From a virus (taxonomy: Duplodnaviria; Caudoviricetes), in the IMG/VR virus record IMGVR_UViG_2828058034_000001, positions 2,054 to 66,053 of that record: DNA of 64,000 bases; one strand, given 5' to 3'. Below the pieces are notes generated by a model. The model did no database searches and was not told where the DNA came from. It was given only the letters and a program-made list of their open reading frames with translations. A program made the position numbers and the translations under genes. Positions within the stretch are counted from its first letter, which is position 1. Each line of letters opens with the position of its first letter. Below are positions 1 to 64,000 of this stretch, one piece after another.

Positions 1-1639
1 AGGTGGACTGGCGGCCGCTGGCCGTCATCGTCTTGCGGATGGCCATCAACGACTGCGCCACGTCGGTCCAGCCGGCGTCGAACTCCAGCCGGCCGTTGTG
101 GATCACATCAAATGCCTTGAGTACCAGGCGCGTCTTGACCTCGGGCGAGTAGCTGAAGGTGACCAGATTCGGGAAGAACTGCTTTACCAGCTGCGCGACG
201 CCGCTGCCCATGCCGGTGGTGTCGATGCCGATGTAGGTCACCCAGTAGCGGCGCGTGATGCGCTCGATCTCGGCCGCCTGCTTGGCAAAGTCCATGCCCC
301 GGAACTGGATGCGCTCCAGCAGCCGGAACTTGCCGCCGGGCTGCTGTGGTGGTGCCAGCACGACCAGGCCGGCGGTGTCACCGGTCTCGGCCGGGTCGTA
401 GCCGATCCACACCGCGCGGTCGCCGTAGGGGCGCGCGGCGAACGGTTTGTAGTCCTGGCCCCACTCCACCCAGCTGTCGACCATGCACGGCTGCAGCATC
501 GCCAGCGGGAAGATGCTGGCGCCGTCGTCGACGAACTCGCACATCAACAGATTCGCGAACGCGTCCGGGCTGTATTCCTCGCGCAGCTCGTCGATGTCGA
601 ACAGATCGCAGCCACGGCGTTGGGCGTCGAGGATGTTGACGATCTGCCGCCACGCGCGGTCCTGGCAGCGGCGACCGCCGGCCAGCGCATCGTGCGAGAT
701 ATCGATCTGGATCCGCTGCGCCGCCGGTTTGCCCTTGTTGCGGCGCTCACCGGTCCAGAACGTGTAGGCCTCATGCGCCATGCTGGACGGTGTGCTGAAG
801 TAGGTCTTGCGCCACTTCTTGTGCATCGCCATGCCGCTGGCGACCTTGTTCAATTCGTTGAACCCGTAGGTCCAGAAGAACTCGTCGAAGTAGAAGTTGC
901 CGTGGTAGCCCTGCGCGGTGCGCGCATTGGTGCCGAGGAAGAACAGCTCGGCGCCATTCGGGAACACGATGGTGTCGCCGCCGGAGAGCGTCTCGTTGAT
1001 CGTCTCGCGCACGAACTGCTGCATGTAGCCGCGGAACAGATGCGCCTGCGCCTTGGACGCGCTGAGGAAGATCTGATTGCGCCCGGTGGTGAGCGCATCG
1101 ATCAGCGCCTCACGGGCGAAGTAGAACGTGGCGCCGATCTGGCGCGACTTGAGGATGATGCGGGTACGTTCGTTGCCCGCCCGGTACCAATCGCGCTGAT
1201 AGTCGAAGCAGCCGTCGACGAACGCCGTGGTCAGCTGCTCGATCTGCTCTTCGGTGAAGTCGTTGCGTTTGGGCTTCTTTTTCGGGGCGGCATTGCGGTT
1301 CGCCACAGCGGGATTCAGATCGGTTTCATTGCCGCCGCCCTGGTAGCGCTGGATACGCGCCTGGCGCTCCAGCTGGCGGTGCAGCAGATCAATTTCCTTG
1401 AAGTCGCCGCCGGACTTTTCCGGCTTCATGATCAGCACGACCAGGCGTGCTTCCAGTGCTCCGCCGATGCGCTCGACGTTATCTGCGCGATCCCACTCGT
1501 CACGCGACTTCCAGCTGTGTACAGTCTTCTCGTTCTCGCCGATGGCCTGCGCAATTTCGGTCACGCGCCATCCCATCCAGTACAGGAATTTCGCCTGTCT
1601 GCGAGTGTCCATCGGGAGTTGAGTGGCGACGCTGCTCAT
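1..1639 (-). CDS. P2 gpP-like terminase ATPase subunit (3' end outside window)
   Basis: Hand translation from ATG at 1639: MSSVATQLPMDTRRQAKFLYWMGWRVTEIA...; contains ILKSRQIGATFYFARE Walker-A region and YFDEFFW Walker B; missing from ORF track because it runs off the window. Confidence 0.93.
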   Translation of the reverse strand, partial: MSSVATQLPMDTRRQAKFLYWMGWRVTEIAQAIGENEKTVHSWKSRDEWDRADNVERIGGALEARLVVLIMKPEKSGGDFKEIDLLHRQLERQARIQRYQGGGNETDLNPAVANRNAAPKKKPKRNDFTEEQIEQLTTAFVDGCFDYQRDWYRAGNERTRIILKSRQIGATFYFAREALIDALTTGRNQIFLSASKAQAHLFRGYMQQFVRETINETLSGGDTIVFPNGAELFFLGTNARTAQGYHGNFYFDEFFWTYGFNELNKVASGMAMHKKWRKTYFSTPSSMAHEAYTFWTGERRNKGKPAAQRIQIDISHDALAGGRRCQDRAWRQIVNILDAQRRGCDLFDIDELREEYSPDAFANLLMCEFVDDGASIFPLAMLQPCMVDSWVEWGQDYKPFAARPYGDRAVWIGYDPAETGDTAGLVVLAPPQQPGGKFRLLERIQFRGMDFAKQAAEIERITRRYWVTYIGIDTTGMGSGVAQLVKQFFPNLVTFSYSPEVKTRLVLKAFDVIHNGRLEFDAGWTDVAQSLMAIRKTMTASGRQST

Positions 1640-1685
1640 GCAATCAGAGTGACGCGCGCGATCTATTCCCGACAGCAGCGGGCCG

Positions 1686-1704
1686 CGTAACGCGCTGAAT
1701 TACA
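1686..1704. promoter_or_regulatory. Candidate late-activator (Ogr-type) site in P/O divergent promoter
   Basis: cGTAAcgcgctgaaTTACA; same motif and spacing at 11147 and 15417. Confidence 0.55.
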
Positions 1705-1786
1705 GGCTTTTTTCGTTGCTGCGTATTGCGCAGCGTTTGACCATGCACTCATCGCATCGCAAACGCATCCAGCGCAGAGGACACGC

Positions 1787-2629
1787 ATGTCGGCCAAGGC
1801 CAAGAAGTTCCGTTCCAACTGGTTCCGCGTGGCCGTCGAAGGCGCCACCACCGATGGCCGCACGATTCAGCGCAGCTGGATCGACGACATGGCCGCCACC
1901 TACAACCGCGAGACCTACAACGCCCGCATCTGGATCGAGCACATGCGCAGCCTGCTGCCGGACTCGCCGTTCCGTGCGTATGGCGATGTCACTGCGGTCA
2001 AGGCGGAAGAGGTCGAGATCGACGGCGCCCAGCGTCTGGCGCTGTTCGCCCAGATCGAGCCGACCGCCGACCTGATCACCATCAACAAGTCCAAGCAGAA
2101 GCTCTACACCAGCATCGAGGTGCAGGAGAAGTTCGCTAATACCGGCAAGGCCTATCTGGTCGGCCTGGCCGTGACCGATTCGCCGGCCAGCCTGGGCACT
2201 TCCATGCTCAGCTTCGCCAGCCAGAACCCCGACGCCAATCCGCTGGCCGATCGCAAGCAGTCACCGGGCAACCTGTTCACCGTCGCGGAAGAAACCGCGC
2301 TGGAATTCAGCGAAGTCAGCGACGGCCCGGTCGCCAATCTGCTCAGCCGGATCCGCACCGCGCTCAAGAGCGAGGACGCCACCAGCATCACTGCCGAGCA
2401 GTTCGCCGACCTCGGCCAGGGCGTCGAAGAGATCGCCGAGCACGTGCGCGGCCAGGACGAACGCTTCAACCGCCTGCAGGCCGAACACGCCGAGCAGAAA
2501 GCCAAGCACGCGCAGCTGGCGAACGACCTGGCGCAGCTGCGCGAATCGCTCTCGCAGCAGCCCGATCCCGCACAGCCCGCACGTCCGGTGGTCACCGGCA
2601 GCGGCGCAGCCGTGCTGACCGACTGCTGA
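1787..2629 (+). CDS. Capsid scaffolding protein gpO
   Basis: SNWFRVAVEGATTDGRTI N-terminus typical of P2 gpO. Confidence 0.95.
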   Translation: MSAKAKKFRSNWFRVAVEGATTDGRTIQRSWIDDMAATYNRETYNARIWIEHMRSLLPDSPFRAYGDVTAVKAEEVEIDGAQRLALFAQIEPTADLITINKSKQKLYTSIEVQEKFANTGKAYLVGLAVTDSPASLGTSMLSFASQNPDANPLADRKQSPGNLFTVAEETALEFSEVSDGPVANLLSRIRTALKSEDATSITAEQFADLGQGVEEIAEHVRGQDERFNRLQAEHAEQKAKHAQLANDLAQLRESLSQQPDPAQPARPVVTGSGAAVLTDC

Positions 2630-2675
2630 TCCCACACACCACATACGCCGCCAGCGCCCCACTTTCGGAGCCACA

Positions 2676-3695
2676 ATGCAAAACGCCACCCGCCTGCAGT
2701 TCAATCAGTTCGCCGAGCAGATCGCCAAGCTCAACGGCATCACCTCCGCTTTCCACTCGTTCGCCGTCGATCCGACCGTGCAGCAGAAGCTGGAATCGCG
2801 CATGCAGGAATCGAGCGAGTTCCTGTCCAAGATCAACATCATCCCGGTAGATGAACTGTCCGGGCAGAAGGTGGGCATCGGCGTCACTGGCAGCATCGCC
2901 AGCCGCACCGACACCGGCGCCGGCAAGACCCGCACCCCGCGCAGCGTCGCCGCGCTCGACAAGAACGAGTACGTCGCCAAGAAGACCGACTTCGACACCG
3001 CGATTCCGTATGCGCTGCTCGATACCTGGGCCAAGTTCCCGGACTTCCAGGCGCGCCTGCGCGATGCCATCGTCAAGCGCCAGGCACTGGACCGCCTGCA
3101 GATTGGCTTTAACGGCACGCACGCCGCTGCCGACACCGACCGCGCTGCGTTCCCGCTGCTGGAGGACGTCAACATCGGCTGGCTGCAGCAGTACCGCACT
3201 AACGCCGCTCAGCGCGTGCTGGCCAGCGGCAAGGCTGCCGGCAAGGTGGTCATCGGCGGCGCCGCTGCCGGCGCTGACTACGCCAACCTCGATGCGCTGG
3301 TGTTCGACGTGGTGAGCAACCTGCTCGATCCGTGGCACCGCAAAGACCCGAGCCTGGTCGTGGTGCTTGGCCGCGACCTGATGCACGACAAGTATTTCCC
3401 AATGGTCAACAAGGATCAGCCGGCCAGCGAGAAGATCGCAACCGACCTGATCCTGAGCCAGCGCCGCGTCGGCGGCCTGCCGGTGGCCGAGGTGCCGTAC
3501 CTGCCGGATGGCGCGTTGATGGTCACCTCGCTGGCGAACCTGTCGATCTACTACCAGACCGGTGGCCGTCGCCGTTACATCCAGGAAGTGCCGGCACGCG
3601 ATCGCATCGAGAACTACGAGTCCTCCAACGATGCCTACGTGGTCGAAGACTACGGCCTGGGCTGTGTGGTCGAGCACATCGAGATCGAGGCCTAA
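2676..3695 (+). CDS. Major capsid protein gpN (P2 family)
   Basis: VDPTVQQKLE, IASRTDT, DRLQIGFNG, NIGWLQ, IENYESSNDAYVVED motifs. Confidence 0.96.
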   Translation: MQNATRLQFNQFAEQIAKLNGITSAFHSFAVDPTVQQKLESRMQESSEFLSKINIIPVDELSGQKVGIGVTGSIASRTDTGAGKTRTPRSVAALDKNEYVAKKTDFDTAIPYALLDTWAKFPDFQARLRDAIVKRQALDRLQIGFNGTHAAADTDRAAFPLLEDVNIGWLQQYRTNAAQRVLASGKAAGKVVIGGAAAGADYANLDALVFDVVSNLLDPWHRKDPSLVVVLGRDLMHDKYFPMVNKDQPASEKIATDLILSQRRVGGLPVAEVPYLPDGALMVTSLANLSIYYQTGGRRRYIQEVPARDRIENYESSNDAYVVEDYGLGCVVEHIEIEA

Positions 3696-3698
3696 GCC

Positions 3699-4418
3699 AT
3701 GGCCGACAGTCCCGCCAAGCGCCACCACAGCCGCGTGCTCGCCGAGCTGGAAGCCGCCCAACGCGCCCCGCACCAGCTGATGGCCGGTGCAACCGCCTAC
3801 GAGCAGTACATGGCGCAGCTGCAAAGCGATCGCCTGCGCTTGAAGCAGATCCAGTCCACCCAAGGCAAGGCTGCGCTCAAGGCGCAGCTGCTGCCGGCCT
3901 ACGTGCCGTATCTGGCCGGGGTGCTGGCCGGCGGCCAAGGCGCGCAGGACGAGGTCGTCATGACGTGCATGGTGTGGCGCATTGATGCCGGCGACTATGC
4001 CGGCGCGCTGGAGCTGGGCGCCTATGTGCTCAAGCACAGCTTGCAGATGCCTGACCGCTTTTCCCGCACGGTGGGCTGCGTGCTGGCCGAGGAAGTCGCC
4101 GAGGCGGCGTTGTCAGCGCAGAAGACCGGCCAGGCGTTCGATGCGGCCGTGCTGGCCGACACCGCCACGCTGACCGCCGAGCAGGACATGCCCGACGAGG
4201 TACGCGCCAAGGTGCACCTAGCGCTGGCCCGCGCCTGCCTGGCGGGCATCGCCGACGAGACACCGGCCGACCAGGCGCAGCCCGTCGTGGCGGCGGCTGT
4301 GGCCGACCTGCAGCGCGCCATCGCACTGCACGGCAGCTGCGGCGGCAAGAAAGATCTGGAGCGCGCCGAGCGACTCCTGAAGAAGTTCAGCGCTGAGCCT
4401 GCGGGCACCAGCGCATAA
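3699..4418 (+). CDS. Terminase small/endonuclease subunit gpM
   Basis: SPAKRH N-terminus, MVWRIDAGDYAGAL, CGGKKDLERAER. Confidence 0.93.
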   Translation: MADSPAKRHHSRVLAELEAAQRAPHQLMAGATAYEQYMAQLQSDRLRLKQIQSTQGKAALKAQLLPAYVPYLAGVLAGGQGAQDEVVMTCMVWRIDAGDYAGALELGAYVLKHSLQMPDRFSRTVGCVLAEEVAEAALSAQKTGQAFDAAVLADTATLTAEQDMPDEVRAKVHLALARACLAGIADETPADQAQPVVAAAVADLQRAIALHGSCGGKKDLERAERLLKKFSAEPAGTSA

Positions 4419-4515
4419 CCGAGCGTCCCCGCAACCCTCGCCGGCTCGGGGCCGATCCACAGCAATTTTCGCTGCGGTGACGCCCCGACCACCGGCGATC
4501 TATTCCGAGCCATCC

Positions 4516-4983
4516 ATGAGCGGATTCACTGCCACCGGCACCACCAGCGCCGCGCCTGATGCGATCGCCAATGCGCCGTTCTGGCCAGCGATTGCACCGG
4601 CCAAGCTGCGCGCCAGCATGCGCCTGGATGGCACAGTTACCGATCCGCGTCTGCGCCAGGCCATCGTCGCCGCCATGCTGGCGGTCAACGATGAGCTGCA
4701 GGCCTGGGCGGATAAGCAGCAGGCGGCCGGCTACGCGGCGTTGGCCGATGTGCCCAGCACCACCATCGATGGCCTCTCCCGCCGCGTACAGCTGTACCTG
4801 CGCGCCGTGGCATGTGCCACCGCCGTCGAGGTGGCAGAGCGCTACCGCAGCTTCGACGCCACCGACAGCGCCAACCAGCGCGCCGACAACCTATCGCCGA
4901 GCATCACCGAACTGCGCCGCGACCAGCGCTGGGCCGTGCGCGATCTGCAGAACCTGCCGCGCAGCACAGTGGAACTCATCTGA
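4516..4983 (+). CDS. Head completion protein gpL
   Basis: FWPAI...RLDGTVTDPRLRQA, ERYRSFDAT; ATG at 4516. Confidence 0.9.
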   Translation: MSGFTATGTTSAAPDAIANAPFWPAIAPAKLRASMRLDGTVTDPRLRQAIVAAMLAVNDELQAWADKQQAAGYAALADVPSTTIDGLSRRVQLYLRAVACATAVEVAERYRSFDATDSANQRADNLSPSITELRRDQRWAVRDLQNLPRSTVELI

Positions 4984-5192
4984 TGCGCGTGCATGCCATG
5001 CAAGGCGACACCGTCGACCTGCTGTGCTGGCGCCACCTGGGCAGCACGGCCGGCTTGGTCGAGCGCACCTACCTCCTCAATCCCGGCCTGGCCGAACTGG
5101 GCGCCGTGCTGCCGCATGGCACGCCAGTGAAGTTGCCCGAGGTAACCACCACCACAGCGGCGATGACGCCGCTCGTGCAGCTATGGGACTGA
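4983..5192 (+). CDS. Tail protein gpX
   Basis: MRVHAMQGDTVDLLCWRHLG...NPGLAELG; TGATG coupling to gpL. Confidence 0.92.
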   Translation: MRVHAMQGDTVDLLCWRHLGSTAGLVERTYLLNPGLAELGAVLPHGTPVKLPEVTTTTAAMTPLVQLWD

Positions 5193-5196
5193 CCTG

Positions 5197-5553
5197 ATGA
5201 CCGAACCCACCTCCGTATCGAGCGGCTTTTTGATCGCCACCGGTGTGGGCCTTGCCTCCGTGCTGCCCGGCATCGACGGCGACGCGCTGATCGGCGCCTT
5301 TGCCGGCGGCGCGCTGTTCGTGGTGTCCGCCGCCAAGCAACCGCTGCTGGCGCGGCTGATCTATTTCCCGGTGAGCGTGATCGCCGGCTATCAGCTGGCG
5401 CCGGAGCTCCTGCGCTGGTTGCCGATCAAGTCCAGCGGCGTGGCGGCCTTCGCCAGCGCGGCGTGCGCCATCACGGTGACGCTGGGCCTGATCGAAAAGA
5501 GCAAGTCCTTCGACTTTTCCTTCCTACGCCGTGGAGGTCCGCCCAGTGCATAG
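5197..5553 (+). CDS. Putative holin
   Basis: Three hydrophobic segments, GAFAGGALFV motif, first gene of lysis cassette. Confidence 0.75.
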   Translation: MTEPTSVSSGFLIATGVGLASVLPGIDGDALIGAFAGGALFVVSAAKQPLLARLIYFPVSVIAGYQLAPELLRWLPIKSSGVAAFASAACAITVTLGLIEKSKSFDFSFLRRGGPPSA

Positions 5554-5821
5554 CCTGGTCACCGTCCTGACGTTGATGGCCTCGCTCGCCATCTGCGTCC
5601 GCCTGCTTACCTACCACCGGCCCGTCGATGCGCGCCATCGACGCGGCGCGGGCTGGTGCGCGTGGCTGCTGATCGCCAGCACCGGCGGTCAAGCGCTGCA
5701 CATCCTGCTGGCCGGCGCCGGCTCGCAGGTCAGTCTTTGGCACCTGGGCACGTTGATCGTGCTGGCGGTGCTCACCTACCGCGCCCAGGGCAATGTGGCG
5801 CGCATCCTCAAGGTCGATTGA
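5546..5821 (+). CDS. Second membrane lysis protein (holin/antiholin-like)
   Basis: Multi-TM, between holin and endolysin; GTG start at 5546; ends GNVARIL. Confidence 0.7.
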   Translation: MHSLVTVLTLMASLAICVRLLTYHRPVDARHRRGAGWCAWLLIASTGGQALHILLAGAGSQVSLWHLGTLIVLAVLTYRAQGNVARILKVD

Positions 5822-6459
5822 TGTTCACCGATACCCAGCTCGCCTCGATCATGCAGTGCTCCGCGCAACGCGCACAGCGCTGGCACGGCCCACTGCTTGC
5901 CGCCGCCAACCGCTTCGGCATCACCACCAAGCGCCGCGCCGCGCATTGGCTCGGCCAGGTCGGTCACGAAAGCCTGAGCCTGTCGCGCATGGAAGAAGGG
6001 CTGACCTACACCACCAGCGCTCGACTGTTGGAGGTGTTTGGCGCGCGGATCACACCTGCCCAGGCGCCCAAGTTCCTGCGCAACCCGGTCGGCCTGGCCA
6101 ACTTCGTCTACGCCGACCGCTTGGGCAATGGCAACGAAGCCAGCGGCGATGGCTATCGCCACCGGGGCCGCGGCCCGATGCAGCACACCTTCCGTGGCAA
6201 CTACCGCCGTATCGGTGAGCTGATCGGCCTGCCCGTCGAAGACCAGCCCGACCTGTTGCTGCAGATCGAGCCAAGCGCACTGGGCGCGGCAGCGTACTGG
6301 CACGACAACGGCCTCAACGCGCTGGCCGATACGGGGGACGTGCTGGGTCTGGGCCGCAAGATCAACCTGGGCAACGTACGCGCCAAGCGCTTGCCGGAAG
6401 GCCACAGCGATCGCGTCACGCGCACGCAGCGCGCCCTGCAGATTCTGGGCGTCAGCTGA
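5821..6459 (+). CDS. Glycoside hydrolase family 19 endolysin
   Basis: WLGQVGHES, GNGNEASGDGYRHRGRGPMQHTFRGNY motifs. Confidence 0.92.
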   Translation: MFTDTQLASIMQCSAQRAQRWHGPLLAAANRFGITTKRRAAHWLGQVGHESLSLSRMEEGLTYTTSARLLEVFGARITPAQAPKFLRNPVGLANFVYADRLGNGNEASGDGYRHRGRGPMQHTFRGNYRRIGELIGLPVEDQPDLLLQIEPSALGAAAYWHDNGLNALADTGDVLGLGRKINLGNVRAKRLPEGHSDRVTRTQRALQILGVS

Positions 6460-6947
6460 TGGTCACGCGCCTGATCATCCTGCTGGCGCTTATTGCAGTG
6501 CTCGTCGGTGGCTGCGTGTGGCAGGAGCGGCGCGTCAGCGCCGCGCAGAAAGATCACGATGCCGCGCTGCAGGCCAAGCGCCAGGCCGAGGCGGAACGCG
6601 ACAGCGCCAAAGGCTCCACCACCGTCGTGACGCAGTACGTCGACCGCGTGCAGATCGTGCGCGAGGCCGGCGCCACCATCACCCGCGAGATCCCGATCTA
6701 TGTCACCCAGAAAGCAGACGCTGCTTGCGCTGTCCCTGCTGGCTTTGTGCGGCTGCACGACGCCGCCGCCTCGGGCCACCCTGCCGGGCCGCCCACCGCA
6801 GATCCTGATGCACCGGCCGCCGGCATTACGCTCTCTGGCATTACCGGCACCGTCGCCGACAACTACACCAGCTGCCACGCCACCGCCGCGCAGCTGAGCG
6901 CGCTGCAGGACTGGATCGATCTGCATCTGCCGGCAGCGGCGCCATGA
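6459..6947 (+). CDS. Rz-like inner-membrane spanin (LysB)
   Basis: N-terminal TM, TVVTQYVDRV, CAVPAGFVRLHDAAA, C-terminal Cys/QLSALQDWI. Confidence 0.85.
   Translation: MVTRLIILLALIAVLVGGCVWQERRVSAAQKDHDAALQAKRQAEAERDSAKGSTTVVTQYVDRVQIVREAGATITREIPIYVTQKADAACAVPAGFVRLHDAAASGHPAGPPTADPDAPAAGITLSGITGTVADNYTSCHATAAQLSALQDWIDLHLPAAAP
6700..6897 (+). CDS. Rz1-like outer-membrane spanin lipoprotein embedded in Rz
   Basis: Signal peptide LLALSLLALCGC lipobox followed by Pro-rich mature part, in an alternative frame of Rz. Confidence 0.75.
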   Translation: MSPRKQTLLALSLLALCGCTTPPPRATLPGRPPQILMHRPPALRSLALPAPSPTTTPAATPPPRS

Positions 6948-7363
6948 TCAAGCCAGCCAGCCTGCGCGCGCATCTGGTGGCGGCACTGCCCGACCTGGCA
7001 CGTGATGCTGACCGGCTGCTGGTGTTCATCGACGCCGGCAGCCTGGTCAGCACGTTCCAGCCGGGGCTGTCGTTCGAGTACCAATACACGCTCAACCTGA
7101 TCGTGACCGACTACGCCGGCCACCCGGACAGCGTGATGCTGCCGCTGCTGGAATGGGTGCAGGCCAATCAGTCCGAGCTGCTGTCCAACCCCGCACGCCG
7201 TGGCGACATTGCCTTCGAGGCCGACATCCTCGCCAACGATGCGGTGGATCTGTCGATCAAGCTGCCGCTGACCGAACGGGTGGTCGTGACGGCGAAGGAC
7301 GGCGGCGGCTACGACATCACCCATGCACCCGAGCCGGTGATCGATCCGACATGGATGACTTGA
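6944..7363 (+). CDS. Tail completion protein gpR
   Basis: MIKPASLRAHL, LSFEYQYTLNL, LSIKLPLTERVVV. Confidence 0.93.
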   Translation: MIKPASLRAHLVAALPDLARDADRLLVFIDAGSLVSTFQPGLSFEYQYTLNLIVTDYAGHPDSVMLPLLEWVQANQSELLSNPARRGDIAFEADILANDAVDLSIKLPLTERVVVTAKDGGGYDITHAPEPVIDPTWMT

Positions 7364-7806
7364 CCGCACTGGAGACCTGGGCTGCACCGTTGCTAGCACG
7401 CCTGCAAGAGGGCGAACGACTCAAGTTGGCCCGCAAGATCGGCACCGCGTTGCGGCGCTCGCAAAGCCAGCGCATCGGCAAGCAGCAGGCACCGGACGGC
7501 ACTCCCTACGCACCACGCAAGCAGCAACTGCGGGATAAGGCGGGCAGAGTCAAAAGCAAGAAGATGTTTGCCAAGCTGCGGCAGGCCAAGTACTTCAAGG
7601 TCAGCGCCAGCCCTAACCTGGTGAGCGTGGGATTCATGGGGCGCGTATCGCGCATCGCACGTGTGCATCAAGAGGGACTAACCGAGCAAATTCGATCTGA
7701 AGGGCCGAAGGCGCGCTACGAAAAGCGCATTTTGCTAGGTCTCACAAACAAGGACTTAGCGAACATCCGTGACGTCCTGATCACGCACGTGATTCCTGGT
7801 CTCTGA
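7287..7806 (+). repeat. Direct repeat copy 1 (3' end of gpR + gpS)
   Basis: Aligns with 9477-9990 at offset 2190; high identity to about 7685, diverged afterwards. Confidence 0.95.
7351..7806 (+). CDS. Virion morphogenesis protein gpS (copy 1)
   Basis: SQSQRIGKQQAPDGTPYAPRK, KMFAKLR, IARVHQEG. Confidence 0.92.
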   Translation: MDDLTALETWAAPLLARLQEGERLKLARKIGTALRRSQSQRIGKQQAPDGTPYAPRKQQLRDKAGRVKSKKMFAKLRQAKYFKVSASPNLVSVGFMGRVSRIARVHQEGLTEQIRSEGPKARYEKRILLGLTNKDLANIRDVLITHVIPGL

Positions 7807-8001
7807 CGATCCCCCAAATGACCTGGTGCTGGGCCAAGTCTGAGGACAATAACAACTCTGTTATCAAAGCAAAGGTTGGCTGATCTCTGCCCTACGTTCA
7901 CAGCCTAAGAAATTTGTTGACATCCCGTGAAGGATATGTGATCAATATTGAACGCAAACTTCACTTTATATTTCATTTTTAAACTAAGTCATGGAGGGCT
8001 A

Positions 8002-8889
8002 GTGAAAAAGATTTACATTTTTTCTATCGCGGCCATTATCGCGCTAGGGTTTTTTTCCTTATTAATATTTAACCGCGGCCAGGGCCACAGCCAGCTGACT
8101 GGTAAAAATGAGAGTGTCGAGAATACAGAGCGCAAGGATGACCCATCAAACGAGGCAGCTGTTGTCGCGCGGCAGCCTTCAAATTGGGCGTCTAAACCAT
8201 CCTCGGAAATCGACCGTGATTTTAATGAGCTGAAGAGTCGCGCGGAAACAGGAGACCCTATAGCTCAACGGCAACTTGCCGAAACCTACGAGCGATGCTC
8301 TATCTATAGCGTCTCACCTGAAAATTATGCAAAAACTTTAGATGGTTTTGCGAAGATAAAGAACGAAAATAAGTCACGTTATGAAGAAATAAAGAAGAGG
8401 ACTTCGCATTATTGCAGCGCTATCGATGGCGGAAATATAATTCCTAGCTCAGCTTCTGAGCTTTGGTATGCAGAAGCTGCAAAAAATGGAGACCTCATCG
8501 CTCAGTTAAAAACCGCAGCACATGCTTCGGTACCGTCGAGCGCTTATAAGGGATTATTAGAGGAAACCCTGAAGAGCAAAGATCCTGAGGCCATGTTCGC
8601 TGTTGACGAAATGCTGGCCAACGCTAAAGGCGAGATTGACCTTGGCAACTACTCACCTACTTCTGGTGGAAATTATTCAGAGTATTCTTGGGCGCTAGCT
8701 GCTTGTGAAGCGGGTGCTGATTGCGGGCCTGGCTCGTATCGAATGGATTCAATGTGTGTGAATTTTGGCGTTTGCGATTCAGCCAACTACAAAGATCTTA
8801 TTAGAAAACACTTCGTCCCACCGAGTCAGTTGAAAGTTATTGACAAAGATATCGAGAGAATCAAATTACTTTCTAATAATTCAAAATAA
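8002..8889 (+). CDS. Membrane-anchored/exported Cys-rich protein with Sel1-like helices (cargo)
   Basis: GGAGG then GTG at 8002; N-terminal TM; AETGDPIAQRQLAETYERC and WYAEAAKNGDLIAQ Sel1-like motifs; WALAACEAGADCG; AT-rich. Confidence 0.75.
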   Translation: MKKIYIFSIAAIIALGFFSLLIFNRGQGHSQLTGKNESVENTERKDDPSNEAAVVARQPSNWASKPSSEIDRDFNELKSRAETGDPIAQRQLAETYERCSIYSVSPENYAKTLDGFAKIKNENKSRYEEIKKRTSHYCSAIDGGNIIPSSASELWYAEAAKNGDLIAQLKTAAHASVPSSAYKGLLEETLKSKDPEAMFAVDEMLANAKGEIDLGNYSPTSGGNYSEYSWALAACEAGADCGPGSYRMDSMCVNFGVCDSANYKDLIRKHFVPPSQLKVIDKDIERIKLLSNNSK

Positions 8890-8900
8890 AATGGACTTAC

Positions 8901-9368
8901 ATGACTACCGTGAAGAAGAGTTTTTCCAAGACTGCATGGATACTAGCACTACTATTGGCAAGCCTCACCGCTATAGCCGCCACGATCACAATTCGAGCTG
9001 GTGACGCTCCGTACAACCAAGTTCCTGTAGCGCAGGGCATTACAGTCTTGCATGAATCAGAACTTAGAGTTGCTGCGCTCTTCGGTCTTTCCGGTGCATA
9101 CAGAATACTTCATGGACCCGCCTCTCTCCCACGAGGAACTACATTCAAAGTTTATTACTCTGACATGTCGAGTGAGGATGCGACAGTAGCTTGTGTCGGA
9201 GGTACGGTTTGCGTCATCCCGGTTAATGGAACACAGCGTCGAGATGACGGAACTCCGATTCGCGGTGGCGGTAATGGTAACGGCGGCAGTAACGGCGGCA
9301 GTGGCGGCGGCACGCCTCCGCCTGGTGGCGGAGTTGTAATCGTTGGACCTCCAACACACGAACCGTAA
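8901..9368 (+). CDS. Small secreted protein with Gly-rich C-terminal linker (cargo)
   Basis: Signal peptide WILALLLASLTAIA; CVGGTVC; GGGNGNGGSNGGSGGG tail ending GGVVIVGPPTHEP. Confidence 0.75.
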   Translation: MTTVKKSFSKTAWILALLLASLTAIAATITIRAGDAPYNQVPVAQGITVLHESELRVAALFGLSGAYRILHGPASLPRGTTFKVYYSDMSSEDATVACVGGTVCVIPVNGTQRRDDGTPIRGGGNGNGGSNGGSGGGTPPPGGGVVIVGPPTHEP

Positions 9369-9414
9369 TAGTTTAGAGACGTGTAAAGAATGATTTTCGA
9401 AATATTTTTGTCAG

Positions 9415-9444
9415 GCCGCCCTGAGTAAGGGCGGCTTTTTTTTC
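9415..9444 (+). terminator. Rho-independent terminator
   Basis: GCCGCCCT-gagta-AGGGCGGC followed by T8. Confidence 0.9.
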
Positions 9445-9476
9445 CAATAGCCTAGGTTCTCTTAATAATTATGTGA

Positions 9477-9990
9477 TGACGGCGAAGGACGGTGGCGGCT
9501 ACGACATGAACCATGCGCCCGAGCCGGTGATCGAACCGACATGGATGACCTGACCGCACTGGAGACCTGGGCCGCACCGCTGCTGGCGCGCCTGCAGGAT
9601 GGTGAGCGGCGCAAGCTGGCACGCAAGATCGGCACCGCGTTGCGGCGCTCGCAGAGCCAGCGCATCGGCAAGCAGCAAGGACCCGAAGGCACACCGTATG
9701 CGCCGCGCAAGGAACAGCTGCGGGATAAGTCTGGCAGAGTCAGACGCAAGAAGATGTTTGCAAAGCTGCGGCAAGCCAAGTACTTCAAGGTCAGCGCCAG
9801 CCCTGACCAAGTGAGCATGGGATTCATGGGGTGCGTATCGCGCATTGGCCGCGTGCACCAAGAGGGACGGACCGAACAGGTGAGGCCCGGCGGACCACGA
9901 GCACGATACGGCGCGCGTGTGTTGTTGGGTTTTTCCCAGGACCATCGACAACTAGTGCAGGACCTGTTGCTGAATCAGCTCAGCGGATAG
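9477..9990 (+). repeat. Direct repeat copy 2 (3' end of gpR + gpS)
   Basis: tgacggcgaaggacgg...atggatgacctgaccgcactggagacctgg matches 7287 onward. Confidence 0.95.
9541..9990 (+). CDS. Virion morphogenesis protein gpS (copy 2, intact frame)
   Basis: MDDLTALETWAAPLLARLQ identical to copy 1; divergent C-terminus. Confidence 0.88.
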   Translation: MDDLTALETWAAPLLARLQDGERRKLARKIGTALRRSQSQRIGKQQGPEGTPYAPRKEQLRDKSGRVRRKKMFAKLRQAKYFKVSASPDQVSMGFMGCVSRIGRVHQEGRTEQVRPGGPRARYGARVLLGFSQDHRQLVQDLLLNQLSG

Positions 9991-10073
9991 CCATCTTGAG
10001 ATACCGTCGCGGTGCAAACAATACGGTCGTTTGATTGATTCCGCGATAGCCAGCACATTCATCAATGAAATTT

Positions 10074-10102
10074 TTGACGCCGCAGAGAAGAGCGAATAGC
10101 GT
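10074..10102 (+). promoter_or_regulatory. Candidate sigma70 promoter for cargo gene
   Basis: TTGACG-17 bp-TAGCGT upstream of 10144. Confidence 0.5.
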
Positions 10103-10143
10103 ATCACTGCCCCCAACGGATGGATCAGCAGAGACGCGGCCAA

Positions 10144-11064
10144 ATGAGCGAACAGTATTTATATCTGCTACCCAACAAGGAAGGGACTGCCTTCAAGATT
10201 GGAGTTGCATTCCATCCCATGATCCGCAGCACCCGTCTTCCTCAAGCCATTGACCACGAGAAAAGTTTTCAGGTCCCTATGACTTCAGGATCTGCCCTCA
10301 AGGTCGAGAAGGTCTTGCATATCCTCTTCAAAGACAATTCTTTTCCGATGCCTCATGGCGCAGGTTACACAGAGTGGTTCGCGATTGAAGCACTTGACGA
10401 TGTGTTGAAATTCCTCGAAGACCAGAGGAGCCGCCTTGGTGTAGGCGCACCTGAGCGCATCCCGGTTAGGATAGAACGGCCCACCCAAACAAAGGCACAA
10501 GATTATTCGCTGGATGAAAGGCGGCAACTGCGCCGTGAAGCTGCCGAACAAAGGTTCTTCAAAAGAAGAGAGCTGGCGATCGAGATCAACCGCGAAGCGA
10601 TTCAAGTTTTCAAGAAAGTAATAGGCGAATGGGTAGAGGAAGACGCCATCATTGGCACCTTGATTGATACGAATTCCGAGCGTTCCCACGCATACATTTA
10701 TCTAGAATCTAATTCCGAAAAAGCATCTGCGTGGGCACATACGCTCATTTCAAATGGACTGATCATAGAAGGCCGCAAATCATCCGGGCAAGTAAACTTT
10801 TGCACTGGTGTTTTCCACGAACCCAAAATGGGACTCTCAGAACTAAACTTTTCTGCAGATATGTTCACACCCTGTGATTTTTCTGAGGATGATATTCCCG
10901 GGTTAGAAGATTTGAGGCGTCTCGTAGACTTGCATTTACCAGTAGCCAGCGGAGATTCAAGGGATACGCTCCTGAAGATCAGGGGTAATTTCAAAATTCT
11001 TAGAGAAAAATTTCGCGAAGAATTCTGGGAAGAGTGGAGGAAGGGATCGGGCGGCGTTTGGTAG
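10144..11064 (+). CDS. T5orf172/GIY-YIG-like nuclease domain protein with unknown C-terminal domain (cargo)
   Basis: YLYLL...FKIG...R...VEKVLHILF...GYTEWF motif set; AT-rich. Confidence 0.75.
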   Translation: MSEQYLYLLPNKEGTAFKIGVAFHPMIRSTRLPQAIDHEKSFQVPMTSGSALKVEKVLHILFKDNSFPMPHGAGYTEWFAIEALDDVLKFLEDQRSRLGVGAPERIPVRIERPTQTKAQDYSLDERRQLRREAAEQRFFKRRELAIEINREAIQVFKKVIGEWVEEDAIIGTLIDTNSERSHAYIYLESNSEKASAWAHTLISNGLIIEGRKSSGQVNFCTGVFHEPKMGLSELNFSADMFTPCDFSEDDIPGLEDLRRLVDLHLPVASGDSRDTLLKIRGNFKILREKFREEFWEEWRKGSGGVW

Positions 11065-11146
11065 CATTTGAGCCAGCGTCGTAGGCGCCAGGCAATCGGG
11101 CACGGTAAGATCATAGTTATTACTTCGGTGATACGTTCGCCCCAGA

Positions 11147-11165
11147 TGTATCAGTCAGTTTTACA
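11147..11165 (+). promoter_or_regulatory. Candidate late-activator site upstream of gpJ
   Basis: TGTAtcagtcagttTTACA, same spacing as 1686 and 15417. Confidence 0.5.
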
Positions 11166-11233
11166 AAGCAAATTCATTGGCTCGATCACGAGAACCAGCG
11201 ACCCTGATCTGGTCCTCTCTTTCTTTCCGAGCA

Positions 11234-12124
11234 ATGGCATCTTTTACCGCAGTCGATCTATCAAAGCTGCAGGCGCCAGACCTGATCGAGGCTTTGGATT
11301 TTGAGACGATCTTCGCTGAGGCCTTTGCCCAGTTCCGCCGGCTCATGCCTGAGTTCTCGGCACTCACTGAAGCAGACCCGGTCTACAAGCTCCTGCAGCT
11401 GTTCGCAGCCCGCGAGCTGCTGATTCGCCAGCGCGCCAACGACAAGGCGCAGCAGACCATGTTGGCCTTCGCCACCGGCACCAACCTCGATCACCTGGGC
11501 GCACTATTCGGTGTCGCCCGCCTGGTGCTCGATCCGGGGCTGCCGGAGAACGGCATTGCACAGACCCATGAGTCGGACGTGGACTTCCGACGCCGGATAC
11601 AGCTGGCGCCGGAGGGCTTCAGCGTTGCTGGCCCCGAGGGCGCGTACATCTATCACGCGCTGAGCGCAGCGGCCGATGTCATGGACGCCAGTGCCACCAG
11701 CCCCGCACCCGGGCAAGTGCTGGTAACTGTCCAGTCGCGCACCGGCGATGGCACGGCTCCACAGGCGTTGTTGGACCAGGTCGCTTCGATTCTCACCAAC
11801 GATGACGTGCGCCCGCTGACCGACAGTGTCACGGTCCAGAGCGCCCAGGTCGTCCCGTATGCCATCCGTGGGCGCGTCTACACCTATGCCGGCCCTGACT
11901 CGGCAGTGGTCATGCGTGAGGCGCTGCGCAGCCTGCGGGCCTATCTTGCCGAGGCACACCGCATCGGCCGCGACGTTCCTGAATCCGCCATCAAGGCCAA
12001 GCTGTTCGCCGATGGTGTGCAGCGCATCGAACTGGACTCGCCTGCAGCGGACATCCGGATCAGCCGCACGCAGGCTGCGTACTGCACCTCGATCGACATC
12101 GTGCACGCCGGCATCGATGAGTAG
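11234..12124 (+). CDS. Baseplate protein gpJ
   Basis: VDLSKLQAPDLIE, LAFATGTNLDHLGA, FSVAGPEGAY. Confidence 0.95.
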   Translation: MASFTAVDLSKLQAPDLIEALDFETIFAEAFAQFRRLMPEFSALTEADPVYKLLQLFAARELLIRQRANDKAQQTMLAFATGTNLDHLGALFGVARLVLDPGLPENGIAQTHESDVDFRRRIQLAPEGFSVAGPEGAYIYHALSAAADVMDASATSPAPGQVLVTVQSRTGDGTAPQALLDQVASILTNDDVRPLTDSVTVQSAQVVPYAIRGRVYTYAGPDSAVVMREALRSLRAYLAEAHRIGRDVPESAIKAKLFADGVQRIELDSPAADIRISRTQAAYCTSIDIVHAGIDE

Positions 12125-12662
12125 TTCCCCGCTGCCACCCAATGCAACACCGATGGAACGCGCCCTGGCCGCCGTCACGCAGCGCCTGGAAGCAATCCCG
12201 TTGCCGTACCCAGACCTGTGGAATCCAGACACTTGCCCAGCCGGCCATCTGCCTTGGCTGGCGTGGACGCTTTCAGTCGACGACTGGAAGGCCGACTGGA
12301 GCGATGCGGTCAAGCGCTCGCGCTTGCGTAGCGCCATGGCGATCCAGCGACGCAAGGGAACAGCCAACAGCGTGCGCATGGTCGTCGAGTCGTTCGGCGG
12401 TGCGGTCGCCATCCGCGAGTGGTGGCAGACCGAGCCGCGCGGCCAGCCGCACACCTTCGAGCTGGCGCTAACGCTGACCGGTGCCGATGGACAAAGCGCC
12501 AGCGCCCGGTTCGTAGAGGAAGTCATCGCCGAGGTCGAGCGCACCAAGCCCGTGCGCTCGCATTTCAGCTTCACCCAAGGATTCCAGGCCGAAGCCCGAC
12601 TCAACGTCGTGGCGCGCGGCAGAACCACCTTGTTCCTGCGCCTGCAGTGCAAGGCGAGCTAG
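12117..12662 (+). CDS. Baseplate/tail protein gpI
   Basis: LPPNATPMERALA, LWNPDTCP..HLPWLAW..SVD, RKGT. Confidence 0.94.
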   Translation: MSSSPLPPNATPMERALAAVTQRLEAIPLPYPDLWNPDTCPAGHLPWLAWTLSVDDWKADWSDAVKRSRLRSAMAIQRRKGTANSVRMVVESFGGAVAIREWWQTEPRGQPHTFELALTLTGADGQSASARFVEEVIAEVERTKPVRSHFSFTQGFQAEARLNVVARGRTTLFLRLQCKAS

Positions 12663-12671
12663 AGAGCACAC

Positions 12672-14177
12672 ATGCCCGGACTCAAACTCAAGATCACCAC
12701 CGCCGGCCGCCAAGCGTTGGTCAATGCCAAGCAGACCGGCACACAGGCGGTGACCATCGCCGCCGTCGGTTTGACCAGCGCAGCGTTCGTGGCCGATGCC
12801 GAGCTCAAGGCGCTGCCGTCCGAGATCAAGCGCCTGACCACCATCGGCGGGTCGGTCACCGCCAAGGACACGATCCACGTGTCGGTGCGCGACGAATCCA
12901 ATGGCGTATACAGCTGCTACGGGTTCGGCCTTTACCTGGCCGATGGCACGCTGTTCGCCGCCTATGGTCAGCCCGCGTTGCTGGTGGAGAAGTCTGGCGC
13001 CGCCTCGGTGCTACTGGCGATTGACGTGGTGCTGGCCGACGTAGATACCGCACAGATCACGTTCGGCGATACCAACTTCACCGACCCAGCGGCAACCGTC
13101 GACGTGCCGGGCGTGGTTCGCCTGGCCACCGACGCCCAGGCCATCGCGGGCATCGACCGGGAGCGGGCGGTGTCGCCCGCCAACTTGCTTGCGTCACTGG
13201 ACCAGCGGCTGGGCGAAATGGGGCCGACCGAATTCATCAAGGAGCTGCTGTCGCGCCCCACGGCGGCGACTGCCCGCAGCCTCCTGGGCATTCGCACGGC
13301 TGCACTCAGCGACGCCGGTCACGGCAATGGCCTGGATGCGGACACACTGGATGGCCGCCAGGGCGAGTGGTACCGCGATTTCCGCAACATGCTCAACGTG
13401 CCGCAGTCGTTCCTGCTGCCTGGCCAGATCGTCGTCATGGCATCGCTGTACCCGCCCAATGGCCTGCTGGTCTGCGATGGTGCTGCGATCTCACGCGCCA
13501 AGTACCCTGCCCTGTTTGCCGCCATTGGCACGGTGTACGGTGCGGGTGACGGCAGCACCACCTTCAACGTGCCCAAGATCAAGGACGGCACAGTCATCAC
13601 CCATACCAGCGTGGCGACGGCGGTGGGTTCGTACGGCGCCGGCCAGGTCATCTCTCATGCGCATGGCGCCACTGCAGCCGCCGTGGGCGACCACGCGCAC
13701 TACACAGCGCTCGGCGCAGCCGGTATTCACGCACACGGTGCCAGCAGTAACCCAGCTGGCGACCATGCCCATGGCGCGTGGACCGATACGCAGGGCTGGC
13801 ACGGCCACAGCGGCAGCACCAGCGCCTCCGGCGACCACCAGCACCCGGGCGTGATCCCATCAGGCGCCGTGAACGGATACGGCGTTTTCCGCGAGCGCGA
13901 CAACGATGCGGCACCTTCAGATGGATGGACAGGTGCCGGCGGCAACCACGCCCACAGCTTCGGGACGGATGGCGCGGGCAACCACGCACACAACATCGGC
14001 ATGAACGGCTCCGGCAACCACACTCACGGCATCGGCATCGCCGAGGGCGGCAATCACGTCCACGTGGTGGACCACCGCGGCGCCGGCGCCCACGACCACG
14101 CCATTACCGTCAATACCGCCGGCGGCGAAGACAACCTGCCGGCCGGTCTGCGCATGACCTACTGCATCGCTTATTGA
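12672..14177 (+). CDS. Tail fibre protein gpH with collar domain and HxH repeats
   Basis: P2 gpH N-terminus, GEMGP/NGLDADTLDG, collar PNGLLVCDGAAISRAKYPALFAAIG, 11 HxH motifs. Confidence 0.92.
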   Translation: MPGLKLKITTAGRQALVNAKQTGTQAVTIAAVGLTSAAFVADAELKALPSEIKRLTTIGGSVTAKDTIHVSVRDESNGVYSCYGFGLYLADGTLFAAYGQPALLVEKSGAASVLLAIDVVLADVDTAQITFGDTNFTDPAATVDVPGVVRLATDAQAIAGIDRERAVSPANLLASLDQRLGEMGPTEFIKELLSRPTAATARSLLGIRTAALSDAGHGNGLDADTLDGRQGEWYRDFRNMLNVPQSFLLPGQIVVMASLYPPNGLLVCDGAAISRAKYPALFAAIGTVYGAGDGSTTFNVPKIKDGTVITHTSVATAVGSYGAGQVISHAHGATAAAVGDHAHYTALGAAGIHAHGASSNPAGDHAHGAWTDTQGWHGHSGSTSASGDHQHPGVIPSGAVNGYGVFRERDNDAAPSDGWTGAGGNHAHSFGTDGAGNHAHNIGMNGSGNHTHGIGIAEGGNHVHVVDHRGAGAHDHAITVNTAGGEDNLPAGLRMTYCIAY

Positions 14178-14186
14178 GGACTCACC

Positions 14187-14726
14187 ATGACCGCAATGCT
14201 CCCACGCACCAACATCGCTTACGCCTTTGATCCCAACACCGGTGAATTCACCGGACCGGTGGTCGTCTATCTCTCTGAGCTGGAAGGCCGCTACCCGCTG
14301 CCGCCCAACACGGTGTCCACCACGCCGGCACCGCCTGCAGGTCTGTACCAGCGTCATCGCCTATCGTCAGCCAAGGGAGCGTGGGAGGTGGTTCCGGACT
14401 ACCGGGGCGTAATGCTCTACAGCACCGACACCGCCGCCCCCGTCGCCAACACGTTGGCATTGGGCGATGCTCTGCCGCTGGGATGCACAACCTCGCAGCC
14501 GATCGCCTTTCTTCCCGGCGATTTCCGCCGCAACGTGTGGGACGATGTACGTGCCAGCTGGCGCGCAGATCCCGATTACAGCGCAGTGTTGGTGTGGGAG
14601 AAAGCCACTGGCGCGATCGCAGCGCGCCTGGCCGCGGGCATCGAATTGCCCGGGCAGCTGACTACTGTGGCGCCTCCGATGGTGACCGATGGCACACCGG
14701 TGTGGGATGAGGAGGCACAGGCCTAG
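14187..14726 (+). CDS. Tail fibre assembly chaperone (possibly shortened by TAG)
   Basis: AYAFDPNTGEFTG, WEVVPDYRG; follows fibre gene. Confidence 0.8.
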   Translation: MTAMLPRTNIAYAFDPNTGEFTGPVVVYLSELEGRYPLPPNTVSTTPAPPAGLYQRHRLSSAKGAWEVVPDYRGVMLYSTDTAAPVANTLALGDALPLGCTTSQPIAFLPGDFRRNVWDDVRASWRADPDYSAVLVWEKATGAIAARLAAGIELPGQLTTVAPPMVTDGTPVWDEEAQA

Positions 14727-14774
14727 TCGGCACTTTCACTCACGCCTGATGACACGACTGGCTAACCGCTCTCC

Positions 14775-15344
14775 CTACTTCCCATACACGGTGCAAGCAG
14801 CCCAGCGAATCTGCACTCCACCTTTTGATTTGAAATGCTCGCATATCGCATGAAGCGTGCGCGGATTTTTCGATAGGACAGTGTAGGAAGTGTCCTTAGG
14901 CTTATCGATTACTGAAAAACCTGGCTCATTGTAGGCAAACAAGGTGAAGTTTGGACATTTCTCACCCTGAGCATACACCCAGCGCGTTTTAGCATTAACA
15001 CTTACATCCCCATCCGGATCAGTGTCGTACTCACCTGCTTTTTTATCCCACAAAATGGGCAAACGTGCTGGCAAAAGATCATTGGAAGCAATTGCAATCC
15101 CATGTGCATCATCCAATCCGACACCTACCCCCTGATATATGACGATCTGGATATCTTTTGGAACCACGAACTCGCCATAGACGCCTCCACTCTTCACCCA
15201 TTCCCCATGCCCCTCGCAGACCACAACATCCCATCCTTGTGGAACTGCGGGACGAGTCAAGCGTGAGCTCACTCTTAGTGGCTTTTTATCATCCCCGTTA
15301 GGCGGATTAAAACCGCCCTTTCCGTAAACTGCTGACATTTCCAA
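14775..15344 (-). CDS. Stv-like domain protein (cargo, opposite strand)
   Basis: VVCEGHG...FVVPKDIQIVIY...G..L...; C-terminal RWAAC; AT-rich, antisense to tail operon. Confidence 0.6.
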   Translation of the reverse strand: MEMSAVYGKGGFNPPNGDDKKPLRVSSRLTRPAVPQGWDVVVCEGHGEWVKSGGVYGEFVVPKDIQIVIYQGVGVGLDDAHGIAIASNDLLPARLPILWDKKAGEYDTDPDGDVSVNAKTRWVYAQGEKCPNFTLFAYNEPGFSVIDKPKDTSYTVLSKNPRTLHAICEHFKSKGGVQIRWAACTVYGK

Positions 15345-15416
15345 ACCCTCCGCATCGACTTTTTATCAAACTAGCTCACCTCTGAACCATCGCCCGACAA
15401 TTTGTCTCACGCTCCG

Positions 15417-15435
15417 GGTAACCCTTAGGCTTACA
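15417..15435 (+). promoter_or_regulatory. Candidate late-activator site upstream of gpV
   Basis: gGTAAcccttaggcTTACA. Confidence 0.55.
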
Positions 15436-15481
15436 AGATACCTGTTGTGACTTGCTCCTCACGGTCACCGACCATGACTGC

Positions 15482-16045
15482 ATGGGCAACGCATCCTCCG
15501 CACTGAGTAACGCCATTCGCCTCGGCACTGTGGCCGAGGTGAATCTGTTCACCGCACGATGCCGCGTGCAGGTCGGCGAGATGCTGACCGACTATCTGCC
15601 TTGGGTTGTCACGCTGGCCGGCACCACGATCATCTGGTCGGCACCGGCAATTGGCGAACAGGTCGTGGTGCTATCGCCGGCCGGCGACCTGGCCGACGGC
15701 CTGGTGCTACGCGGTCTGTACTCAGACCAATTCGCAGCGCCTGCCGCATCTGACACGCTGCACGTGCTGCGCTTTGCCGATGGCGCGCAGATCCACTACG
15801 ACACCGATGCGCACGCGCTGCAGGCCACGCTACCCAGCGGCGGGACCGCGTCCATCACCGCCGATGGCGGCATCACGCTCAACGGTCCGGTGACCGTCAA
15901 CGGCGAGACGACGCTCAACGGCGACACCACGATCGCCGGTACCGCGACTGCGACCACCGATGTCGTGGGCGGCGGAATCAGCCTCAAGAACCACAAGACC
16001 ACCGGCGTAACCGCCGGCAGCGCGCTCAGCGGCGGCCCACAGTGA
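15482..16045 (+). CDS. Baseplate spike gpV
   Basis: IRLGTVAEV, WSAPAIGEQVVVLSPAGD, ISLKNHKT. Confidence 0.94.
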   Translation: MGNASSALSNAIRLGTVAEVNLFTARCRVQVGEMLTDYLPWVVTLAGTTIIWSAPAIGEQVVVLSPAGDLADGLVLRGLYSDQFAAPAASDTLHVLRFADGAQIHYDTDAHALQATLPSGGTASITADGGITLNGPVTVNGETTLNGDTTIAGTATATTDVVGGGISLKNHKTTGVTAGSALSGGPQ

Positions 16046-16401
16046 TCGGCGTCGATGCGACCACCGGCCGAGTGATCGAGGGCGAGCAGCACCTGGCCCA
16101 GTCGATCGCCTGCATCCTCACCACGCCCATCGGCACGCGTGAGCAGCGCCGCGACTTTGGCTCGCTGCTGCCCGAGCTGATCGACCAGCCATTCAACGGC
16201 GCCACCCGCACGCTGCTGTATGGCGCCACCGCCACCGCATTGATGCGCTGGGAGCCGCGCCTGCGCCTGACCCGCGTCGACCTGGTCGTCGGTGATGCGC
16301 CTGGCAGCTTTGTGCTGACGATCGAAGGCGAACGCACCGACGTTGCCCCCGCCAATGCGCGCTCGCGCATGACCATCCCGCTCCGCTTCCGCTCGTCCTG
16401 A
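16042..16401 (+). CDS. Baseplate protein gpW (gp25-like)
   Basis: HLAQSIACILTTPIGTR..RRDFGS, RWEPRL. Confidence 0.94.
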   Translation: MIGVDATTGRVIEGEQHLAQSIACILTTPIGTREQRRDFGSLLPELIDQPFNGATRTLLYGATATALMRWEPRLRLTRVDLVVGDAPGSFVLTIEGERTDVAPANARSRMTIPLRFRSS

Positions 16402-16412
16402 TCGAGGAATCT

Positions 16413-17579
16413 ATGTCCACTGCCTACCACCACGGCGTCCGCGTCATCGAAGTCAGCGCGGGCACGCGCACCATCCGCACCGTCTCCACTGCTGTCGTCG
16501 GCTTGGTCGCCACGGCCTCCGATGCGGACGAGAAAGTATTTCCACTCAACAAGGCGGTGCTGATCACGGATGTGTTGGGTGCGGTCGCCAGCGCCGGCAC
16601 CCAGGGCACCTTGCGCGCCACGCTGCAGGGCAACGCCGACCAGACCAACCCGGTGACCATCGTCGTGCGCGTGGCCGAGGACGCAGATGCGGCCAAGACC
16701 ACCAGCAACGTCATTGGCGAGGCCAAGTCCAGCGGCTACACCGGCCTGTATGCCTTGCTCGCCGCGCAGGCACAGCTGGGCGTGCGCCCGCGCATCCTGG
16801 GCGCGCCTGGCCTGGACACGCTGCCAGTCGCCAAGGCGCTGACCACCATCGCCAAGAAGCTGCGCGCCATGGCCTATGTGCGCCCCGTGGCCGAGACCGT
16901 CGCCGAGGCGGTCACCTACCGTGGGCAGTTCAGTGACCGCGAGCTGATGCTGATCTGGCCGGACTTCCTGGCCTTCGACACCGCAACCAGCACTACGACG
17001 GCCGCGTATGCCACTGCGCGTGCGCTTGGCCTACGCGCCAAGATCGACACCGACCAGGGCTGGCACAAGAGCCTATCCAACGTGCCCGTATCTGGCGTTA
17101 CCGGCATCTCCAAGGATGTGCACTGGGATCTGCAGGACCCGACCACCGACGCCGGCGTCCTCAACGAGGGCGACATCACCACGCTGGTGACCCTCAACGG
17201 GCAACGCTTCTGGGGGTCACGCACGTGTGCAGAAGACGCGATGTTCGCGTTCGAGACGGCCACGCGTACTGCGCAGATCCTGGCCGACACCATCGCCGAG
17301 GGCGTGGCGTTCTACGTCGACAAGCCGATGCATCCCTCGCTGGTCAAAGACTTGATCGAAACGATCAATGCCAAGTTCCGCGACCTGAAGTCGTCCGGCT
17401 ATTTGATCGATGCCAACGCCTGGTACGACGGCACGGTCAATAGCGCCACCACGCTCGCCGATGGCGCGCTGCGTATTGACTACGACTACACGCCGGTACC
17501 GCCGTTGGAGAACCTGCAGCTGTACCAGAAGATCACCACCAGCTACCTGGCGGATTTCGCCGAGCGCGTCAACGCGTAA
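16413..17579 (+). CDS. Tail sheath protein FI
   Basis: YHHGVRVIE, PRILGAPG, GWHKSLSN, FWGSRT, YDYTPVPPLENL. Confidence 0.96.
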   Translation: MSTAYHHGVRVIEVSAGTRTIRTVSTAVVGLVATASDADEKVFPLNKAVLITDVLGAVASAGTQGTLRATLQGNADQTNPVTIVVRVAEDADAAKTTSNVIGEAKSSGYTGLYALLAAQAQLGVRPRILGAPGLDTLPVAKALTTIAKKLRAMAYVRPVAETVAEAVTYRGQFSDRELMLIWPDFLAFDTATSTTTAAYATARALGLRAKIDTDQGWHKSLSNVPVSGVTGISKDVHWDLQDPTTDAGVLNEGDITTLVTLNGQRFWGSRTCAEDAMFAFETATRTAQILADTIAEGVAFYVDKPMHPSLVKDLIETINAKFRDLKSSGYLIDANAWYDGTVNSATTLADGALRIDYDYTPVPPLENLQLYQKITTSYLADFAERVNA

Positions 17580-17609
17580 CGCACCCGCCTTAGATTCCCG
17601 GAGAACCCC

Positions 17610-18119
17610 ATGGCTTTGCCCAAGAAACTCAAAGCGCTCAACCTGTTCAACGACGGTGAAAGCTATCTCGGCCAGGTGGTCGAAGTGAAGCTGCCCACGC
17701 TGTCCCGCAAGATGGAGGAATACCGTGGCGGCGGCATGAATGGACCGGTCGACATCGACTTCGGCCAGGAGAAGATCGATCTCGAATGGAAGTGCGGCGG
17801 CCTAATGCGCAGCGTGCTGAATCAGTACGGCGCCACCACGCACAACGCCGTGCAGCTGCGCTTTGCCGGCTCCTATCAGCGCGATGACAGCGGCGATGTG
17901 GATGCAGTGGAAGTGGTCGTGCGCGGCCGTCACAAGGAGATTGATCCAGGTACCGGCAAGGCCGGCGATGACACCGAGTTTTCGGTCAAGACCTCGGCCA
18001 GCTACTACAAGCTCAGCATCAACGGCGCACCCGTGATCGAGATCGATCTGATGAACATGATCGAGATCGTCAACGGCGTGGATTTGCTCGCCCCGCATCG
18101 CCGCGCCATCGGCGCCTGA
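17610..18119 (+). CDS. Tail tube protein FII
   Basis: MALPKKLK, KMEEYRGGGM, SYYKL. Confidence 0.96.
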   Translation: MALPKKLKALNLFNDGESYLGQVVEVKLPTLSRKMEEYRGGGMNGPVDIDFGQEKIDLEWKCGGLMRSVLNQYGATTHNAVQLRFAGSYQRDDSGDVDAVEVVVRGRHKEIDPGTGKAGDDTEFSVKTSASYYKLSINGAPVIEIDLMNMIEIVNGVDLLAPHRRAIGA

Positions 18120-18164
18120 CCCTCCCGGCCTGGCGCCGCCAGGCCTCCACCCTGAGACCTCCCG

Positions 18165-18467
18165 ATGACCCCGACCTTTTCCCCAGCCATTTCCCTCGAC
18201 CAACCGATCGTGCGCGGCGAGCAGACCATCACCGACCTCAAGGTGCGCAAGCCCGGCGCCGGCGAACTGCGCGGCCTCAAGCTGACCGACGTGCTGCAGC
18301 TGGATGTCACCGCGCTGGCAACACTGCTGCCGCGCATTTCCTCGCCCACGCTGACCACCGCCGACGTCAATGCGATGGATCCGGCCGACCTGCTGGCGGT
18401 AGGCCAGGAGGTGCAGGTTTTTTTCTTGCCGAAGGCACAGAGGGAAGCGGATTTCCCGACTGCGTAG
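18165..18467 (+). CDS. Tail assembly chaperone gpE
   Basis: LDQPIVRG, RKPGAGELRG, LLPRISSP. Confidence 0.9.
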   Translation: MTPTFSPAISLDQPIVRGEQTITDLKVRKPGAGELRGLKLTDVLQLDVTALATLLPRISSPTLTTADVNAMDPADLLAVGQEVQVFFLPKAQREADFPTA

Positions 18468-18475
18468 AGGATGCA

Positions 18476-18589
18476 ATGGCCGACATCGCGGCCATCTTCC
18501 ACTGGCCGCCGTCTGAAATGGACGGCTGGTCACTGCACGAACTCACGGCGTGGCGCGAGCGTGCCCGCCTACGAAGCGGAGCCGAATAA
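18476..18589 (+). CDS. gpE' frameshift extension (E+E')
   Basis: MADIAAIFHWPPSEMDGWSLHELTAWRERA in the -1 frame, open from T7 run at 18418-18424. Confidence 0.85.
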   Translation: MADIAAIFHWPPSEMDGWSLHELTAWRERARLRSGAE

Positions 18590-18618
18590 TGCCCCACCCG
18601 AACCACGAGGCCGCCTAA

Positions 18619-19203
18619 ATGGCGGCCTCTGACAATCTACGCCTGCAGGTCATCCTAGCCGCCGTCGACCGCGCCACCGGCCCGTTCCGGCGCGTGTTGA
18701 GTGGTAGCCGCGGTGTTGCCACCGCACTGCGCAATCAGCGTGACGCGCTGCGGCAGCTCAACAGCCAGCAACGCGATATCGGCGCCTACCGCGAGCAGGT
18801 CGCGATGGCGCAGCGCGCCAAGGCCGCGCTCGACGCGCAGCGACAATCGGTGCGCACGCTTGCCCAACAGATGAAAACGGCCGGCACGCCTACGGCGGCA
18901 ATGAATGCCGAGTTCGAGCGGGCCGTTCGCACCGCACGCGAACTCAAGGCAGCACACGGCGCGCAGGAGGCCGGCTTACAGCGCCTGCGCGGCCGGCTGG
19001 AGACGGCCGGAATCAGCACCCGCGAGCTCGTCACGCACGAGCGCCGCCTGCGTGGCGAGATCGAGAGCACCAACGCCGCCATGCGCGCCCAGCAGCAGCG
19101 CCTGGTGGCGATCGACACTGCCCAGCGTCGCAGCGCCCGCATCCAGAGCGCTGGCCTGCAGGCGAGCGCCTACGGTGCCGGCATGGCGTTCGCCGGCCAG
19201 CGC
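18619..19203 (+). pseudogene. Truncated tape measure protein gpT (N-terminal ~195 codons)
   Basis: LRLQVILAAVDRATGPFR start typical of P2 T; homology-like coiled coil stops at ~19203. Confidence 0.85.
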
Positions 19204-19600
19204 TGTCACACGCCCGCTAACTTCCAGTGCCGGACCCGGCGAGCAGGCTATCACGCCCGCCGGAACTGGCTTTGACATCGCTGCAGGCAAGGACTGCAGC
19301 GCGATCGCCACGCTCTACGTTACGCACGATGCGGTCGTGGTGGTGGCAGCGCTGACCATGGGGCACCACAGCAGCGCCACACAGCGGTGGGAGCGCCGCC
19401 GCGGCCCCGGCAAGGGCTGGAAGTTGATCAGCGGCCCGCAACTGTTCACCAGCGAAGCCGACCAGATCAGCAATGCGCTGGCCGACTTCATGGACGATCT
19501 GGACTTTCCGTTTGACCTGGCCAACATGCTGCCGCGCCGGCCCACAGCTGCCGCCGAAGCCGCGATCGCCGCTGCTGCGCTGGAGGTGGCCCATGCTTAA
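19199..19600 (+). pseudogene. Early-region hypothetical gene lacking its start codon
   Basis: Frame SAVTRPLTSSAGPGEQAITPAG...EVAHA begins at deletion junction, coupled to 19593. Confidence 0.55.
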
Positions 19601-19769
19601 TTTGGCCCTGATCTTGATCGCGCCAACGATCGGCGGTGCGCTGCTGTATCGGCTGTGGCTCACACGCCCGGCGCGCACTGCACACATCGGGCTGGCCGTG
19701 GGGCAGATCCCACAGCGCCTGCGCCGTCGCCGCGCTATGGCCGTGCGCCGGGCGGTGACCCATGGCTGA
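19593..19769 (+). CDS. Small membrane hypothetical protein
   Basis: GGAGG RBS, N-terminal TM, overlapping-gene coupling. Confidence 0.6.
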   Translation: MLNLALILIAPTIGGALLYRLWLTRPARTAHIGLAVGQIPQRLRRRRAMAVRRAVTHG

Positions 19770-20037
19770 GTCGATTGTTGTTTGCAGCCCAATGGGTAGC
19801 GGTAAGACGCTCAACGCTGACGCAATCCGCCAGGCCTACGAGCTAAAACGCGTGGTCGAGTTGGATGAGCGACTGCAGCGCAAGGGGGACGACTGGCAGC
19901 TGGCCCAGCACGACGTGCTCATGTTGACCAATGACCGATTGCTGGCCGAACTGACGGCGCAGCGTCTGCGCATTGAAGTGGTTGCCATCGCCGATGCGCG
20001 TGTGCGTATCGGCTGTGCTTGGAGGTCGCCACGATGA
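19762..20037 (+). CDS. Small hypothetical protein with P-loop-like motif
   Basis: VVCSPMGSGKT; coupled start/stop. Confidence 0.65.
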   Translation: MAESIVVCSPMGSGKTLNADAIRQAYELKRVVELDERLQRKGDDWQLAQHDVLMLTNDRLLAELTAQRLRIEVVAIADARVRIGCAWRSPR

Positions 20038-20279
20038 CGCTCGATCGCGTGATTGCTGTGAGCCGAGCAGCGCAACACTACGGTGGCCCCGGCCCATTGT
20101 CGACGGGCGAGGCCTTGACCGCCGCATTGGTGCTCAACCGACACGACTGGCTTGCAGATATGGACTACACCATCGCTCAGGCGCTTGACCGGATTGACGA
20201 GGACACCATCGCGCACCTGCTCCAGGCAGAGCGTGCGATCGGCTGTGGCGCAGAAGCCGTGGAGGAACGCCCGCGATGA
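20034..20279 (+). CDS. Phage hypothetical protein
   Basis: ATGA overlaps on both sides; LSTGEALTAALVLNR. Confidence 0.65.
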   Translation: MTLDRVIAVSRAAQHYGGPGPLSTGEALTAALVLNRHDWLADMDYTIAQALDRIDEDTIAHLLQAERAIGCGAEAVEERPR

Positions 20280-20548
20280 CTCAACGCGAGATATCGCATG
20301 CCGAACCGCTTCCCGCCTGTAGGGCCGGTCACGCGGGCCGACACATCGTCGACAGCCGCCGTCTGCAGGCCGGTGGCGGGCATGCCATCGAATGCCGGTG
20401 TGGGCGCACCAAGAAGCACGCCGACTTCGCCCAGGCACTGGCCGAGTGGAAGCGTATGCACCGCATCCGCATGCCACGCCAGGTGGCGCCTGCCGACAGC
20501 AACGTGGTGCAACTCGGCCTGCGCCTGCGCGGAGGCGACAGCCGGTGA
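20276..20548 (+). CDS. Phage hypothetical protein (possible Zn-binding)
   Basis: LPAC..GH...IECRC; coupled. Confidence 0.65.
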   Translation: MTQREISHAEPLPACRAGHAGRHIVDSRRLQAGGGHAIECRCGRTKKHADFAQALAEWKRMHRIRMPRQVAPADSNVVQLGLRLRGGDSR

Positions 20549-20751
20549 GCAACGAGGACACGGAAGCGCACAGGCGCCAATGCGAAGCGCGCTACTGGCT
20601 GCGACAGGGATACACAGACGTCAGATCTGTCTCCCTGCTGCAGCAGCTGATCGCAGCCAAGCGCGGTGACCAGGCGGCGCTGGAGCTGCGCGACGAGATG
20701 CGCGAGCAATGGAGGAGCCGCCGGCAGTGGCAGCAGGAACAATTGCTATGA
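20545..20751 (+). CDS. Phage hypothetical protein
   Basis: GTGA/ATGA coupling; RRQCEARYWLRQG. Confidence 0.6.
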   Translation: MSNEDTEAHRRQCEARYWLRQGYTDVRSVSLLQQLIAAKRGDQAALELRDEMREQWRSRRQWQQEQLL

Positions 20752-20969
20752 CGGGGCGAATCCTGCATTTCGCAGACCTGCAGCGCATCTGTTCGCCGGA
20801 CGGCCCAGCCCCGCGCCTCTTGGTGGTCTGCCGCTGGGCGGACCGCGAGGGCATCCGCTACCGATATGACCGTAAGGGCAGGATCTGGACAACGATTGAC
20901 GCAGTGAACGCCGCGCTTGGCATAGCCGAGCCTGCGGCCAACCAAGAAAATGCCATGGAGCTGATCTGA
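20748..20969 (+). CDS. Putative excisionase (DUF4224-like)
   Basis: Small basic protein directly upstream of integrase; RWADREGIRYRYDRKGRIWTT. Confidence 0.6.
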   Translation: MTGRILHFADLQRICSPDGPAPRLLVVCRWADREGIRYRYDRKGRIWTTIDAVNAALGIAEPAANQENAMELI

Positions 20970-22153
20970 TGGGACGCGGTAGAAAACGGAAGTTCAACCC
21001 AGCTATTCCGGCACACATTGACCAGGCCGCACTGCCGCAAGGTGTGTATTGGGAGGATGGCCGCTGGTACATCATCGAGTCACATCCTGAGGGAGGCCGT
21101 CCTAGAAAAAGGACGGTCGCACACAAGCATTCGCGCCTCTCAGAACTTCATGCGATTGTGGAATGTGCACGGGGCGAGGTCGAAAGAGGCACTCTGGCCT
21201 TCTTGAATGAGCGCTTCCACCGATCCACCGAGTTCAAGGCGCTCGCGCCAGGCACTCAGAAGGACTACAAGCAAAGTGGCCGAGCAGCCTGCGCCTACGT
21301 GCTGAAAGACGGTAGCCAGCTTGGGCGAATGCAGGTGGCCCGGATCAATGTGCCTGCAATGCAGCGCTTGGTGGAGACGCTCGCAGCAGGGCGTGAGGCC
21401 ACTGCCATGCAGCCTGCAATCGAGCCGCGCCCAAGCAAGGCCAATCACGTGCTTCGCTACCTTCGTCGCCTATTTGGTTGGGGAATCCGGTTTGGGTTAT
21501 GCGAACACAACCCGGCCAAGGGCGTACGTCAGGCAAAGGAAGTGGCGGCTCACACGATGCCAGAGCAGGATGCCTTCACGGCGGTATTGCGGTTTGCACA
21601 GCAGCGCGCCACCTTCGAGGCGCACACCAAAGGTAGCGTGTCGCCATATCTGCATGCGGTGATGGTCCTGGCCTACAACCTGAGGCTGCGTGGGGCTGAA
21701 GTGACCGATCTCACTGACGCGCATGCCGGCGAGCAAGGCATCCTGGCGACGCGGCGAAAGGGCTCGCGCGACAACGTCACGCTCTGGAACGGAGAACTGC
21801 GCAGCGCGTGGGAGTGGCTGATTGAGTACCGCAGGCGGACTATGGCTGCGCACGAGCGGCCCATCCCCCTGAAGCCGGAACAGCGCCGGCTGGTCGTCAG
21901 CCAATCGGGCACGCCGTTGACAAAGTCAGCGCTCGACAGCGCGTGGCAACGCATGATCAGGCTCGCCATTCGGGAAGGCGTGATCGAAGAAGCCCAGAGG
22001 TTCAGCCTCCACGGGTTGAAGCACCGTGGCATCACCGATACGGAGGGCACTCTGGCTGACAAGCAAGAAGCTGCCGGCCACAAAACGCAGGAAATGACCC
22101 AGCGTTATTCGCACAACGTGCCAGTCGTAAAGCCGCCTCGCCGGACCTCGTAG
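20969..22153 (+). CDS. int: Tyrosine integrase of P2-like prophage
   Basis: LRLRGAE (R), SLHGLKHRG (HxxR), GHKT...RY catalytic motifs. Confidence 0.92.
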   Translation: MGRGRKRKFNPAIPAHIDQAALPQGVYWEDGRWYIIESHPEGGRPRKRTVAHKHSRLSELHAIVECARGEVERGTLAFLNERFHRSTEFKALAPGTQKDYKQSGRAACAYVLKDGSQLGRMQVARINVPAMQRLVETLAAGREATAMQPAIEPRPSKANHVLRYLRRLFGWGIRFGLCEHNPAKGVRQAKEVAAHTMPEQDAFTAVLRFAQQRATFEAHTKGSVSPYLHAVMVLAYNLRLRGAEVTDLTDAHAGEQGILATRRKGSRDNVTLWNGELRSAWEWLIEYRRRTMAAHERPIPLKPEQRRLVVSQSGTPLTKSALDSAWQRMIRLAIREGVIEEAQRFSLHGLKHRGITDTEGTLADKQEAAGHKTQEMTQRYSHNVPVVKPPRRTS

Positions 22154-22272
22154 GGCGCGGCGTTGCCCCGATCACTTGGCCGTGGAACAGCGTTCCCGGC
22201 CATTATTTTCCCGGGAATTTTCCCGGAAGCACAAAAAAAGCGCCTGCGGCGCTGTCTAAGTTGCTGATTGTA

Positions 22273-22323
22273 ATGGTGGGCCGTGATGGATTCGAACCAT
22301 CGACCAAAAGATTAAAAGTCTTC
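22273..22323. repeat. att core: 51-bp copy of tRNA-Lys 3' part
   Basis: Identical to 63235-63285. Confidence 0.97.
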
Positions 22324-22496
22324 GGATGCCACTTACTGCCGCAATGGTTTCTGGCCATTCAGCGCTCCGCATTTAGCAGGAATGCTAACGATTTAATCCC
22401 GCGTTTGCGCGGCCTTATAGCGCGATTGCGGAGCGCGGTATCTGCTCCTGCGGCGAGTCTCAGCGTATGAGTCTGCTGCTGTCCATCCTGGGGCCC

Positions 22497-22883
22497 ATGC
22501 CACCAAATCCACTGCCTCCCGCCTGCCGCTGGGTCTCCGTGACCGCAGATAGCGCGCTCATGCAATTCAACTACGGGACCGTGGCGCACATCTCTGGCGG
22601 GACGGTCTGGCTTTCCTGGCGCGGATCCCGAATATCGGCGCCACAGACCGGCAGCATTCGGCAATCGATGATGTTCGCGGAGCGGTGGATCGCCGCGCGC
22701 ACCGGCCTGCCAGGGGTTAGGAAGGCACCCAGGAAGACCGGCGCGGGCGAGTGCATCGCTTGGAAGGCGGTGCAGCGCGCGGCCACCCGCGCCATCAATG
22801 TGGATATAGCCAATTGGGGGCCAACCGACGCTGAGATAGATGCGATGGAAGCAATCGGCTCAACGACGATCACATGGGGATAG
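22497..22883 (+). CDS. Phage hypothetical protein at att-proximal end
   Basis: MPPNPLPPACRW...FAERWIAAR; start uncertain (22467 alternative). Confidence 0.55.
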   Translation: MPPNPLPPACRWVSVTADSALMQFNYGTVAHISGGTVWLSWRGSRISAPQTGSIRQSMMFAERWIAARTGLPGVRKAPRKTGAGECIAWKAVQRAATRAINVDIANWGPTDAEIDAMEAIGSTTITWG

Positions 22884-23140
22884 AAGCCGGCTCGGCGCTG
22901 CTCAGGCGCCACGCGGGTGAGCGGCCCATGGCCCCGCGTCCGGCAGTTGCAGATTGGCACTGCAGTGGGATTCAGCATATCGGGCTGAACCGCACCAAGG
23001 GGTGGGGTTTTTCCTCACCGAGGCTGTGCGCCACGCCTGCAAATGAACGTTTTTTCCGGCGCGCGCGCCAAGCATCTTGGTGACGCGCCGAGATGATCTC
23101 GCGCCGCCGGCGCTGACCGGCGCAGCACATTCGGAGATCC

Positions 23141-23587
23141 GTGATGCACACATTCCTAGCCACCGCCGCCATGGCGCTGCTTGGCGCCACCCTGCCCGCC
23201 TTTGCTGCTGACCCGCCGCCGGTGAAGTTCGGCCAGGCCACCGAGTTGCACCAGGAAACGTCGGCCGCCGGCGAGAGCCTGGACGCCTTCGTGATTCGCA
23301 TCGCGCCGCGCGCCCGCGCCGTATCGGTGAGCACTCGGTCTGTCGTGTGCGGTGAGATCTCGGGCACGGGGCAGTACAGCGTGACCTTCAAGACCGACGG
23401 GCGCCAGGACATGTGCACGATGCGGAAGAACTCAGCGCCCTACGTGCTCGTCAATGGCATCGCCAAGGACGCGCGCGAAGACCACATCCCGGCCATCTAC
23501 TATCGCCGTCCCGGCTACCTGATCACGCCGTGGAGCATCAAGTTCCAGGACCGCACCGGTGTGCGGCGCGTGGCCCCGGCTCAGTAG
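23141..23587 (+). CDS. Secreted hypothetical protein, convergent with tail operon
   Basis: GGAG RBS, signal peptide ending PAFA, two Cys. Confidence 0.7.
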   Translation: MMHTFLATAAMALLGATLPAFAADPPPVKFGQATELHQETSAAGESLDAFVIRIAPRARAVSVSTRSVVCGEISGTGQYSVTFKTDGRQDMCTMRKNSAPYVLVNGIAKDAREDHIPAIYYRRPGYLITPWSIKFQDRTGVRRVAPAQ

Positions 23588-24306
23588 TTGCGGACGTTGA
23601 GCAGCAGGCAATCGACCTGCATGGTGCCGTAGGTTCCCGAGGGCGCAGGGGGATTGCCCTGCGTGCCCTCGGCATGGTCGTAGTAGGTGTTGATCCCCTT
23701 GGCCGACGCGACGCCTGGCGTGTAGCGCACACCGGCCACGTAGGCCAAGCGGTCCATCACCCAGTTTGGACCACCACCAATGACGCCACTCACGATTGTG
23801 TAGGACGCCCCTGTGTGACCAAGCGCAATGGCCACTCCGTCGCCCTGGGTCGGGTAATCCGTCTGACTGGTGCCGGCAGTGGTACGCATGCGCCCGATCA
23901 CCCTCATGTACTTGTAGCGCGAGTCGAAGGCAATGCGACCCGTGGCCGGGTCTCGGAACCGCACACCTTTGCTCATCACGAAGGCCATTTGCGCCACGTC
24001 GGTCGTGTCGAAAACGTAGTACTGGATAGCCGTATTGGCCGTTTCGCACACCAGCTCGAAGGTGAAAGTGTTCCCACTCTGGGACCGGCTCCGCAAGCCA
24101 ACGAAAGCTGCACAGGTGACGGCGATGAGAGGTGAATTGCCACCGCCAACTGTGACGGTCGCAAAACCGATGCCCTGGTTTGGATTGGCCGCATTGGCGC
24201 CTGCAGCGATGACCGTCCCTTTCTGCTTCAGTGCGAGATTTTCGTAGCGCGTGTCGATCTGGATAATGTTCCCGCCCTCGGGCCGGATCCGCACGCCCAA
24301 GGCCAT
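23581..24306 (-). CDS. Tail-tip-associated/receptor-binding protein
   Basis: Beta-rich; two IQIDT / IAFDSRYKY repeats; follows J. Confidence 0.65.
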   Translation of the reverse strand: MALGVRIRPEGGNIIQIDTRYENLALKQKGTVIAAGANAANPNQGIGFATVTVGGGNSPLIAVTCAAFVGLRSRSQSGNTFTFELVCETANTAIQYYVFDTTDVAQMAFVMSKGVRFRDPATGRIAFDSRYKYMRVIGRMRTTAGTSQTDYPTQGDGVAIALGHTGASYTIVSGVIGGGPNWVMDRLAYVAGVRYTPGVASAKGINTYYDHAEGTQGNPPAPSGTYGTMQVDCLLLNVRNY

Positions 24307-24605
24307 CAGTACCTCCCGTAAGTGAGCACGCCGCCGATCTGCGTGCCCTGATTGCTACCGCCGCCGTAGTTCCAGCTGATCGTCCCGGCCTGATCATCCA
24401 CAGTGAAAAGTGGCGCCTGGGCAAACTGGGCGTTGCTGCTGGCAGAGAACCAGTAGTAGATCTCGTTGGTGCCGAGAGCAGGGACCTCTACCGAGCCGCT
24501 CGAGCCAGCTGAGATACTGACCGCACCGAATTTGCTGGTGATGCGCGTCGAGATGTCGATCAGGATGTTGCCATCCGGATCTCGCTGACGGATGCCGCGC
24601 GCCAT
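24306..24605 (-). CDS. Small tail-tip-associated protein
   Basis: GIRQRDPDGNILIDISTR motif; coupled to J. Confidence 0.65.
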   Translation of the reverse strand: MARGIRQRDPDGNILIDISTRITSKFGAVSISAGSSGSVEVPALGTNEIYYWFSASSNAQFAQAPLFTVDDQAGTISWNYGGGSNQGTQIGGVLTYGRY

Positions 24606-27600
24606 TAGAGCAGCTCCCCAGCTTCGAACAGCGCCACGGTGCCGGCTGCATTCCAGAAACGCAGCGCCTGCTCGTTGAGGGTCATGAAGCCGCCGTTATT
24701 TGCGCCGTTCATCGAGAGCGTGCCGTTCTTGTCCAGCTTCCAGCGCGGCTGGCCGTTGGCGCCCACACCATTGGACTGGATGGTGTCGCCGATCATGGCG
24801 TTGGTGATCCAGGCATTGCCGATGAGCGCTTGGTTGATGAAAACCTGCCCGCCCTGGATGACGAATGGCGACGTCACCAAGTTGTTGGCGACGTTGATCA
24901 CCGCGAAGCGATCGGCCTGCATCAAGATCTGACTCTGAAAGCTGCCGTCCTGCTGCTGCTCGACGCCGACACCCATGCCAGCCATGTAGATCTGCCCGGC
25001 ACTGGTGATCTGCGCCTTGACGGTGTACGTCGCGCTGATCCTGCCATTGAGGTCGACGACAGTCTGACTGGCCTGCTGGACGCTCGCAGATACGTCGCCG
25101 ATGGATGCCTCCACCGTGTCAATGCGACGAGCCTGTGCGCGGTCGCCCTCAGCGATGACCGTCTGCCATGTGCGCGTGCCAGCAAACACGTTGCGGTCGC
25201 CCGCATGCCAGTCTCGGTCGCCTGCGTGCCGATTGCTGATCTGGGCCACCAGGCCGTCCGTGCGTTCCCCGATGGCTGCGAGGCCGCTCTCCGGGTCATT
25301 GATCTGCAGCTTCAGCGAGTTGACCTCGCCCACGATGGCACCAGCCTCGGCGATCGCGTTGCCAACGTTCTGCCACTTCGTGCCCGGCGGCTCCTCGTTG
25401 CCCGGCTCCGTTGGCACCCAGCTCCATATGATCCCGCCCCGCACGACCGTCTGCCCGGTGCTGTAGGTCGCCCCTTCGTCCCACACCAGCGGCACGAGGT
25501 CGCTGATGGACTCGATCGGAAGGCGAAGCTCCTGCGACAACTCGGTCAGGCCGATCTTGCCGGCCAGGTACGCGAGAATTGCCGTGGCATCGGTGCTGCT
25601 CTCCCCCATGACGCCGTTGGTCAGCGGATACCACGGACCGATGTTCCCGCTTCGATCCACCAAGCGGCCCCAGAAGAAGAACCGCGCGCCTGCGGCCAGG
25701 CCGAGCATTGAGTGCTTCGCCTGCGGGTAGGCGAAATCGCCAAGCTTGGTTGCCGCCTCCAGATTGTTGGCCGGGCTGTGCCAGATCTCGGTGCGCTCGG
25801 TATCGGTAGCGCCTTGCGGGAACGACCAGGACAGCTCAATGCCGAAGATGATGCCCGCGGCGGTGAGGCTGGCCAGCGAAGGTGGCGGCTCGGTCTTGCC
25901 GGTGATTTCGGTGAGCGCGGACATCGCCGGCATGGACACCGCATTGAGCGCGTTCACCGCGCGCACGCGCGCAAGGTATTGCCCGGCATAGATGCCGCGC
26001 ACCTCCAGGTTGCTGGTGGTCGCGCGCCCGGCTTTCACCCAGGCCATGTCGTCCCGCCGCCATTCGACGTCGTAGGCGATGGCCTTTTCGGCTGGATCCC
26101 AGGCAATCGTCAGCACGTGCTGGGCAATGCCCTGCTCGACAAAGCTGTGCGACGACAACCGCACGTTGGTGGGCGGCGGCTGCAGGCCGGGCGGGATGAT
26201 GCTGATCGGCGGCAGCTCGACACGCGCGCCATCGTCGATCGCGGCGAACTTCTGCGGGACGTGCTCCAGCGCGGTTATCTGGTAGGTGATGGCGTTCTCG
26301 GTCCCGTCGCCATCAGCGACTGCCAGGACGCGGAACATCTGCAAGGCGAGTTCGGCGGTGGACACCGCCCATACCGAGGTGGCCACCGGCACGCTGTCCC
26401 ACGGCACTGCCACGGAGACGGTGCTACCAGCGATGCCGCTGATCGTCCGCCCCTGGCTGCGGCCATTGCTGCCCAGCACGCGGATCGTGTCGCCCACGCT
26501 CAGCCCCGGCGGCACCACGTCGAGATCGACGGAGTGCGCGCCGGCAGCCTTGATTCGTCCGCCATTGCGGCGCCCGGCCCGCTTCGGGTCGGCCACTTCA
26601 ATGATGTCGCCAGGCTGCGGGACCACGCCCTCCAGGCCCACGCTGAACGAGACGGTTTCGGTCTCCAGGTTCTCGGTGTACAGGATGTGCAGCCCGATGC
26701 GCTGCGCCTGCGCACGCGACGTGCAGCCCATGGCTGCAACTTCGACCTGCTGGATGCCGTAGCGGGCGATGCCCGGCCGATACTCGACCGTCTCGACCTT
26801 AGCTCGGCCAAAGTCATCCGGGTCGTTCCAGGACACCAGGGCGACCGTGTGGCGCACCTTGCGCGCTGAGCCGGAATACACAAACCGACCTTCGATGACG
26901 TTGGTCTGGTTGAACGTGTAAACCGGATCCTGCGGCATGTCCGCCGACGCGAGCACTTGCCCGGCGGCGTAATAGGTGATGCCCCGGAACACCGCGGCCA
27001 TGTCCTGCAGCATCTTGTAGGCGTCCTGCCTGGTCTGCAGGTACATGTTGCAAGTAAAGCGCGGCTCCTGCCCGCCCATACCGTCGCTGACCATTTGGTC
27101 GCAGTACTGTGCGATCTGGTAAAGGCGCCACCGGTTCACCCATGCGGCCGGGATCCGGTGACCGAGGCCATATCGGTCCTTAGTGACCATGTCATAGAAC
27201 ACCCACGCCGGGTTGTTGGTCCAGGCCGGCTTGAAGCTGCCATCCCATATCCCCGTGTAAGTCCTAGCGTCAGGATCGTAGTTGCTCGGGACCGATACGA
27301 TCAGCCATTCACCCCAATAGGCACGAGACGGGATGGCTTGGAACTGGCTGGCATCTACTTCCAGCGCCCCGAGCGCGCAGTTGGGATAGCGCAGCTTGGC
27401 GTCGATGATTTCCGTCATCGACTGGACTAGCGTGGTGTCGGCGATGACAGCGCTGTTGGCATTTGGCGTCAGGCGCCGAACCCGAATCTGCCACTGGCTG
27501 CCAGCGGGAAGATCTACACGGTGGCTGCGCTCGTAGAGGGTAGTGGTCTTGCCGGTGAAGGCATTCGAAATCACCGTGTTGAAGGCGCCGCCGTCAGTGG

Positions 27601-28069
27601 CCACGTCAATTGCGTAGCTGACGCTGTAGCCCTCAATGTCGCCGTTTGTGGTGTTGGTCTTCTGCAGCGCTTGCACCGCAATGCGCACGCGGATCGCGGA
27701 CAGGTCTGGATTGGTGAAGCTACGCACGACGGGTTGATCGCCGCGCAGCTCTACATTCACCGAGTTCTCGTTCTCAACGCTCGGGAAACCTGCCAGGTGC
27801 TCCTGATCCTGGGTGCCCATCCGAGTTTCAAAGCGGACGCCTTGGAAATTGAACGATCCATCCTCTCCCTGTAGTGGCGTGCCATCCAGAAATACCGACC
27901 TCGCCCCGTTGATCAGCCCCTTGACCTCTCCCTCGCTCCATAGGTCGATGATTTTCGCGTACGCGATCGACTGCAAACTGTCAGGCGTCTCCACGGGAGT
28001 CCGCGCGGAGCTCGCCCCTTTCTTAGCTCCGTGCAGCACTGGGGCTAGGTCCTGAGCATCCCCACTCAT
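24605..28069 (-). CDS. Tail tip/host specificity protein J
   Basis: IIDLWSEGEVKGL, WTNNPAW, EPRFTCN, GCTSRAQAQR, FN3 region, QADRFAV. Confidence 0.95.
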   Translation of the reverse strand: MSGDAQDLAPVLHGAKKGASSARTPVETPDSLQSIAYAKIIDLWSEGEVKGLINGARSVFLDGTPLQGEDGSFNFQGVRFETRMGTQDQEHLAGFPSVENENSVNVELRGDQPVVRSFTNPDLSAIRVRIAVQALQKTNTTNGDIEGYSVSYAIDVATDGGAFNTVISNAFTGKTTTLYERSHRVDLPAGSQWQIRVRRLTPNANSAVIADTTLVQSMTEIIDAKLRYPNCALGALEVDASQFQAIPSRAYWGEWLIVSVPSNYDPDARTYTGIWDGSFKPAWTNNPAWVFYDMVTKDRYGLGHRIPAAWVNRWRLYQIAQYCDQMVSDGMGGQEPRFTCNMYLQTRQDAYKMLQDMAAVFRGITYYAAGQVLASADMPQDPVYTFNQTNVIEGRFVYSGSARKVRHTVALVSWNDPDDFGRAKVETVEYRPGIARYGIQQVEVAAMGCTSRAQAQRIGLHILYTENLETETVSFSVGLEGVVPQPGDIIEVADPKRAGRRNGGRIKAAGAHSVDLDVVPPGLSVGDTIRVLGSNGRSQGRTISGIAGSTVSVAVPWDSVPVATSVWAVSTAELALQMFRVLAVADGDGTENAITYQITALEHVPQKFAAIDDGARVELPPISIIPPGLQPPPTNVRLSSHSFVEQGIAQHVLTIAWDPAEKAIAYDVEWRRDDMAWVKAGRATTSNLEVRGIYAGQYLARVRAVNALNAVSMPAMSALTEITGKTEPPPSLASLTAAGIIFGIELSWSFPQGATDTERTEIWHSPANNLEAATKLGDFAYPQAKHSMLGLAAGARFFFWGRLVDRSGNIGPWYPLTNGVMGESSTDATAILAYLAGKIGLTELSQELRLPIESISDLVPLVWDEGATYSTGQTVVRGGIIWSWVPTEPGNEEPPGTKWQNVGNAIAEAGAIVGEVNSLKLQINDPESGLAAIGERTDGLVAQISNRHAGDRDWHAGDRNVFAGTRTWQTVIAEGDRAQARRIDTVEASIGDVSASVQQASQTVVDLNGRISATYTVKAQITSAGQIYMAGMGVGVEQQQDGSFQSQILMQADRFAVINVANNLVTSPFVIQGGQVFINQALIGNAWITNAMIGDTIQSNGVGANGQPRWKLDKNGTLSMNGANNGGFMTLNEQALRFWNAAGTVALFEAGELL

Positions 28070-28668
28070 TGCTGGTCCTCGGCGAAGATGCCTCCGCTGA
28101 TGACGGCCGACCCAATCCAGCAGCGGCCGTAAGCGAGAGGGACCGGGTTACCCTGGGCCTGGACATTCACAGGCCCGTTGAACGCATAGCTAGGTCGGTT
28201 GTCGGGGCTGTCCTGCGTCCCCAGCCCCTTCTGCGTTGGGGAAAGCATCTGCACCACGCCGCCGATGACCATCGCGATGCCAGCGTTGGTCAGGGGGACA
28301 CCCACCACTCCCAAGCCATAGGCGCTCAGCACCAATCCCGCGACTATCAGTACTGCGCCCACGATCGTCTGCAGCACACCTCCGCGCTTCGAACCCTGAA
28401 GCACCGGAGCGATGCGGATTGCATCATCGCCGGGCGGGTCGTGCAGCTGATCCTCGGACAGGTTGCGGCGGCCATTGAACACGGCGAACGTCAGGCCACG
28501 GTCCTTGGCGCCCATCAGGAACGCCTGGAAGCCGGGAAGCTGCACCGACAGTGCGCTGATCGCCTCGGCCGGCGATGCTACTGCCAGCCGAAACTCCTTG
28601 CCGAACTTGGCGCGCAGCACGCCGTACAGCCGAACGACACGCACCTTGGGCACTGCATGCATGCTCAT
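28066..28668 (-). CDS. Tail assembly protein I
   Basis: VRLYG.L..KFG, QGNPVPLAYG. Confidence 0.92.
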   Translation of the reverse strand: MSMHAVPKVRVVRLYGVLRAKFGKEFRLAVASPAEAISALSVQLPGFQAFLMGAKDRGLTFAVFNGRRNLSEDQLHDPPGDDAIRIAPVLQGSKRGGVLQTIVGAVLIVAGLVLSAYGLGVVGVPLTNAGIAMVIGGVVQMLSPTQKGLGTQDSPDNRPSYAFNGPVNVQAQGNPVPLAYGRCWIGSAVISGGIFAEDQQ

Positions 28669-29408
28669 GCAGCACCGCCGGCGGCGAGCTTGTGGCGCAC
28701 GACACGCACGGTGCGGTCTGCCCAGTACCCGCCGTAGGGCACGCGCGCGGACAAGCGGTCCGCGAGGTGGTGCAGCATCTGTCCCTCGCCCAGGTAGACG
28801 CCCGTATGGTTCGGCACCGGCGCACGGACCTGCATCACGATCATGTCGCCGCGCTGCGGATCGTCCTGAATCTCGAAGAAGCCCTCGGCCTGCAGCCGCT
28901 CCAGCGCGTAGAGGTCGCCACCGTTGTTCCACCAGTCGTCAGCGCGTTCGTACTGCGAAAGTTCGATGCCCAGCTCGCGCGAGTAAAAGTCGCGCACCAA
29001 CGTGTAGCAGTCGAGCACGCCGTGGGCGAACTGGCGCCCCACCAGCGGCGCGACGTATCCGCTCGGCTGGATGGTCTGCACCTCGCCGCACTCCGGCACG
29101 CCGTCGATCTGTCCAACACTGATGATGTGCCAGGTCAGACCACTGGCTTCGCACATCGCCTTGTCCGCATCCGAAGCATGCGCCGACGCGTTGGGATGGC
29201 TGTGCACCAGCGCCACAACCTGGCCGGCATCCTCCGCAGCGGCATAGTCCTCGGCCGGCAGGATGAAATGCTCGCTGGGCGTGTTAGCCGCATTGCGGCA
29301 CTGCCGGTAATGCTCCCCGACGTCCGAAAGCACAATCAGCCCGCAGCACTCGCGCGGGTATTCGGCCGCGGCGTGCGCCTGGATGGCCAGAAGCGTTGCG
29401 TGTTCCAT
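28665..29408 (-). CDS. Tail assembly protein K (JAB + NlpC/P60)
   Basis: YPRECCG, VHSHP, GVLDCY, NHTGVY, MLHH. Confidence 0.94.
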   Translation of the reverse strand: MEHATLLAIQAHAAAEYPRECCGLIVLSDVGEHYRQCRNAANTPSEHFILPAEDYAAAEDAGQVVALVHSHPNASAHASDADKAMCEASGLTWHIISVGQIDGVPECGEVQTIQPSGYVAPLVGRQFAHGVLDCYTLVRDFYSRELGIELSQYERADDWWNNGGDLYALERLQAEGFFEIQDDPQRGDMIVMQVRAPVPNHTGVYLGEGQMLHHLADRLSARVPYGGYWADRTVRVVRHKLAAGGAA

Positions 29409-29471
29409 ATGGTCGCCCATGAAAAAGGCCCGCACATGGCGGGCCTTGGTGTGATGGATGGAAGCCGCGCG

Positions 29472-30170
29472 CTACGTGCGCAACAGGCCTGCCGCCGGGA
29501 AGCCGCCGTAAGGCAGCGGGTTATTCGCGCCAAAGCGCAACTTGCAGGAGCGGACCTTGCCGCCGCAGACATCCAGAGACGGATCGTTCACCGGGTTGTC
29601 GTTGATGTCAGCGACAGGCGGGCCGTTGTACCCGCAGTACGGGCCGCGGTAGCCGCCGCGAATGATCCAGCTGCAGGTGTTGGCGATGATCTGGCGGCCG
29701 GGCAACTGCTCACCGTTGAGGTCCGCTGCGGTGGCCAGCTCGAACTCGACCACCTCGTGGTCTTCGCTGACCTTGCGCTCGATAAACCAGATCTCGTCTG
29801 GGAAATGCTCTTCGGGGTCAGCCGTTGGGTTCCCACCGGCGAAGTTCACCGGGTCAAGATATTTCGCCAGCGTCTGCCGACGAACAATGCGCGCGCCTAC
29901 CAGGTCGTCGAACAGCAGACACAGCGCTGTGATGGTTCCGTCGACGTTACCCACGCGCAGGCGCGGGTTCGGCGGCTGGTCGCTGGTGCGTTCGAAGCCG
30001 GTGGCCTCGACCGGCCAGAGGTCGTAAACCTGTCCCTGCCATACGATCGGGGTGCTCTGGAGGTGCGCATGGAACAGCAGCGAGTCGGCGCCGAGAGCGG
30101 TAGCATCAAGTTCAAATACCGTGACGCGCCCGCCCGGCTCCAGCGTCTGGATGTCGGCAAGGATGCTCAT
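29472..30170 (-). CDS. Minor tail protein L
   Basis: WPVEATGFE, YRGPYCGY, C..RFG...PYGGFP. Confidence 0.94.
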   Translation of the reverse strand: MSILADIQTLEPGGRVTVFELDATALGADSLLFHAHLQSTPIVWQGQVYDLWPVEATGFERTSDQPPNPRLRVGNVDGTITALCLLFDDLVGARIVRRQTLAKYLDPVNFAGGNPTADPEEHFPDEIWFIERKVSEDHEVVEFELATAADLNGEQLPGRQIIANTCSWIIRGGYRGPYCGYNGPPVADINDNPVNDPSLDVCGGKVRSCKLRFGANNPLPYGGFPAAGLLRT

Positions 30171-30643
30171 GAAGGCCAGCCGGCGGCCACGTCATAGGAT
30201 TGTAGGGACTCGAGCGATTCCAGGGCTTCGATGGCCTCGTGGTGAGCACGCTCAGCGCTGAAGCAGGCCTGCACATGCGCACTGATTGCCGCTGCAATGC
30301 CGCGGATCTCGGCGAGCGTCAGCGTCACCCAACCGCTATTCGCCTTGAAGTCGACCTGATCCACCGTGCCCAGATCGGCGGCGGCAAGCACCGTGCTGAT
30401 GCGGTTCTGGTCCTCCGTGGTGCTGCCGACCTGCACGCCACCGATCGTGACGCCGCCGGTCTCGCATTCCCAGCGTAACTGCGTGGCCCGCGCCTTCGCG
30501 GCCTGCTTCAGCCCTTCCAGAGTCCTGGGCGGACCGATCAGGTGCTCAGGGAACTCCAAGGAGAGCACCTCGCCTGCCTGCAGGTCCGATGCCTCGCTGA
30601 TCGCGCGGAAGCCTGCGCCATTGATTGCGTACATGCCTGTCAC
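30167..30643 (-). CDS. DUF4376-like tail fibre chaperone
   Basis: RWECETGGV, FKANSGWVTL, HVQACFSAE, YDVAAGW. Confidence 0.7.
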   Translation of the reverse strand: MTGMYAINGAGFRAISEASDLQAGEVLSLEFPEHLIGPPRTLEGLKQAAKARATQLRWECETGGVTIGGVQVGSTTEDQNRISTVLAAADLGTVDQVDFKANSGWVTLTLAEIRGIAAAISAHVQACFSAERAHHEAIEALESLESLQSYDVAAGWPS

Positions 30644-31422
30644 CTCTCGAATCGATAGCCGCGGCAGCGATGGAACGAGCTGTTCCCCGTTGCGTCATAT
30701 GCGTAGGTGTAATTTCGCGAAGCATCCAGCGGAAGCTCCGGATCGCCCGTCCCTGGTCCTACGACTGCCAGATACCCAGAAGGCGGAACAGGGCCCTCGC
30801 TATTGCTGAGCAGCACGTACGCACCGGAGGATCCGAAGTTAAGCAACGACAGAAGCACCGAAACCGCGGTGACTGGTGTCGCGTTAGCGGCGGAAACGGT
30901 CGTGGCCGTCGTGGCCGCCACAGCGCTGGCGAGTAAGAATGGCGCCGAATTGATAGACGCAACCCAGAAGACCAATCCAGCTTCAGCGTGGTGAGTGAAT
31001 CGTGTCACGTCGGTTCCGCCAACTCGAAAGCTGAATATGTAACGCCTCGAAGCGTCACCCGTCTTTGTGCGCGCCCGGCCGGAGTAGCGCGTGCTCGGCG
31101 CAGTTGTTGACACCTCGATCGAGCCGGCCGCCGTCAGATAAAGGTGCGCAAACGTGTTGGATGGCACCCCCGAAATGGGAACAGTGGTGTCCGTTGCCAG
31201 AGCAACGATCCGCTGAACGCTCGGAACGAAGGCCGCACCGGGGAGCACCCTCAATGTGGCCCCATTGACCCACTCAACGCCGAGGCCAGTTCGATAGGAA
31301 GTGAACTTTTCGCCGAAGAGCTCCAGCGTCATCTCGTTGACTTTTCCGAAAGCAGTAAAGGCGTCGTCGCCGATGCTGCCGTCCGGATTGACAGTCGTTT
31401 GATCGATTGCTTGGCGTGCCAT
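30640..31422 (-). CDS. Putative short side tail fibre/virion protein
   Basis: N-terminus RQAID...DGSIGDDAFTAFGKVNEMTLELF resembles fibre-attachment motif; beta-rich body. Confidence 0.55.
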   Translation of the reverse strand: MARQAIDQTTVNPDGSIGDDAFTAFGKVNEMTLELFGEKFTSYRTGLGVEWVNGATLRVLPGAAFVPSVQRIVALATDTTVPISGVPSNTFAHLYLTAAGSIEVSTTAPSTRYSGRARTKTGDASRRYIFSFRVGGTDVTRFTHHAEAGLVFWVASINSAPFLLASAVAATTATTVSAANATPVTAVSVLLSLLNFGSSGAYVLLSNSEGPVPPSGYLAVVGPGTGDPELPLDASRNYTYAYDATGNSSFHRCRGYRFER

Positions 31423-31431
31423 GCAGTGCCC

Positions 31432-31764
31432 TTACGGCTGAAATTGTTGTTCGAAGGTGGCCGACAGCGTGTAGTTGCCCCCGCCGTGAGCGACCGGGTT
31501 GTATGCGGTGCACTGGTAGTACCCCTGCACTGACAGCGGCGGTGTCCACAGGAAGGACCTGCCAGCGTGCGCATCGAGGAAGGCCGAGATCTGCTTGATC
31601 AGATCCTCCTTGCCGACGCGCGAAATGTTCCAGACCTGCCGCTTGGGATTGATTCCGTCGGGTGATGTTTGCCGATAGCCATCGCCGAACTGCGCAGCAC
31701 GCACCGCGAGCGTGACATTGCCGCTGGCCTCTGTGCGGACCGGCCAGGTGAAGACCTCAGCCAC
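31432..31764 (-). CDS. Minor (distal) tail protein M
   Basis: FTW, AQFGDGYRQ..DGIN, FLDAHAG.SFLWTPP; GTG at 31764. Confidence 0.92.
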   Translation of the reverse strand: MAEVFTWPVRTEASGNVTLAVRAAQFGDGYRQTSPDGINPKRQVWNISRVGKEDLIKQISAFLDAHAGRSFLWTPPLSVQGYYQCTAYNPVAHGGGNYTLSATFEQQFQP

Positions 31765-34030
31765 GGGCGCCACCTGGCGCGAAGAGCCCGCCCGGCCGCA
31801 TCTGCTGCTGCAGCACGCGCACAACCATGGGCTGGATCATTTGGTTGAGCGCGCGCAGCATGTCGCTCTGGTCGCCCTGCGTTTCGCCGCTGGCACTGCC
31901 GTCGCTGTTGATCACGTAGTTCGCGTTGAGTGTCAGCCCGCCGCCCATCCCTGTGGTGGCGTCCGTAACCGGCCGGCCCGCAGTGATCGGCACTACGCGG
32001 CCGCCCTGGTTGCCCGGGATCATGTAGGTGCGGCCGCCGGCCTCGTACATCTCCGGCCGGCCGCCTTCGCCCACTTCGTACAGCGCGCCAGCGGCGACCG
32101 GACCGCCGCCCGCGCGGCTTCCTGCAATCGCACCACCGATCGCCGCCACCCAGCTGTTCCCGGAGCTGGCGGCCATCGTGCCCAGGGCCTTCAGCAGTTG
32201 AGAAGATGCCAGGTCCGCCAGCATGCGCTGGATGGTCTTGGCGAACCCCTTGGCCATGCCGCCCAAGCCTTCCTCGAATGGGTCGAACAGGAAGTCGGAG
32301 AAAGCGCCTTGCGCGCTGCGTGCGGCCTCCAGGCTGAACTCTTTGATGACGTCGCTGCTCTCCTTGGTCTTGGCGATCATGCTGTCGTAGCTTTCGCCGT
32401 AGATGGCTGCGTAGTCATCCATCGCGTCCTTTGTCGCAGCGTAGCTCTCCAGGAGCCGGGCCTGCTCCTCGCTCAGCGCGCCGAACGCGCCTGCTCGGAT
32501 GTCGTAAGCAACCTTGGCGGCCTCGCCGATCTGCCCATGCAGCGCCAGCTCGCGCTCCAAGCTCGCGAGGTAACTGTTGACCTTCTCGTCGGTCGAACCG
32601 TATATCGCCGCAATGTCTTCGTTGACGTCCTTGATCTGGGCGAGCTGCAGCAGGCTTTCCGCCTGCCCACCGGTAATGCCCTTGAGTGAACCGCTCTGGA
32701 TCTCGTAAAGGACTTTTGCGTATTCGGTGTTCTGGCCGGTGAGCGCCAGTTGCTTGGCCAGCTCCGCCGACATCGCGGTGTAGGTCTTCTGAAGCTCGGC
32801 CGCAGCCTTGCCCGCCTCCTTATCGGTGTATTCGAAGGTTGCCGTCTTGGCGGGGCGCACCAGCGCTGAATCGTCCGGGAGCGCGCCGTTCTCCAGCAGC
32901 TTGACCTCTGGGCGATTGCGAGCCGTGATTTCGCGCTGAAGCCTCATACGCTCTGCAATCAGATCGTTGATCTGCTGCTGGCGCTTCAGCTCCTGCCCGT
33001 CGGTCAACGGAAGGCCGAAATTACCGGTAGTGCGGCTGCGCGCTCCATCAAGCCTTTCCTGCACCCTAGCCATTTGCGCGGTCAGTGCCCCCGTGCTGGC
33101 GTCACCGATCGCGCTCCCTGTGTCGAGACCACGCAGCTCCTTCACCCGTCCGATGTAATTGACCATCATGATGACGCCGTTCGCCATCTCGGCCGTCAGC
33201 CCGCCGACGAACTGCGTGATCGAAACGAATGCGGATTTGGTACTGTCCGAACCGAGAAAGGCGGTCAGCTCCTTGACCTGCGGCAACAGCTCCGCGCCCA
33301 CCTGATTCTTCAGGCCTTGGAAGGCCAGATCCATCTCGGCTGTCTGGGCGCGCAGCTCCTTGATGGACTTCGTGGTCTGCGCATCCAGCACGACGCCCAG
33401 GCGCTCAGCCTCGTCGCCCCACTTCCGGAAACCCTCGCCGTTCTTGGCCAGAAGCGGAGCCAGCAGCGTGGCGTCGCTGGCGATGGCCTCCAGGTAGAAG
33501 ATCATCCCGTCCTGCGAGACACCGGCCTTTTCCAGGGCGCTGTAGTACTTCTGCAGCGCCTCCGGGCCGCTGAGATTGCGGAACTCCTTCGCCGTCAGGC
33601 CGATCTTCGGAGCGATGTTGGTGAAGAAGTCCTGCAGCTCGCCGCCACCGCTCTGCAGGAACTCGCCGATCTTCTCCTGCGTGTCCTTGAAGATATCGGT
33701 CAGCTGATCCTGCGCCACACCCACTGTGCTTGCGCCGGCGGCAAGCCGCTGGAAGTTCTGCTCGGTGGTGCCAGAGATCCGGGCGAACTTCTCGACCTCG
33801 CCGGCGAGCAACGATAGCTCACGGGTCCAGTTGAGCATGGCGGTGCCAGCAACGGCCAGGCCGCCGACGACCGCCCCGCCGATCTTCGCGAAGCTCGATG
33901 CCACCAAGGCAGAGGTGGACCTGGAATCGTCGCCGACATTACGGATGGACCGGCGCGCACGGTCGGTATCGGTCTCGAAAGAGCCCGTCCGCATCAGCAG
34001 GTCGACGATGATTGAACCGGCAGTTGCCAT
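31757..34030 (-). CDS. Tape measure protein H
   Basis: AGSIIVDL start, long helical body, GGGRAGGGPV-like C-terminus with YEVGEGGRPE. Confidence 0.92.
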   Translation of the reverse strand: MATAGSIIVDLLMRTGSFETDTDRARRSIRNVGDDSRSTSALVASSFAKIGGAVVGGLAVAGTAMLNWTRELSLLAGEVEKFARISGTTEQNFQRLAAGASTVGVAQDQLTDIFKDTQEKIGEFLQSGGGELQDFFTNIAPKIGLTAKEFRNLSGPEALQKYYSALEKAGVSQDGMIFYLEAIASDATLLAPLLAKNGEGFRKWGDEAERLGVVLDAQTTKSIKELRAQTAEMDLAFQGLKNQVGAELLPQVKELTAFLGSDSTKSAFVSITQFVGGLTAEMANGVIMMVNYIGRVKELRGLDTGSAIGDASTGALTAQMARVQERLDGARSRTTGNFGLPLTDGQELKRQQQINDLIAERMRLQREITARNRPEVKLLENGALPDDSALVRPAKTATFEYTDKEAGKAAAELQKTYTAMSAELAKQLALTGQNTEYAKVLYEIQSGSLKGITGGQAESLLQLAQIKDVNEDIAAIYGSTDEKVNSYLASLERELALHGQIGEAAKVAYDIRAGAFGALSEEQARLLESYAATKDAMDDYAAIYGESYDSMIAKTKESSDVIKEFSLEAARSAQGAFSDFLFDPFEEGLGGMAKGFAKTIQRMLADLASSQLLKALGTMAASSGNSWVAAIGGAIAGSRAGGGPVAAGALYEVGEGGRPEMYEAGGRTYMIPGNQGGRVVPITAGRPVTDATTGMGGGLTLNANYVINSDGSASGETQGDQSDMLRALNQMIQPMVVRVLQQQMRPGGLFAPGGARG

Positions 34031-34042
34031 CAGGGATTCCTA

Positions 34043-34348
34043 TCAGCGGTCGAAGCCGAGCGCGCGCAACATGTCGCGGTCGGCATCGCTTAGCTCGGGG
34101 TCGGTTGGTTCTGGCGCCAGGGCAGAGAGCACCTGGTCGAACTTGCCGCCCATCGAGGCGGCGATGATCGCGGCCGGGCGGTGGTGCCGGTGAAGATCGT
34201 CAAAGGGATATAGCGAGTAGTAGGTGCGCCATCCGGATAGCTCTCGTTCCGGCATCGCGTCGATCTCGGCGAGCGTCTTCCCCAGCGCTAGAGCGAGGGT
34301 GTATCGGAACCACTCGCCGCTTCCTCGGTCGGCAAGCTCACGTTTCCC
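34043..34348 (-). CDS. Tail chaperone T (G-T frameshift extension)
   Basis: -1 frame after GGGAAAC: GKRELADRG..WFRYTLALALGKT..EIDAM. Confidence 0.8.
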   Translation of the reverse strand, partial: GKRELADRGSGEWFRYTLALALGKTLAEIDAMPERELSGWRTYYSLYPFDDLHRHHRPAAIIAASMGGKFDQVLSALAPEPTDPELSDADRDMLRALGFDR

Positions 34349-34677
34349 TGGTAACTGTGCACCCCGCTGATGGCAGCAGCGAAAGCGATCTGCACCGAGA
34401 ATTTCAGATTGCGGGCCTGTTCCAGCGTCAGCGCAGGCTTTCCGTCTTCCGTGCAGACCGCCTTGGCGATGATCCGCGCCATCGAGTCGGCCTGCTTCTC
34501 GGGGTCTTCGCTGGTCTGCCCTGACAGGAACGCGCGCACGACACCGGCCAGCTGCTCGCGGATATGGATGGTGTGCTCCTTGCCGTCTGCGAGCTTCACC
34601 TGGCGCGTGTGCACATCGGGCGAGACGAACAGCGAGGCATCGAATAGCGGCGGCGCGGTTTGGACGGGATTGGTCAT
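34288..34677 (-). CDS. Tail assembly chaperone G
   Basis: Between major tail and tape measure; slippery G GGA AAC in frame. Confidence 0.8.
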   Translation of the reverse strand: MTNPVQTAPPLFDASLFVSPDVHTRQVKLADGKEHTIHIREQLAGVVRAFLSGQTSEDPEKQADSMARIIAKAVCTEDGKPALTLEQARNLKFSVQIAFAAAISGVHSYQGNVSLPTEEAASGSDTPSL

Positions 34678-34732
34678 TGCGATATCCGTGGGTAGTTGTG
34701 GGCCGGCGCGGAGCCGGCGCCACAGGATGGAA

Positions 34733-35233
34733 TCAGGCCGCCAGCGGCTTGCCGTAGCGCGTAACGCCGCCGCTGCGCTGGACGATGACCGTGCCGCGCA
34801 CGATCTCGTTGGTGGCGATGTCGATGTTCACGTCGGCCACGTAGCCCTTGAACGCGAAGCCCGAGCGCGCGGTGGCCAGCGGCGGCACAAGCGCGTCGTC
34901 AACGCTCAGCGTGGGCGCGGCGGTGCCATCGCTCAGACCGATGTACCAATCCACCACCTTGCCGCTGTCCTTCAGCGCAAACAGCGCGTCGTGCGATGCG
35001 TTGCTCGGGATGTAGTTGAACGGCATCGACACCTGGCCGGGATTGCCCAGGCCGCGTTGGTAGGTCCGGTCCGTAGTCGCATCGAGGCAGGTGTCCTCGA
35101 TCTGGTCGGCAGCGCCGCCCAGACCTGACGCACCGGTGGGACATGCGAACTTGGTGATGGCCGGGCCGCCAGCGGCGTCCGGATCGACGAAAAACAGGTG
35201 CGTGCCCTGGGTCTTGACGACGCCCTCGGTCAT
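34733..35233 (-). CDS. Major tail (tube) protein
   Basis: KTQGTHL, IEDTCLD, GLGNPG, GFAFKGYV. Confidence 0.88.
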   Translation of the reverse strand: MTEGVVKTQGTHLFFVDPDAAGGPAITKFACPTGASGLGGAADQIEDTCLDATTDRTYQRGLGNPGQVSMPFNYIPSNASHDALFALKDSGKVVDWYIGLSDGTAAPTLSVDDALVPPLATARSGFAFKGYVADVNIDIATNEIVRGTVIVQRSGGVTRYGKPLAA

Positions 35234-35287
35234 GGCTGAATCCTCATGTGTGCCGCGCGAGGGCGGCTGTGTAGAAGCGACCAGGCG

Positions 35288-35641
35288 TCAGCGCTGGTCG
35301 ATGAAATCGGCCTCGAGGCCGATGCGGTAGAGCCTCGTTTCCGAGTCCCGGTTATTGATGACCACACGGTTGACGATAAGCAGTGCGTCGAGCGCGGCGC
35401 GCACGGCCAGGGCCAGCTCCTCAACGCCGGCATCGGCCGCGTGATAGCAGTCGATCTGCACGCTGGTGGCGTCACCGCGCGGCGCCTCGCTGAGCGTGTC
35501 GTACGGCAAGCCGGTGACTACCTGCCACACGATGTAGGGGCGATGCTCGTCCTGCGCCACTTCACCATGCCGGCCAATGCGGTCGTCAACGATGGCGGCC
35601 ACCGCCGGCGTGCGGATGGTGCGATAGACCTTGGGCAGCAT
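35288..35641 (-). CDS. Tail terminator (DUF3168-like)
   Basis: PYIVWQVVTG, VQIDCY. Confidence 0.82.
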   Translation of the reverse strand: MLPKVYRTIRTPAVAAIVDDRIGRHGEVAQDEHRPYIVWQVVTGLPYDTLSEAPRGDATSVQIDCYHAADAGVEELALAVRAALDALLIVNRVVINNRDSETRLYRIGLEADFIDQR

Positions 35642-36132
35642 CAGCGCGCCCCGCCTTGCTGCTGGGCAAGCTTCTGGGTTATCTGATCAAGGCGCTTCAG
35701 GAGATCCTTGGTCACCACATCGATCACCTGTGCCCCATGCTGCTGCACGGCTGGACGTAGCCAGGGCCGGGCCGGCTGCAAGGCGGACCCGTATTCCATC
35801 AGCTGAGCCGCGCGGCGCGCGCTCGTGTGCGAGCCCTTCGCATTGATGAAGGAGACGCGCTTGACCCGCACCAGATACCGCTCGCCCTTTGAATCGGTGG
35901 GGGCCTTGCCGCGGCTGGCGATCACCGCCTTCACGGTCGTTCCGGTGCTATCTGCACCTGCGTTCGTGATCTGGCGCTTGAGATTTTCCTTCGCGCGGTC
36001 GCGAAGCAGGCGCGCACCCTTGGCGAGTGCCAGCTTCACCGGTCCGCCACGCTTACTCACCACCTCAGCAGGTAACGACTGCAACACGCCCAGCACGCCG
36101 TCAACACCCTGGATGTTCAACTCGACGCGCAT
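35641..36132 (-). CDS. HK97 gp10-like tail completion protein
   Basis: LMEYGS...ARPWLRPA. Confidence 0.85.
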   Translation of the reverse strand: MRVELNIQGVDGVLGVLQSLPAEVVSKRGGPVKLALAKGARLLRDRAKENLKRQITNAGADSTGTTVKAVIASRGKAPTDSKGERYLVRVKRVSFINAKGSHTSARRAAQLMEYGSALQPARPWLRPAVQQHGAQVIDVVTKDLLKRLDQITQKLAQQQGGAR

Positions 36133-36134
36133 TC

Positions 36135-36494
36135 CTACTGTCCGTCATTGGTGCCGGTCGAAACCGGCAGCGTCAGATACTCCAGGCCACTCTCGCGATC
36201 GGCGAGTGCACCCTGGATGTTGTAGATCTCGGCATCGGCGCCGTTGCGCACTTGCACCGCGCGCATGCTGGCCAGAATGCCAGCGCGGTACCGGATGGTG
36301 ATGCGGGCAGTGATCTCGCCCTGCCCGGCGCCAGCGGCGATGAATTCCCGCGCGGACAGCGGCTCAATCGCGGCTGCCAAGGTGCCGACGTGGACCGGCT
36401 GCCAGGTTGTGGTCTGGACACCATCGTCGTCACGCGCGGTGACCTGTTTCTCAATGCGGACACGATGGCGCAGCTTTCCAGCAGCCAAGCTCAT
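36135..36494 (-). CDS. Head closure/head-tail adaptor
   Basis: AGKLRHRVRIE, AAIEPLSARE, ITIRYR. Confidence 0.9.
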   Translation of the reverse strand: MSLAAGKLRHRVRIEKQVTARDDDGVQTTTWQPVHVGTLAAAIEPLSAREFIAAGAGQGEITARITIRYRAGILASMRAVQVRNGADAEIYNIQGALADRESGLEYLTLPVSTGTNDGQ

Positions 36495-36829
36495 ACGCCT
36501 AGTCCGACCCTATGTGGCCAGAGCAAAGCGTGCGCGCCCATCGGTAGCTGGTTGACGGTCTCACTGGTCACAGCTTCCCGATTGCGGAACAGATGACCAG
36601 CAATCAAAAGCACAGCTGCAGTGATGGAGGGGTTGGTGACGATTGGGTCGTAACCGGCTGTTCCATCGAGAACGCCCGATGCCAGCGTATCCGCATCAGG
36701 ATAGACGCGCCGGTTGAGGAAATCCTGGGCGGCCTGCTCTGCGGCGTCAACGTAGACGGTCAGCAGCGAGTCGTCGGAACTGTCAGCCCGGCAGTGCTGC
36801 CGGGCCTGTTCGATACTTACTAGCTCCAT
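36491..36829 (-). CDS. Head-tail connector (HK97 gp6-like)
   Basis: ARQHCRAD..DD.LL, AVLLIAGHLFRNRE, LLWPHR. Confidence 0.9.
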   Translation of the reverse strand: MELVSIEQARQHCRADSSDDSLLTVYVDAAEQAAQDFLNRRVYPDADTLASGVLDGTAGYDPIVTNPSITAAVLLIAGHLFRNREAVTSETVNQLPMGAHALLWPHRVGLGV

Positions 36830-36832
36830 GGC

Positions 36833-37048
36833 TCAGGTTGCCTTGCCGGCCGAAACTTTTTTCGCCACGGACTTCTTTGCAGTGGAGGTCCCAGCGTCGG
36901 ATGCAGGCGCATTCGCCTCCGCCGCAGAATCCCCGCCCTCTGCCGCCTTGCTGGCCCTACCCTCGTCGATGAACCTTTGCGCCAAGCTGGAATCCATTTG
37001 GACAGTCATGCCGGCGCGCGGGTCGGGACTCTTGAACTTGATGAGCAT
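36833..37048 (-). CDS. Small head-associated hypothetical protein
   Basis: GGGAGAG RBS; position after capsid; basic C-terminus. Confidence 0.6.
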   Translation of the reverse strand: MLIKFKSPDPRAGMTVQMDSSLAQRFIDEGRASKAAEGGDSAAEANAPASDAGTSTAKKSVAKKVSAGKAT

Positions 37049-37092
37049 GTCGCTCTCCCAGAAGTGGGCCTGCTGGAGCAGGCCCCGTTGGA

Positions 37093-38277
37093 TTAGGCGA
37101 TGTTGCCGAAGTCGCCGTAGATGAAGGCCTCAGGGCGATACACGGCCAGGGCGAGGCGCTCTTCCGCCAGGATGGTGACCATGTTCTTGATGAAGTCGTC
37201 TTCGTTCTCGGTGGCCACTTCGACACGCGCCTGCCAGCGATCGAACACCTGCGCGCCCAGACGGAAGGCACCGGTCAGGAACTTGTCCTCCGCGATGGCG
37301 GCCGTTGCTACCACCGGCAGATTCCAGAGCGAGGCGCCGATGGTGCCCTGCGGATTGCCGATGATGTAGCGGCCCGTGGTGTCCTTCAGCAGCTCGATGC
37401 GCGCCCAGTCGATCGGGTTCATCACGATACCGCTAGCCGGGAACTCCGCCAGCTGCGCCTGGAGCATCGCCAGGCGCACCTGGTCGATGATGGTGGCGTC
37501 GGCAATGTCCAGAGGCGATGCGTAGGCAGATGCCTGCGGGATGATGCCCAGCAGATTCTGGCCGGTACCGTCGCCGCTCAGCAGCTGCTGCTCTTCCTTG
37601 AAGGCCAGGCCATAGCGCAGGCGGCCGTCGATGTAGCTGGCCAGCTGCGATGCATCGCTCAGGATCTGGCGCGACGCCTTCATGTAGTGCGCGATGACCT
37701 TCGCGGTCGTGCTCACCATGTCGAACTTCAAGGAGGACTCGGGCTTCTTCGCGGTCTCGGCGACCATACCGGCGTTGTTGGTGAAGCCGGTTTCCTTCAC
37801 GTATTCGAGCGCGTTACCGTCCATCCGGCCCGGGGTGATCAGGTCACGGACGGTAAGGCGGCGATCCGGCGGTGCGATTACCCCCGGGAGCCGGGTGGTC
37901 TGCACGAGATCCCCGGCCGAGCCATCGGCATCGGTGGTGAGCGAGGTGATGGCGGCCTGGAAGGTCATATCCACGCGACCACGTGGCGTGGTTTTCCCGG
38001 CAAACGCCTTGAACTCTTCGCTGCCGACGAACTGCTGCCCGTAGCTTTGATGCTGGACGTCACCGCCGGCACCGTTGGCTTCGATCTTGGCGATCTGCTG
38101 CTCGGCGTTCTGCAGGTTGGCCTGCAGCTCGCCTTGCTTCAGAAGCAACTCGTCGACCTTTGCGCGAGTGTCTTCGGCCATCTTGGAGCTGGCTTTGATT
38201 TCGGAGCTGGCTTTTTCGGCCATTGCCTTTACGTCATCGCCGATGCGCTTGAGCTCGGCCTGGATTTCGGTCGTCAT
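37093..38277 (-). CDS. Major capsid protein, HK97 fold
   Basis: Coiled-coil delta domain, RRLTVRDLI, KEEQQLLSGDG, AEERLALAV.RPEAF. Confidence 0.96.
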   Translation of the reverse strand: MTTEIQAELKRIGDDVKAMAEKASSEIKASSKMAEDTRAKVDELLLKQGELQANLQNAEQQIAKIEANGAGGDVQHQSYGQQFVGSEEFKAFAGKTTPRGRVDMTFQAAITSLTTDADGSAGDLVQTTRLPGVIAPPDRRLTVRDLITPGRMDGNALEYVKETGFTNNAGMVAETAKKPESSLKFDMVSTTAKVIAHYMKASRQILSDASQLASYIDGRLRYGLAFKEEQQLLSGDGTGQNLLGIIPQASAYASPLDIADATIIDQVRLAMLQAQLAEFPASGIVMNPIDWARIELLKDTTGRYIIGNPQGTIGASLWNLPVVATAAIAEDKFLTGAFRLGAQVFDRWQARVEVATENEDDFIKNMVTILAEERLALAVYRPEAFIYGDFGNIA

Positions 38278-38289
38278 TACTGTGTTCCT

Positions 38290-39150
38290 TTATGCGGAGA
38301 TGGAAAAATCACGAAGTGCGGACAGTTCCGCAGGGGTGGCGACTTGATTGCCGCGTCCGGTGGGATCTCCCTCACCGCCGCCAGCGGGATCACCCGCGCT
38401 GGACTTGAACTCGCTGATGAGGCGAACGGCCTCACTTTTCGGCAGGCCGCTGGCTCGCAGCGCCGACTCGATCCGGCGAACGGCCGATGCGCTCGCCTTT
38501 GCCGCTCCTCGCTCGACCTGGTCACTGGCCAGAAGCTCGTCGGCGAAGCCCTCTTCGATCGCGGCTTCGCCGCCGATCCAGGTCTCCGCGTCCATGAGCT
38601 TGGCCATGGACTTCTGGTCCTGGCCGGTACGTGCCGCGTAGATGCTGGCCATCGCGTCGTCGAAGGGCTTGAGCGTGTCGGCCACCTCGATCAGGTCGTT
38701 ACGGTTGCCGACGGCCATGACCCATGCGTTGTGGATCATCAGAAAGCCGGCGCGCGCTATCTGCACCGTGTCTCCAGCCATCGCGATGATGGACGCCGCG
38801 GATGCGGCCAGGCCAAGCACCTTCACGGTGACCTCGCCCTCGTGCTCACGCAGCAGGTTGTAGATGGCCAAGCCCTCGAACATGTCGCCGCCGGGGGAGT
38901 TCACATTGACCGTGACCGGCCCCTTTCCCATTGCGCGCAGCGCGCCGGCCACGCGCCTGGCCGTGACTCCCTCGCCCGTCCAATAGTCCTGGCCGATGAC
39001 GTCATAGACGCTGATGGTCCGCTCCTCATCGGATTCGGCTGCGGCGCGCACGCCTGCATTCCAGCGATCCATAGCGCGCGGCTGGATCTGGCTGCTGACT
39101 GCGGCGCAGGGCCGACCCTCCGGAGCACCCGGCAGCGTCTTTATCGTCAT
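38290..39150 (-). CDS. ClpP-like (S14) prohead protease
   Basis: NSPGGDMFEG, GLAASAAS, MIHN, ETW, GFAD. Confidence 0.93.
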   Translation of the reverse strand: MTIKTLPGAPEGRPCAAVSSQIQPRAMDRWNAGVRAAAESDEERTISVYDVIGQDYWTGEGVTARRVAGALRAMGKGPVTVNVNSPGGDMFEGLAIYNLLREHEGEVTVKVLGLAASAASIIAMAGDTVQIARAGFLMIHNAWVMAVGNRNDLIEVADTLKPFDDAMASIYAARTGQDQKSMAKLMDAETWIGGEAAIEEGFADELLASDQVERGAAKASASAVRRIESALRASGLPKSEAVRLISEFKSSAGDPAGGGEGDPTGRGNQVATPAELSALRDFSISA

Positions 39151-39159
39151 CTCGGTTCC

Positions 39160-40452
39160 TCAGTCCCGCGCGGTGGCGGGTTCTTCAATGCCCAGGAGGG
39201 CGCGGAGCGAGGCGCGGACCTGCTGCGCCTGCTGATCGTTCTGTCCCAGCGCGTCGAGCGGCAACATGGCCGACTGCACGGTCAGGACCGCAGCATTCCC
39301 ACCCATCGGCTCCCGGTCTTCTAACTCGCGTACCTCGTCGCGGGTCAGGATGCCGTTGTTCACCATGGCGGCGTAGAAGGCAGCACGGCCGGCGCTGTCC
39401 GCGCGCAGAAGGCCTTCGACCGCAAATTTCGCGTAGTAGCGCGTTCGCTCGCCGGCGCTTAACAGGTCCTTGCTGATGGCCTGTTCGATCCGGCGGAGCC
39501 AAGGGCCCAGCGTGAATGTCAGAAACCCGATCATCTGCTGCTCGATGCCGCTGCCCCAGCTCGTGCTTTTCTCGGTGTGGCCAACCATCCAGGGCGGAAC
39601 ACGGAACCAGCGGCAGATCGATTCCACCGAGAACGCCCGCGATTCCAGCAGCTGTGCGTCACTCGGTTTGATTCCCAGACTCCCTGCCTCGGTGCCTCCC
39701 TCGAGCAGCGGCGTTTCGCCTCGCTCGATCGTGCCCATCAGGTTCTTCTTGAACTCGTCGCGCTGTTCCGGCTTCAGGAAGCTTGCGACCTTGTAGTAGA
39801 CGGTTTGCAGCAGGCCATTCTTGAATGTGCGGGCTGCGGCCCTGTCAGCGGCGATCGCGGCGCCGAACACCTTGGCGCCATAGCTGATCACCGAAACCCC
39901 GTTCAGGCCGTCGAGCGTGAAGCCGGGAATGATCCAGATGCGATCGCGCGGGATGACGCGGCGAGAGCCGTCAGTCCGCGGATACACGAAGATCTTGCGG
40001 CCCTCGATGTCGCGGTTCACCACCAGCTTGTCCGGGTCCAGGAACGACAGACCGATTAGGCGAGTGCCGGCGTAGAGCTTCTCGGCATGCGCCGCGCCGC
40101 GCAGTAGCATAGCGGCCACCATCGCCTCCCAGAAAACAGACGCGGTCGAATCGGCGTTGGGTTGGTCGTGGATGACAAAGTGCAAGGGATGCTGCCCGGC
40201 AACGCGTTTGCCACCTGACGTTCTTTCGAACATCGACAACGGGAGCGTCGCGATTGTTTCGGAGATCAGCCTAACGCAGGACCAGGCTGCATCCACCTGC
40301 AAAACCGTCTTGGCCGTTACCTCCGCACCCGTCTCTGATTCCGTCTGCCGGTCGACATAGAGCTCTTTGTCCTTGGGCGAAAACGAACGCACCCAGCCGT
40401 CGACAGCTGCAGCAATCCGCCGCATCACGCCGGTCCTCGGTTGGGTTTTCAT
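39160..40452 (-). CDS. Portal protein (HK97 family)
   Basis: AWSCVRLISETIATLPL, NGVSVI, ICRWFRVPP, GILTRDEVRELE. Confidence 0.95.
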   Translation of the reverse strand: MKTQPRTGVMRRIAAAVDGWVRSFSPKDKELYVDRQTESETGAEVTAKTVLQVDAAWSCVRLISETIATLPLSMFERTSGGKRVAGQHPLHFVIHDQPNADSTASVFWEAMVAAMLLRGAAHAEKLYAGTRLIGLSFLDPDKLVVNRDIEGRKIFVYPRTDGSRRVIPRDRIWIIPGFTLDGLNGVSVISYGAKVFGAAIAADRAAARTFKNGLLQTVYYKVASFLKPEQRDEFKKNLMGTIERGETPLLEGGTEAGSLGIKPSDAQLLESRAFSVESICRWFRVPPWMVGHTEKSTSWGSGIEQQMIGFLTFTLGPWLRRIEQAISKDLLSAGERTRYYAKFAVEGLLRADSAGRAAFYAAMVNNGILTRDEVRELEDREPMGGNAAVLTVQSAMLPLDALGQNDQQAQQVRASLRALLGIEEPATARD

Positions 40453-42305
40453 CGCGTTCCAGTCCTCACCGGGTTGCTGAGCCAGTCATTGAAATCACCT
40501 TCTTCGTTGCCTTCGCTGGCGAACGCCAGACCTACTGCCATCAGCAGAGCTGTCATGTCATCGATCTTCTCTGCCGAGCGCTTCTTGTCCGGCGCCATAT
40601 TCAAGTTCTGATCGGTGCGCGCCACCAGGTTCGAAGCGCACCACGTGAGCACTGGGTCGCCGTCGTGTACCAGCTTGCCGCCGATATAGGCGCGCTCTAG
40701 CTCCTGCATCGCTGGGTGATACGACTTGGTGCCCTGGATGAACTCAACCAGCGGCACCTCGGCGGCTACCAAACGGCTGACCATCTCCGTCGCGTTCCAG
40801 CGATCGAAGGCAATCGACTGGACGTTGAAGCGCTCCACGACCTCAAGCACTGCACGCTCGATCGCTGCGTAATCGGTGACTTCGCCCTCGGTCTGCTCCA
40901 TCAGGCCCGACGCAACCCACCCGGCATAAGGGACGGTGCCTCGCTCGGTCCGCTGCGCTACCGCCGCGGCGGGAACCCATCGCCTCCCCCAAGTGATGAT
41001 CTGATCACCGACGCGCCACACCAGACGCAACGAGGTCAGATCGCGCGTGCTCGCCAGATCCAGACCACCCCAACAAGGCACGTCCCGCAATGCCTCTAGG
41101 TCAACCACGCCCACGCACGCGTTCCACTTCGGCAGCGCCACCCAGCTGTTGGCCGAAGCCGCTGGGCGGTTGACGCGCTTGATTTCGAACTCGGCCAGCT
41201 TCGACGGCATCCGCTTGGCTTCGACCGCTTCCTTACGGATGGCGGCCAGCAGGTGCGGGTTCGAGTCGATCAGTGGATTCGCCTTGATCCACTTCGATTC
41301 GTCGAACGTGTCGTCGGCCTTGCGGCCGGTTGCCTTGTCCTCCTCGTCGATCGCGTAGAACAGCGCAAGGTAGTGATCGGCCTCGTGGCCGAACACGCCC
41401 CCCAGCAGTTGCTTCACGAACTGCCTGATCTCCGCCCAGGGCCCGGGGTTGGTGTAGCCCTCGGTGGTGGTGAACAGCCAGAGCGGGTTCTGGCGCGCGC
41501 CCGCGGCCGACTGCAGCACGTTGAGCAGGTCCGGCGTCTTGTGGGCGTGGATCTCATCCAGGCCGACATGCGACGGGTTGAGGCCGTCTTGCGTGCTGGC
41601 CTTTGCGTGGATTGGCTTGAAGCTCGCGCCGATCTCCATCCGCGTGATCGACTTCGCCCAGGTCTCCAGGCCATAGGCCTCGCGCAGGTCTGGCGTCTTC
41701 TCCACCATCCTCTTGGCGACGTTGAAAATGATCGACGCCTGCGGGAAGGTGGTTGCCGCCGAGATGACCTGCGCGCCCTCCTCGTTCTCGCAACACTGGC
41801 AGTACAGCAGGATTGCCGACGCCAGCGTCGATTTCGCGTTCTTGCGCGCCACCGCGAACAACGCGGAGGTGAAGCGCCTGGATCCGTCAGGCTTCCGGAA
41901 ACCGAACAGCTGCACGACGAAGAACACGTGCGACCGGTGCATCCGAATCTCTGGCGTTTCCCACTTGCCTTCGACGTGTGGCAGCAGCTCGATGAACCCG
42001 CATGCATGGCACGCATGCTCCGGAGAGAACCGGAAGGGTGCGCCGCGCCTCTTCGCGCGCGCCAAGTCATCGATGAACCGCCGCGCGGCCTGCCGGATCA
42101 GCTTGCCGAACCGCAACCCCTTCTTGTCGGCGATCGCTTCCTGCGCGTACGCAATGGCCACGCCGACATAGTCGGACGGATCCAGCTTGCGAGCGCGCGG
42201 CGCGGCCCTGCCCTGCTTCTTCGCTGGCGCCTTCTTGGCAGCAGGCTTACTTGCTCGGCGCGGCGAGCGCGGCGAACTTGTTGCCGGGCTTCTTGCTGTC
42301 GCCAC
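40449..42305 (-). CDS. Terminase large subunit
   Basis: VARKNAKST Walker A, LDEIH, FDRWNA, KIDDMTA; start uncertain. Confidence 0.94.
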   Translation of the reverse strand: MATARSPATSSPRSPRRASKPAAKKAPAKKQGRAAPRARKLDPSDYVGVAIAYAQEAIADKKGLRFGKLIRQAARRFIDDLARAKRRGAPFRFSPEHACHACGFIELLPHVEGKWETPEIRMHRSHVFFVVQLFGFRKPDGSRRFTSALFAVARKNAKSTLASAILLYCQCCENEEGAQVISAATTFPQASIIFNVAKRMVEKTPDLREAYGLETWAKSITRMEIGASFKPIHAKASTQDGLNPSHVGLDEIHAHKTPDLLNVLQSAAGARQNPLWLFTTTEGYTNPGPWAEIRQFVKQLLGGVFGHEADHYLALFYAIDEEDKATGRKADDTFDESKWIKANPLIDSNPHLLAAIRKEAVEAKRMPSKLAEFEIKRVNRPAASANSWVALPKWNACVGVVDLEALRDVPCWGGLDLASTRDLTSLRLVWRVGDQIITWGRRWVPAAAVAQRTERGTVPYAGWVASGLMEQTEGEVTDYAAIERAVLEVVERFNVQSIAFDRWNATEMVSRLVAAEVPLVEFIQGTKSYHPAMQELERAYIGGKLVHDGDPVLTWCASNLVARTDQNLNMAPDKKRSAEKIDDMTALLMAVGLAFASEGNEEGDFNDWLSNPVRTGTR

Positions 42306-42663
42306 CCGAGCTCACCTTGCGCCTGCTGGCGGGAGTCATGCCGAACTCGGACATCAGCGCCTTGAAGGCGGTGTCCTCGGCGGCCGTTATGTCCATCCCC
42401 GCCTTCTGCTTCATCACCATGCGTTGCCAGGCGTAGCAGAGTTGCTGGAGTGCGTAGAGGTCGACGACTTGCAAGACCTTCGCCGCGACCAGCTGCGGGC
42501 CGAGATCACGCCACATGGCGGCGCCATCGGCGTTCAGATGCTGAGGGGCGTCGGGAAAATCATCGATCAGGTCGAACTCGGGAACGTCCGGCACCTCGCG
42601 GTCCGGCCGGGCCGTCCCGGCGATCACCTTGAGGGCCGGAGCTGTCGGCTTCCGTCCTCTCAT
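42247..42663 (-). CDS. Terminase small subunit (P27-like)
   Basis: MRGRKP...LKVIAG, EFGMTPASR. Confidence 0.9.
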   Translation of the reverse strand: MRGRKPTAPALKVIAGTARPDREVPDVPEFDLIDDFPDAPQHLNADGAAMWRDLGPQLVAAKVLQVVDLYALQQLCYAWQRMVMKQKAGMDITAAEDTAFKALMSEFGMTPASRRKVSSGGDSKKPGNKFAALAAPSK

Positions 42664-42689
42664 TTTTCAAATCCTAATTTTGACCGTGC

Positions 42690-42765
42690 GAAAATTTGGC
42701 TGAGCGGCCGGTGTCCGATTGGAAAGGGTCAAAGTTTTTCCCCTCCCCCCCGCTGTCTCGTTCAT
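42690..42765. other. Candidate cos region
   Basis: Intergenic between HNH and terS with CCCCTCCCCCCG tract, as in 3'-cos HK97-type phages. Confidence 0.5.
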
Positions 42766-42789
42766 ATTTCATTCAGCTTTTGTTCATAA

Positions 42790-43149
42790 TTAGCGTTCAG
42801 GATTCACGTTCAGCTTTGCGCGGCGTGGATGAGAACGATTCGCGCCGCGTGCGGCCTCGGCCTTCGTCTTGGCCTCGTGGCAGTCCAAGCAGATGGCCTG
42901 CAGGTTGTCCTCTGCGCCCGTGCCGCCTTCCGCCTGGGGTACGACATGGTCGACCTCCTCCGCGGGCCTGAGGCGGCCAGCTGCGCCGCAAGGCACGCAC
43001 AGGTACTTGTCCCGCTTCATGATCGCGTCGCGCTTGCGGCGCCATGGACGGCCACCGCGGCCCTTGCCGTAGTTCTCAGGCTGGGATTGCGCCACGTGCA
43101 CAGGCGCGATCTGCTGCAGCGGCTTGTGCCGCGACGGAAAGCCAGGCAT
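42790..43149 (-). CDS. HNH endonuclease (terminase-associated)
   Basis: RDKYLCVPC, VDHVVP..EGG...NLQAICLDCH. Confidence 0.92.
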   Translation of the reverse strand: MPGFPSRHKPLQQIAPVHVAQSQPENYGKGRGGRPWRRKRDAIMKRDKYLCVPCGAAGRLRPAEEVDHVVPQAEGGTGAEDNLQAICLDCHEAKTKAEAARGANRSHPRRAKLNVNPER

Positions 43150-43316
43150 CAGTCCAGGCCCATTGATTGGTCACGCTCACCACCAGCCAGATCACCATCG
43201 AGCGTGCGCGCTGGTTCCTCCTGCTCTTGCTCCTGCTCATCGCCAGCCAGTGCAGCGATCAGCGTCTCGAGCTTCTCCTCAATGCGATCCAGTTGTGTGG
43301 AGTGCTGCTGAGTCAT
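43149..43316 (-). CDS. Small acidic hypothetical protein
   Basis: Hand translation MTQQHSTQLDRIEEKLETLIAAL...GLD; coupled to Rz and HNH. Confidence 0.6.
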   Translation of the reverse strand: MTQQHSTQLDRIEEKLETLIAALAGDEQEQEQEEPARTLDGDLAGGERDQSMGLD

Positions 43317-43786
43317 GGCATCACCTTGGCGCGGTCTGCGGCAACGACTGCTTGGCAGGCGCGGACGTGGTCGTCGGCGTCTCGGACGACTTGAACAGCA
43401 GCGCCAGCAACCTCGCTTCGTAGTTGGGCGTGCGCATCACGTTCGATGGCGCCGGTGACGGAACGGGACAGGAGGTCAGTGCTGCAGGTGGCGAGGTCGT
43501 TGCGCAGCTGGAGCACACCAGTGCGCAGGTCAGCCACAACAGCATCAGGGACGGCCTTGGCCGCCTCACGGTCTTGCTCATGGGCATCTCCGATAGCGGC
43601 CATTGCTTTGGCCTGGTTGTGCTCTGCCGCGCGTGCGGCCTGCTCAACGTGTAAGGCTTGCTTACCAGTTGCGGCTTGGCCGGTTGCGGCCGCTGTCTCA
43701 GCGCGGTCGCCGCGCCATGTCCAGCCGGCCCAGAAGCTGAGAGCGAGCAGACCAACAGCGATGGCGAGTTTCAGTTGCATGGGCAT
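43313..43786 (-). CDS. Rz-like inner-membrane spanin
   Basis: GGAGAG RBS, N-terminal TM, coiled coil, VRACQ. Confidence 0.8.
   Translation of the reverse strand: MPMQLKLAIAVGLLALSFWAGWTWRGDRAETAAATGQAATGKQALHVEQAARAAEHNQAKAMAAIGDAHEQDREAAKAVPDAVVADLRTGVLQLRNDLATCSTDLLSRSVTGAIERDAHAQLRSEVAGAAVQVVRDADDHVRACQAVVAADRAKVMP
43321..43581 (-). CDS. Rz1-like outer-membrane spanin embedded in Rz
   Basis: MSKTVRR..LLWLTCALVCSSC lipobox, Pro-rich mature region. Confidence 0.75.
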   Translation of the reverse strand: MSKTVRRPRPSLMLLWLTCALVCSSCATTSPPAALTSCPVPSPAPSNVMRTPNYEARLLALLFKSSETPTTTSAPAKQSLPQTAPR

Positions 43787-43829
43787 GTTCGGCCTCTCCG
43801 GTAGTCCACGATCCCAACGCTCGGCCATG

Positions 43830-44045
43830 TCAGCCGCCCGGCCCTCTTCGAGCCATTCCAAAGAAGTAGCCGATCACCATGCCAGTGGCGTTGTTCAATC
43901 CGCCGATCAGCATGCCGAACGAGTCTTTGTTCTCTGGCGGGATGGCCACCGCAATTAATGCAGCCATGGCCATGCCCAACAGGAACAGCACCAGAACCGC
44001 AATCCCCACGCGTGCGGCGCCGACGTTCCGCGTCGCGAAGGTCAC
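43830..44045 (-). CDS. Putative 2-TM holin
   Basis: Two hydrophobic helices, VIGYFFG. Confidence 0.7.
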   Translation of the reverse strand: MTFATRNVGAARVGIAVLVLFLLGMAMAALIAVAIPPENKDSFGMLIGGLNNATGMVIGYFFGMARRGPGG

Positions 44046-44362
44046 CGGACACCAGCCAGGCTATGGATCTCCTCAAGCGCCCAGTGGTAGAGCTGCTGAT
44101 CGACCACCGACACGCGCGTGATCCGCTTGCCGTTCAATTCCCGGACGCTGACTTGCGTGGACTGTTGGACCGCAAGCAGCACGAAACCGATGCGCTTGCG
44201 CAGTGGGTCCGGCTCCTGCAGCACTGCAATGGCATCGCCCACCATCTCGCGGATCGTTCCCAGCAGCTCTGCTGTGGGTCGTTTGGTGCGGTTGTCCAGC
44301 ACCGACAGAACGCCCTGCAACTGGTTGATGGCCGGCACCACCGGTTTGGACTTTGCAGGCAT
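44042..44362 (-). CDS. Hypothetical protein in lysis cassette
   Basis: TGATG/GTGA coupling to neighbours. Confidence 0.6.
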   Translation of the reverse strand: MPAKSKPVVPAINQLQGVLSVLDNRTKRPTAELLGTIREMVGDAIAVLQEPDPLRKRIGFVLLAVQQSTQVSVRELNGKRITRVSVVDQQLYHWALEEIHSLAGVR

Positions 44363-45018
44363 CAAGCACCCAATGCTTTCAGTGCGCGGGCGTAACGTGC
44401 GCGGCGATCGGCGGCGCCGTTCTGGCCTCCGTTGACGCGCTCGGTGATGTCGTCGAAGCGGCCAGCGTCGGCCAGTGGGTTGAGGTTGCGCGTATCCCAG
44501 AAGGCCGCGGCCGCCAGGGCACCCCACTTGGGCTGCTCCAGCGTCTCGGGCTGCTTCTCGAAGTCCGGTACGTCCCGCACACCCTTGGCGCGCAGCGTGT
44601 CGCGCATGCCGGCGTAGTTGGCGCGTCCCGTGTTCTGGATCGGGCCACGGCCGCGGTAGAGGTAGCCGTCCCCGCTGGCTTCGTCGCCGTTGCCCAGGCG
44701 GTTCGCGTAAGCCGCATTGCCCAGGCCGACCGAGTTACGCGCCAGCTCCTTGGCCCGTGGTAGCAATGAGCGCCACCGGCTGTTCGGCTTTGCGCGCTTG
44801 CACGCGTCGATCAGGTTTTCGAGGCTGTAATTCAGGCCTTCCACCACGGCGGTGAGGCCGGTGGATTCGTGTCCTACCTGGGCCAAGAACGCTGCCATCC
44901 GCCGCGGCGTGCTGATGCCGTATAGGCGGCACGCCTCGCTGATCGGCTCGATCCAGCGCTCCGCAGTCTGGTCGGAGCAACCCACCGCCTGCTTCAGTTG
45001 TTGGGCGGTCAGTTGCAT
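44362..45018 (-). CDS. Glycoside hydrolase family 19 endolysin
   Basis: AAFLAQVGHES, GDGYLYRGRGPIQNTGRANY, ITERVNGG. Confidence 0.93.
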   Translation of the reverse strand: MQLTAQQLKQAVGCSDQTAERWIEPISEACRLYGISTPRRMAAFLAQVGHESTGLTAVVEGLNYSLENLIDACKRAKPNSRWRSLLPRAKELARNSVGLGNAAYANRLGNGDEASGDGYLYRGRGPIQNTGRANYAGMRDTLRAKGVRDVPDFEKQPETLEQPKWGALAAAAFWDTRNLNPLADAGRFDDITERVNGGQNGAADRRARYARALKALGA

Positions 45019-45089
45019 TTTCACCTCTAAATGAAAAGGCCCCTCCTTTTAAGGAGAGGCCTCGATATTGACAGCGTCAGCCGTTTTAC

Positions 45090-45260
45090 TCAGATGCGCT
45101 TGTCTTGCAACTCTGCATGCTTACTTTGCAGCGCTTCCATCGCGGCACCGACTTGCCTTGCGAACTCATCACCTGTTTCAACCTTCGAAAGCCATCCTGC
45201 CTGGAGGGCAGTTTTTACCAAGTCATAGGCCGCGTTGAGCGCTGCTGTTCCGTTCGCCAT
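45090..45260 (-). CDS. 56-aa hypothetical protein in late leader
   Basis: AGGAG RBS; MANGTAALNAAYDLVKTALQAGWLSK...DKRI (below ORF-track cutoff). Confidence 0.55.
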   Translation of the reverse strand: MANGTAALNAAYDLVKTALQAGWLSKVETGDEFARQVGAAMEALQSKHAELQDKRI

Positions 45261-45450
45261 GTCTTTTCACTCCTGAAGGAGCTGCAAGACTATCAGTCAT
45301 GGATGCTAGTTGAGCCGGCACAGCAGGTGCGTCGTTGAGGTGCTGCCGTCACGGAACACCCCTTTTATGTGACTCCAGCGGGAAGCCTCACGGCTGGCCT
45401 GTTGCCTGGATGCGCATCCACTATGACTACCGACTCGAAAGTTGGAACGA

Positions 45451-45481
45451 AAAAAGCCCCGGCATCTCTGCAGGGGCTTTT
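45451..45481. terminator. Bidirectional-type terminator (tR'-like)
   Basis: AAAAAGCCCC...GGGGCTTTT hairpin between early and lysis genes. Confidence 0.75.
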
Positions 45482-45533
45482 CTCACCAATGCGCTTATTT
45501 TGGATAAAGACCCCTGGGTGTCAAGCATCTTTT

Positions 45534-45908
45534 TCATCCGTCCAATCGAAACTCGCGCCAGCGCTTCCCGCCGGCTCCGTCAGGCCAGTCCGCATGCGTG
45601 CCGGCAGCCTCCATCGCGAGGCGCATTGCGCTCTTGTCGGCCTCCTGATCCGTGCGCATGTGCAACCACGATCCGTGCTGCCAGTACTTACCGAGATCTG
45701 ACGCCATGCCGGCAACGGCCGCGTGCGCAGCGCGTTCGCTACAGGTGGGCATGGTCCAGACCTTGGCGATGCGCGCCGGGCATGCTTCCTGCACCTGCTT
45801 CAGCGTGGCCGCCAGGTCTACAGCCCGACCGAGGCGGAACGCGCTCTTCCCGTCCGCGAGCGGCACCGCCGCCAGGTACACCCACCACCGTTTCAGCGCG
45901 CGCTTCAT
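45534..45908 (-). CDS. Degenerate T5orf172/GIY-YIG-like protein
   Basis: WVYLA...FRLG...L..VQ..CP...GSWL; catalytic R and E positions appear substituted. Confidence 0.5.
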   Translation of the reverse strand: MKRALKRWWVYLAAVPLADGKSAFRLGRAVDLAATLKQVQEACPARIAKVWTMPTCSERAAHAAVAGMASDLGKYWQHGSWLHMRTDQEADKSAMRLAMEAAGTHADWPDGAGGKRWREFRLDG

Positions 45909-46276
45909 GCCGTGAGCTCCGGCTTGGCAGCGAGCATGGCGGCGTCGATTGCCGAATCTAGGCGTTCTAGATCGGTGGCGTGCCCGCGGCTGCCGTCGCT
46001 GACGAAGATCGCTGATATGGCGCCCTGCTTATTGATGTAGTTCTCATGCCATGCATCGGCACGGCGCAGCCACTGATACCGCTCCGCATCGCGCTTGACG
46101 TCCTCAGGCACCGCCTGCTGCTGGGATAGGGCGGCGACGATGGCGCGGATGGCGATGTATTCCGCGTGTGCACGGAGTTCGTGCCCCGACATCGTTTCTT
46201 GCGCCAACGCCATGCGGCCTTCCTTGACGTATTCACCCGCCAACAACTCCCGCGCCCTCTGCTCAATATCGTTCAT
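45905..46276 (-). CDS. Phage hypothetical protein
   Basis: MNDIEQRARELLA, DAERYQWLR, LDSAIDAAM phage motifs. Confidence 0.7.
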   Translation of the reverse strand: MNDIEQRARELLAGEYVKEGRMALAQETMSGHELRAHAEYIAIRAIVAALSQQQAVPEDVKRDAERYQWLRRADAWHENYINKQGAISAIFVSDGSRGHATDLERLDSAIDAAMLAAKPELTA

Positions 46277-46644
46277 GCCATGACCAGTTGTCGTTCAATC
46301 CATTCGGTCTGCAGCGCGATCAGCTCGTCGTCACTGCCGTAGGTCTCGTGAAACAGCGCGCTCCCGTCCATCAGCGATGGGCCGTAGCTATCGCGGGTGC
46401 TGCTGGTCGTCTGGCGCGGCATTGGGTGTGCCCGGTGGTGCCACACGCACAGCGCGTAGCCGAACAGGTGCCCGCGCCGGCGGTTGCCGCTCTTGCAGTG
46501 GTTGTAGTCGCAGCCCACCACCACCAGCTGCTGCGGCAGCAGGCCGGCTGCCATGCGCACCACGCACGCCATGCACGGCCCTTCCTTCGACAGCTCGAAC
46601 CGCACCACCTCCTCGGCTGTCGGCGTGCCGGTGCTGTGGCGCAT
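46273..46644 (-). CDS. Ref-like (RecA-dependent) HNH-type nuclease
   Basis: CMAC...NH..SG...GH...LCVWHH...FHETYGSDDEL. Confidence 0.7.
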   Translation of the reverse strand: MRHSTGTPTAEEVVRFELSKEGPCMACVVRMAAGLLPQQLVVVGCDYNHCKSGNRRRGHLFGYALCVWHHRAHPMPRQTTSSTRDSYGPSLMDGSALFHETYGSDDELIALQTEWIERQLVMA

Positions 46645-46943
46645 CACCACCACCTCAGGGCTAGATCTGCCTCCGCCTCCGACTGCAGGAGTCGCACCGG
46701 GCGGATCGATATCGTTTCGCCGGCGATCTCCTCCCGGTGCTGGAGCAGATACTCCAGCGCTTTCGCTTCCTCACCATGGCGGAAATAGGCGACGATCAGG
46801 CCGCAAGCTTCGACGCGAAGCGCCGGGATCCGATCCTCGTCTTTCTTTACCTGGAGAGCTCTGTCCAGCGCCTCTTTGGCCTGAATCAGCTCCCCCATGT
46901 CTGCGCCGTGCAGCCATGCCCCCACGTCGGCGAAGTTCGTCAT
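46644..46943 (-). CDS. Phage hypothetical protein
   Basis: Coupled start/stop in operon. Confidence 0.6.
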   Translation of the reverse strand: MTNFADVGAWLHGADMGELIQAKEALDRALQVKKDEDRIPALRVEACGLIVAYFRHGEEAKALEYLLQHREEIAGETISIRPVRLLQSEAEADLALRWW

Positions 46944-47389
46944 GCGACCACCTGCAGCAGCGGGCGGACCATCTGCGGGCGCAGGCGGCGGCCGACCAGC
47001 TCGAAGCCGGCCGCGCGCAGCGTCAGATAGGCGCCCTGGCGCAGCGGCGGGTGCCCAGCGTTGGCGATCAGGTTGTTCGCCGTCTCCATGCGCTCGATGT
47101 TCTTGCGCCCCATGCCGCAGTAATAGCCGCGCAGCACGCAGGCCATGACCACGTCCTCGCGCGCAATGCGGCCGATCACGTCCTCAACGCGCTGGGCCCG
47201 GGCGTCCACCTCCAGCGGCTTGAACCCCACGTTCGGCGGCGGCATCTCGCCGCGGTGCTCGATCAGCACCTGCAGCATGTTCTTGCTGGCCAGCCCCAGG
47301 TAGTCGAAGTCCCGGTGCAGCGCGAACTCGAAGCCCCACCATTCCAGGTCGGAGCGCGTCGCCTCGGTGAAACTGTCGAATTCGGCCAT
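46940..47389 (-). CDS. Putative late antiterminator (Q-like)
   Basis: Position ahead of lysis genes; LEWWG...SKNML...VLRGYYC pattern. Confidence 0.5.
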   Translation of the reverse strand: MAEFDSFTEATRSDLEWWGFEFALHRDFDYLGLASKNMLQVLIEHRGEMPPPNVGFKPLEVDARAQRVEDVIGRIAREDVVMACVLRGYYCGMGRKNIERMETANNLIANAGHPPLRQGAYLTLRAAGFELVGRRLRPQMVRPLLQVVA

Positions 47390-47391
47390 GG

Positions 47392-47574
47392 TCAGCCCCT
47401 CCCCTGGACCGGCTCTGCGCTGCCATCCCGGCCCAGGCACCACACCTGGCCGTCCACGTGCACGTTCGCCCACGGAGCACCCTGCAGCAGCAGCCAGTGC
47501 GTGGCGTCGTCCAGCGACTGGAACTCGTGGCGCGCGGCGCGCGGGTCGGCTGCGTTGGTGTTCGTGTACATCAA
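47392..47574 (-). CDS. Phage hypothetical protein
   Basis: GAGGGG RBS, coupled. Confidence 0.55.
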   Translation of the reverse strand: MMYTNTNAADPRAARHEFQSLDDATHWLLLQGAPWANVHVDGQVWCLGRDGSAEPVQGRG

Positions 47575-47768
47575 TTCCCCCTCTTCTCTGCTGCTGCCGC
47601 GATGCGTTCGAACTTGCGGGCCTGGTACTCGTTGGCCTGGATCGCAGCGCTTTTGCTCTTACGCTCGCGCTCGCCAATGGCCGGCTTGCGGTGAATGCCG
47701 TCGAGCCGCGCACGGATCTGGCTGGCTTGGCTCCGCGCCCAGGCCGAACGCTTGACCGATGCCGTCAT
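47571..47768 (-). CDS. Basic hypothetical protein
   Basis: ATG at 47768 coupled to upstream stop. Confidence 0.5.
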   Translation of the reverse strand: MTASVKRSAWARSQASQIRARLDGIHRKPAIGERERKSKSAAIQANEYQARKFERIAAAAEKRGN

Positions 47769-47986
47769 GCCCGGCCGTTTCCGGCACGGCCGAACGCGGT
47801 GCGCAGGCGCTTCGTCCAGACGTACAGCGGCCAGCACCAGCTCGCGCGAAATTGCGCGTTCTCGCTGCTGACCTCGATCAGCTTCTGGAGGTTGCTGCCC
47901 AGGTTGGCGCGCAGCACGTCCTTGGTCGGCTGCTTCATGCGGCGCGGCTGCGGCGCGGGCTGGTTGGAGATCAGGTCTTCGCTCAT
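47765..47986 (-). CDS. Phage hypothetical protein
   Basis: GAGG RBS; MSEDLISNQP. Confidence 0.5.
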   Translation of the reverse strand: MSEDLISNQPAPQPRRMKQPTKDVLRANLGSNLQKLIEVSSENAQFRASWCWPLYVWTKRLRTAFGRAGNGRA

Positions 47987-47993
47987 CGGGGCC

Positions 47994-48707
47994 TCAGTGG
48001 TGCGTAATGGTGGAAAGCGCGGCCGGCGCGCCGAGCGCCTTGGCCAGGTTGGTGAGGCCCTTTGCGGTAACGCGCACCTGCGTGCGCACCCACTCGCTGC
48101 CGTCCGGCTTGGCGCCGGTGGTGACCTTGTGCTCCAGGCAGCCGCTGTGCAGCCGGCCGGCGTAGGCCAGCCACGTGGTGGAGAAGGGATTGCGATAGAT
48201 CCACTTCTTTTGCTCGAGCAGCGACAGGAATTCGCGCTCCGGGATCTGCAGCGCCTTGGCCGCCTCGCGCAGCGGCATCGATCCACGCGCGGTCGCGATC
48301 CGGTCCAGCGCGTCAGCCTTGGGTGTCAGCTCCTCGACGCGGCCGGCATAGCTGGCCAGCAGCCCACGGAGCGCGGCCGGGTCCGACAGCAGCGCCAGCG
48401 GATCGGCCGGCGCGGCGACGCGGCGCTCCAGCTCCTGCCAGCGGTCGACCAAGCGCGCGGTGAACTCCGGCGACAGCTGCGCCACCACCACGATGCTGTC
48501 GCGCTTGCCCTGCTGGCCCGAAAACACAAATTCAGCCCCGGGCCTACCTGCGGTGGCCTTTTCCACCAATGGTGGAAAAGCTATGACGCCGCTGGTGACA
48601 AGCCGCTCAATCGCGCGCTTGACGCTGTCGTGGCGGGAGTCCACCAGCTCGGCAATATCGCGACTGGTGATGGCCGGCGGATCGCCGGCGATGGTGAGTT
48701 GGCTCAT
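47994..48707 (-). CDS. Rha/KilAC-domain antirepressor
   Basis: ITSRDIAELVDSRHDSVKRAIERL, VVAQLSPEFTARLVDRW, ELTPKA, QVRVTAKGL. Confidence 0.88.
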   Translation of the reverse strand: MSQLTIAGDPPAITSRDIAELVDSRHDSVKRAIERLVTSGVIAFPPLVEKATAGRPGAEFVFSGQQGKRDSIVVVAQLSPEFTARLVDRWQELERRVAAPADPLALLSDPAALRGLLASYAGRVEELTPKADALDRIATARGSMPLREAAKALQIPEREFLSLLEQKKWIYRNPFSTTWLAYAGRLHSGCLEHKVTTGAKPDGSEWVRTQVRVTAKGLTNLAKALGAPAALSTITHH

Positions 48708-49171
48708 GGCTGGCTCCCGTAGCGCGCGATCAACGCTGCGTCGGCGAAGGCCTGGCCGGCAGCCTTCTTCCCCAGGTCAGCCCAGCGCGGCCACAGCTGG
48801 ATAGCGCGGCTGCGCGCTGCGTCTTTCTCCGATCCGATCAGCCCGGCGCGTTTCTTCCACGCCTGCGGGGTCACCAGCGTCACCGGCAGCATCATGGCCG
48901 CGGCCACACCCTCCACAACCCCGGCCGCGTGCCCGAAGGTGTAGACGCTCGACACACCCTGCTTCGGCATCGCATGCACCTGCTCAATGAAGACGTGGCC
49001 GGTGTCGAAGTCCTGAAGGAAGCGGGCCACTGCTGCGGCGTCTACCCGCGTTGACTGGCCGACCTTGAGGGTCGGCATGCGGATCCACTCGACAGGCAAC
49101 GGCTGGGCGGCGCTTTGCAGCACGACCAAAGCACCCGAGCAGCCCGGATCGATACCAATGACGTAGCTCAT
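48704..49171 (-). CDS. RuvC-like Holliday junction resolvase
   Basis: VIGIDPG, FIEQV, PQAWKK, ADAALIA. Confidence 0.85.
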   Translation of the reverse strand: MSYVIGIDPGCSGALVVLQSAAQPLPVEWIRMPTLKVGQSTRVDAAAVARFLQDFDTGHVFIEQVHAMPKQGVSSVYTFGHAAGVVEGVAAAMMLPVTLVTPQAWKKRAGLIGSEKDAARSRAIQLWPRWADLGKKAAGQAFADAALIARYGSQP

Positions 49172-49815
49172 GCGTTGCTCCTATCGCGGATGTGCTGCTC
49201 AATGCCCGGCAAGCGGACCACCTGCCCGCCGGCGCGGATGAACTCTTCGACGCTCTGCGCGCGCGCGCGGGGCGCCATAGGGGCCGGCCTGGTAACGACA
49301 GGAGCCGAGGCCTTGCGCACCGCGATCACGGCCTGAGCTGTGGCCTTCGCCCGCCGCTGCACGCGCGCCGCAGCGGCCTGACGCTGGCGCTCCTTCACAA
49401 CCTTGCGCCTCGCGCGCGCGTCGGTCCGCTGCTGTTTCTCCAGCGCCATCCGCTCCAGCCGGGCGGACTTGCGCAGTGCTTCGTCGATCCGGCGCTGTTC
49501 CTGAGTGCGCCCGCCCTGAGCCCAGTGCCGAGCGTTCATGTAATCGCGCTTCTGCTTGGCCCTGGCTGCGATCACAGCTTTGTCGGTCGGCGCGATACGC
49601 GGGTTTGGATCGGCAACGAACGAATACGCCGTGCGCCGCCCGGTACCGGTGCGATCCAGGTATCCCGCGTCAGCGTTGTCCTTCATCGCGCTGTAGTACG
49701 CCCGGCGCCGTTTCGCGCCAGCGGGCACACCCATCGCATCGAGGATCACCTGCGGCGTGTGGGCGCCTGGATTGGCCTTGAGCCATTCGCGAATGCGTGC
49801 GGGATAGGCCTTCAT
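49168..49815 (-). CDS. Basic phage hypothetical protein
   Basis: Coupled; N-terminal winged-helix-like segment. Confidence 0.6.
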   Translation of the reverse strand: MKAYPARIREWLKANPGAHTPQVILDAMGVPAGAKRRRAYYSAMKDNADAGYLDRTGTGRRTAYSFVADPNPRIAPTDKAVIAARAKQKRDYMNARHWAQGGRTQEQRRIDEALRKSARLERMALEKQQRTDARARRKVVKERQRQAAAARVQRRAKATAQAVIAVRKASAPVVTRPAPMAPRARAQSVEEFIRAGGQVVRLPGIEQHIRDRSNA

Positions 49816-50444
49816 GCCTGCACCGCCGTTGCGTCGCCAAGCTCCGCGGCTGCACGCTCCAACGCCGCACGCGCCGCGTCGCGGTCCACCACTTCCGGCA
49901 CCTTCGCGGGCGGCGGCAGCGCCGTGGCGGCCGGCTCCGGCACCTCGCCGCCGCGCATGACGTGCTCACGTGCCAGCTCGTACGCCTCACGCACCATCCG
50001 GTCAGCGTCACTCGCGCTGGCGCCGCGGTAACGGTATCCGTCCAGCTTAAAGCCCACCAGCACAGTGAAGCCGCTGCGGTCGCCGCCATTGCGCAGCTCG
50101 TTGGACACCTGCGCCAGGCTCGGCACGCCCAGGCAGCGCGCGCGAAACTCGGGCAGCGTCGGCGGCCACGGATCCGCGGAGGCAATGCACGCCGCAATAC
50201 CGGCGCCCAGCCGCTCAGCCGTCAAGCCAGCGAGCGCTTTCGCCCAAGTGTTGCCCGCGCCCTTCGATGCGTCAGCGCCGTACTCGCGCGTCCACTTCAA
50301 CCCGTAGATCTCAGACATGCGAGTCCAAACGGTGGAAATCAGCGTCAAGGAAATCGGCGCCGGCGCCGCTGGTCCGCTCGCGTTCGATGGCTTCGAGCGA
50401 AAGGCGGAGGGTGCGCTCGGAAGCGCTCTCGCGAGGGATTGCAT
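49812..50444 (-). CDS. Replication protein P-like (helicase loader-like)
   Basis: VWTRMSEIYG.KW...G, WAKAL, WPPTLPEFR.RC; follows O; start uncertain. Confidence 0.65.
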   Translation of the reverse strand: MQSLARALPSAPSAFRSKPSNASGPAAPAPISLTLISTVWTRMSEIYGLKWTREYGADASKGAGNTWAKALAGLTAERLGAGIAACIASADPWPPTLPEFRARCLGVPSLAQVSNELRNGGDRSGFTVLVGFKLDGYRYRGASASDADRMVREAYELAREHVMRGGEVPEPAATALPPPAKVPEVVDRDAARAALERAAAELGDATAVQA

Positions 50445-51231
50445 GGGCGGATGCTCCGGAGGTGATGGTGTTGGCGCCGGTGGCGCGCTGGCGGCGAGCC
50501 GCGGTGATCAGGTAGCCGGCCGGCTTGTCCGGGTAGACGTCGGACAGCTCGAGCAGGTGCTGGGCGGTGACGCCTTCAGCCGCTGCGGCGATCAGGTCGG
50601 GGTGCTGGCTGGTGGTGCGCAGGCCTGGCCGGTTGAGCGACAGGGCTGCTCGGTTCAACGCTGCTGCGATGGAACCTGCCTGTGTTCCACACACACCCTG
50701 CGCAGCACCAACGAAGCCTTCGACGATGTGTGGTGTGTGGTTATTGCTCTTGGTTGCTTTTGGTTGCTCTTGGTTCGGGTGCAAAAGCTTTGCACCCTTT
50801 TCAGCACCGTTTTGCACCCTTTCGGACGCTGTTTTGCACCCTTTTGCTCCGCGTTTTGCACCCTTCAACGGTGCAAAATCTGCACCCTTTCCCGTGGAAC
50901 ATTGACCGCCACCCAAGGGTGCAATATCTGCACCCTTCATCCATTCGGGATTGATGCGGTACTGGCGGGTCTTGCCGCCCTCTTTGAATCCGTTGCTTCG
51001 ACCGCCGAGCCCGTCATTTATGAGGATCAGCCAACCCGAAGCCTCCATGCGGCGCAGCTGGTACTGCACGGAGCGCTCTGACTGCCGCGTCTTCGCTGCA
51101 AGAAGTGCGATCGATGGATAGATGTGCGTGCCGTCGTCGTGCGCGTGGTCTGCCAGCGCAAGCGCGAGCAACATCTCGCCGCCACCGGTCGGATAGCGCT
51201 CGAAAACCATGCCGGTCACCTTGGCGCTCAT
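50311..51231 (-). CDS. Replication initiator O-like (HTH)
   Basis: LLALALADHA.DDG..IYPSIALLA.KT..SERSVQ; internal iterons. Confidence 0.85.
   Translation of the reverse strand: MSAKVTGMVFERYPTGGGEMLLALALADHAHDDGTHIYPSIALLAAKTRQSERSVQYQLRRMEASGWLILINDGLGGRSNGFKEGGKTRQYRINPEWMKGADIAPLGGGQCSTGKGADFAPLKGAKRGAKGCKTASERVQNGAEKGAKLLHPNQEQPKATKSNNHTPHIVEGFVGAAQGVCGTQAGSIAAALNRAALSLNRPGLRTTSQHPDLIAAAAEGVTAQHLLELSDVYPDKPAGYLITAARRQRATGANTITSGASAHAIPRESASERTLRLSLEAIERERTSGAGADFLDADFHRLDSHV
50777..50938. repeat. Replication origin iterons
   Basis: TGCACCCTT at 50791, 50813, 50835, 50857, 50881, 50929 plus inverted copies. Confidence 0.85.
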
Positions 51232-51578
51232 AGGCTGATCACCACACCGCCGAGCGCATGGCCCACTCGATGGTCTGCAAGCTGCCGATCCTGCTCGCGC
51301 AGCGACTCACCGCGCACGCGGCCCAGCGCTTCATCAATCATCGAAGCGGCGACCGCATCGCTGACATGCGCAGCGGCCGCAATCTCGGCCGCGTTGCAGC
51401 CCTGCTTCAGGAGATTCCACACCTGACGTCTCGACATGTTTCGCACCGGCTCTTGATGACGGCGCGCATCATGCAAAACACCCTTGGTTGCTGGTACGGC
51501 CAGCTGCTGGGGATAACTTGTGGACTTCATTTCCGGCCGCCCTGCTGCGTTTCCAGCTCTTCGGCGCGCGCTTCCCAA
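51228..51578 (-). CDS. Small HTH-like hypothetical protein (start uncertain)
   Basis: VWNLLKQGCNAAEIAAAAHVS; coupled to O. Confidence 0.5.
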   Translation of the reverse strand: MGSARRRAGNAAGRPEMKSTSYPQQLAVPATKGVLHDARRHQEPVRNMSRRQVWNLLKQGCNAAEIAAAAHVSDAVAASMIDEALGRVRGESLREQDRQLADHRVGHALGGVVISL

Positions 51579-51805
51579 TACGCGATCCGCTGATCGAGGT
51601 GCTTTAGGCGCACTGCGAGCTGGTCGCGCTTGAAGAAGCTCACTGTCGCGGCACGTTGACAGCTCACGGATTCGCGGATGCAGCGCGTGGTTTCCACCAT
51701 GGAACGCAGGGACTCAAGCGGCGACAGCTCTTTGCCTCTTAGCCCTTCCGGCGTCATCTGGTTCAACTGCTGCACCAGCGGATGCTTGGATGCCCAGGAC
51801 ATCAC
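51527..51805 (-). CDS. Phage hypothetical protein
   Basis: GTGA coupling to CII. Confidence 0.55.
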   Translation of the reverse strand: MMSWASKHPLVQQLNQMTPEGLRGKELSPLESLRSMVETTRCIRESVSCQRAATVSFFKRDQLAVRLKHLDQRIAYWEARAEELETQQGGRK

Positions 51806-52275
51806 TGCACCCCTGCTTGCGCGGCAGCGCGCGCGTGCTGGGCGACCTGTGCCAACTGCGCCTGCGCGTCGCCACAGGCGGCAGCAATCTCGGCAGCCTC
51901 GTTGGCGGTGATGCGGCCGTCGTCGATCGCCTCGCCGATGATCTGCGACAGCTTGCCCTTGGCAGACGATGCCGAAAGCAGAGCGGCCAGCATCGAGCCG
52001 CTTGTCGGTGCCTCAGTGCGCGTCAGCGTGTAGCCGTGTTCGGCGGCCAGCGCGTGCAGGATCCGGTCATCGCCGGTGACGCCCATGATCTGGCTGGCCT
52101 CGGCCAGCGTCAGGTGGTGCGTGCTGGTGTTCGGGTTGACCTTGCTACGCAGCACCGCGTCGGACATGGCGCGCTCGCGGCCGTCGTCCTTCGTGGTGAT
52201 CAAGCGCGTTGCAAGTGCAACGCTGCCGCCCGGATAGGAGTGAACGGTGTGGTATGCGGCGTCGGTGATGTTCAT
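51802..52275 (-). CDS. CII-like phage regulatory protein
   Basis: YPGG..ALA, LRSKVNPN...HHLTL.EA. Confidence 0.8.
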   Translation of the reverse strand: MNITDAAYHTVHSYPGGSVALATRLITTKDDGRERAMSDAVLRSKVNPNTSTHHLTLAEASQIMGVTGDDRILHALAAEHGYTLTRTEAPTSGSMLAALLSASSAKGKLSQIIGEAIDDGRITANEAAEIAAACGDAQAQLAQVAQHARAAAQAGVQ

Positions 52276-52413
52276 CGGGTTTCTGCCTGAACGTGGTTTC
52301 GAGTGACGGCGGCCGGCAACATCACGGCCATGGAGAACAACTGCGCGGGAAATGCGCCGGCCGAGGCCGGCGGGGTCAAGGAGGGTCGGAACGCATTACG
52401 CCGTAGACCTCCA

Positions 52414-52890
52414 TCAACTCGTCTCGATCTGCACGATTCGGTCTGCGTCCAGATCGGACGGAGCCTTGGGTGCGTTGATCGGCGGCGGCTCGACCAGCGC
52501 CAGGACGGCGGGCAGCGCGGGCAGGTGCTCGTCCTCGCCCCAGGCGTCGACCTGGTCGCGTGGCAGCTTCAGCAACACGGCCAGGCCTGCGTCGTTCGCA
52601 AGGCCGAGCTTTGCGCGCAGCGAGCGTTTGGTGATGCCCGCGCTGACCTGTTTGACGCTATCGCCCTGCTCACAAGCGGCCGGAGCTGGGTTGGGGCCAA
52701 AGATGTCGGGTCTCAGCTCGTGCTTGCTGATTCCGGTCACCGACTCGATCAATCGAACGCGCTCAACCGGAATGCGGCCGCGCGATTTCCATTCGCTGAT
52801 GGATGCCGATCGAATGCCCAATTGGTTCGCCAGGTTCTGCTGCGAACCTGCGGCGACGATTGCTTTCTGCAAGGGGGTTTGGCTGTCCAT
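52414..52890 (-). CDS. cro: Cro-like repressor with second HTH-like domain
   Basis: AGSQQNLANQLGIRSASISEW...IP..R...IE..TGI...ELRPD; divergent from CI. Confidence 0.8.
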   Translation of the reverse strand: MDSQTPLQKAIVAAGSQQNLANQLGIRSASISEWKSRGRIPVERVRLIESVTGISKHELRPDIFGPNPAPAACEQGDSVKQVSAGITKRSLRAKLGLANDAGLAVLLKLPRDQVDAWGEDEHLPALPAVLALVEPPPINAPKAPSDLDADRIVQIETS

Positions 52891-52899
52891 GCGGACCAT

Positions 52900-52974
52900 A
52901 TTAGGTCTGCCCTAATAAACAAGCAACAGGGCAAACCTAATATTTCTGAAGGCATCATTTAGGCTATGCCTAAG
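52900..52974. promoter_or_regulatory. OR operators (three 17-bp sites)
   Basis: ATTAGGtctgcCCTAAT (52900), AACAGGgcaaaCCTAAT (52925), TTTAGGctatgCCTAAG (52958). Confidence 0.75.
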
Positions 52975-53664
52975 AGACCCCCCGACAAGGACGCGCCGGA
53001 CTTTGGCCGCCGCCTGGTAGAGCTGCTTTCGAGCCACAACGTGCCCCGGCGCGGGGCTGGCGCTTACCTGCAGCGCCAGTACAAGGTGTCGAACGTGACC
53101 GCCAATGACTGGCTGAACGGCAAGTTCCGCCCGGAGATAGACACGGCGAGGCGCATCGCGGCTGATCATGGCGTGAGCTTCGACCAGCTGTACTTTGGCG
53201 ATCGCAGCCAGCCGGACGTCGACGATGACTATGCGGACGTGACCGGCTGGTCGCAGGCCGCCGGCCTGGGCGCGGGCGCGGAGGCGCAGGAGTACGCCGA
53301 GACCCACAGCCTCAAGTTCAAGAAGACCAGCCTTCGCCGCCGCGGCATCCTCGGCCGCGACCTGGCCGTCTACTACGGCAAAGGCGATTCCATGGAGCCG
53401 ACGATCCAGGACGGCGACGCCATCTTGTTCGATACCTCGGACACCCGCCCTGTCGATGGCACCCTGTACGTCATTCAGGTCGACGGCATGGCCAACCCCG
53501 AGTACTACGTCAAACGCGCCCTCGTGCTCGAGGCCGGCGTCTACTTCCAAAGCGACAACCCGTCAGGCGACCACCAGTGGCGCAAGCCCAAGCCCATGGC
53601 CTCCAAGAAGCACCCGATCACTATCATCGGCCGAGTCCACTGGGTGGGCGGCTGGCGAGATTGA
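52966..53664 (+). CDS. cI: CI-like repressor (HTH + S24 peptidase)
   Basis: N-terminal HTH; GDSMEP (Ser) and YYVKR (Lys) dyad. Confidence 0.92.
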   Translation: MPKRPPDKDAPDFGRRLVELLSSHNVPRRGAGAYLQRQYKVSNVTANDWLNGKFRPEIDTARRIAADHGVSFDQLYFGDRSQPDVDDDYADVTGWSQAAGLGAGAEAQEYAETHSLKFKKTSLRRRGILGRDLAVYYGKGDSMEPTIQDGDAILFDTSDTRPVDGTLYVIQVDGMANPEYYVKRALVLEAGVYFQSDNPSGDHQWRKPKPMASKKHPITIIGRVHWVGGWRD

Positions 53665-53920
53665 CTGTTCCGCCCACCTGTTTCGGCTGGCAGCGAGGCC
53701 TCAAGGAACCTAGCATTTGGCCGATACAGCTGGTGATCCCAGAGTTGGCGCGTCAGTTTGTGACGCGTTTTGACAACTTGTTAATTCGACAAATCGTGTA
53801 ACGAAAGTTCATTTCGTTTTATCGAAACATCTGTACACTGCGCGACATGTCAACTCTGGTTGACACCCAGGACCCATGGGATGGAGTCCTAGCCGTCACA
53901 AAAATTAGAAGGGATACCTC

Positions 53921-54121
53921 ATGGCTAATGCTCAGGTAATCGACTTTTCCGCCCGGCAGCAGAGCGACGCTCTCGATGGGCAGTTCCTCACTTTGATCGA
54001 CTCTGATATGGCGGGCAACCCCCACCATGTCCGCCCCCTGTCTGCTGCTCTTTTGCAGGAGTTGCAGGCTTTCTGCGACGAGGCTGAGATCTGCCACGAG
54101 CACGAGCTTCTCCAAGGCTAA
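53921..54121 (+). CDS. Minimal PrlF/SohA-like antitoxin (C-terminal domain only)
   Basis: D...GQFL.LI..D....P..V.PL pattern of PrlF C-terminus; in-frame TAG at 53906 excludes an N-terminal AbrB domain. Confidence 0.7.
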   Translation: MANAQVIDFSARQQSDALDGQFLTLIDSDMAGNPHHVRPLSAALLQELQAFCDEAEICHEHELLQG

Positions 54122-54131
54122 GGAATAGCGC

Positions 54132-54614
54132 ATGGCTCAGGATGAGTTGACCCAAATTAATGGCTGGGCGCTTTACAGCTTCGACTTGTTTGCTGATCGC
54201 CTTAGGGGGTTGCTCGAGGAAGCTAAGCGCGTTCGTTCTGCAGATCCGGATGGCTACCGGTCACATCCGGTCGTCAAGCTGGTGGTTTGCGTCAACAAGG
54301 CCATAACCCAGGTGGTGCCGGCCAATCCTATGCACAACGATTTCCTTCAGGGGAACACCCTGGGTAAGGATCTGAGGCATTGGCGGCGCGTGAAGAAGCA
54401 TATCCCCGAGCGGTACCGCCTGTTCTTCCAGTTCAGGTCATATGCTCCGCAGACAGTGATCTATGCTTGGCTAAATGACGACTTCACCCTGCGAAAAGAA
54501 GGCGCGAAGACAGATTGCTATGCCGTTTTCAAGGCAATGGTTGAAAACGGCACGGTTCCCAATAGCTTCGAATCCCTGCGCAGCGCCTCAAAGGCGCTGC
54601 AATCAGCGTCCTGA
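54132..54614 (+). CDS. yhaV: YhaV-family RNase toxin
   Basis: INGW, FLQGNTLG...RHWRRVK, RYRLFFQF, IYAWLND..TLR..G..TD.Y.VF..M...G..P. Confidence 0.88.
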   Translation: MAQDELTQINGWALYSFDLFADRLRGLLEEAKRVRSADPDGYRSHPVVKLVVCVNKAITQVVPANPMHNDFLQGNTLGKDLRHWRRVKKHIPERYRLFFQFRSYAPQTVIYAWLNDDFTLRKEGAKTDCYAVFKAMVENGTVPNSFESLRSASKALQSAS

Positions 54615-54623
54615 CTCGACAAC

Positions 54624-54648
54624 GACCCCGCCCCGGCGGGGTTTTTGC
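54624..54648 (+). terminator. Rho-independent terminator
   Basis: ACCCCGC...GCGGGGT followed by T-run, between convergent genes. Confidence 0.8.
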
Positions 54649-54672
54649 TTTGTGGGGTCTGGTGCTTCTTGG

Positions 54673-55125
54673 CTAGAGCACTGGCTCGATCGTGGCCTCG
54701 CCCTCCAGCCTGGTGTGGATCCGGTAGGAGCGCACTTGGCCCGCTTCAACAAAGATCTCTGCGCTATGGCTGCGCGCCACCTGACGACTCTCGCTGTTTG
54801 CCCCGCAAAGCCCTTTCCCACCCACCGATCGCGACGTGATGACGTGCCGGCCAGCGCTCAGTGAGATCACGGCTCGCTCGCCTGTCTCGAAGTGAGCGGC
54901 TGGCTTGCCGTCGACGTAGAGCCCCAGATAGCAGCCCGCGCCGACCAGACCCACGTCACGCGTCACCGCGATCGATCCGGTAGGAGCGGCCTGTGCGCCG
55001 AAGTCGAACAGCCGATCTGAAGGTACGGCACTGACCTGATCCGGGCGTGGTTGCTTGGTGGGCTGCACGCAGCCGGATAGCGTTCCTACTGCCAGGGCAG
55101 CCGCGATTGTCAAAACCTTGCGCAT
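54673..55125 (-). CDS. Lipoprotein (DUF2846-like beta domain)
   Basis: MRKVLTIAAALAVGTLSGC lipobox; LYVDGK, LSAGRHVI. Confidence 0.75.
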   Translation of the reverse strand: MRKVLTIAAALAVGTLSGCVQPTKQPRPDQVSAVPSDRLFDFGAQAAPTGSIAVTRDVGLVGAGCYLGLYVDGKPAAHFETGERAVISLSAGRHVITSRSVGGKGLCGANSESRQVARSHSAEIFVEAGQVRSYRIHTRLEGEATIEPVL

Positions 55126-55159
55126 AGCTGGTTCCTCTTCTTGGCTTGGGCGCTGCCTG

Positions 55160-55366
55160 TTAGCGGATCTTTCGTACGCGTGTGGAGCCACATTCAGTGC
55201 ATCTCCACCCACCAAACTTGATCGCCGAAAGCACCCAGATGATTAGCCAGAAGCCCGCTGTCACGACCGACATGAGCAGGTGCAGGATGTGGTTTGTCCC
55301 CTTCCTAAAGACAACAACCGACTTCTCGCAGTTGTCGCAGTAACCACCCTTTTTGTCCTCAGCCAT
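55160..55366 (-). CDS. LITAF-like Zn-ribbon membrane protein
   Basis: CDNC - hydrophobic segment - CTEC. Confidence 0.7.
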   Translation of the reverse strand: MAEDKKGGYCDNCEKSVVVFRKGTNHILHLLMSVVTAGFWLIIWVLSAIKFGGWRCTECGSTRVRKIR

Positions 55367-55470
55367 CGCACTTCCTGTCGTCTGCCCGGCGGCAAGGGGC
55401 CGCATCCCTCCAGCTAACGAGATAGTAACAAACAGCGGAATCTTGGTACGAATGAACCACTTCATAAAAT

Positions 55471-55514
55471 ATTAGGTTGAACCTATTGACGGCATATTAG
55501 GTTTGACCTAATTT
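55471..55514 (+). promoter_or_regulatory. OL operators and pL-like promoter
   Basis: ATTAGGttgaaCCTATT (55471), ATTAGGtttgaCCTAAT (55496); TTGACG(55486)-17 bp-TAATTT(55509). Confidence 0.75.
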
Positions 55515-55566
55515 AATCCCGTCGCCCCAGTAACACGGCATTCCGCCGCGGGGCACGGAGACTCAG

Positions 55567-56052
55567 ATGCGCGCCGTCACCGCTCGCCTCACCTGCCTGG
55601 CACTCGCCGCCGCACTGGCCGCAGGCTGCGCCGTCACCGGCCAGCCCGCCGCAGAGCCCACCACCGCCACCGGTGAGGGCATCCCCGAACAGCTGTCGAT
55701 CACCTCGCCGCGCTTCTGCGCCGCGCTGTCCGTCTACGAGCTGGCCACCGTTGACGACTGGAGCCTGCGCGCAGGCATCGCCCGCGCCGCCCTCAATGGT
55801 TTCGCCACCGCCGGCCGCGTGCCGGACTGCGCCGAGGGCGTGGCCGCTGCCCTCACCGGTGGCGACTTCACCCCACGCCGCTGGCAGGAAGCGCTCGACG
55901 CCGTGGACGCAGTGGATGCCGGCGACTACGCCCTGCCCGACTCCTGCGCCCGCGCCAACGCGGTGATGCCGGCCGATGCCGCTGCCTTCCCGGCCACCGC
56001 GCATGCGCAGTGCGTCATGCATGGCCTGGCCTTCGTCGAGGTGCAGCCGTGA
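55567..56052 (+). CDS. Lipoprotein, degenerate SleB/hydrolase_2-like
   Basis: LAAGC lipobox; CAALSVYELA...AGIARAALN resembles CLA..IY.EARG...AVA.V.LNR. Confidence 0.55.
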   Translation: MRAVTARLTCLALAAALAAGCAVTGQPAAEPTTATGEGIPEQLSITSPRFCAALSVYELATVDDWSLRAGIARAALNGFATAGRVPDCAEGVAAALTGGDFTPRRWQEALDAVDAVDAGDYALPDSCARANAVMPADAAAFPATAHAQCVMHGLAFVEVQP

Positions 56053-56276
56053 GCGCGTCCGTCGATGTTCTGGAGGTGCTGGATCGCGCCAACGGTCAGG
56101 CAAGGATGGTCGCTGGATTGGCCGGCGATCCGAAGGCCCGGGAGCTGCTGCAGGATCTCGCCTCTGCCCGGGACGCTGTGGCCGACCTTCTCGATGCAGC
56201 GCGACGCTGCGCAGATGGCACAGGAGATCTGGCCGACCTTCGCACCGCGCTGGCCCGCGCAGGCGGTGCCGCATGA
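56049..56276 (+). CDS. Early hypothetical protein (paralog A)
   Basis: GTG start coupled; SASVDVL..L...AVADL...GGAA. Confidence 0.6.
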   Translation: MSASVDVLEVLDRANGQARMVAGLAGDPKARELLQDLASARDAVADLLDAARRCADGTGDLADLRTALARAGGAA

Positions 56277-56539
56277 GCGCATCGGTTGATGTGCTGTCGG
56301 TGCTGGTCCAGGCAGGCCAGCGCGAGGCAGACGCCGGCCAGGCCAGCATCGCCCAGATGGCGGCACACGCAGCGGTGGCCGACCTGTTCGAGAAAGGCCG
56401 CCAGCTCTCCGCCGACCTTGAGCACGCCATCGCGATCGCCAACGTCAGCAGCCCCGACGCCGTGCACGTCCGCCACCCCATCCGCGTGGCGTTCGACGAA
56501 TTCGACGAGGCGCTGCGCGCCGCCGGGGGTGCCGCATGA
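56273..56539 (+). CDS. Early hypothetical protein (paralog B)
   Basis: MSASVDVL..L...AVADL...GGAA. Confidence 0.6.
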   Translation: MSASVDVLSVLVQAGQREADAGQASIAQMAAHAAVADLFEKGRQLSADLEHAIAIANVSSPDAVHVRHPIRVAFDEFDEALRAAGGAA

Positions 56540-56904
56540 GCCGCCAGTCCTACCGCCACACGGTGAAGGGCTTCCACTACGACGTGGACCTGCGCTGGAA
56601 CGGCACCAGCAATAGCTGGCTGCTGCAGTCGCTCGTGCGCGGCGTGCCGTCCGTGTCGATTGTCATCGGCCGCACCCACGGTATCGACTTCGTGGCGCCC
56701 GAACCGGACGTCGCCAAGGGTTATTACATCTACGTGCGCGGCGCCTTCATCGACTTGCCGGAAGAAAGCTGGCGGGAACTGAAGTGCTGGTATGAGGCGA
56801 TCGCCGATGCCGTCGCGCCGGTGCTGCCGGCCGAGGACCTGCCGCGCAACCTCCCGCCGATCGCGCCGCCGCTGGCGCCCTACGCACAGCGTGCGCACGC
56901 ATGA
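56536..56904 (+). CDS. Early hypothetical protein
   Basis: ATGA coupling both ends. Confidence 0.6.
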   Translation: MSRQSYRHTVKGFHYDVDLRWNGTSNSWLLQSLVRGVPSVSIVIGRTHGIDFVAPEPDVAKGYYIYVRGAFIDLPEESWRELKCWYEAIADAVAPVLPAEDLPRNLPPIAPPLAPYAQRAHA

Positions 56905-57065
56905 GCACCACGCAGACCCCGGCACAGCGCGCGGCGATTGAGCGCGCCAAGAAGCCCGGCGCCCACCCGTGGCGCATCTGGCAAGGCACCGCCAGCCAGG
57001 AGCGCGCCGTCGCGCGCCGCGCCGAAACCATCGTCCCCTACACCACCAGGTTGATCACGAAGTGA
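56901..57065 (+). CDS. Small basic hypothetical protein
   Basis: Hand translation MSTTQTPAQRAAIERAKKPGAHPWRIW...LITK. Confidence 0.5.
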   Translation: MSTTQTPAQRAAIERAKKPGAHPWRIWQGTASQERAVARRAETIVPYTTRLITK

Positions 57066-57190
57066 ACACCCCTCATGGCTTGGAACAGGACGCACCCATG
57101 GCTATTGGCTGCCTGCCCTTCCAGTGTGCCGCCCTTTATCGATGGTTACTCAGATCGTGCGCCGGCAGTGATCGGTCCAGCCTTCTGAAG

Positions 57191-57607
57191 TCAAATTTTA
57201 ATTTTGGGCTTCGTTCCCGGACCCCAGTTTGGTCCGTTGGAGTGGGCGACTACTTGATACGCGTCAACGAGGTCTTTGGACGTGCATTCAAGACTGCCAG
57301 ACGCGTAGTTGTCGTCGGCAAGAGTGCTCAATATTTCGTCTGTCTTCCCTTCAACCCCCGGCACTTGGTCGCTCGAAGCAACTGCATCTGGAGCTGGCTC
57401 AAATTCAACTTCCGCCTCCCGGCTAGCCAGTCGGAAAAGCTCATTTTTCCCTTCGAACGTAATCCCGAATTGCTGGTCATTATCGATGGATTGCCATGCA
57501 AGCCCCTCGGCTCCAAGGCTCTTCATAGCCGTCGGGCCCGGATAAAGACCTCGTGCCAATTTTCCAAGACTTACCATGCGCACGATTTCATCCGAGCTCA
57601 ACCGCAT
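57191..57607 (-). CDS. Hypothetical protein in AT-richer insert
   Basis: ATG at 57607; acidic; antisense to early operon. Confidence 0.4.
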   Translation of the reverse strand: MRLSSDEIVRMVSLGKLARGLYPGPTAMKSLGAEGLAWQSIDNDQQFGITFEGKNELFRLASREAEVEFEPAPDAVASSDQVPGVEGKTDEILSTLADDNYASGSLECTSKDLVDAYQVVAHSNGPNWGPGTKPKIKI

Positions 57608-58010
57608 GCGATCTCTCCAAGTGGGCGTGACGGCCAAAGCTGGACCAATACCAAAGGAACCACAAGTCCTAGATTGCGCCAACTAATAGGCGCACTGCTT
57701 TGCGGGCGGTCACATAGCCGTCCACCTGCTCACCGCTTTAGCGCGATTGCCCTCCTCGGCCGCGGCCTCGACGCCATCGTGCAGCACGACCTCGCCGGCA
57801 TGGCGCCGGACATCACCGCCGCCGCGCGCCTCCACCGCTACGAGAACGCCCGGCAGCTGCGTCGCGCCCTCCTCTCGCCCGAAGCCCGCGAGATCGAACA
57901 GCTCCGCGAGCAGTTCGGCCGCCACTACCAGACCGCCTGGCGCAACGGCCAGCGCCCAGACCTCACACAGCTGCCGCAGCACTTCGCGGCGATCGACAAG
58001 GAGCAATCCC

Positions 58011-58361
58011 ATGCGTGACCTCACGCCCGCGGAACTGCATGTCCTGCGCCACTCGCTGGGCACCGGCGAGGACGGACGCAACCCGAGCTACCGAAACCAC
58101 TTCGTCACCGGCGCTGGCAGCAGTGACCACCCCACGTGCATGCAACTGGTCGACCTCGGCCTCATGCAGCGACGCAACGGCGGCGCCCTCTCTGGTGGCG
58201 ACGACATCTTCACCGTGACCGCCGAGGGACGTGTGGCGGCGCGCCCCGCTCCAGCCGCCCCGCTGACAGCCGGTCAGCGCCGTTATCGAGCATTCCTGGC
58301 TGCGGACTCGGGCCTGACCTTCGGGCAGTGGCTGACGAGCCGAGGACCCGCCCATGCGTGA
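58011..58361 (+). CDS. Phage hypothetical protein
   Basis: AAGGAG RBS; LRHSLG...YRNHFVTG...C..LV..GLM. Confidence 0.7.
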   Translation: MRDLTPAELHVLRHSLGTGEDGRNPSYRNHFVTGAGSSDHPTCMQLVDLGLMQRRNGGALSGGDDIFTVTAEGRVAARPAPAAPLTAGQRRYRAFLAADSGLTFGQWLTSRGPAHA

Positions 58362-58983
58362 GCGCCCCATCCGCCTCAAAGCACACGAGGTGCGCGCCAT
58401 CCTGTCCGGCGCGAAGACGCAGACCCGGCGCGCGGTGAAACCGCGATATTCGTGGCAGCTCGAGGAGCGCGACGACGGCTCACTATGGCCGTGGTATCCC
58501 GATTACGTCACAGGCGGTGAGTGGGATGGCTGGGTGCCCTGCCCCTTCGGCCAGCCCGGCGACCGGCTGTGGGTTCGGGAGACGACCCACGTAGACCGCA
58601 CCACCAGCGATTCTGCAGAGCTCGCGCGCTACAGCGCTGATCAGGAGCCGGTCTGTTACCCGACTGGAACGGGCAACGGCTACGACGGCGCCTGGCAGCT
58701 CTGGTGGTACACCCGCGACACCTGCCCAAACATCCACATGCCGCGCTCCGCATGCCGCTTGCTGCTGGAGATCACCGACGTGCGCGTCGAGCGGCTGCAT
58801 GCAATCAGCGAGGCCGATGCGCTGGCCGAGGGCGTGGCCCCAAGCAGCGTCGAAGGGTTCGCGAATGCCCGCGTGGAGCGACCGGCCGGCTTCGCCTTCC
58901 GCGACATCTGGACCAGCACCGGCGGCGACTGGGACGCCAACCCCTGGGTGTGGGTCATCGGCTTCAAGCAGGTGACGCCATGA
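58354..58983 (+). CDS. Conserved phage protein (ASCH/PUA-like)
   Basis: VRAIL.G.KTQTRR, CPFGQPGDRLWVRET, IHMPR.A.R..LEIT.VRVERL, NPWVWVI.F. Confidence 0.8.
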   Translation: MRERPIRLKAHEVRAILSGAKTQTRRAVKPRYSWQLEERDDGSLWPWYPDYVTGGEWDGWVPCPFGQPGDRLWVRETTHVDRTTSDSAELARYSADQEPVCYPTGTGNGYDGAWQLWWYTRDTCPNIHMPRSACRLLLEITDVRVERLHAISEADALAEGVAPSSVEGFANARVERPAGFAFRDIWTSTGGDWDANPWVWVIGFKQVTP

Positions 58984-59363
58984 GCTGGGCTGTCGGTTAT
59001 TCCGCGCGGTGGAAGCGGGACGTCGGCTACGGCGTGCCGGCGACGTGCGACCACCCTGGCTGCACTGCAGAGATAGATCGCGGCCTGGGCCACATCTGCG
59101 GCGGTGAGCCCGACGGCGGCACGCACGGGTGCGGCCTCTTCTTCTGCGCGGAGCACAGACAGTTCGCCAACAGCCGCCGCAGCAACGCCGAGCTCTGCAT
59201 CGCCTGCCTCTATATGCATCGCGATCCCTTCAAGCCCACGCCCGACGTCGACGAGTGGCTGCGCTGGAAGCTCACCGACCCCAGCTGGGCGCCGTGGCGC
59301 GCCGAGCACCCCGACGAAGTTACGCAGATGCGCGAGCGCATCGCCCTCTCCGAATCCAATTAG
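58980..59363 (+). CDS. Cys/His-rich phage protein
   Basis: RDVGYGVPATCDHPGC..EIDRGL...CG....GCGLFFC..H. Confidence 0.75.
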   Translation: MSWAVGYSARWKRDVGYGVPATCDHPGCTAEIDRGLGHICGGEPDGGTHGCGLFFCAEHRQFANSRRSNAELCIACLYMHRDPFKPTPDVDEWLRWKLTDPSWAPWRAEHPDEVTQMRERIALSESN

Positions 59364-59371
59364 GACCGCCC

Positions 59372-60280
59372 ATGTTCTTTCGCAACCTCACCATGTTCCG
59401 CTTCCCCGCCTCCCTCGACCTCTCCGCCGTCGAGGAGCTGCTGCCGCAGTGCGCCCTCAAGCCGGTCGGCCCGCTGGAGATGTCATCGCGAGGCTTCATC
59501 TCGCCCTTCGGCCGCGAGGAGACCGAGCAGCTGTCACACCGGATCGGCGACTTCCTGTGGCTGGCCGTCGGCGGCCAGGACAAGATGCTGCCCGGCGCCG
59601 TCATCAACGACGCGCTCGAGCAGAAGTGCGCGCAGATCGAGAAGGCAACAGGTGGCCGTGTCGGCGGCCGCTCGCGCAAGCGCCTCAAGGACGACATCAT
59701 CCACGAGCTGCTGCCTAAGGCCTTCGTGCGCAACTCGCGCACCGACGTGATCCTCGACCTCGCCCACGGCGTGGCCATCGTCAACACGTCCAGCCGCAAG
59801 GTCGGCGAAAGCGTGGTGTCGGAGATCCGCGGCATGCTCGGCAGCTTCCCGGCCCTGCCCCTCAACGCCGAGGTCGCGCCGCGCGCCGTGCTCACCGGCT
59901 GGATTGCCGGCGAGCCGCTGCCGGCATCGCTGAGCATCGGCGAGGAGGCCGAGCTGCGCGACCCGATCGAGGGCGGCGCCATCGTGAAGTGCCAGCACCA
60001 AGAGCTGCGCGGTGATGAGATCGAGAAACACCTGGAGGCCGGCAAGCAGGTCACCAGGCTGGCGCTGGTGCTGGACGACAACCAGTCGTTCGTCCTGGGC
60101 GAGGATCTGGTGGTGCGCAAGTTCAAGCTGCTGGACGACGCCATGGATCAACTGGAGACCGCAGAGGGCGATGGCGCGCGCGCCGAGCTGGATGCGCGCT
60201 TCGCCTTGCAGTCGGCCGAGATACGCCGCCTGTTCCTGGTGCTCGAGCAGGCGCTGCGCCTGTCGAAGGTGGAGGGCTAA
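59372..60280 (+). CDS. rdgC: Recombination-associated protein RdgC
   Basis: MFFRNLTMFRF, KMLPGAVI, LLPKAF, GKQVTRLAL, KFKLLD, ARFAL. Confidence 0.92.
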   Translation: MFFRNLTMFRFPASLDLSAVEELLPQCALKPVGPLEMSSRGFISPFGREETEQLSHRIGDFLWLAVGGQDKMLPGAVINDALEQKCAQIEKATGGRVGGRSRKRLKDDIIHELLPKAFVRNSRTDVILDLAHGVAIVNTSSRKVGESVVSEIRGMLGSFPALPLNAEVAPRAVLTGWIAGEPLPASLSIGEEAELRDPIEGGAIVKCQHQELRGDEIEKHLEAGKQVTRLALVLDDNQSFVLGEDLVVRKFKLLDDAMDQLETAEGDGARAELDARFALQSAEIRRLFLVLEQALRLSKVEG

Positions 60281-60283
60281 GCG

Positions 60284-61375
60284 ATGAACGAACAATTCGG
60301 CAATTCCGGACAGTTGCAGTCGGCGGTCGCGCGTATGGAGCGTGGCTACGTCGCTGGAATCGACGAAGAGTGGCGTGACGACCTGCGCGTCGTGCTTGAT
60401 GCCTTGCACACCCGCCAGTTGGTGGATCGGGGGTTTGTTGATCTGCTTGTGAGCGTCATCAACGATGTGCAGAACGAGCTCGGATTCACAGACGAAGAGA
60501 AAGAATGCTCAAATGGAAGTGCTGAAATCGTTATCGCCATTCGTGAGTTGAAAGACGCCGCCCGCCAGCCGGTGGGGCAGGAGCCTTTCGGCCATATATT
60601 CCGAGTTGTGAGCAGCGACCCCGATAGTCAAAGCGCGCAGCGTGAATGGTCTGGCCCCGGCTGTGTGTTTAAGTTCGGGCCCGCTCCCGCTGAATCAGCG
60701 CAGTTGCCGCTGCGAAGCCAGATACAATATTTGGACCTCTACACCGCCCCGCCCCCGCCTGCTGCTGTGCCGGTGGATGATGAGGGTTGGAGTGGATGGG
60801 CGACGCAGTACCCAGGAAAGGCCCCGGTATTGCGCGGCGCCCGCGAGATTGCTGAGCTGAATTACTACCCCGAAGAGGGCCAGCGTTTGCTGTTCCTCAC
60901 CAGCGCCACCCCGCCCGCGCCTGCTGCTGTGCCGGTGGAGCTAGAGACAATCGGCGAATTGATCCGCACGCAGAACAACCGGAGCACCGATGCGCCGATT
61001 TTCATCGTGCAGCAGAAGCGCATGTATGCCGCTGACCCTGAGTGCGACCACGACCGCATGGTGTGGGTGGATGGGGATGGCGAGGCCTGCGCGGAGGATG
61101 CAGCACGCCTGGATGCCGAGTTTGCCGAGACCGGGGAAACCCCTGATGGCTGGCGCCGCGCGGCCGAGGCGCACTACTGGGATTTTGTCACCGCCTGCTT
61201 CACCGAACAGGGCTGCAAGGACTTCATTGCGCGCGACGGCCATAACTTGTGCGAACCGCGAATCTACGCCGCCGGCAGCTATCGCAACAGTGAGTGGCGG
61301 CAGGTTCGCTCGTTCCTTGCAGACCTCGCCACCCACCCCCAGCCGGCAGCGGCGAAGGAGCAGCGCAATGGCTAA
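60284..61375 (+). CDS. Modular Ead/Ea22-like protein
   Basis: C-terminal IGELIRTQNNRSTDAPIFIV...FVTACFTEQGC...GS.RN.EW; repeated linkers. Confidence 0.65.
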   Translation: MNEQFGNSGQLQSAVARMERGYVAGIDEEWRDDLRVVLDALHTRQLVDRGFVDLLVSVINDVQNELGFTDEEKECSNGSAEIVIAIRELKDAARQPVGQEPFGHIFRVVSSDPDSQSAQREWSGPGCVFKFGPAPAESAQLPLRSQIQYLDLYTAPPPPAAVPVDDEGWSGWATQYPGKAPVLRGAREIAELNYYPEEGQRLLFLTSATPPAPAAVPVELETIGELIRTQNNRSTDAPIFIVQQKRMYAADPECDHDRMVWVDGDGEACAEDAARLDAEFAETGETPDGWRRAAEAHYWDFVTACFTEQGCKDFIARDGHNLCEPRIYAAGSYRNSEWRQVRSFLADLATHPQPAAAKEQRNG

Positions 61376-61595
61376 GCCGACCATCCGCACGTCCACCTCT
61401 GCACTAGTGCAGGTGACCGTCGAGGTCCGTGCCGGATCCTGGGGAGACGGTTGCGACCTGGCGCAGGTCTACCGGCAGGCATCGGAAAGCGCCATAGGCA
61501 AGTTGCGTCGCGCGCTGCAGAACGAGAACGTGCGCATCGTGGGCGTGGCGTCCATCAAGGCGATCACGACCAACACAGAGGTGCGTAATGGCTGA
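61368..61595 (+). CDS. Phage hypothetical protein
   Basis: AAGGAG RBS; coupled. Confidence 0.6.
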   Translation: MAKPTIRTSTSALVQVTVEVRAGSWGDGCDLAQVYRQASESAIGKLRRALQNENVRIVGVASIKAITTNTEVRNG

Positions 61596-61941
61596 CGGCT
61601 CCCGCTCCCTGCCCCGCCAATCGCGCAACAACGGCTTGGCCGTGGGCGGCCGTCCCATCCGTGTGCCGGTGGGCAAGGCCACCGTGCGCCAGCTCCTGAA
61701 GCGACATCTGTTGGAAGAGGGAAAACGCATCCAGGATCTGGCCGCGCCGTGGCAGTGCTGCGTACAGAACGTCTACGACCGCTTCTGCAAGGGCGGCGCC
61801 ATTGCCCCGGGCCACATCGATGCGGCTATCGCGTTCCTGCGGCTGGACGAGTTCGACGCGGCCGAGCTGCGGCTGCTCGGCGCGCGCGAGGCCGGCTGGA
61901 ACATCGACACGCAATACCTGCTCCCGGAGAAAACACGATGA
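61588..61941 (+). CDS. Phage hypothetical protein (possible HTH)
   Basis: GAGG RBS; coupled. Confidence 0.6.
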   Translation: MADGSRSLPRQSRNNGLAVGGRPIRVPVGKATVRQLLKRHLLEEGKRIQDLAAPWQCCVQNVYDRFCKGGAIAPGHIDAAIAFLRLDEFDAAELRLLGAREAGWNIDTQYLLPEKTR

Positions 61942-62150
61942 GCGAGCTGTGCCTATCTCGCGATGAGGTAGCCGACTTGTGTCGCACGCCCCAGCGCGCG
62001 CGCCAGATCGCGTTCTTGCGGCAGAACGGCATTCGGCACTATCTCGACGCGCACGGGCGACCCGTGGTGCTGCGGTCAGCGATTGACCCAGCAGCGTCGA
62101 AGTCCGCCGGCGCCGCTGCCGCACCATGGAAATCGAACAAGGTAGCCTGA
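61938..62150 (+). CDS. Putative excisionase (DUF4224)
   Basis: LSRDEVADL..TP....Q..FL..NGI.H.....G.PVV. Confidence 0.8.
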   Translation: MSELCLSRDEVADLCRTPQRARQIAFLRQNGIRHYLDAHGRPVVLRSAIDPAASKSAGAAAAPWKSNKVA

Positions 62151-62151
62151 C

Positions 62152-63177
62152 GTGGGAAGACGACCAACGAAGCCCGGCGCCGTGCCGCGGCTGCGCGCGC
62201 GCCGGCAGAAGTCCGGCGTCGTGCACTACTACTACGACTTGGGCGGCCGGCCGCGCAAGGAAACGCCGCTGGGCAGCGATTACGGCCTGGCTATCAAACA
62301 GTGGGCAGAACTTGAGCAGGCAAATCGGATTCCTACCGAGGCAGCGGTTACGTTCCGGCAGGTGGCCGATCGCTACCGCGTCGAGGTGATCCCCACGAAG
62401 GGCGAGAAGACCCAGCGCGTCAACATCAATGAGCTCGGCCGCCTGCTCGCCTTCTTCGACGATCCGCCAGTTGCTTTCGAGACGATCCGGCCGCTGCACG
62501 TGCGCCAGTACATGGATTGGCGCAAGACAGCCAAGATCGCTGCCAACCGTGAGAAGGCGCTGCTGTCGCATATCTGGAACTGGGCACGCAACAAGGGATA
62601 CACCGACCTGCCCAACCCGTGCGCCGGCGTCAGCCGCAACCGCGAGAAGGGCCGAGACGTGTACATCGACGACGAGCTCTACTCGAAGGTGTACGACGCC
62701 GCCGACCAGGTGCTGAAGGACGCAATGGACCTGGCCTACCTCACGGGCCAGCGGCCATCGGACGTGTATGTCATGGATGAGCGGAACCTGCAGGGCGGCG
62801 TGCTGCGTGTTCGCCAGTCGAAGACCCGGGCCATGGTCGACATGACGGTATCGGGCGAGCTGGAGAAGCTGATCACCGCGATCATGGAGCGCAAGCGCAG
62901 ACACTCCGTGCGCAGTACGCGTCTGCTGGTGGACAGCAACGGGATGCCGATCGGCCGGGACGCTCTCAGGTATCGATTCGATCAGGCGCGGCTCGCGGCC
63001 GGCATCGTCAAGGCCGATTTTCAGTTCCGGGATCTGCGCGCCAAGGCGGGCACGGACAAGGCAGATTCGAGCGGTGACATGCGGCAAGCGCAGTCTCAGC
63101 TGGGCCACAAGAACATCACAATGACGGAGCACTATGTGCGAAAGCGCCGCGGCGCGCGCACCACACCAACGCGATAA
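62152..63177 (+). CDS. int: Tyrosine integrase of siphovirus prophage
   Basis: LTGQRPSD (R), QSKT (K), FRDLRAKA, LGH....MT..Y. Confidence 0.93.
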   Translation: MGRRPTKPGAVPRLRARRQKSGVVHYYYDLGGRPRKETPLGSDYGLAIKQWAELEQANRIPTEAAVTFRQVADRYRVEVIPTKGEKTQRVNINELGRLLAFFDDPPVAFETIRPLHVRQYMDWRKTAKIAANREKALLSHIWNWARNKGYTDLPNPCAGVSRNREKGRDVYIDDELYSKVYDAADQVLKDAMDLAYLTGQRPSDVYVMDERNLQGGVLRVRQSKTRAMVDMTVSGELEKLITAIMERKRRHSVRSTRLLVDSNGMPIGRDALRYRFDQARLAAGIVKADFQFRDLRAKAGTDKADSSGDMRQAQSQLGHKNITMTEHYVRKRRGARTTPTR

Positions 63178-63206
63178 TTGCGGAGCGGATGCCGGATTGC
63201 GGAGCG
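63177..63206 (+). promoter_or_regulatory. Integrase arm-type sites
   Basis: ATTGCGGAGCG at 63177 and 63196; also at 22425 and inverted 9-mer at 22363. Confidence 0.7.
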
Positions 63207-63234
63207 TGGTAGATGCCGGAAAGGCTTGCTGTAT

Positions 63235-63285
63235 ATGGTGGGCCGTGATGGATTCGAACCATCGACCAAAAGATTAAAAGTCTTC
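63235..63285. repeat. att core within tRNA-Lys
   Basis: Identical to 22273-22323. Confidence 0.97.
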
Positions 63286-63311
63286 TGCTCTACCGACTGA
63301 GCTAACGGCCC
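63236..63311 (-). tRNA. tRNA-Lys (anticodon TTT)
   Basis: GGGCCGTTAGCTCAGTCGGTAGAGCAGAAGAC-TTT-TAATCTTTTGGTCGATGGTTCGAATCCATCACGGCCCACCA; 76 nt with CCA. Confidence 0.97.
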
Positions 63312-63358
63312 ACTGACCCGACTGCGCGTCGGGGTGCGCATTCTACCCTACACGGGCG

Positions 63359-64000
63359 TCAAGACGAAATCGTGTAATGCGTGGGGTCCTGAACGCCGGC
63401 ATCGGCGAAGCCGGCTGCGCGCAGCCGGCAGGCGTCGCAGTGGCCGCAGGCGCGGCCGGCGGCGTCGGCGCGGTAACAGGACACGGTCAGGCCGAAGTCC
63501 ACGCCCAGGCGCACGCCTTCGCGCACGATGTCGGCCTTGCTGAGGAACTGCAGCGGCGCGTGCACGCGCAGCCCGGCGCCCTCCACGCCGGCCTTGGTGG
63601 CGAGGTTGGCCAGCACTTCGAAGGCGCGTACGAACTCGGGGCGGCAGTCGGGATAGCCGGAGTAATCCACCGCATTGACGCCGCAGAACAGGTCGTTGGC
63701 GCCGACCACTTCGGCCCAGCCCAGCGCCAGCGACAGCATGATGGTGTTGCGGGCCGGTACATAGGTGACCGGAATGCCATCGCCGCCTGCGTCCGGCACC
63801 TCGATGTCGTCGGTGAGCGCCGAGCCGCCGATGCTGCGCAGATCCACGTCGACCACTTTGTGCGCGACCACGCCCTGCGCTGCGGCAACGCGTGCGGCGG
63901 CATCCAGCTCGGAGGTATGACGTTGACCGTAGCGCACGCTCAGCGCGTACACGGCAAAACCCTGCTCCTGCGCAAGCGCAATGACGGCGGCGGAGTCCAT
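63359..64000 (-). CDS. queC: 7-cyano-7-deazaguanine synthase (5' end outside window)
   Basis: [33 protein letters not shown]....ACG.CDAC.LR. Confidence 0.96.

Follow-up and report, generated by a model that had tools for sequence, protein, structure and literature searches.

In the P2-like (Smp131-type) prophages of Xanthomonas, a cargo hotspot that has no recombinase lies at the junction of the tail genes gpS and gpJ (S|J), where one late operon ends with gpS and the next begins with gpJ. In the window, the 64,000-nucleotide stretch of viral DNA analyzed here, two cassettes are stacked at this junction, each behind its own copy of gpS, and such stacking is a rare accident with no dedicated mechanism. 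We consider it likely that cassettes are exchanged at S|J by homologous recombination and that the stack in the window is a by-product of this exchange, formed by a single illegitimate join.

The exchangeable unit would comprise the last ∼40–45 codons of gpS, the AT-rich cargo with its terminator, the gpJ operon's late promoter and the initial ∼50 gpJ codons. One cassette would replace another through normal homologous recombination: crossovers would fall in gpR and the 5′ part of gpS to the left and in gpJ and gpI to the right, while the gpS and gpJ coding ends, which have diverged too far to recombine, would therefore remain linked to the cargo. The stack would have arisen when the right end of cassette 1 was fused, just past its terminator, with codon ∼115 of gpR in another phage bearing cassette 2, leaving a redundant inner R′-gpS2 that lacks a late promoter and has begun to drift.

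Two gpS copies and their cassettes

All features described lie on the + strand. The left backbone flank is gpR (6944–7363), a tail completion/terminator protein (PF06891 matched along its entire length, E = 5e-49; phrog_65; GC3 of 0.84 across relatives), whose stop is overlapped by gpS copy 1 (7351–7806; 151 aa; PF05069) in its native context. A direct repeat at an offset of 2190 was found by repeat search and alignment, with 7287–7690 matching 9477–9880 at 87–88% identity; it contains the last ∼25 codons of gpR followed by gpS, so that repeat copy 1 spans the gpR 3′ end and the conserved gpS 5′ part. The core detected by repeat search (7287–7586 versus 9477–9776, 88%) is lengthened to ∼7690/9880 by alignment, with 86.9% identity to the second copy across 7294–7690. 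The duplication proposed in the initial annotation thus exists but is looser than claimed: the copies had been called near-identical to ∼7685/9875, whereas the longest exact runs between them are 32, 30, 23 and 22 nt, and 27 of 113 codons differ synonymously. Apart from this repeat, only short repeats at chance level were detected by the repeat search, and in the phage database the region has no close relative at the DNA level, only gpR being matched, at ∼70%.

The proposal that the gpS ends differ strongly in DNA while keeping their protein motifs is borne out, with 59.6% DNA identity between the last ∼40 codons of the copies and a GPxARY..R.LLG core retained in both proteins. Both copies are full-length by PF05069 (Phage_tail_S; 1–147/148, E = 9e-40 and 1.1e-39), each scoring 136 bits against a gathering cut-off of 24.3. 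A different AT-rich cargo does follow each copy, the cargo 1 and cargo 2 blocks having a GC content of 46% and 48%, compared with 62–66% for the backbone.

Cassette 1 includes the hypervariable 3′ tail of gpS1 (7666–7806; GC 0.52), which is marked by a jump in diversity. In metagenome X2, which covers parts of the region at 2–5× and neither array junction, this tail and cargo 1 sit on a different, third gpS 5′ allele. Cargo 1a (7948–8889, with a likely true start at 8002; the protein atlas entry begins at residue 19) is predicted to be a membrane-anchored or secreted Cys-rich protein and matches no family in Pfam, PHROG, PADLOC or NCBIfam. Its homologues in a search of 5.8 billion proteins are confined to Xanthomonas, at ≤58% identity; in the related loci L018, L040, L065, L070 and L082 cargo 1a is always gpS-proximal. 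Cargo 1b (8901–9368), a small protein with a signal-peptide-like N-terminus, as read from the sequence, and a Gly-rich tail, is its putative partner; it is found together with 1a in five related loci and likewise belongs to no family in Pfam, PHROG, PADLOC or NCBIfam. The cassette ends in a predicted strong rho-independent terminator (9413–9447; 10-bp stem with 7 GC pairs, T8 run) that is conserved after the 1b homologues of L065 and of L040. Overall, the scans for sigma-70 promoters and for terminators gave chance-level results, the terminator starting at 9413 being the only strong one.

Cassette 2 carries cargo 2 alone between gpS2 and gpJ (10120–11064, likely start 10144), in which a T5orf172/GIY-YIG-like N-terminal domain (PF10544, E = 7e-5; GIY-YIG/T5orf172 clusters in the protein atlas at 0.96) precedes a C-terminal part of no known kind. 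Its homologues are again confined to Xanthomonas (45–49% identical) and are gpJ-proximal in L008/L057, L063 and L068. Upstream of gpJ lies a P2-type late-promoter-like dyad (11147–11182), an exact match to TGTA-N11-TACA plus ATTGGCT, and the same dyad occurs at the same distance from gpJ in most relatives regardless of cargo. Across the whole window, dyads are not above chance (8 observed versus 3.7 expected), and only the positions of three matches are meaningful. The baseplate gene gpJ (11237–12124; PF04865) has its first ∼50 codons within the variable block, as indicated by gpJ-5′ identity and by GC3, which is 0.62 in the first 150 nt and 0.80 in the remainder. V and W are present 3′ of G at 15452–16401, the usual gene order of Smp131-type phages (PMC3931495).

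Cassette exchange at the S|J junction

For comparison we used ∼100 Xanthomonas P2-like prophage loci, 73 of them unique, a non-random sample with many from related strains. The layout lysB-R-S-[variable]-J-I-H-G-V-W-FI is common to them, with S–J gaps of 84 bp to 5.1 kb. The 73 unique units, of which 8 are empty, contain ∼36 proximal-cargo clusters and 47 families of cargo protein, and cargo GC is 0.46–0.49 against 0.62–0.66 for the backbone. Cargo in relatives includes a retron RT, Shedu, AbiU2, a YopJ-family acetyltransferase, an MCP (chemoreceptor) and sensor kinases, with defence matches to RT-Toprim I-C (E = 4e-217), SduA (E = 2e-152), PDC-S15 and AbiU2. The expectation that anti-phage genes occupy this hotspot therefore holds for the relatives, while the window's own cargo (1a, 1b and 2) has no PADLOC or NCBIfam match; the same is true of the Stv-domain gene.

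As had been suggested, gpS 3′ alleles co-segregate with cargo. Between locus pairs, gpS-3′ identity is 91.6% with the same proximal cargo and 63.9% with different cargo; among backbone-divergent pairs only, the values are 87.5% and 63.9%, and with the backbone controlled the association remains (partial Mantel r = 0.617, p = 0.001). These categorical and partial-Mantel tests were used in place of rank correlations across all locus pairs, which are uninformative because unrelated cargo dominates. A weaker signal is seen on the right, where pairs that share distal cargo have a gpJ-5′ identity of 0.886 and pairs that do not have one of 0.791. Deep cargo families do not predict nucleotide similarity of the gpS 3′ or gpJ 5′ end, the signal being saturated.

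Left crossover breakpoints, in 23 same-cassette pairs, are scattered over R and the gpS 5′ part at 7028–7642, in agreement with the earlier suggestion that crossovers fall in the conserved 5′ part. Nucleotide diversity rises from 0.10–0.17 to 0.32–0.55 at ∼7666. In the near-isogenic relative L084, homology is lost exactly at 7685 and resumes at 11234, with identity declining toward the cassette from both sides, and in relatives the cassette borders take the form of gradients within coding sequence. GC3 across relatives follows the same course, falling from 0.84 in R and 0.80 in the gpS 5′ part to 0.53 in the gpS 3′ end, and rising from 0.62 in the gpJ 5′ end to 0.80 in the rest of gpJ. The dN/dS values of 0.09 and 0.15 indicate that there is no diversifying selection. 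The change-point analysis was restricted to R–S; lysB contains a hypervariable patch that captures the change-point signal.

Origin of the stacked array

The putative illegitimate junction (9448–9477) connects the right end of cassette 1 with gpR codon ∼115 of a second phage. It is delimited by homology: that of L065 and L040 stops soon after the terminator and gpR homology begins at 9477, and relatives carry the late-promoter dyad at the right end of cassette 1, where the window has the junction. The junction 33-mer has no match in the genome contig collection. Beyond it lies a gpR′ fragment consisting of the last ∼25 codons only (9477–9553; 85% to the gpR C-terminus by tblastn, and confirmed by alignment), followed by gpS copy 2 (9541–9990; 149 aa; PF05069), which is intact and falls outside the copy 1 clade. 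This copy has 7 deviations at columns conserved to 93% or more, the highest number among 73, compared with a typical 2 for copy 1, and it sits behind the terminator with no late-promoter dyad before it. From these sequence features the inner R′-gpS2 appears redundant and beginning to drift, and gpS2 is probably not expressed.

Could the array be an artefact, with two P2-like prophages, or a prophage and a small circle, misjoined through gpS? The record is a single isolate assembly, present in full in just one run, probably the one it was derived from, and independent k = 31 contigs break at the 32-nt exact run common to the copies. However, these contigs form a path A-r-B-r-C in which the repeat r has 675× coverage (∼2×), the middle segment B 309× (∼1×) and the flanks 353/362×, and no further nodes are present, so that there is no second prophage backbone. 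The cargo 1-to-R′ junction lies within a single independent contig, the 13% divergence between copies lets ordinary reads resolve the path, and an analogous stack occurs in an unrelated record (L052). The independent contigs fit a true tandem array, the k = 31 graph being also compatible with a mixture of a deleted form and a circle. The check for misassembly thus revealed no sign of it, and we regard an artefact as very improbable.

Stacking recurs, as the initial annotation had anticipated, but is rare. A single gpS is found in 99 of 102 scanned sources, and among the ∼100 loci there is one further clear case (L052) and two doubtful ones. The distal unit of L052 equals the single cassette of L026/L033, and its inner copy is decayed. 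The L052 junction combines a lysB fragment with a 5′-truncated gpS, those of L020 and L030 are different again, and that of the window lies inside gpR. When viral contigs were scanned for peptide words of cargo 2 and 1a, no single-cassette parents of the window cassettes emerged; the best gpS-3′ matches to these are 0.69–0.72, and cargo homologues in the 5.8-billion-protein search are 45–58% identical. The window's own P2-like Xanthomonas prophage is defective, most of its tape-measure gene having been lost, and no tRNA was found by ARAGORN at 19000–24000.

An in-place tandem duplication of R′-S within one phage, with divergence and later replacement of one gpS 3′ end and its cargo, would also produce two copies. 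A sister relationship of the copies is not rejected by an AU test (p = 0.099) and copy 2 is weakly placed in the tree (82/71), whereas copy 1 falls, with 98/97 support, in a clade to which copy 2 does not belong. Each copy is closer to another locus (copy 1 to L025, 0.924; copy 2 to L033, 0.897) than to the other (0.869), their synonymous differences point to long separate histories, and the inner unit of L052 matches a singly circulating cassette. The two gpS copies are thus probably not sisters as judged from their sequences, which favours an illegitimate join of two phage lineages, and we think an in-place origin improbable.

It had further been proposed that cargo accumulates reversibly, as in an integron, on the gpS repeat; this is here taken to mean that cassettes are gained in tandem and lost through recombination of one gpS copy with the other, a process selected for collecting defence genes. 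In its favour, the gpS copies of the window and of L052 each retain a distinct 3′ allele together with distinct cargo; 2–4 of ∼100 loci contain stacked or partly duplicated structures; and exact runs of 22–32 nt could allow rare deletion. The ∼13% lower depth of the middle segment may reflect its loss in some cells or GC bias. Against this, no recombinase is encoded between lysB and W by Pfam and PHROG scans, no repeated att-like element was found at the cassette borders by repeat search, and the junctions are unlike in each stacked case, at non-homologous joins. Nearly all sources have a single gpS, and the inner copy, decayed in L052 and drifting in the window, lies after a terminator without a late promoter. 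Gain would need an illegitimate join and deletion would be one-way without a donor, and the sole host seen is a defective prophage released from packaging limits. Reversible accumulation is not supported by these observations and seems to us a poor candidate.

The likeness to integron arrays is limited to tandem unrelated cargo, each preceded by related sequence. Unlike an integron, the S|J stack has no IntI, attI, attC or shared promoter; its repeat is a duplicated structural gene, its junctions are irregular and it has just two members. Scans of all gpR–gpW genes against Pfam and PHROG detected no recombinase, including tyrosine recombinases, and the repeat search detected no attC-like inverted repeats at the cassette borders. 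The preferred reading, exchange by homologous recombination followed by a single illegitimate join, suggests a route from single cassettes to multi-gene islands via occasional joins of this kind.

Relation to other variable loci

The S|J site is positionally equivalent to the orf30 site of coliphage P2, which has the same late-map position and lies where the O late operon meets the V late operon; in P2 the annotated order is S, the O-operon terminator, the nonessential orf30, the activator-binding site belonging to the following late promoter, and V. Among E. coli P2-like loci the S|V site is empty in 51, holds orf30 in 24 and another insert in 5, in a sample picked by gpS similarity and hence biased toward P2-identical gpS. 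In this gpS-selected sample gpS is 98–100% identical whatever the occupant, which places the site boundary outside gpS; in Xanthomonas, by contrast, the boundaries fall within gpS and gpJ. The Xanthomonas site also differs in its ∼36 cassette types and in having gpJ downstream rather than V, because V and W have moved (PMC3931495).

The P2 hotspots old/tin (gpA–gpQ), Z/fun (gpG–FI) and a third near cI are recombinase-free variable loci, flanked by conserved phage genes, that carry defence systems and other morons, according to the sections considered of two accounts (PMC9122126; 10.1101/2024.10.15.618418). Cargo classes overlap with those of S|J, e.g. retron RTs, but the location is different; the window site lies between gpS and gpJ and is neither old/tin nor Z/fun. 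The same sections of PMC9122126 and 10.1101/2024.10.15.618418 neither name the S|V–S|J junction among P2 hotspots nor report flanking structural-gene ends that co-vary with cargo. S|J adds one more, very diverse cargo hotspot to the map of P2-like phages. Since anti-phage and host-interaction cargo occurs there in plant-pathogenic Xanthomonas, it is a defined place to seek new defence or virulence cargo.

The cassette boundaries lie inside two essential tail genes and coincide with a sharp drop in GC3, offering a natural case of linkage shaping essential neighbours. Polymorphic loci that have long been maintained, such as O-antigen and capsule loci, are comparable, in that homologous recombination in the conserved sequence on either side exchanges many old alleles, and the adjoining coding ends diverge deeply by linkage; S|J differs in being flanked by essential phage tail genes and in being carried by a temperate phage. 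The cargo at S|J may be under balancing selection. A broader speculation, which we think unlikely to hold in full, is that the diverged, low-GC3 gpS and gpJ ends, rather than hitchhiking passively, are the defining feature of a structural-gene cassette system of Xanthomonadaceae P2-like phages. Selection on cargo for defence or virulence would keep dozens of ancient cassette lineages, the recombination-cold ends would lose GC3 without biased gene conversion and act as handles that fix the sites of exchange, and rare stacking would build multi-gene cassettes. Empty alleles also have low GC3, at 0.61 in the gpS 3′ end and 0.63 in the gpJ 5′ end.

Two gpS copies in tandem

In the 66-kb IMG/VR provirus that is the source of the window, the end of gpR and the whole of gpS occur twice. 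The sole long direct repeat found in a search of 5000–14000 pairs 7287–7586 with 9477–9776 (offset 2190, 88% identity); alignment carries it on to ∼7690/9880, with divergence beyond, so that it takes in ∼25 codons at the 3′ end of gpR (PF06891) and, of gpS (PF05069), the initial ∼113 codons. The repeat is real, as the initial annotation held, but its description of the copies as near-identical does not stand: they have clearly diverged, with 86.9% identity over 7294–7690 and exact runs of at most 32, 30, 23 and 22 nt. Both gpS1 (7351–7806, 151 aa) and gpS2 (9541–9990, 149 aa) match PF05069 over 1–147 of its 148 positions with almost equal scores. The proteins are 74% identical overall, with differences almost all beyond residue 113, and the DNA of their 3′ parts is 59.6% identical. 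The AT-rich DNA downstream differs between the copies (46% and 48% GC vs 62–66% in the backbone).

The gene order is lysB, gpR, gpS1, cargo 1a, cargo 1b, terminator, gpR′ (a remnant of just the final ∼25 gpR codons), gpS2, cargo 2, gpJ, gpI, gpH, gpG, a Stv-domain gene (minus strand), gpV, gpW, FI and FII. In Smp131-type phages V and W normally follow G (PMC3931495), and because of this placement gpS lies directly before gpJ in the group. Cargo 1a (313 aa) has no family match and its homologues are unannotated secreted proteins, cargo 1b (155 aa) has an N-terminus resembling a signal peptide and a tail rich in Gly, and cargo 2 (314 aa) has a T5orf172 domain (residues 13–99) and is a member of a T5orf172/GIY-YIG family of ∼300-aa proteins; PADLOC, NCBIfam and PHROG gave no function for the window cargo. 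Homologues of cargo 2 (≤49% identity) and cargo 1a (≤58%) came from Xanthomonas only. Wherever they occur in relatives, cargo 1a and 1b lie on the gpS side (proximal) and cargo 2 homologues on the gpJ side (distal).

Misassembly, a concern already raised in the initial annotation, was addressed with the sole run containing the whole stretch, probably that of the source isolate. Its independently built k=31 contigs are interrupted only at the 32-nt exact run common to both copies, with depths of 353 (6900–7461), 675 (the 32-mer), 309 (7434–9651) and 362 (9624–11400), and fit a tandem array. An assembly artefact is very improbable, since the junction between cargo 1 and gpR′ lies within a single contig, the graph has no second backbone path, and the 13% divergence between the copies is unlike that of collapsed or expanded repeats. 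Taken alone, the contig graph is also compatible with a deleted form and a circle at equal abundance.

Exchange boundaries within gpS

The proposal that the gpS 3′ end travels with its cargo, and that cassettes are exchanged by crossover in the conserved 5′ part, is supported by a gpS-anchored sample of 21 loci from species-representative genomes (the close ones all Xanthomonas) and 80 IMG/VR loci, with R, S, J, V, W and cargo proteins mapped on all fetched loci. All Xanthomonas-type loci reaching far enough share the order R-S-(variable)-J-I-H-G-V-W-FI, with an S-to-J gap of 84 bp to 5.1 kb. Among 79 unique lysB-R-S sequences, nucleotide diversity is 0.07–0.13 in gpR and 0.10–0.17 in the gpS 5′ part, and rises abruptly to 0.32–0.55 from window position ∼7666 (gpS codon ∼105). 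A patch of lysB (6541–6630) is also highly diverse among relatives (pi 0.25–0.30 vs ∼0.1 around it).

Pairwise segment comparison in 73 unique units showed that the gpS 3′ end is 91.6% identical in pairs sharing proximal cargo (n = 87) and 63.9% in pairs with different cargo (n = 2133), the corresponding values being 92.2% and 89.9% for gpR and 90.4% and 84.5% for the gpS 5′ part. In backbone-divergent pairs only (R <93%, gpS 5′ <90%), gpS 3′ identity is 87.5% with the same cargo (n = 45) vs 63.9% with different cargo, and in the two pairs with near-identical backbones and different cargo it is 64.9%. With 90% gpS-3′ identity as the cut-off, the cargo is the same in 50 pairs and different in 1. 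Controlled for gpS 5′ and gpR, the partial Mantel correlation between gpS 3′ and shared cargo is r = 0.617 (p = 0.001). Mismatch drops from 7–13% to 0–3.6% inside R-S in 23 of 47 same-cassette pairs, with breakpoints at 7028, 7223, 7365, 7432, 7456–7465, 7554, 7570, 7584, 7618–7622 and 7642; crossovers are therefore scattered over the conserved part, up to the variable tail. The gpJ side acts like the gpS side, though less strongly: over the initial 150 nt of gpJ, identity is 88.6% with shared distal cargo vs 79.1% without.

The locus of one relative, L084, has a backbone 98–100% identical over large stretches, with identity falling toward the cassette from both sides and homology lost exactly at 7685 and regained at 11234. 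A 550-nt contig from a rhizosphere metagenome (2017) has, in its gpS 5′ part, 16 mismatches to copy 1 (7486–7620) and 19 to copy 2 (9504–9668), and a single mismatch in the part matching 7620–7863; it carries the gpS1 tail and cargo 1 on a third backbone. Low-depth contigs of this metagenome are 98–100% identical to cargo 1a, cargo 1b, cargo 2 and the gpJ 5′ end (window 7978–8128, 9009–9234, 10367–10779 and 11116–11400), and a close relative is therefore present in the environment.

Mean GC3 across units is 0.84 in gpR, 0.80 in the gpS 5′ part, 0.53 in the gpS 3′ end, 0.62 in the first 150 nt of gpJ and 0.80 in its remainder, cargo GC is 0.49, and gpS 3′ GC3 is 0.61 even in eight empty alleles. 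Between cassettes, amino-acid identity is 90% at residues 1–105 and 57% in the tail. With dN/dS of 0.15, compared with 0.09 for the 5′ part, the tail is constrained coding sequence without diversifying selection. We take the tails to be ancient alleles tied to cassette lineages that are likewise ancient; loss of a recombination-associated GC bias is one possible source of their low GC3, even without cargo.

Origin and fate of the stacked array

The copies are unlikely to be sisters. A clade with 98/97 support unites copy 1 with the relatives' loci L025, L003, L028, L038, L037, L040 and L065 and leaves out copy 2; the closest relatives of the copies elsewhere are at 0.924 and 0.897, vs 0.869 to each other. 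Sisterhood was not formally rejected in an AU test (lnL difference 37, p = 0.099). Cassette 1 retains its strong terminator (9413–9437, 10-bp stem and T8), as in L065 and L040, and lacks the late-promoter segment that comes after it in those loci; homology to gpR starts at 9477. Upstream of gpJ, by about 90 to 55 nt, lies a TGTA-N11-TACA dyad followed by ATTGGCT (11147–11182). Near-matches precede gpO (1686) and gpV (15417), most relatives have the motif at the same distance from gpJ irrespective of cargo, and the coliphage P2 record has an activator-binding site annotated at the equivalent place. No such dyad precedes gpR′-gpS2, which instead has the terminator ∼45 nt upstream. A perfect TGTA-N11-TACA within the cargo 1b coding sequence (9026–9044) is probably due to chance (8 observed in the window vs 3.7 expected).

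The inner copy carries 7 substitutions at columns at least 93% conserved, R98C among them, the highest count of 73 sequences (median 1, gpS1 2). In the truncated tape-measure gene (18619–19203), homology to four intact relatives ends at 19203, and the remaining sequence of at least 1.85 kb is found nowhere in the window; the P2-like prophage is therefore defective. It adjoins a second, unrelated prophage on the minus strand (23500–63000), with a 1154-aa tail protein and more long ORFs.

Stacking recurs, with one other clear case (L052) in ∼100 loci. Its order is a full gpS, a peptidase cargo, 93 nt of lysB in fusion with a gpS without its first 9 codons, a second cargo and gpJ; its junctions are unlike those of the window, and its inner gpS is broken, being an N-terminally truncated ORF that has lost its stop. 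The distal unit is 86% collinear with the single cassette of L026 and L033, including the matching gpS 3′ allele, and two independently circulating cassettes were therefore stacked there too. Two possible further cases are unreliable: L020, with R ... R-S on a contig of 3.6 kb whose ends are inverted, and L030, where a gpR′ fragment follows gpJ at the end of a contig.

The array is thus probably the scar of a single illegitimate join between two phage lineages, either tolerated in the decaying prophage or older than its decay. By recombination between its gpS genes the array could lose cargo 1, with a chimeric gpS remaining; this would be rare and irreversible. The reversible, integron-like accumulation suggested initially is not supported: unlike an integron, the array has neither a recombinase nor a repeated border element.

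The S-J site as a cargo hotspot

In the P2 record gpS is followed by the O-operon terminator, the nonessential orf30 (opposite strand), the P_V activator site and V; the orf30 site is the positional equivalent of the Xanthomonas S-J site, at which Smp131 has an empty 86-nt gap. Of 80 P2-like loci from E. coli, 51 have an empty S-V site, 24 have orf30 there and 5 another insert. In this sample, chosen by gpS similarity, gpS is 98–100% identical throughout whatever occupies the site, and the cassette boundary there is therefore outside gpS. Hotspots have been described for P2-like phages at old/tin (gpA-gpQ), at Z/fun and, as a third, near cI (PMC9122126; bioRxiv 10.1101/2024.10.15.618418); these papers do not list the S|V junction. 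A phage cargo hotspot as such is of a known kind; what is new is one with exchange boundaries inside coding sequence, together with one rare stacking accident.

The 73 units comprise 34 gpS-3′ allele clusters, 36 proximal-cargo clusters and 47 cargo protein families, with functions taken from scans of 36 representatives. These include a retron-type RT (PADLOC RT-Toprim I-C, E = 4e-217), whose probable carrier is the RVT_1-bearing 586-aa protein of L064 (10369–12129), and Shedu SduA (PADLOC E = 2e-152), Pfam SduA_C being present in a 488-aa protein of L097 (10528–11994). AbiU2 and PDC-S15 were also found. At 10458–11726 (minus strand) L075 encodes a Ser/Thr acetyltransferase of the YopJ family (PF03421, E = 3e-52), which also occurs in L014 (X. 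hortorum), L083 and L086; this family of plant-pathogen type III effectors is here on a P2-like prophage. Further cargo includes a full-length chemoreceptor (methyl-accepting chemotaxis protein; L010, 10757–13036), a PAS histidine kinase and a GGDEF protein (L099/L078), an Amidase_3 protein (L007 group), a trypsin-like peptidase, FRG and DUF3800 proteins and an IS transposase.

Other sites of these loci also vary. Between gpG and gpV, the positional equivalent of P2 Z/fun, the window has the AT-rich Stv-domain gene (14775–15344, minus strand; PF21527, E = 2e-10), present at 99% in L084 only, most relatives having a ∼90-nt gap. A third insertion site, lysB-gpR, holds a 1.1-kb insert with a trypsin-like peptidase gene (L026, 8432–9594; L053), the same gene being gpS-proximal cargo in L052 (10575–11422). 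The gpS of L073 (10001–10840) continues through its lost stop to a length of 279 aa, and after it comes the largest S-J gap, 5.1 kb.
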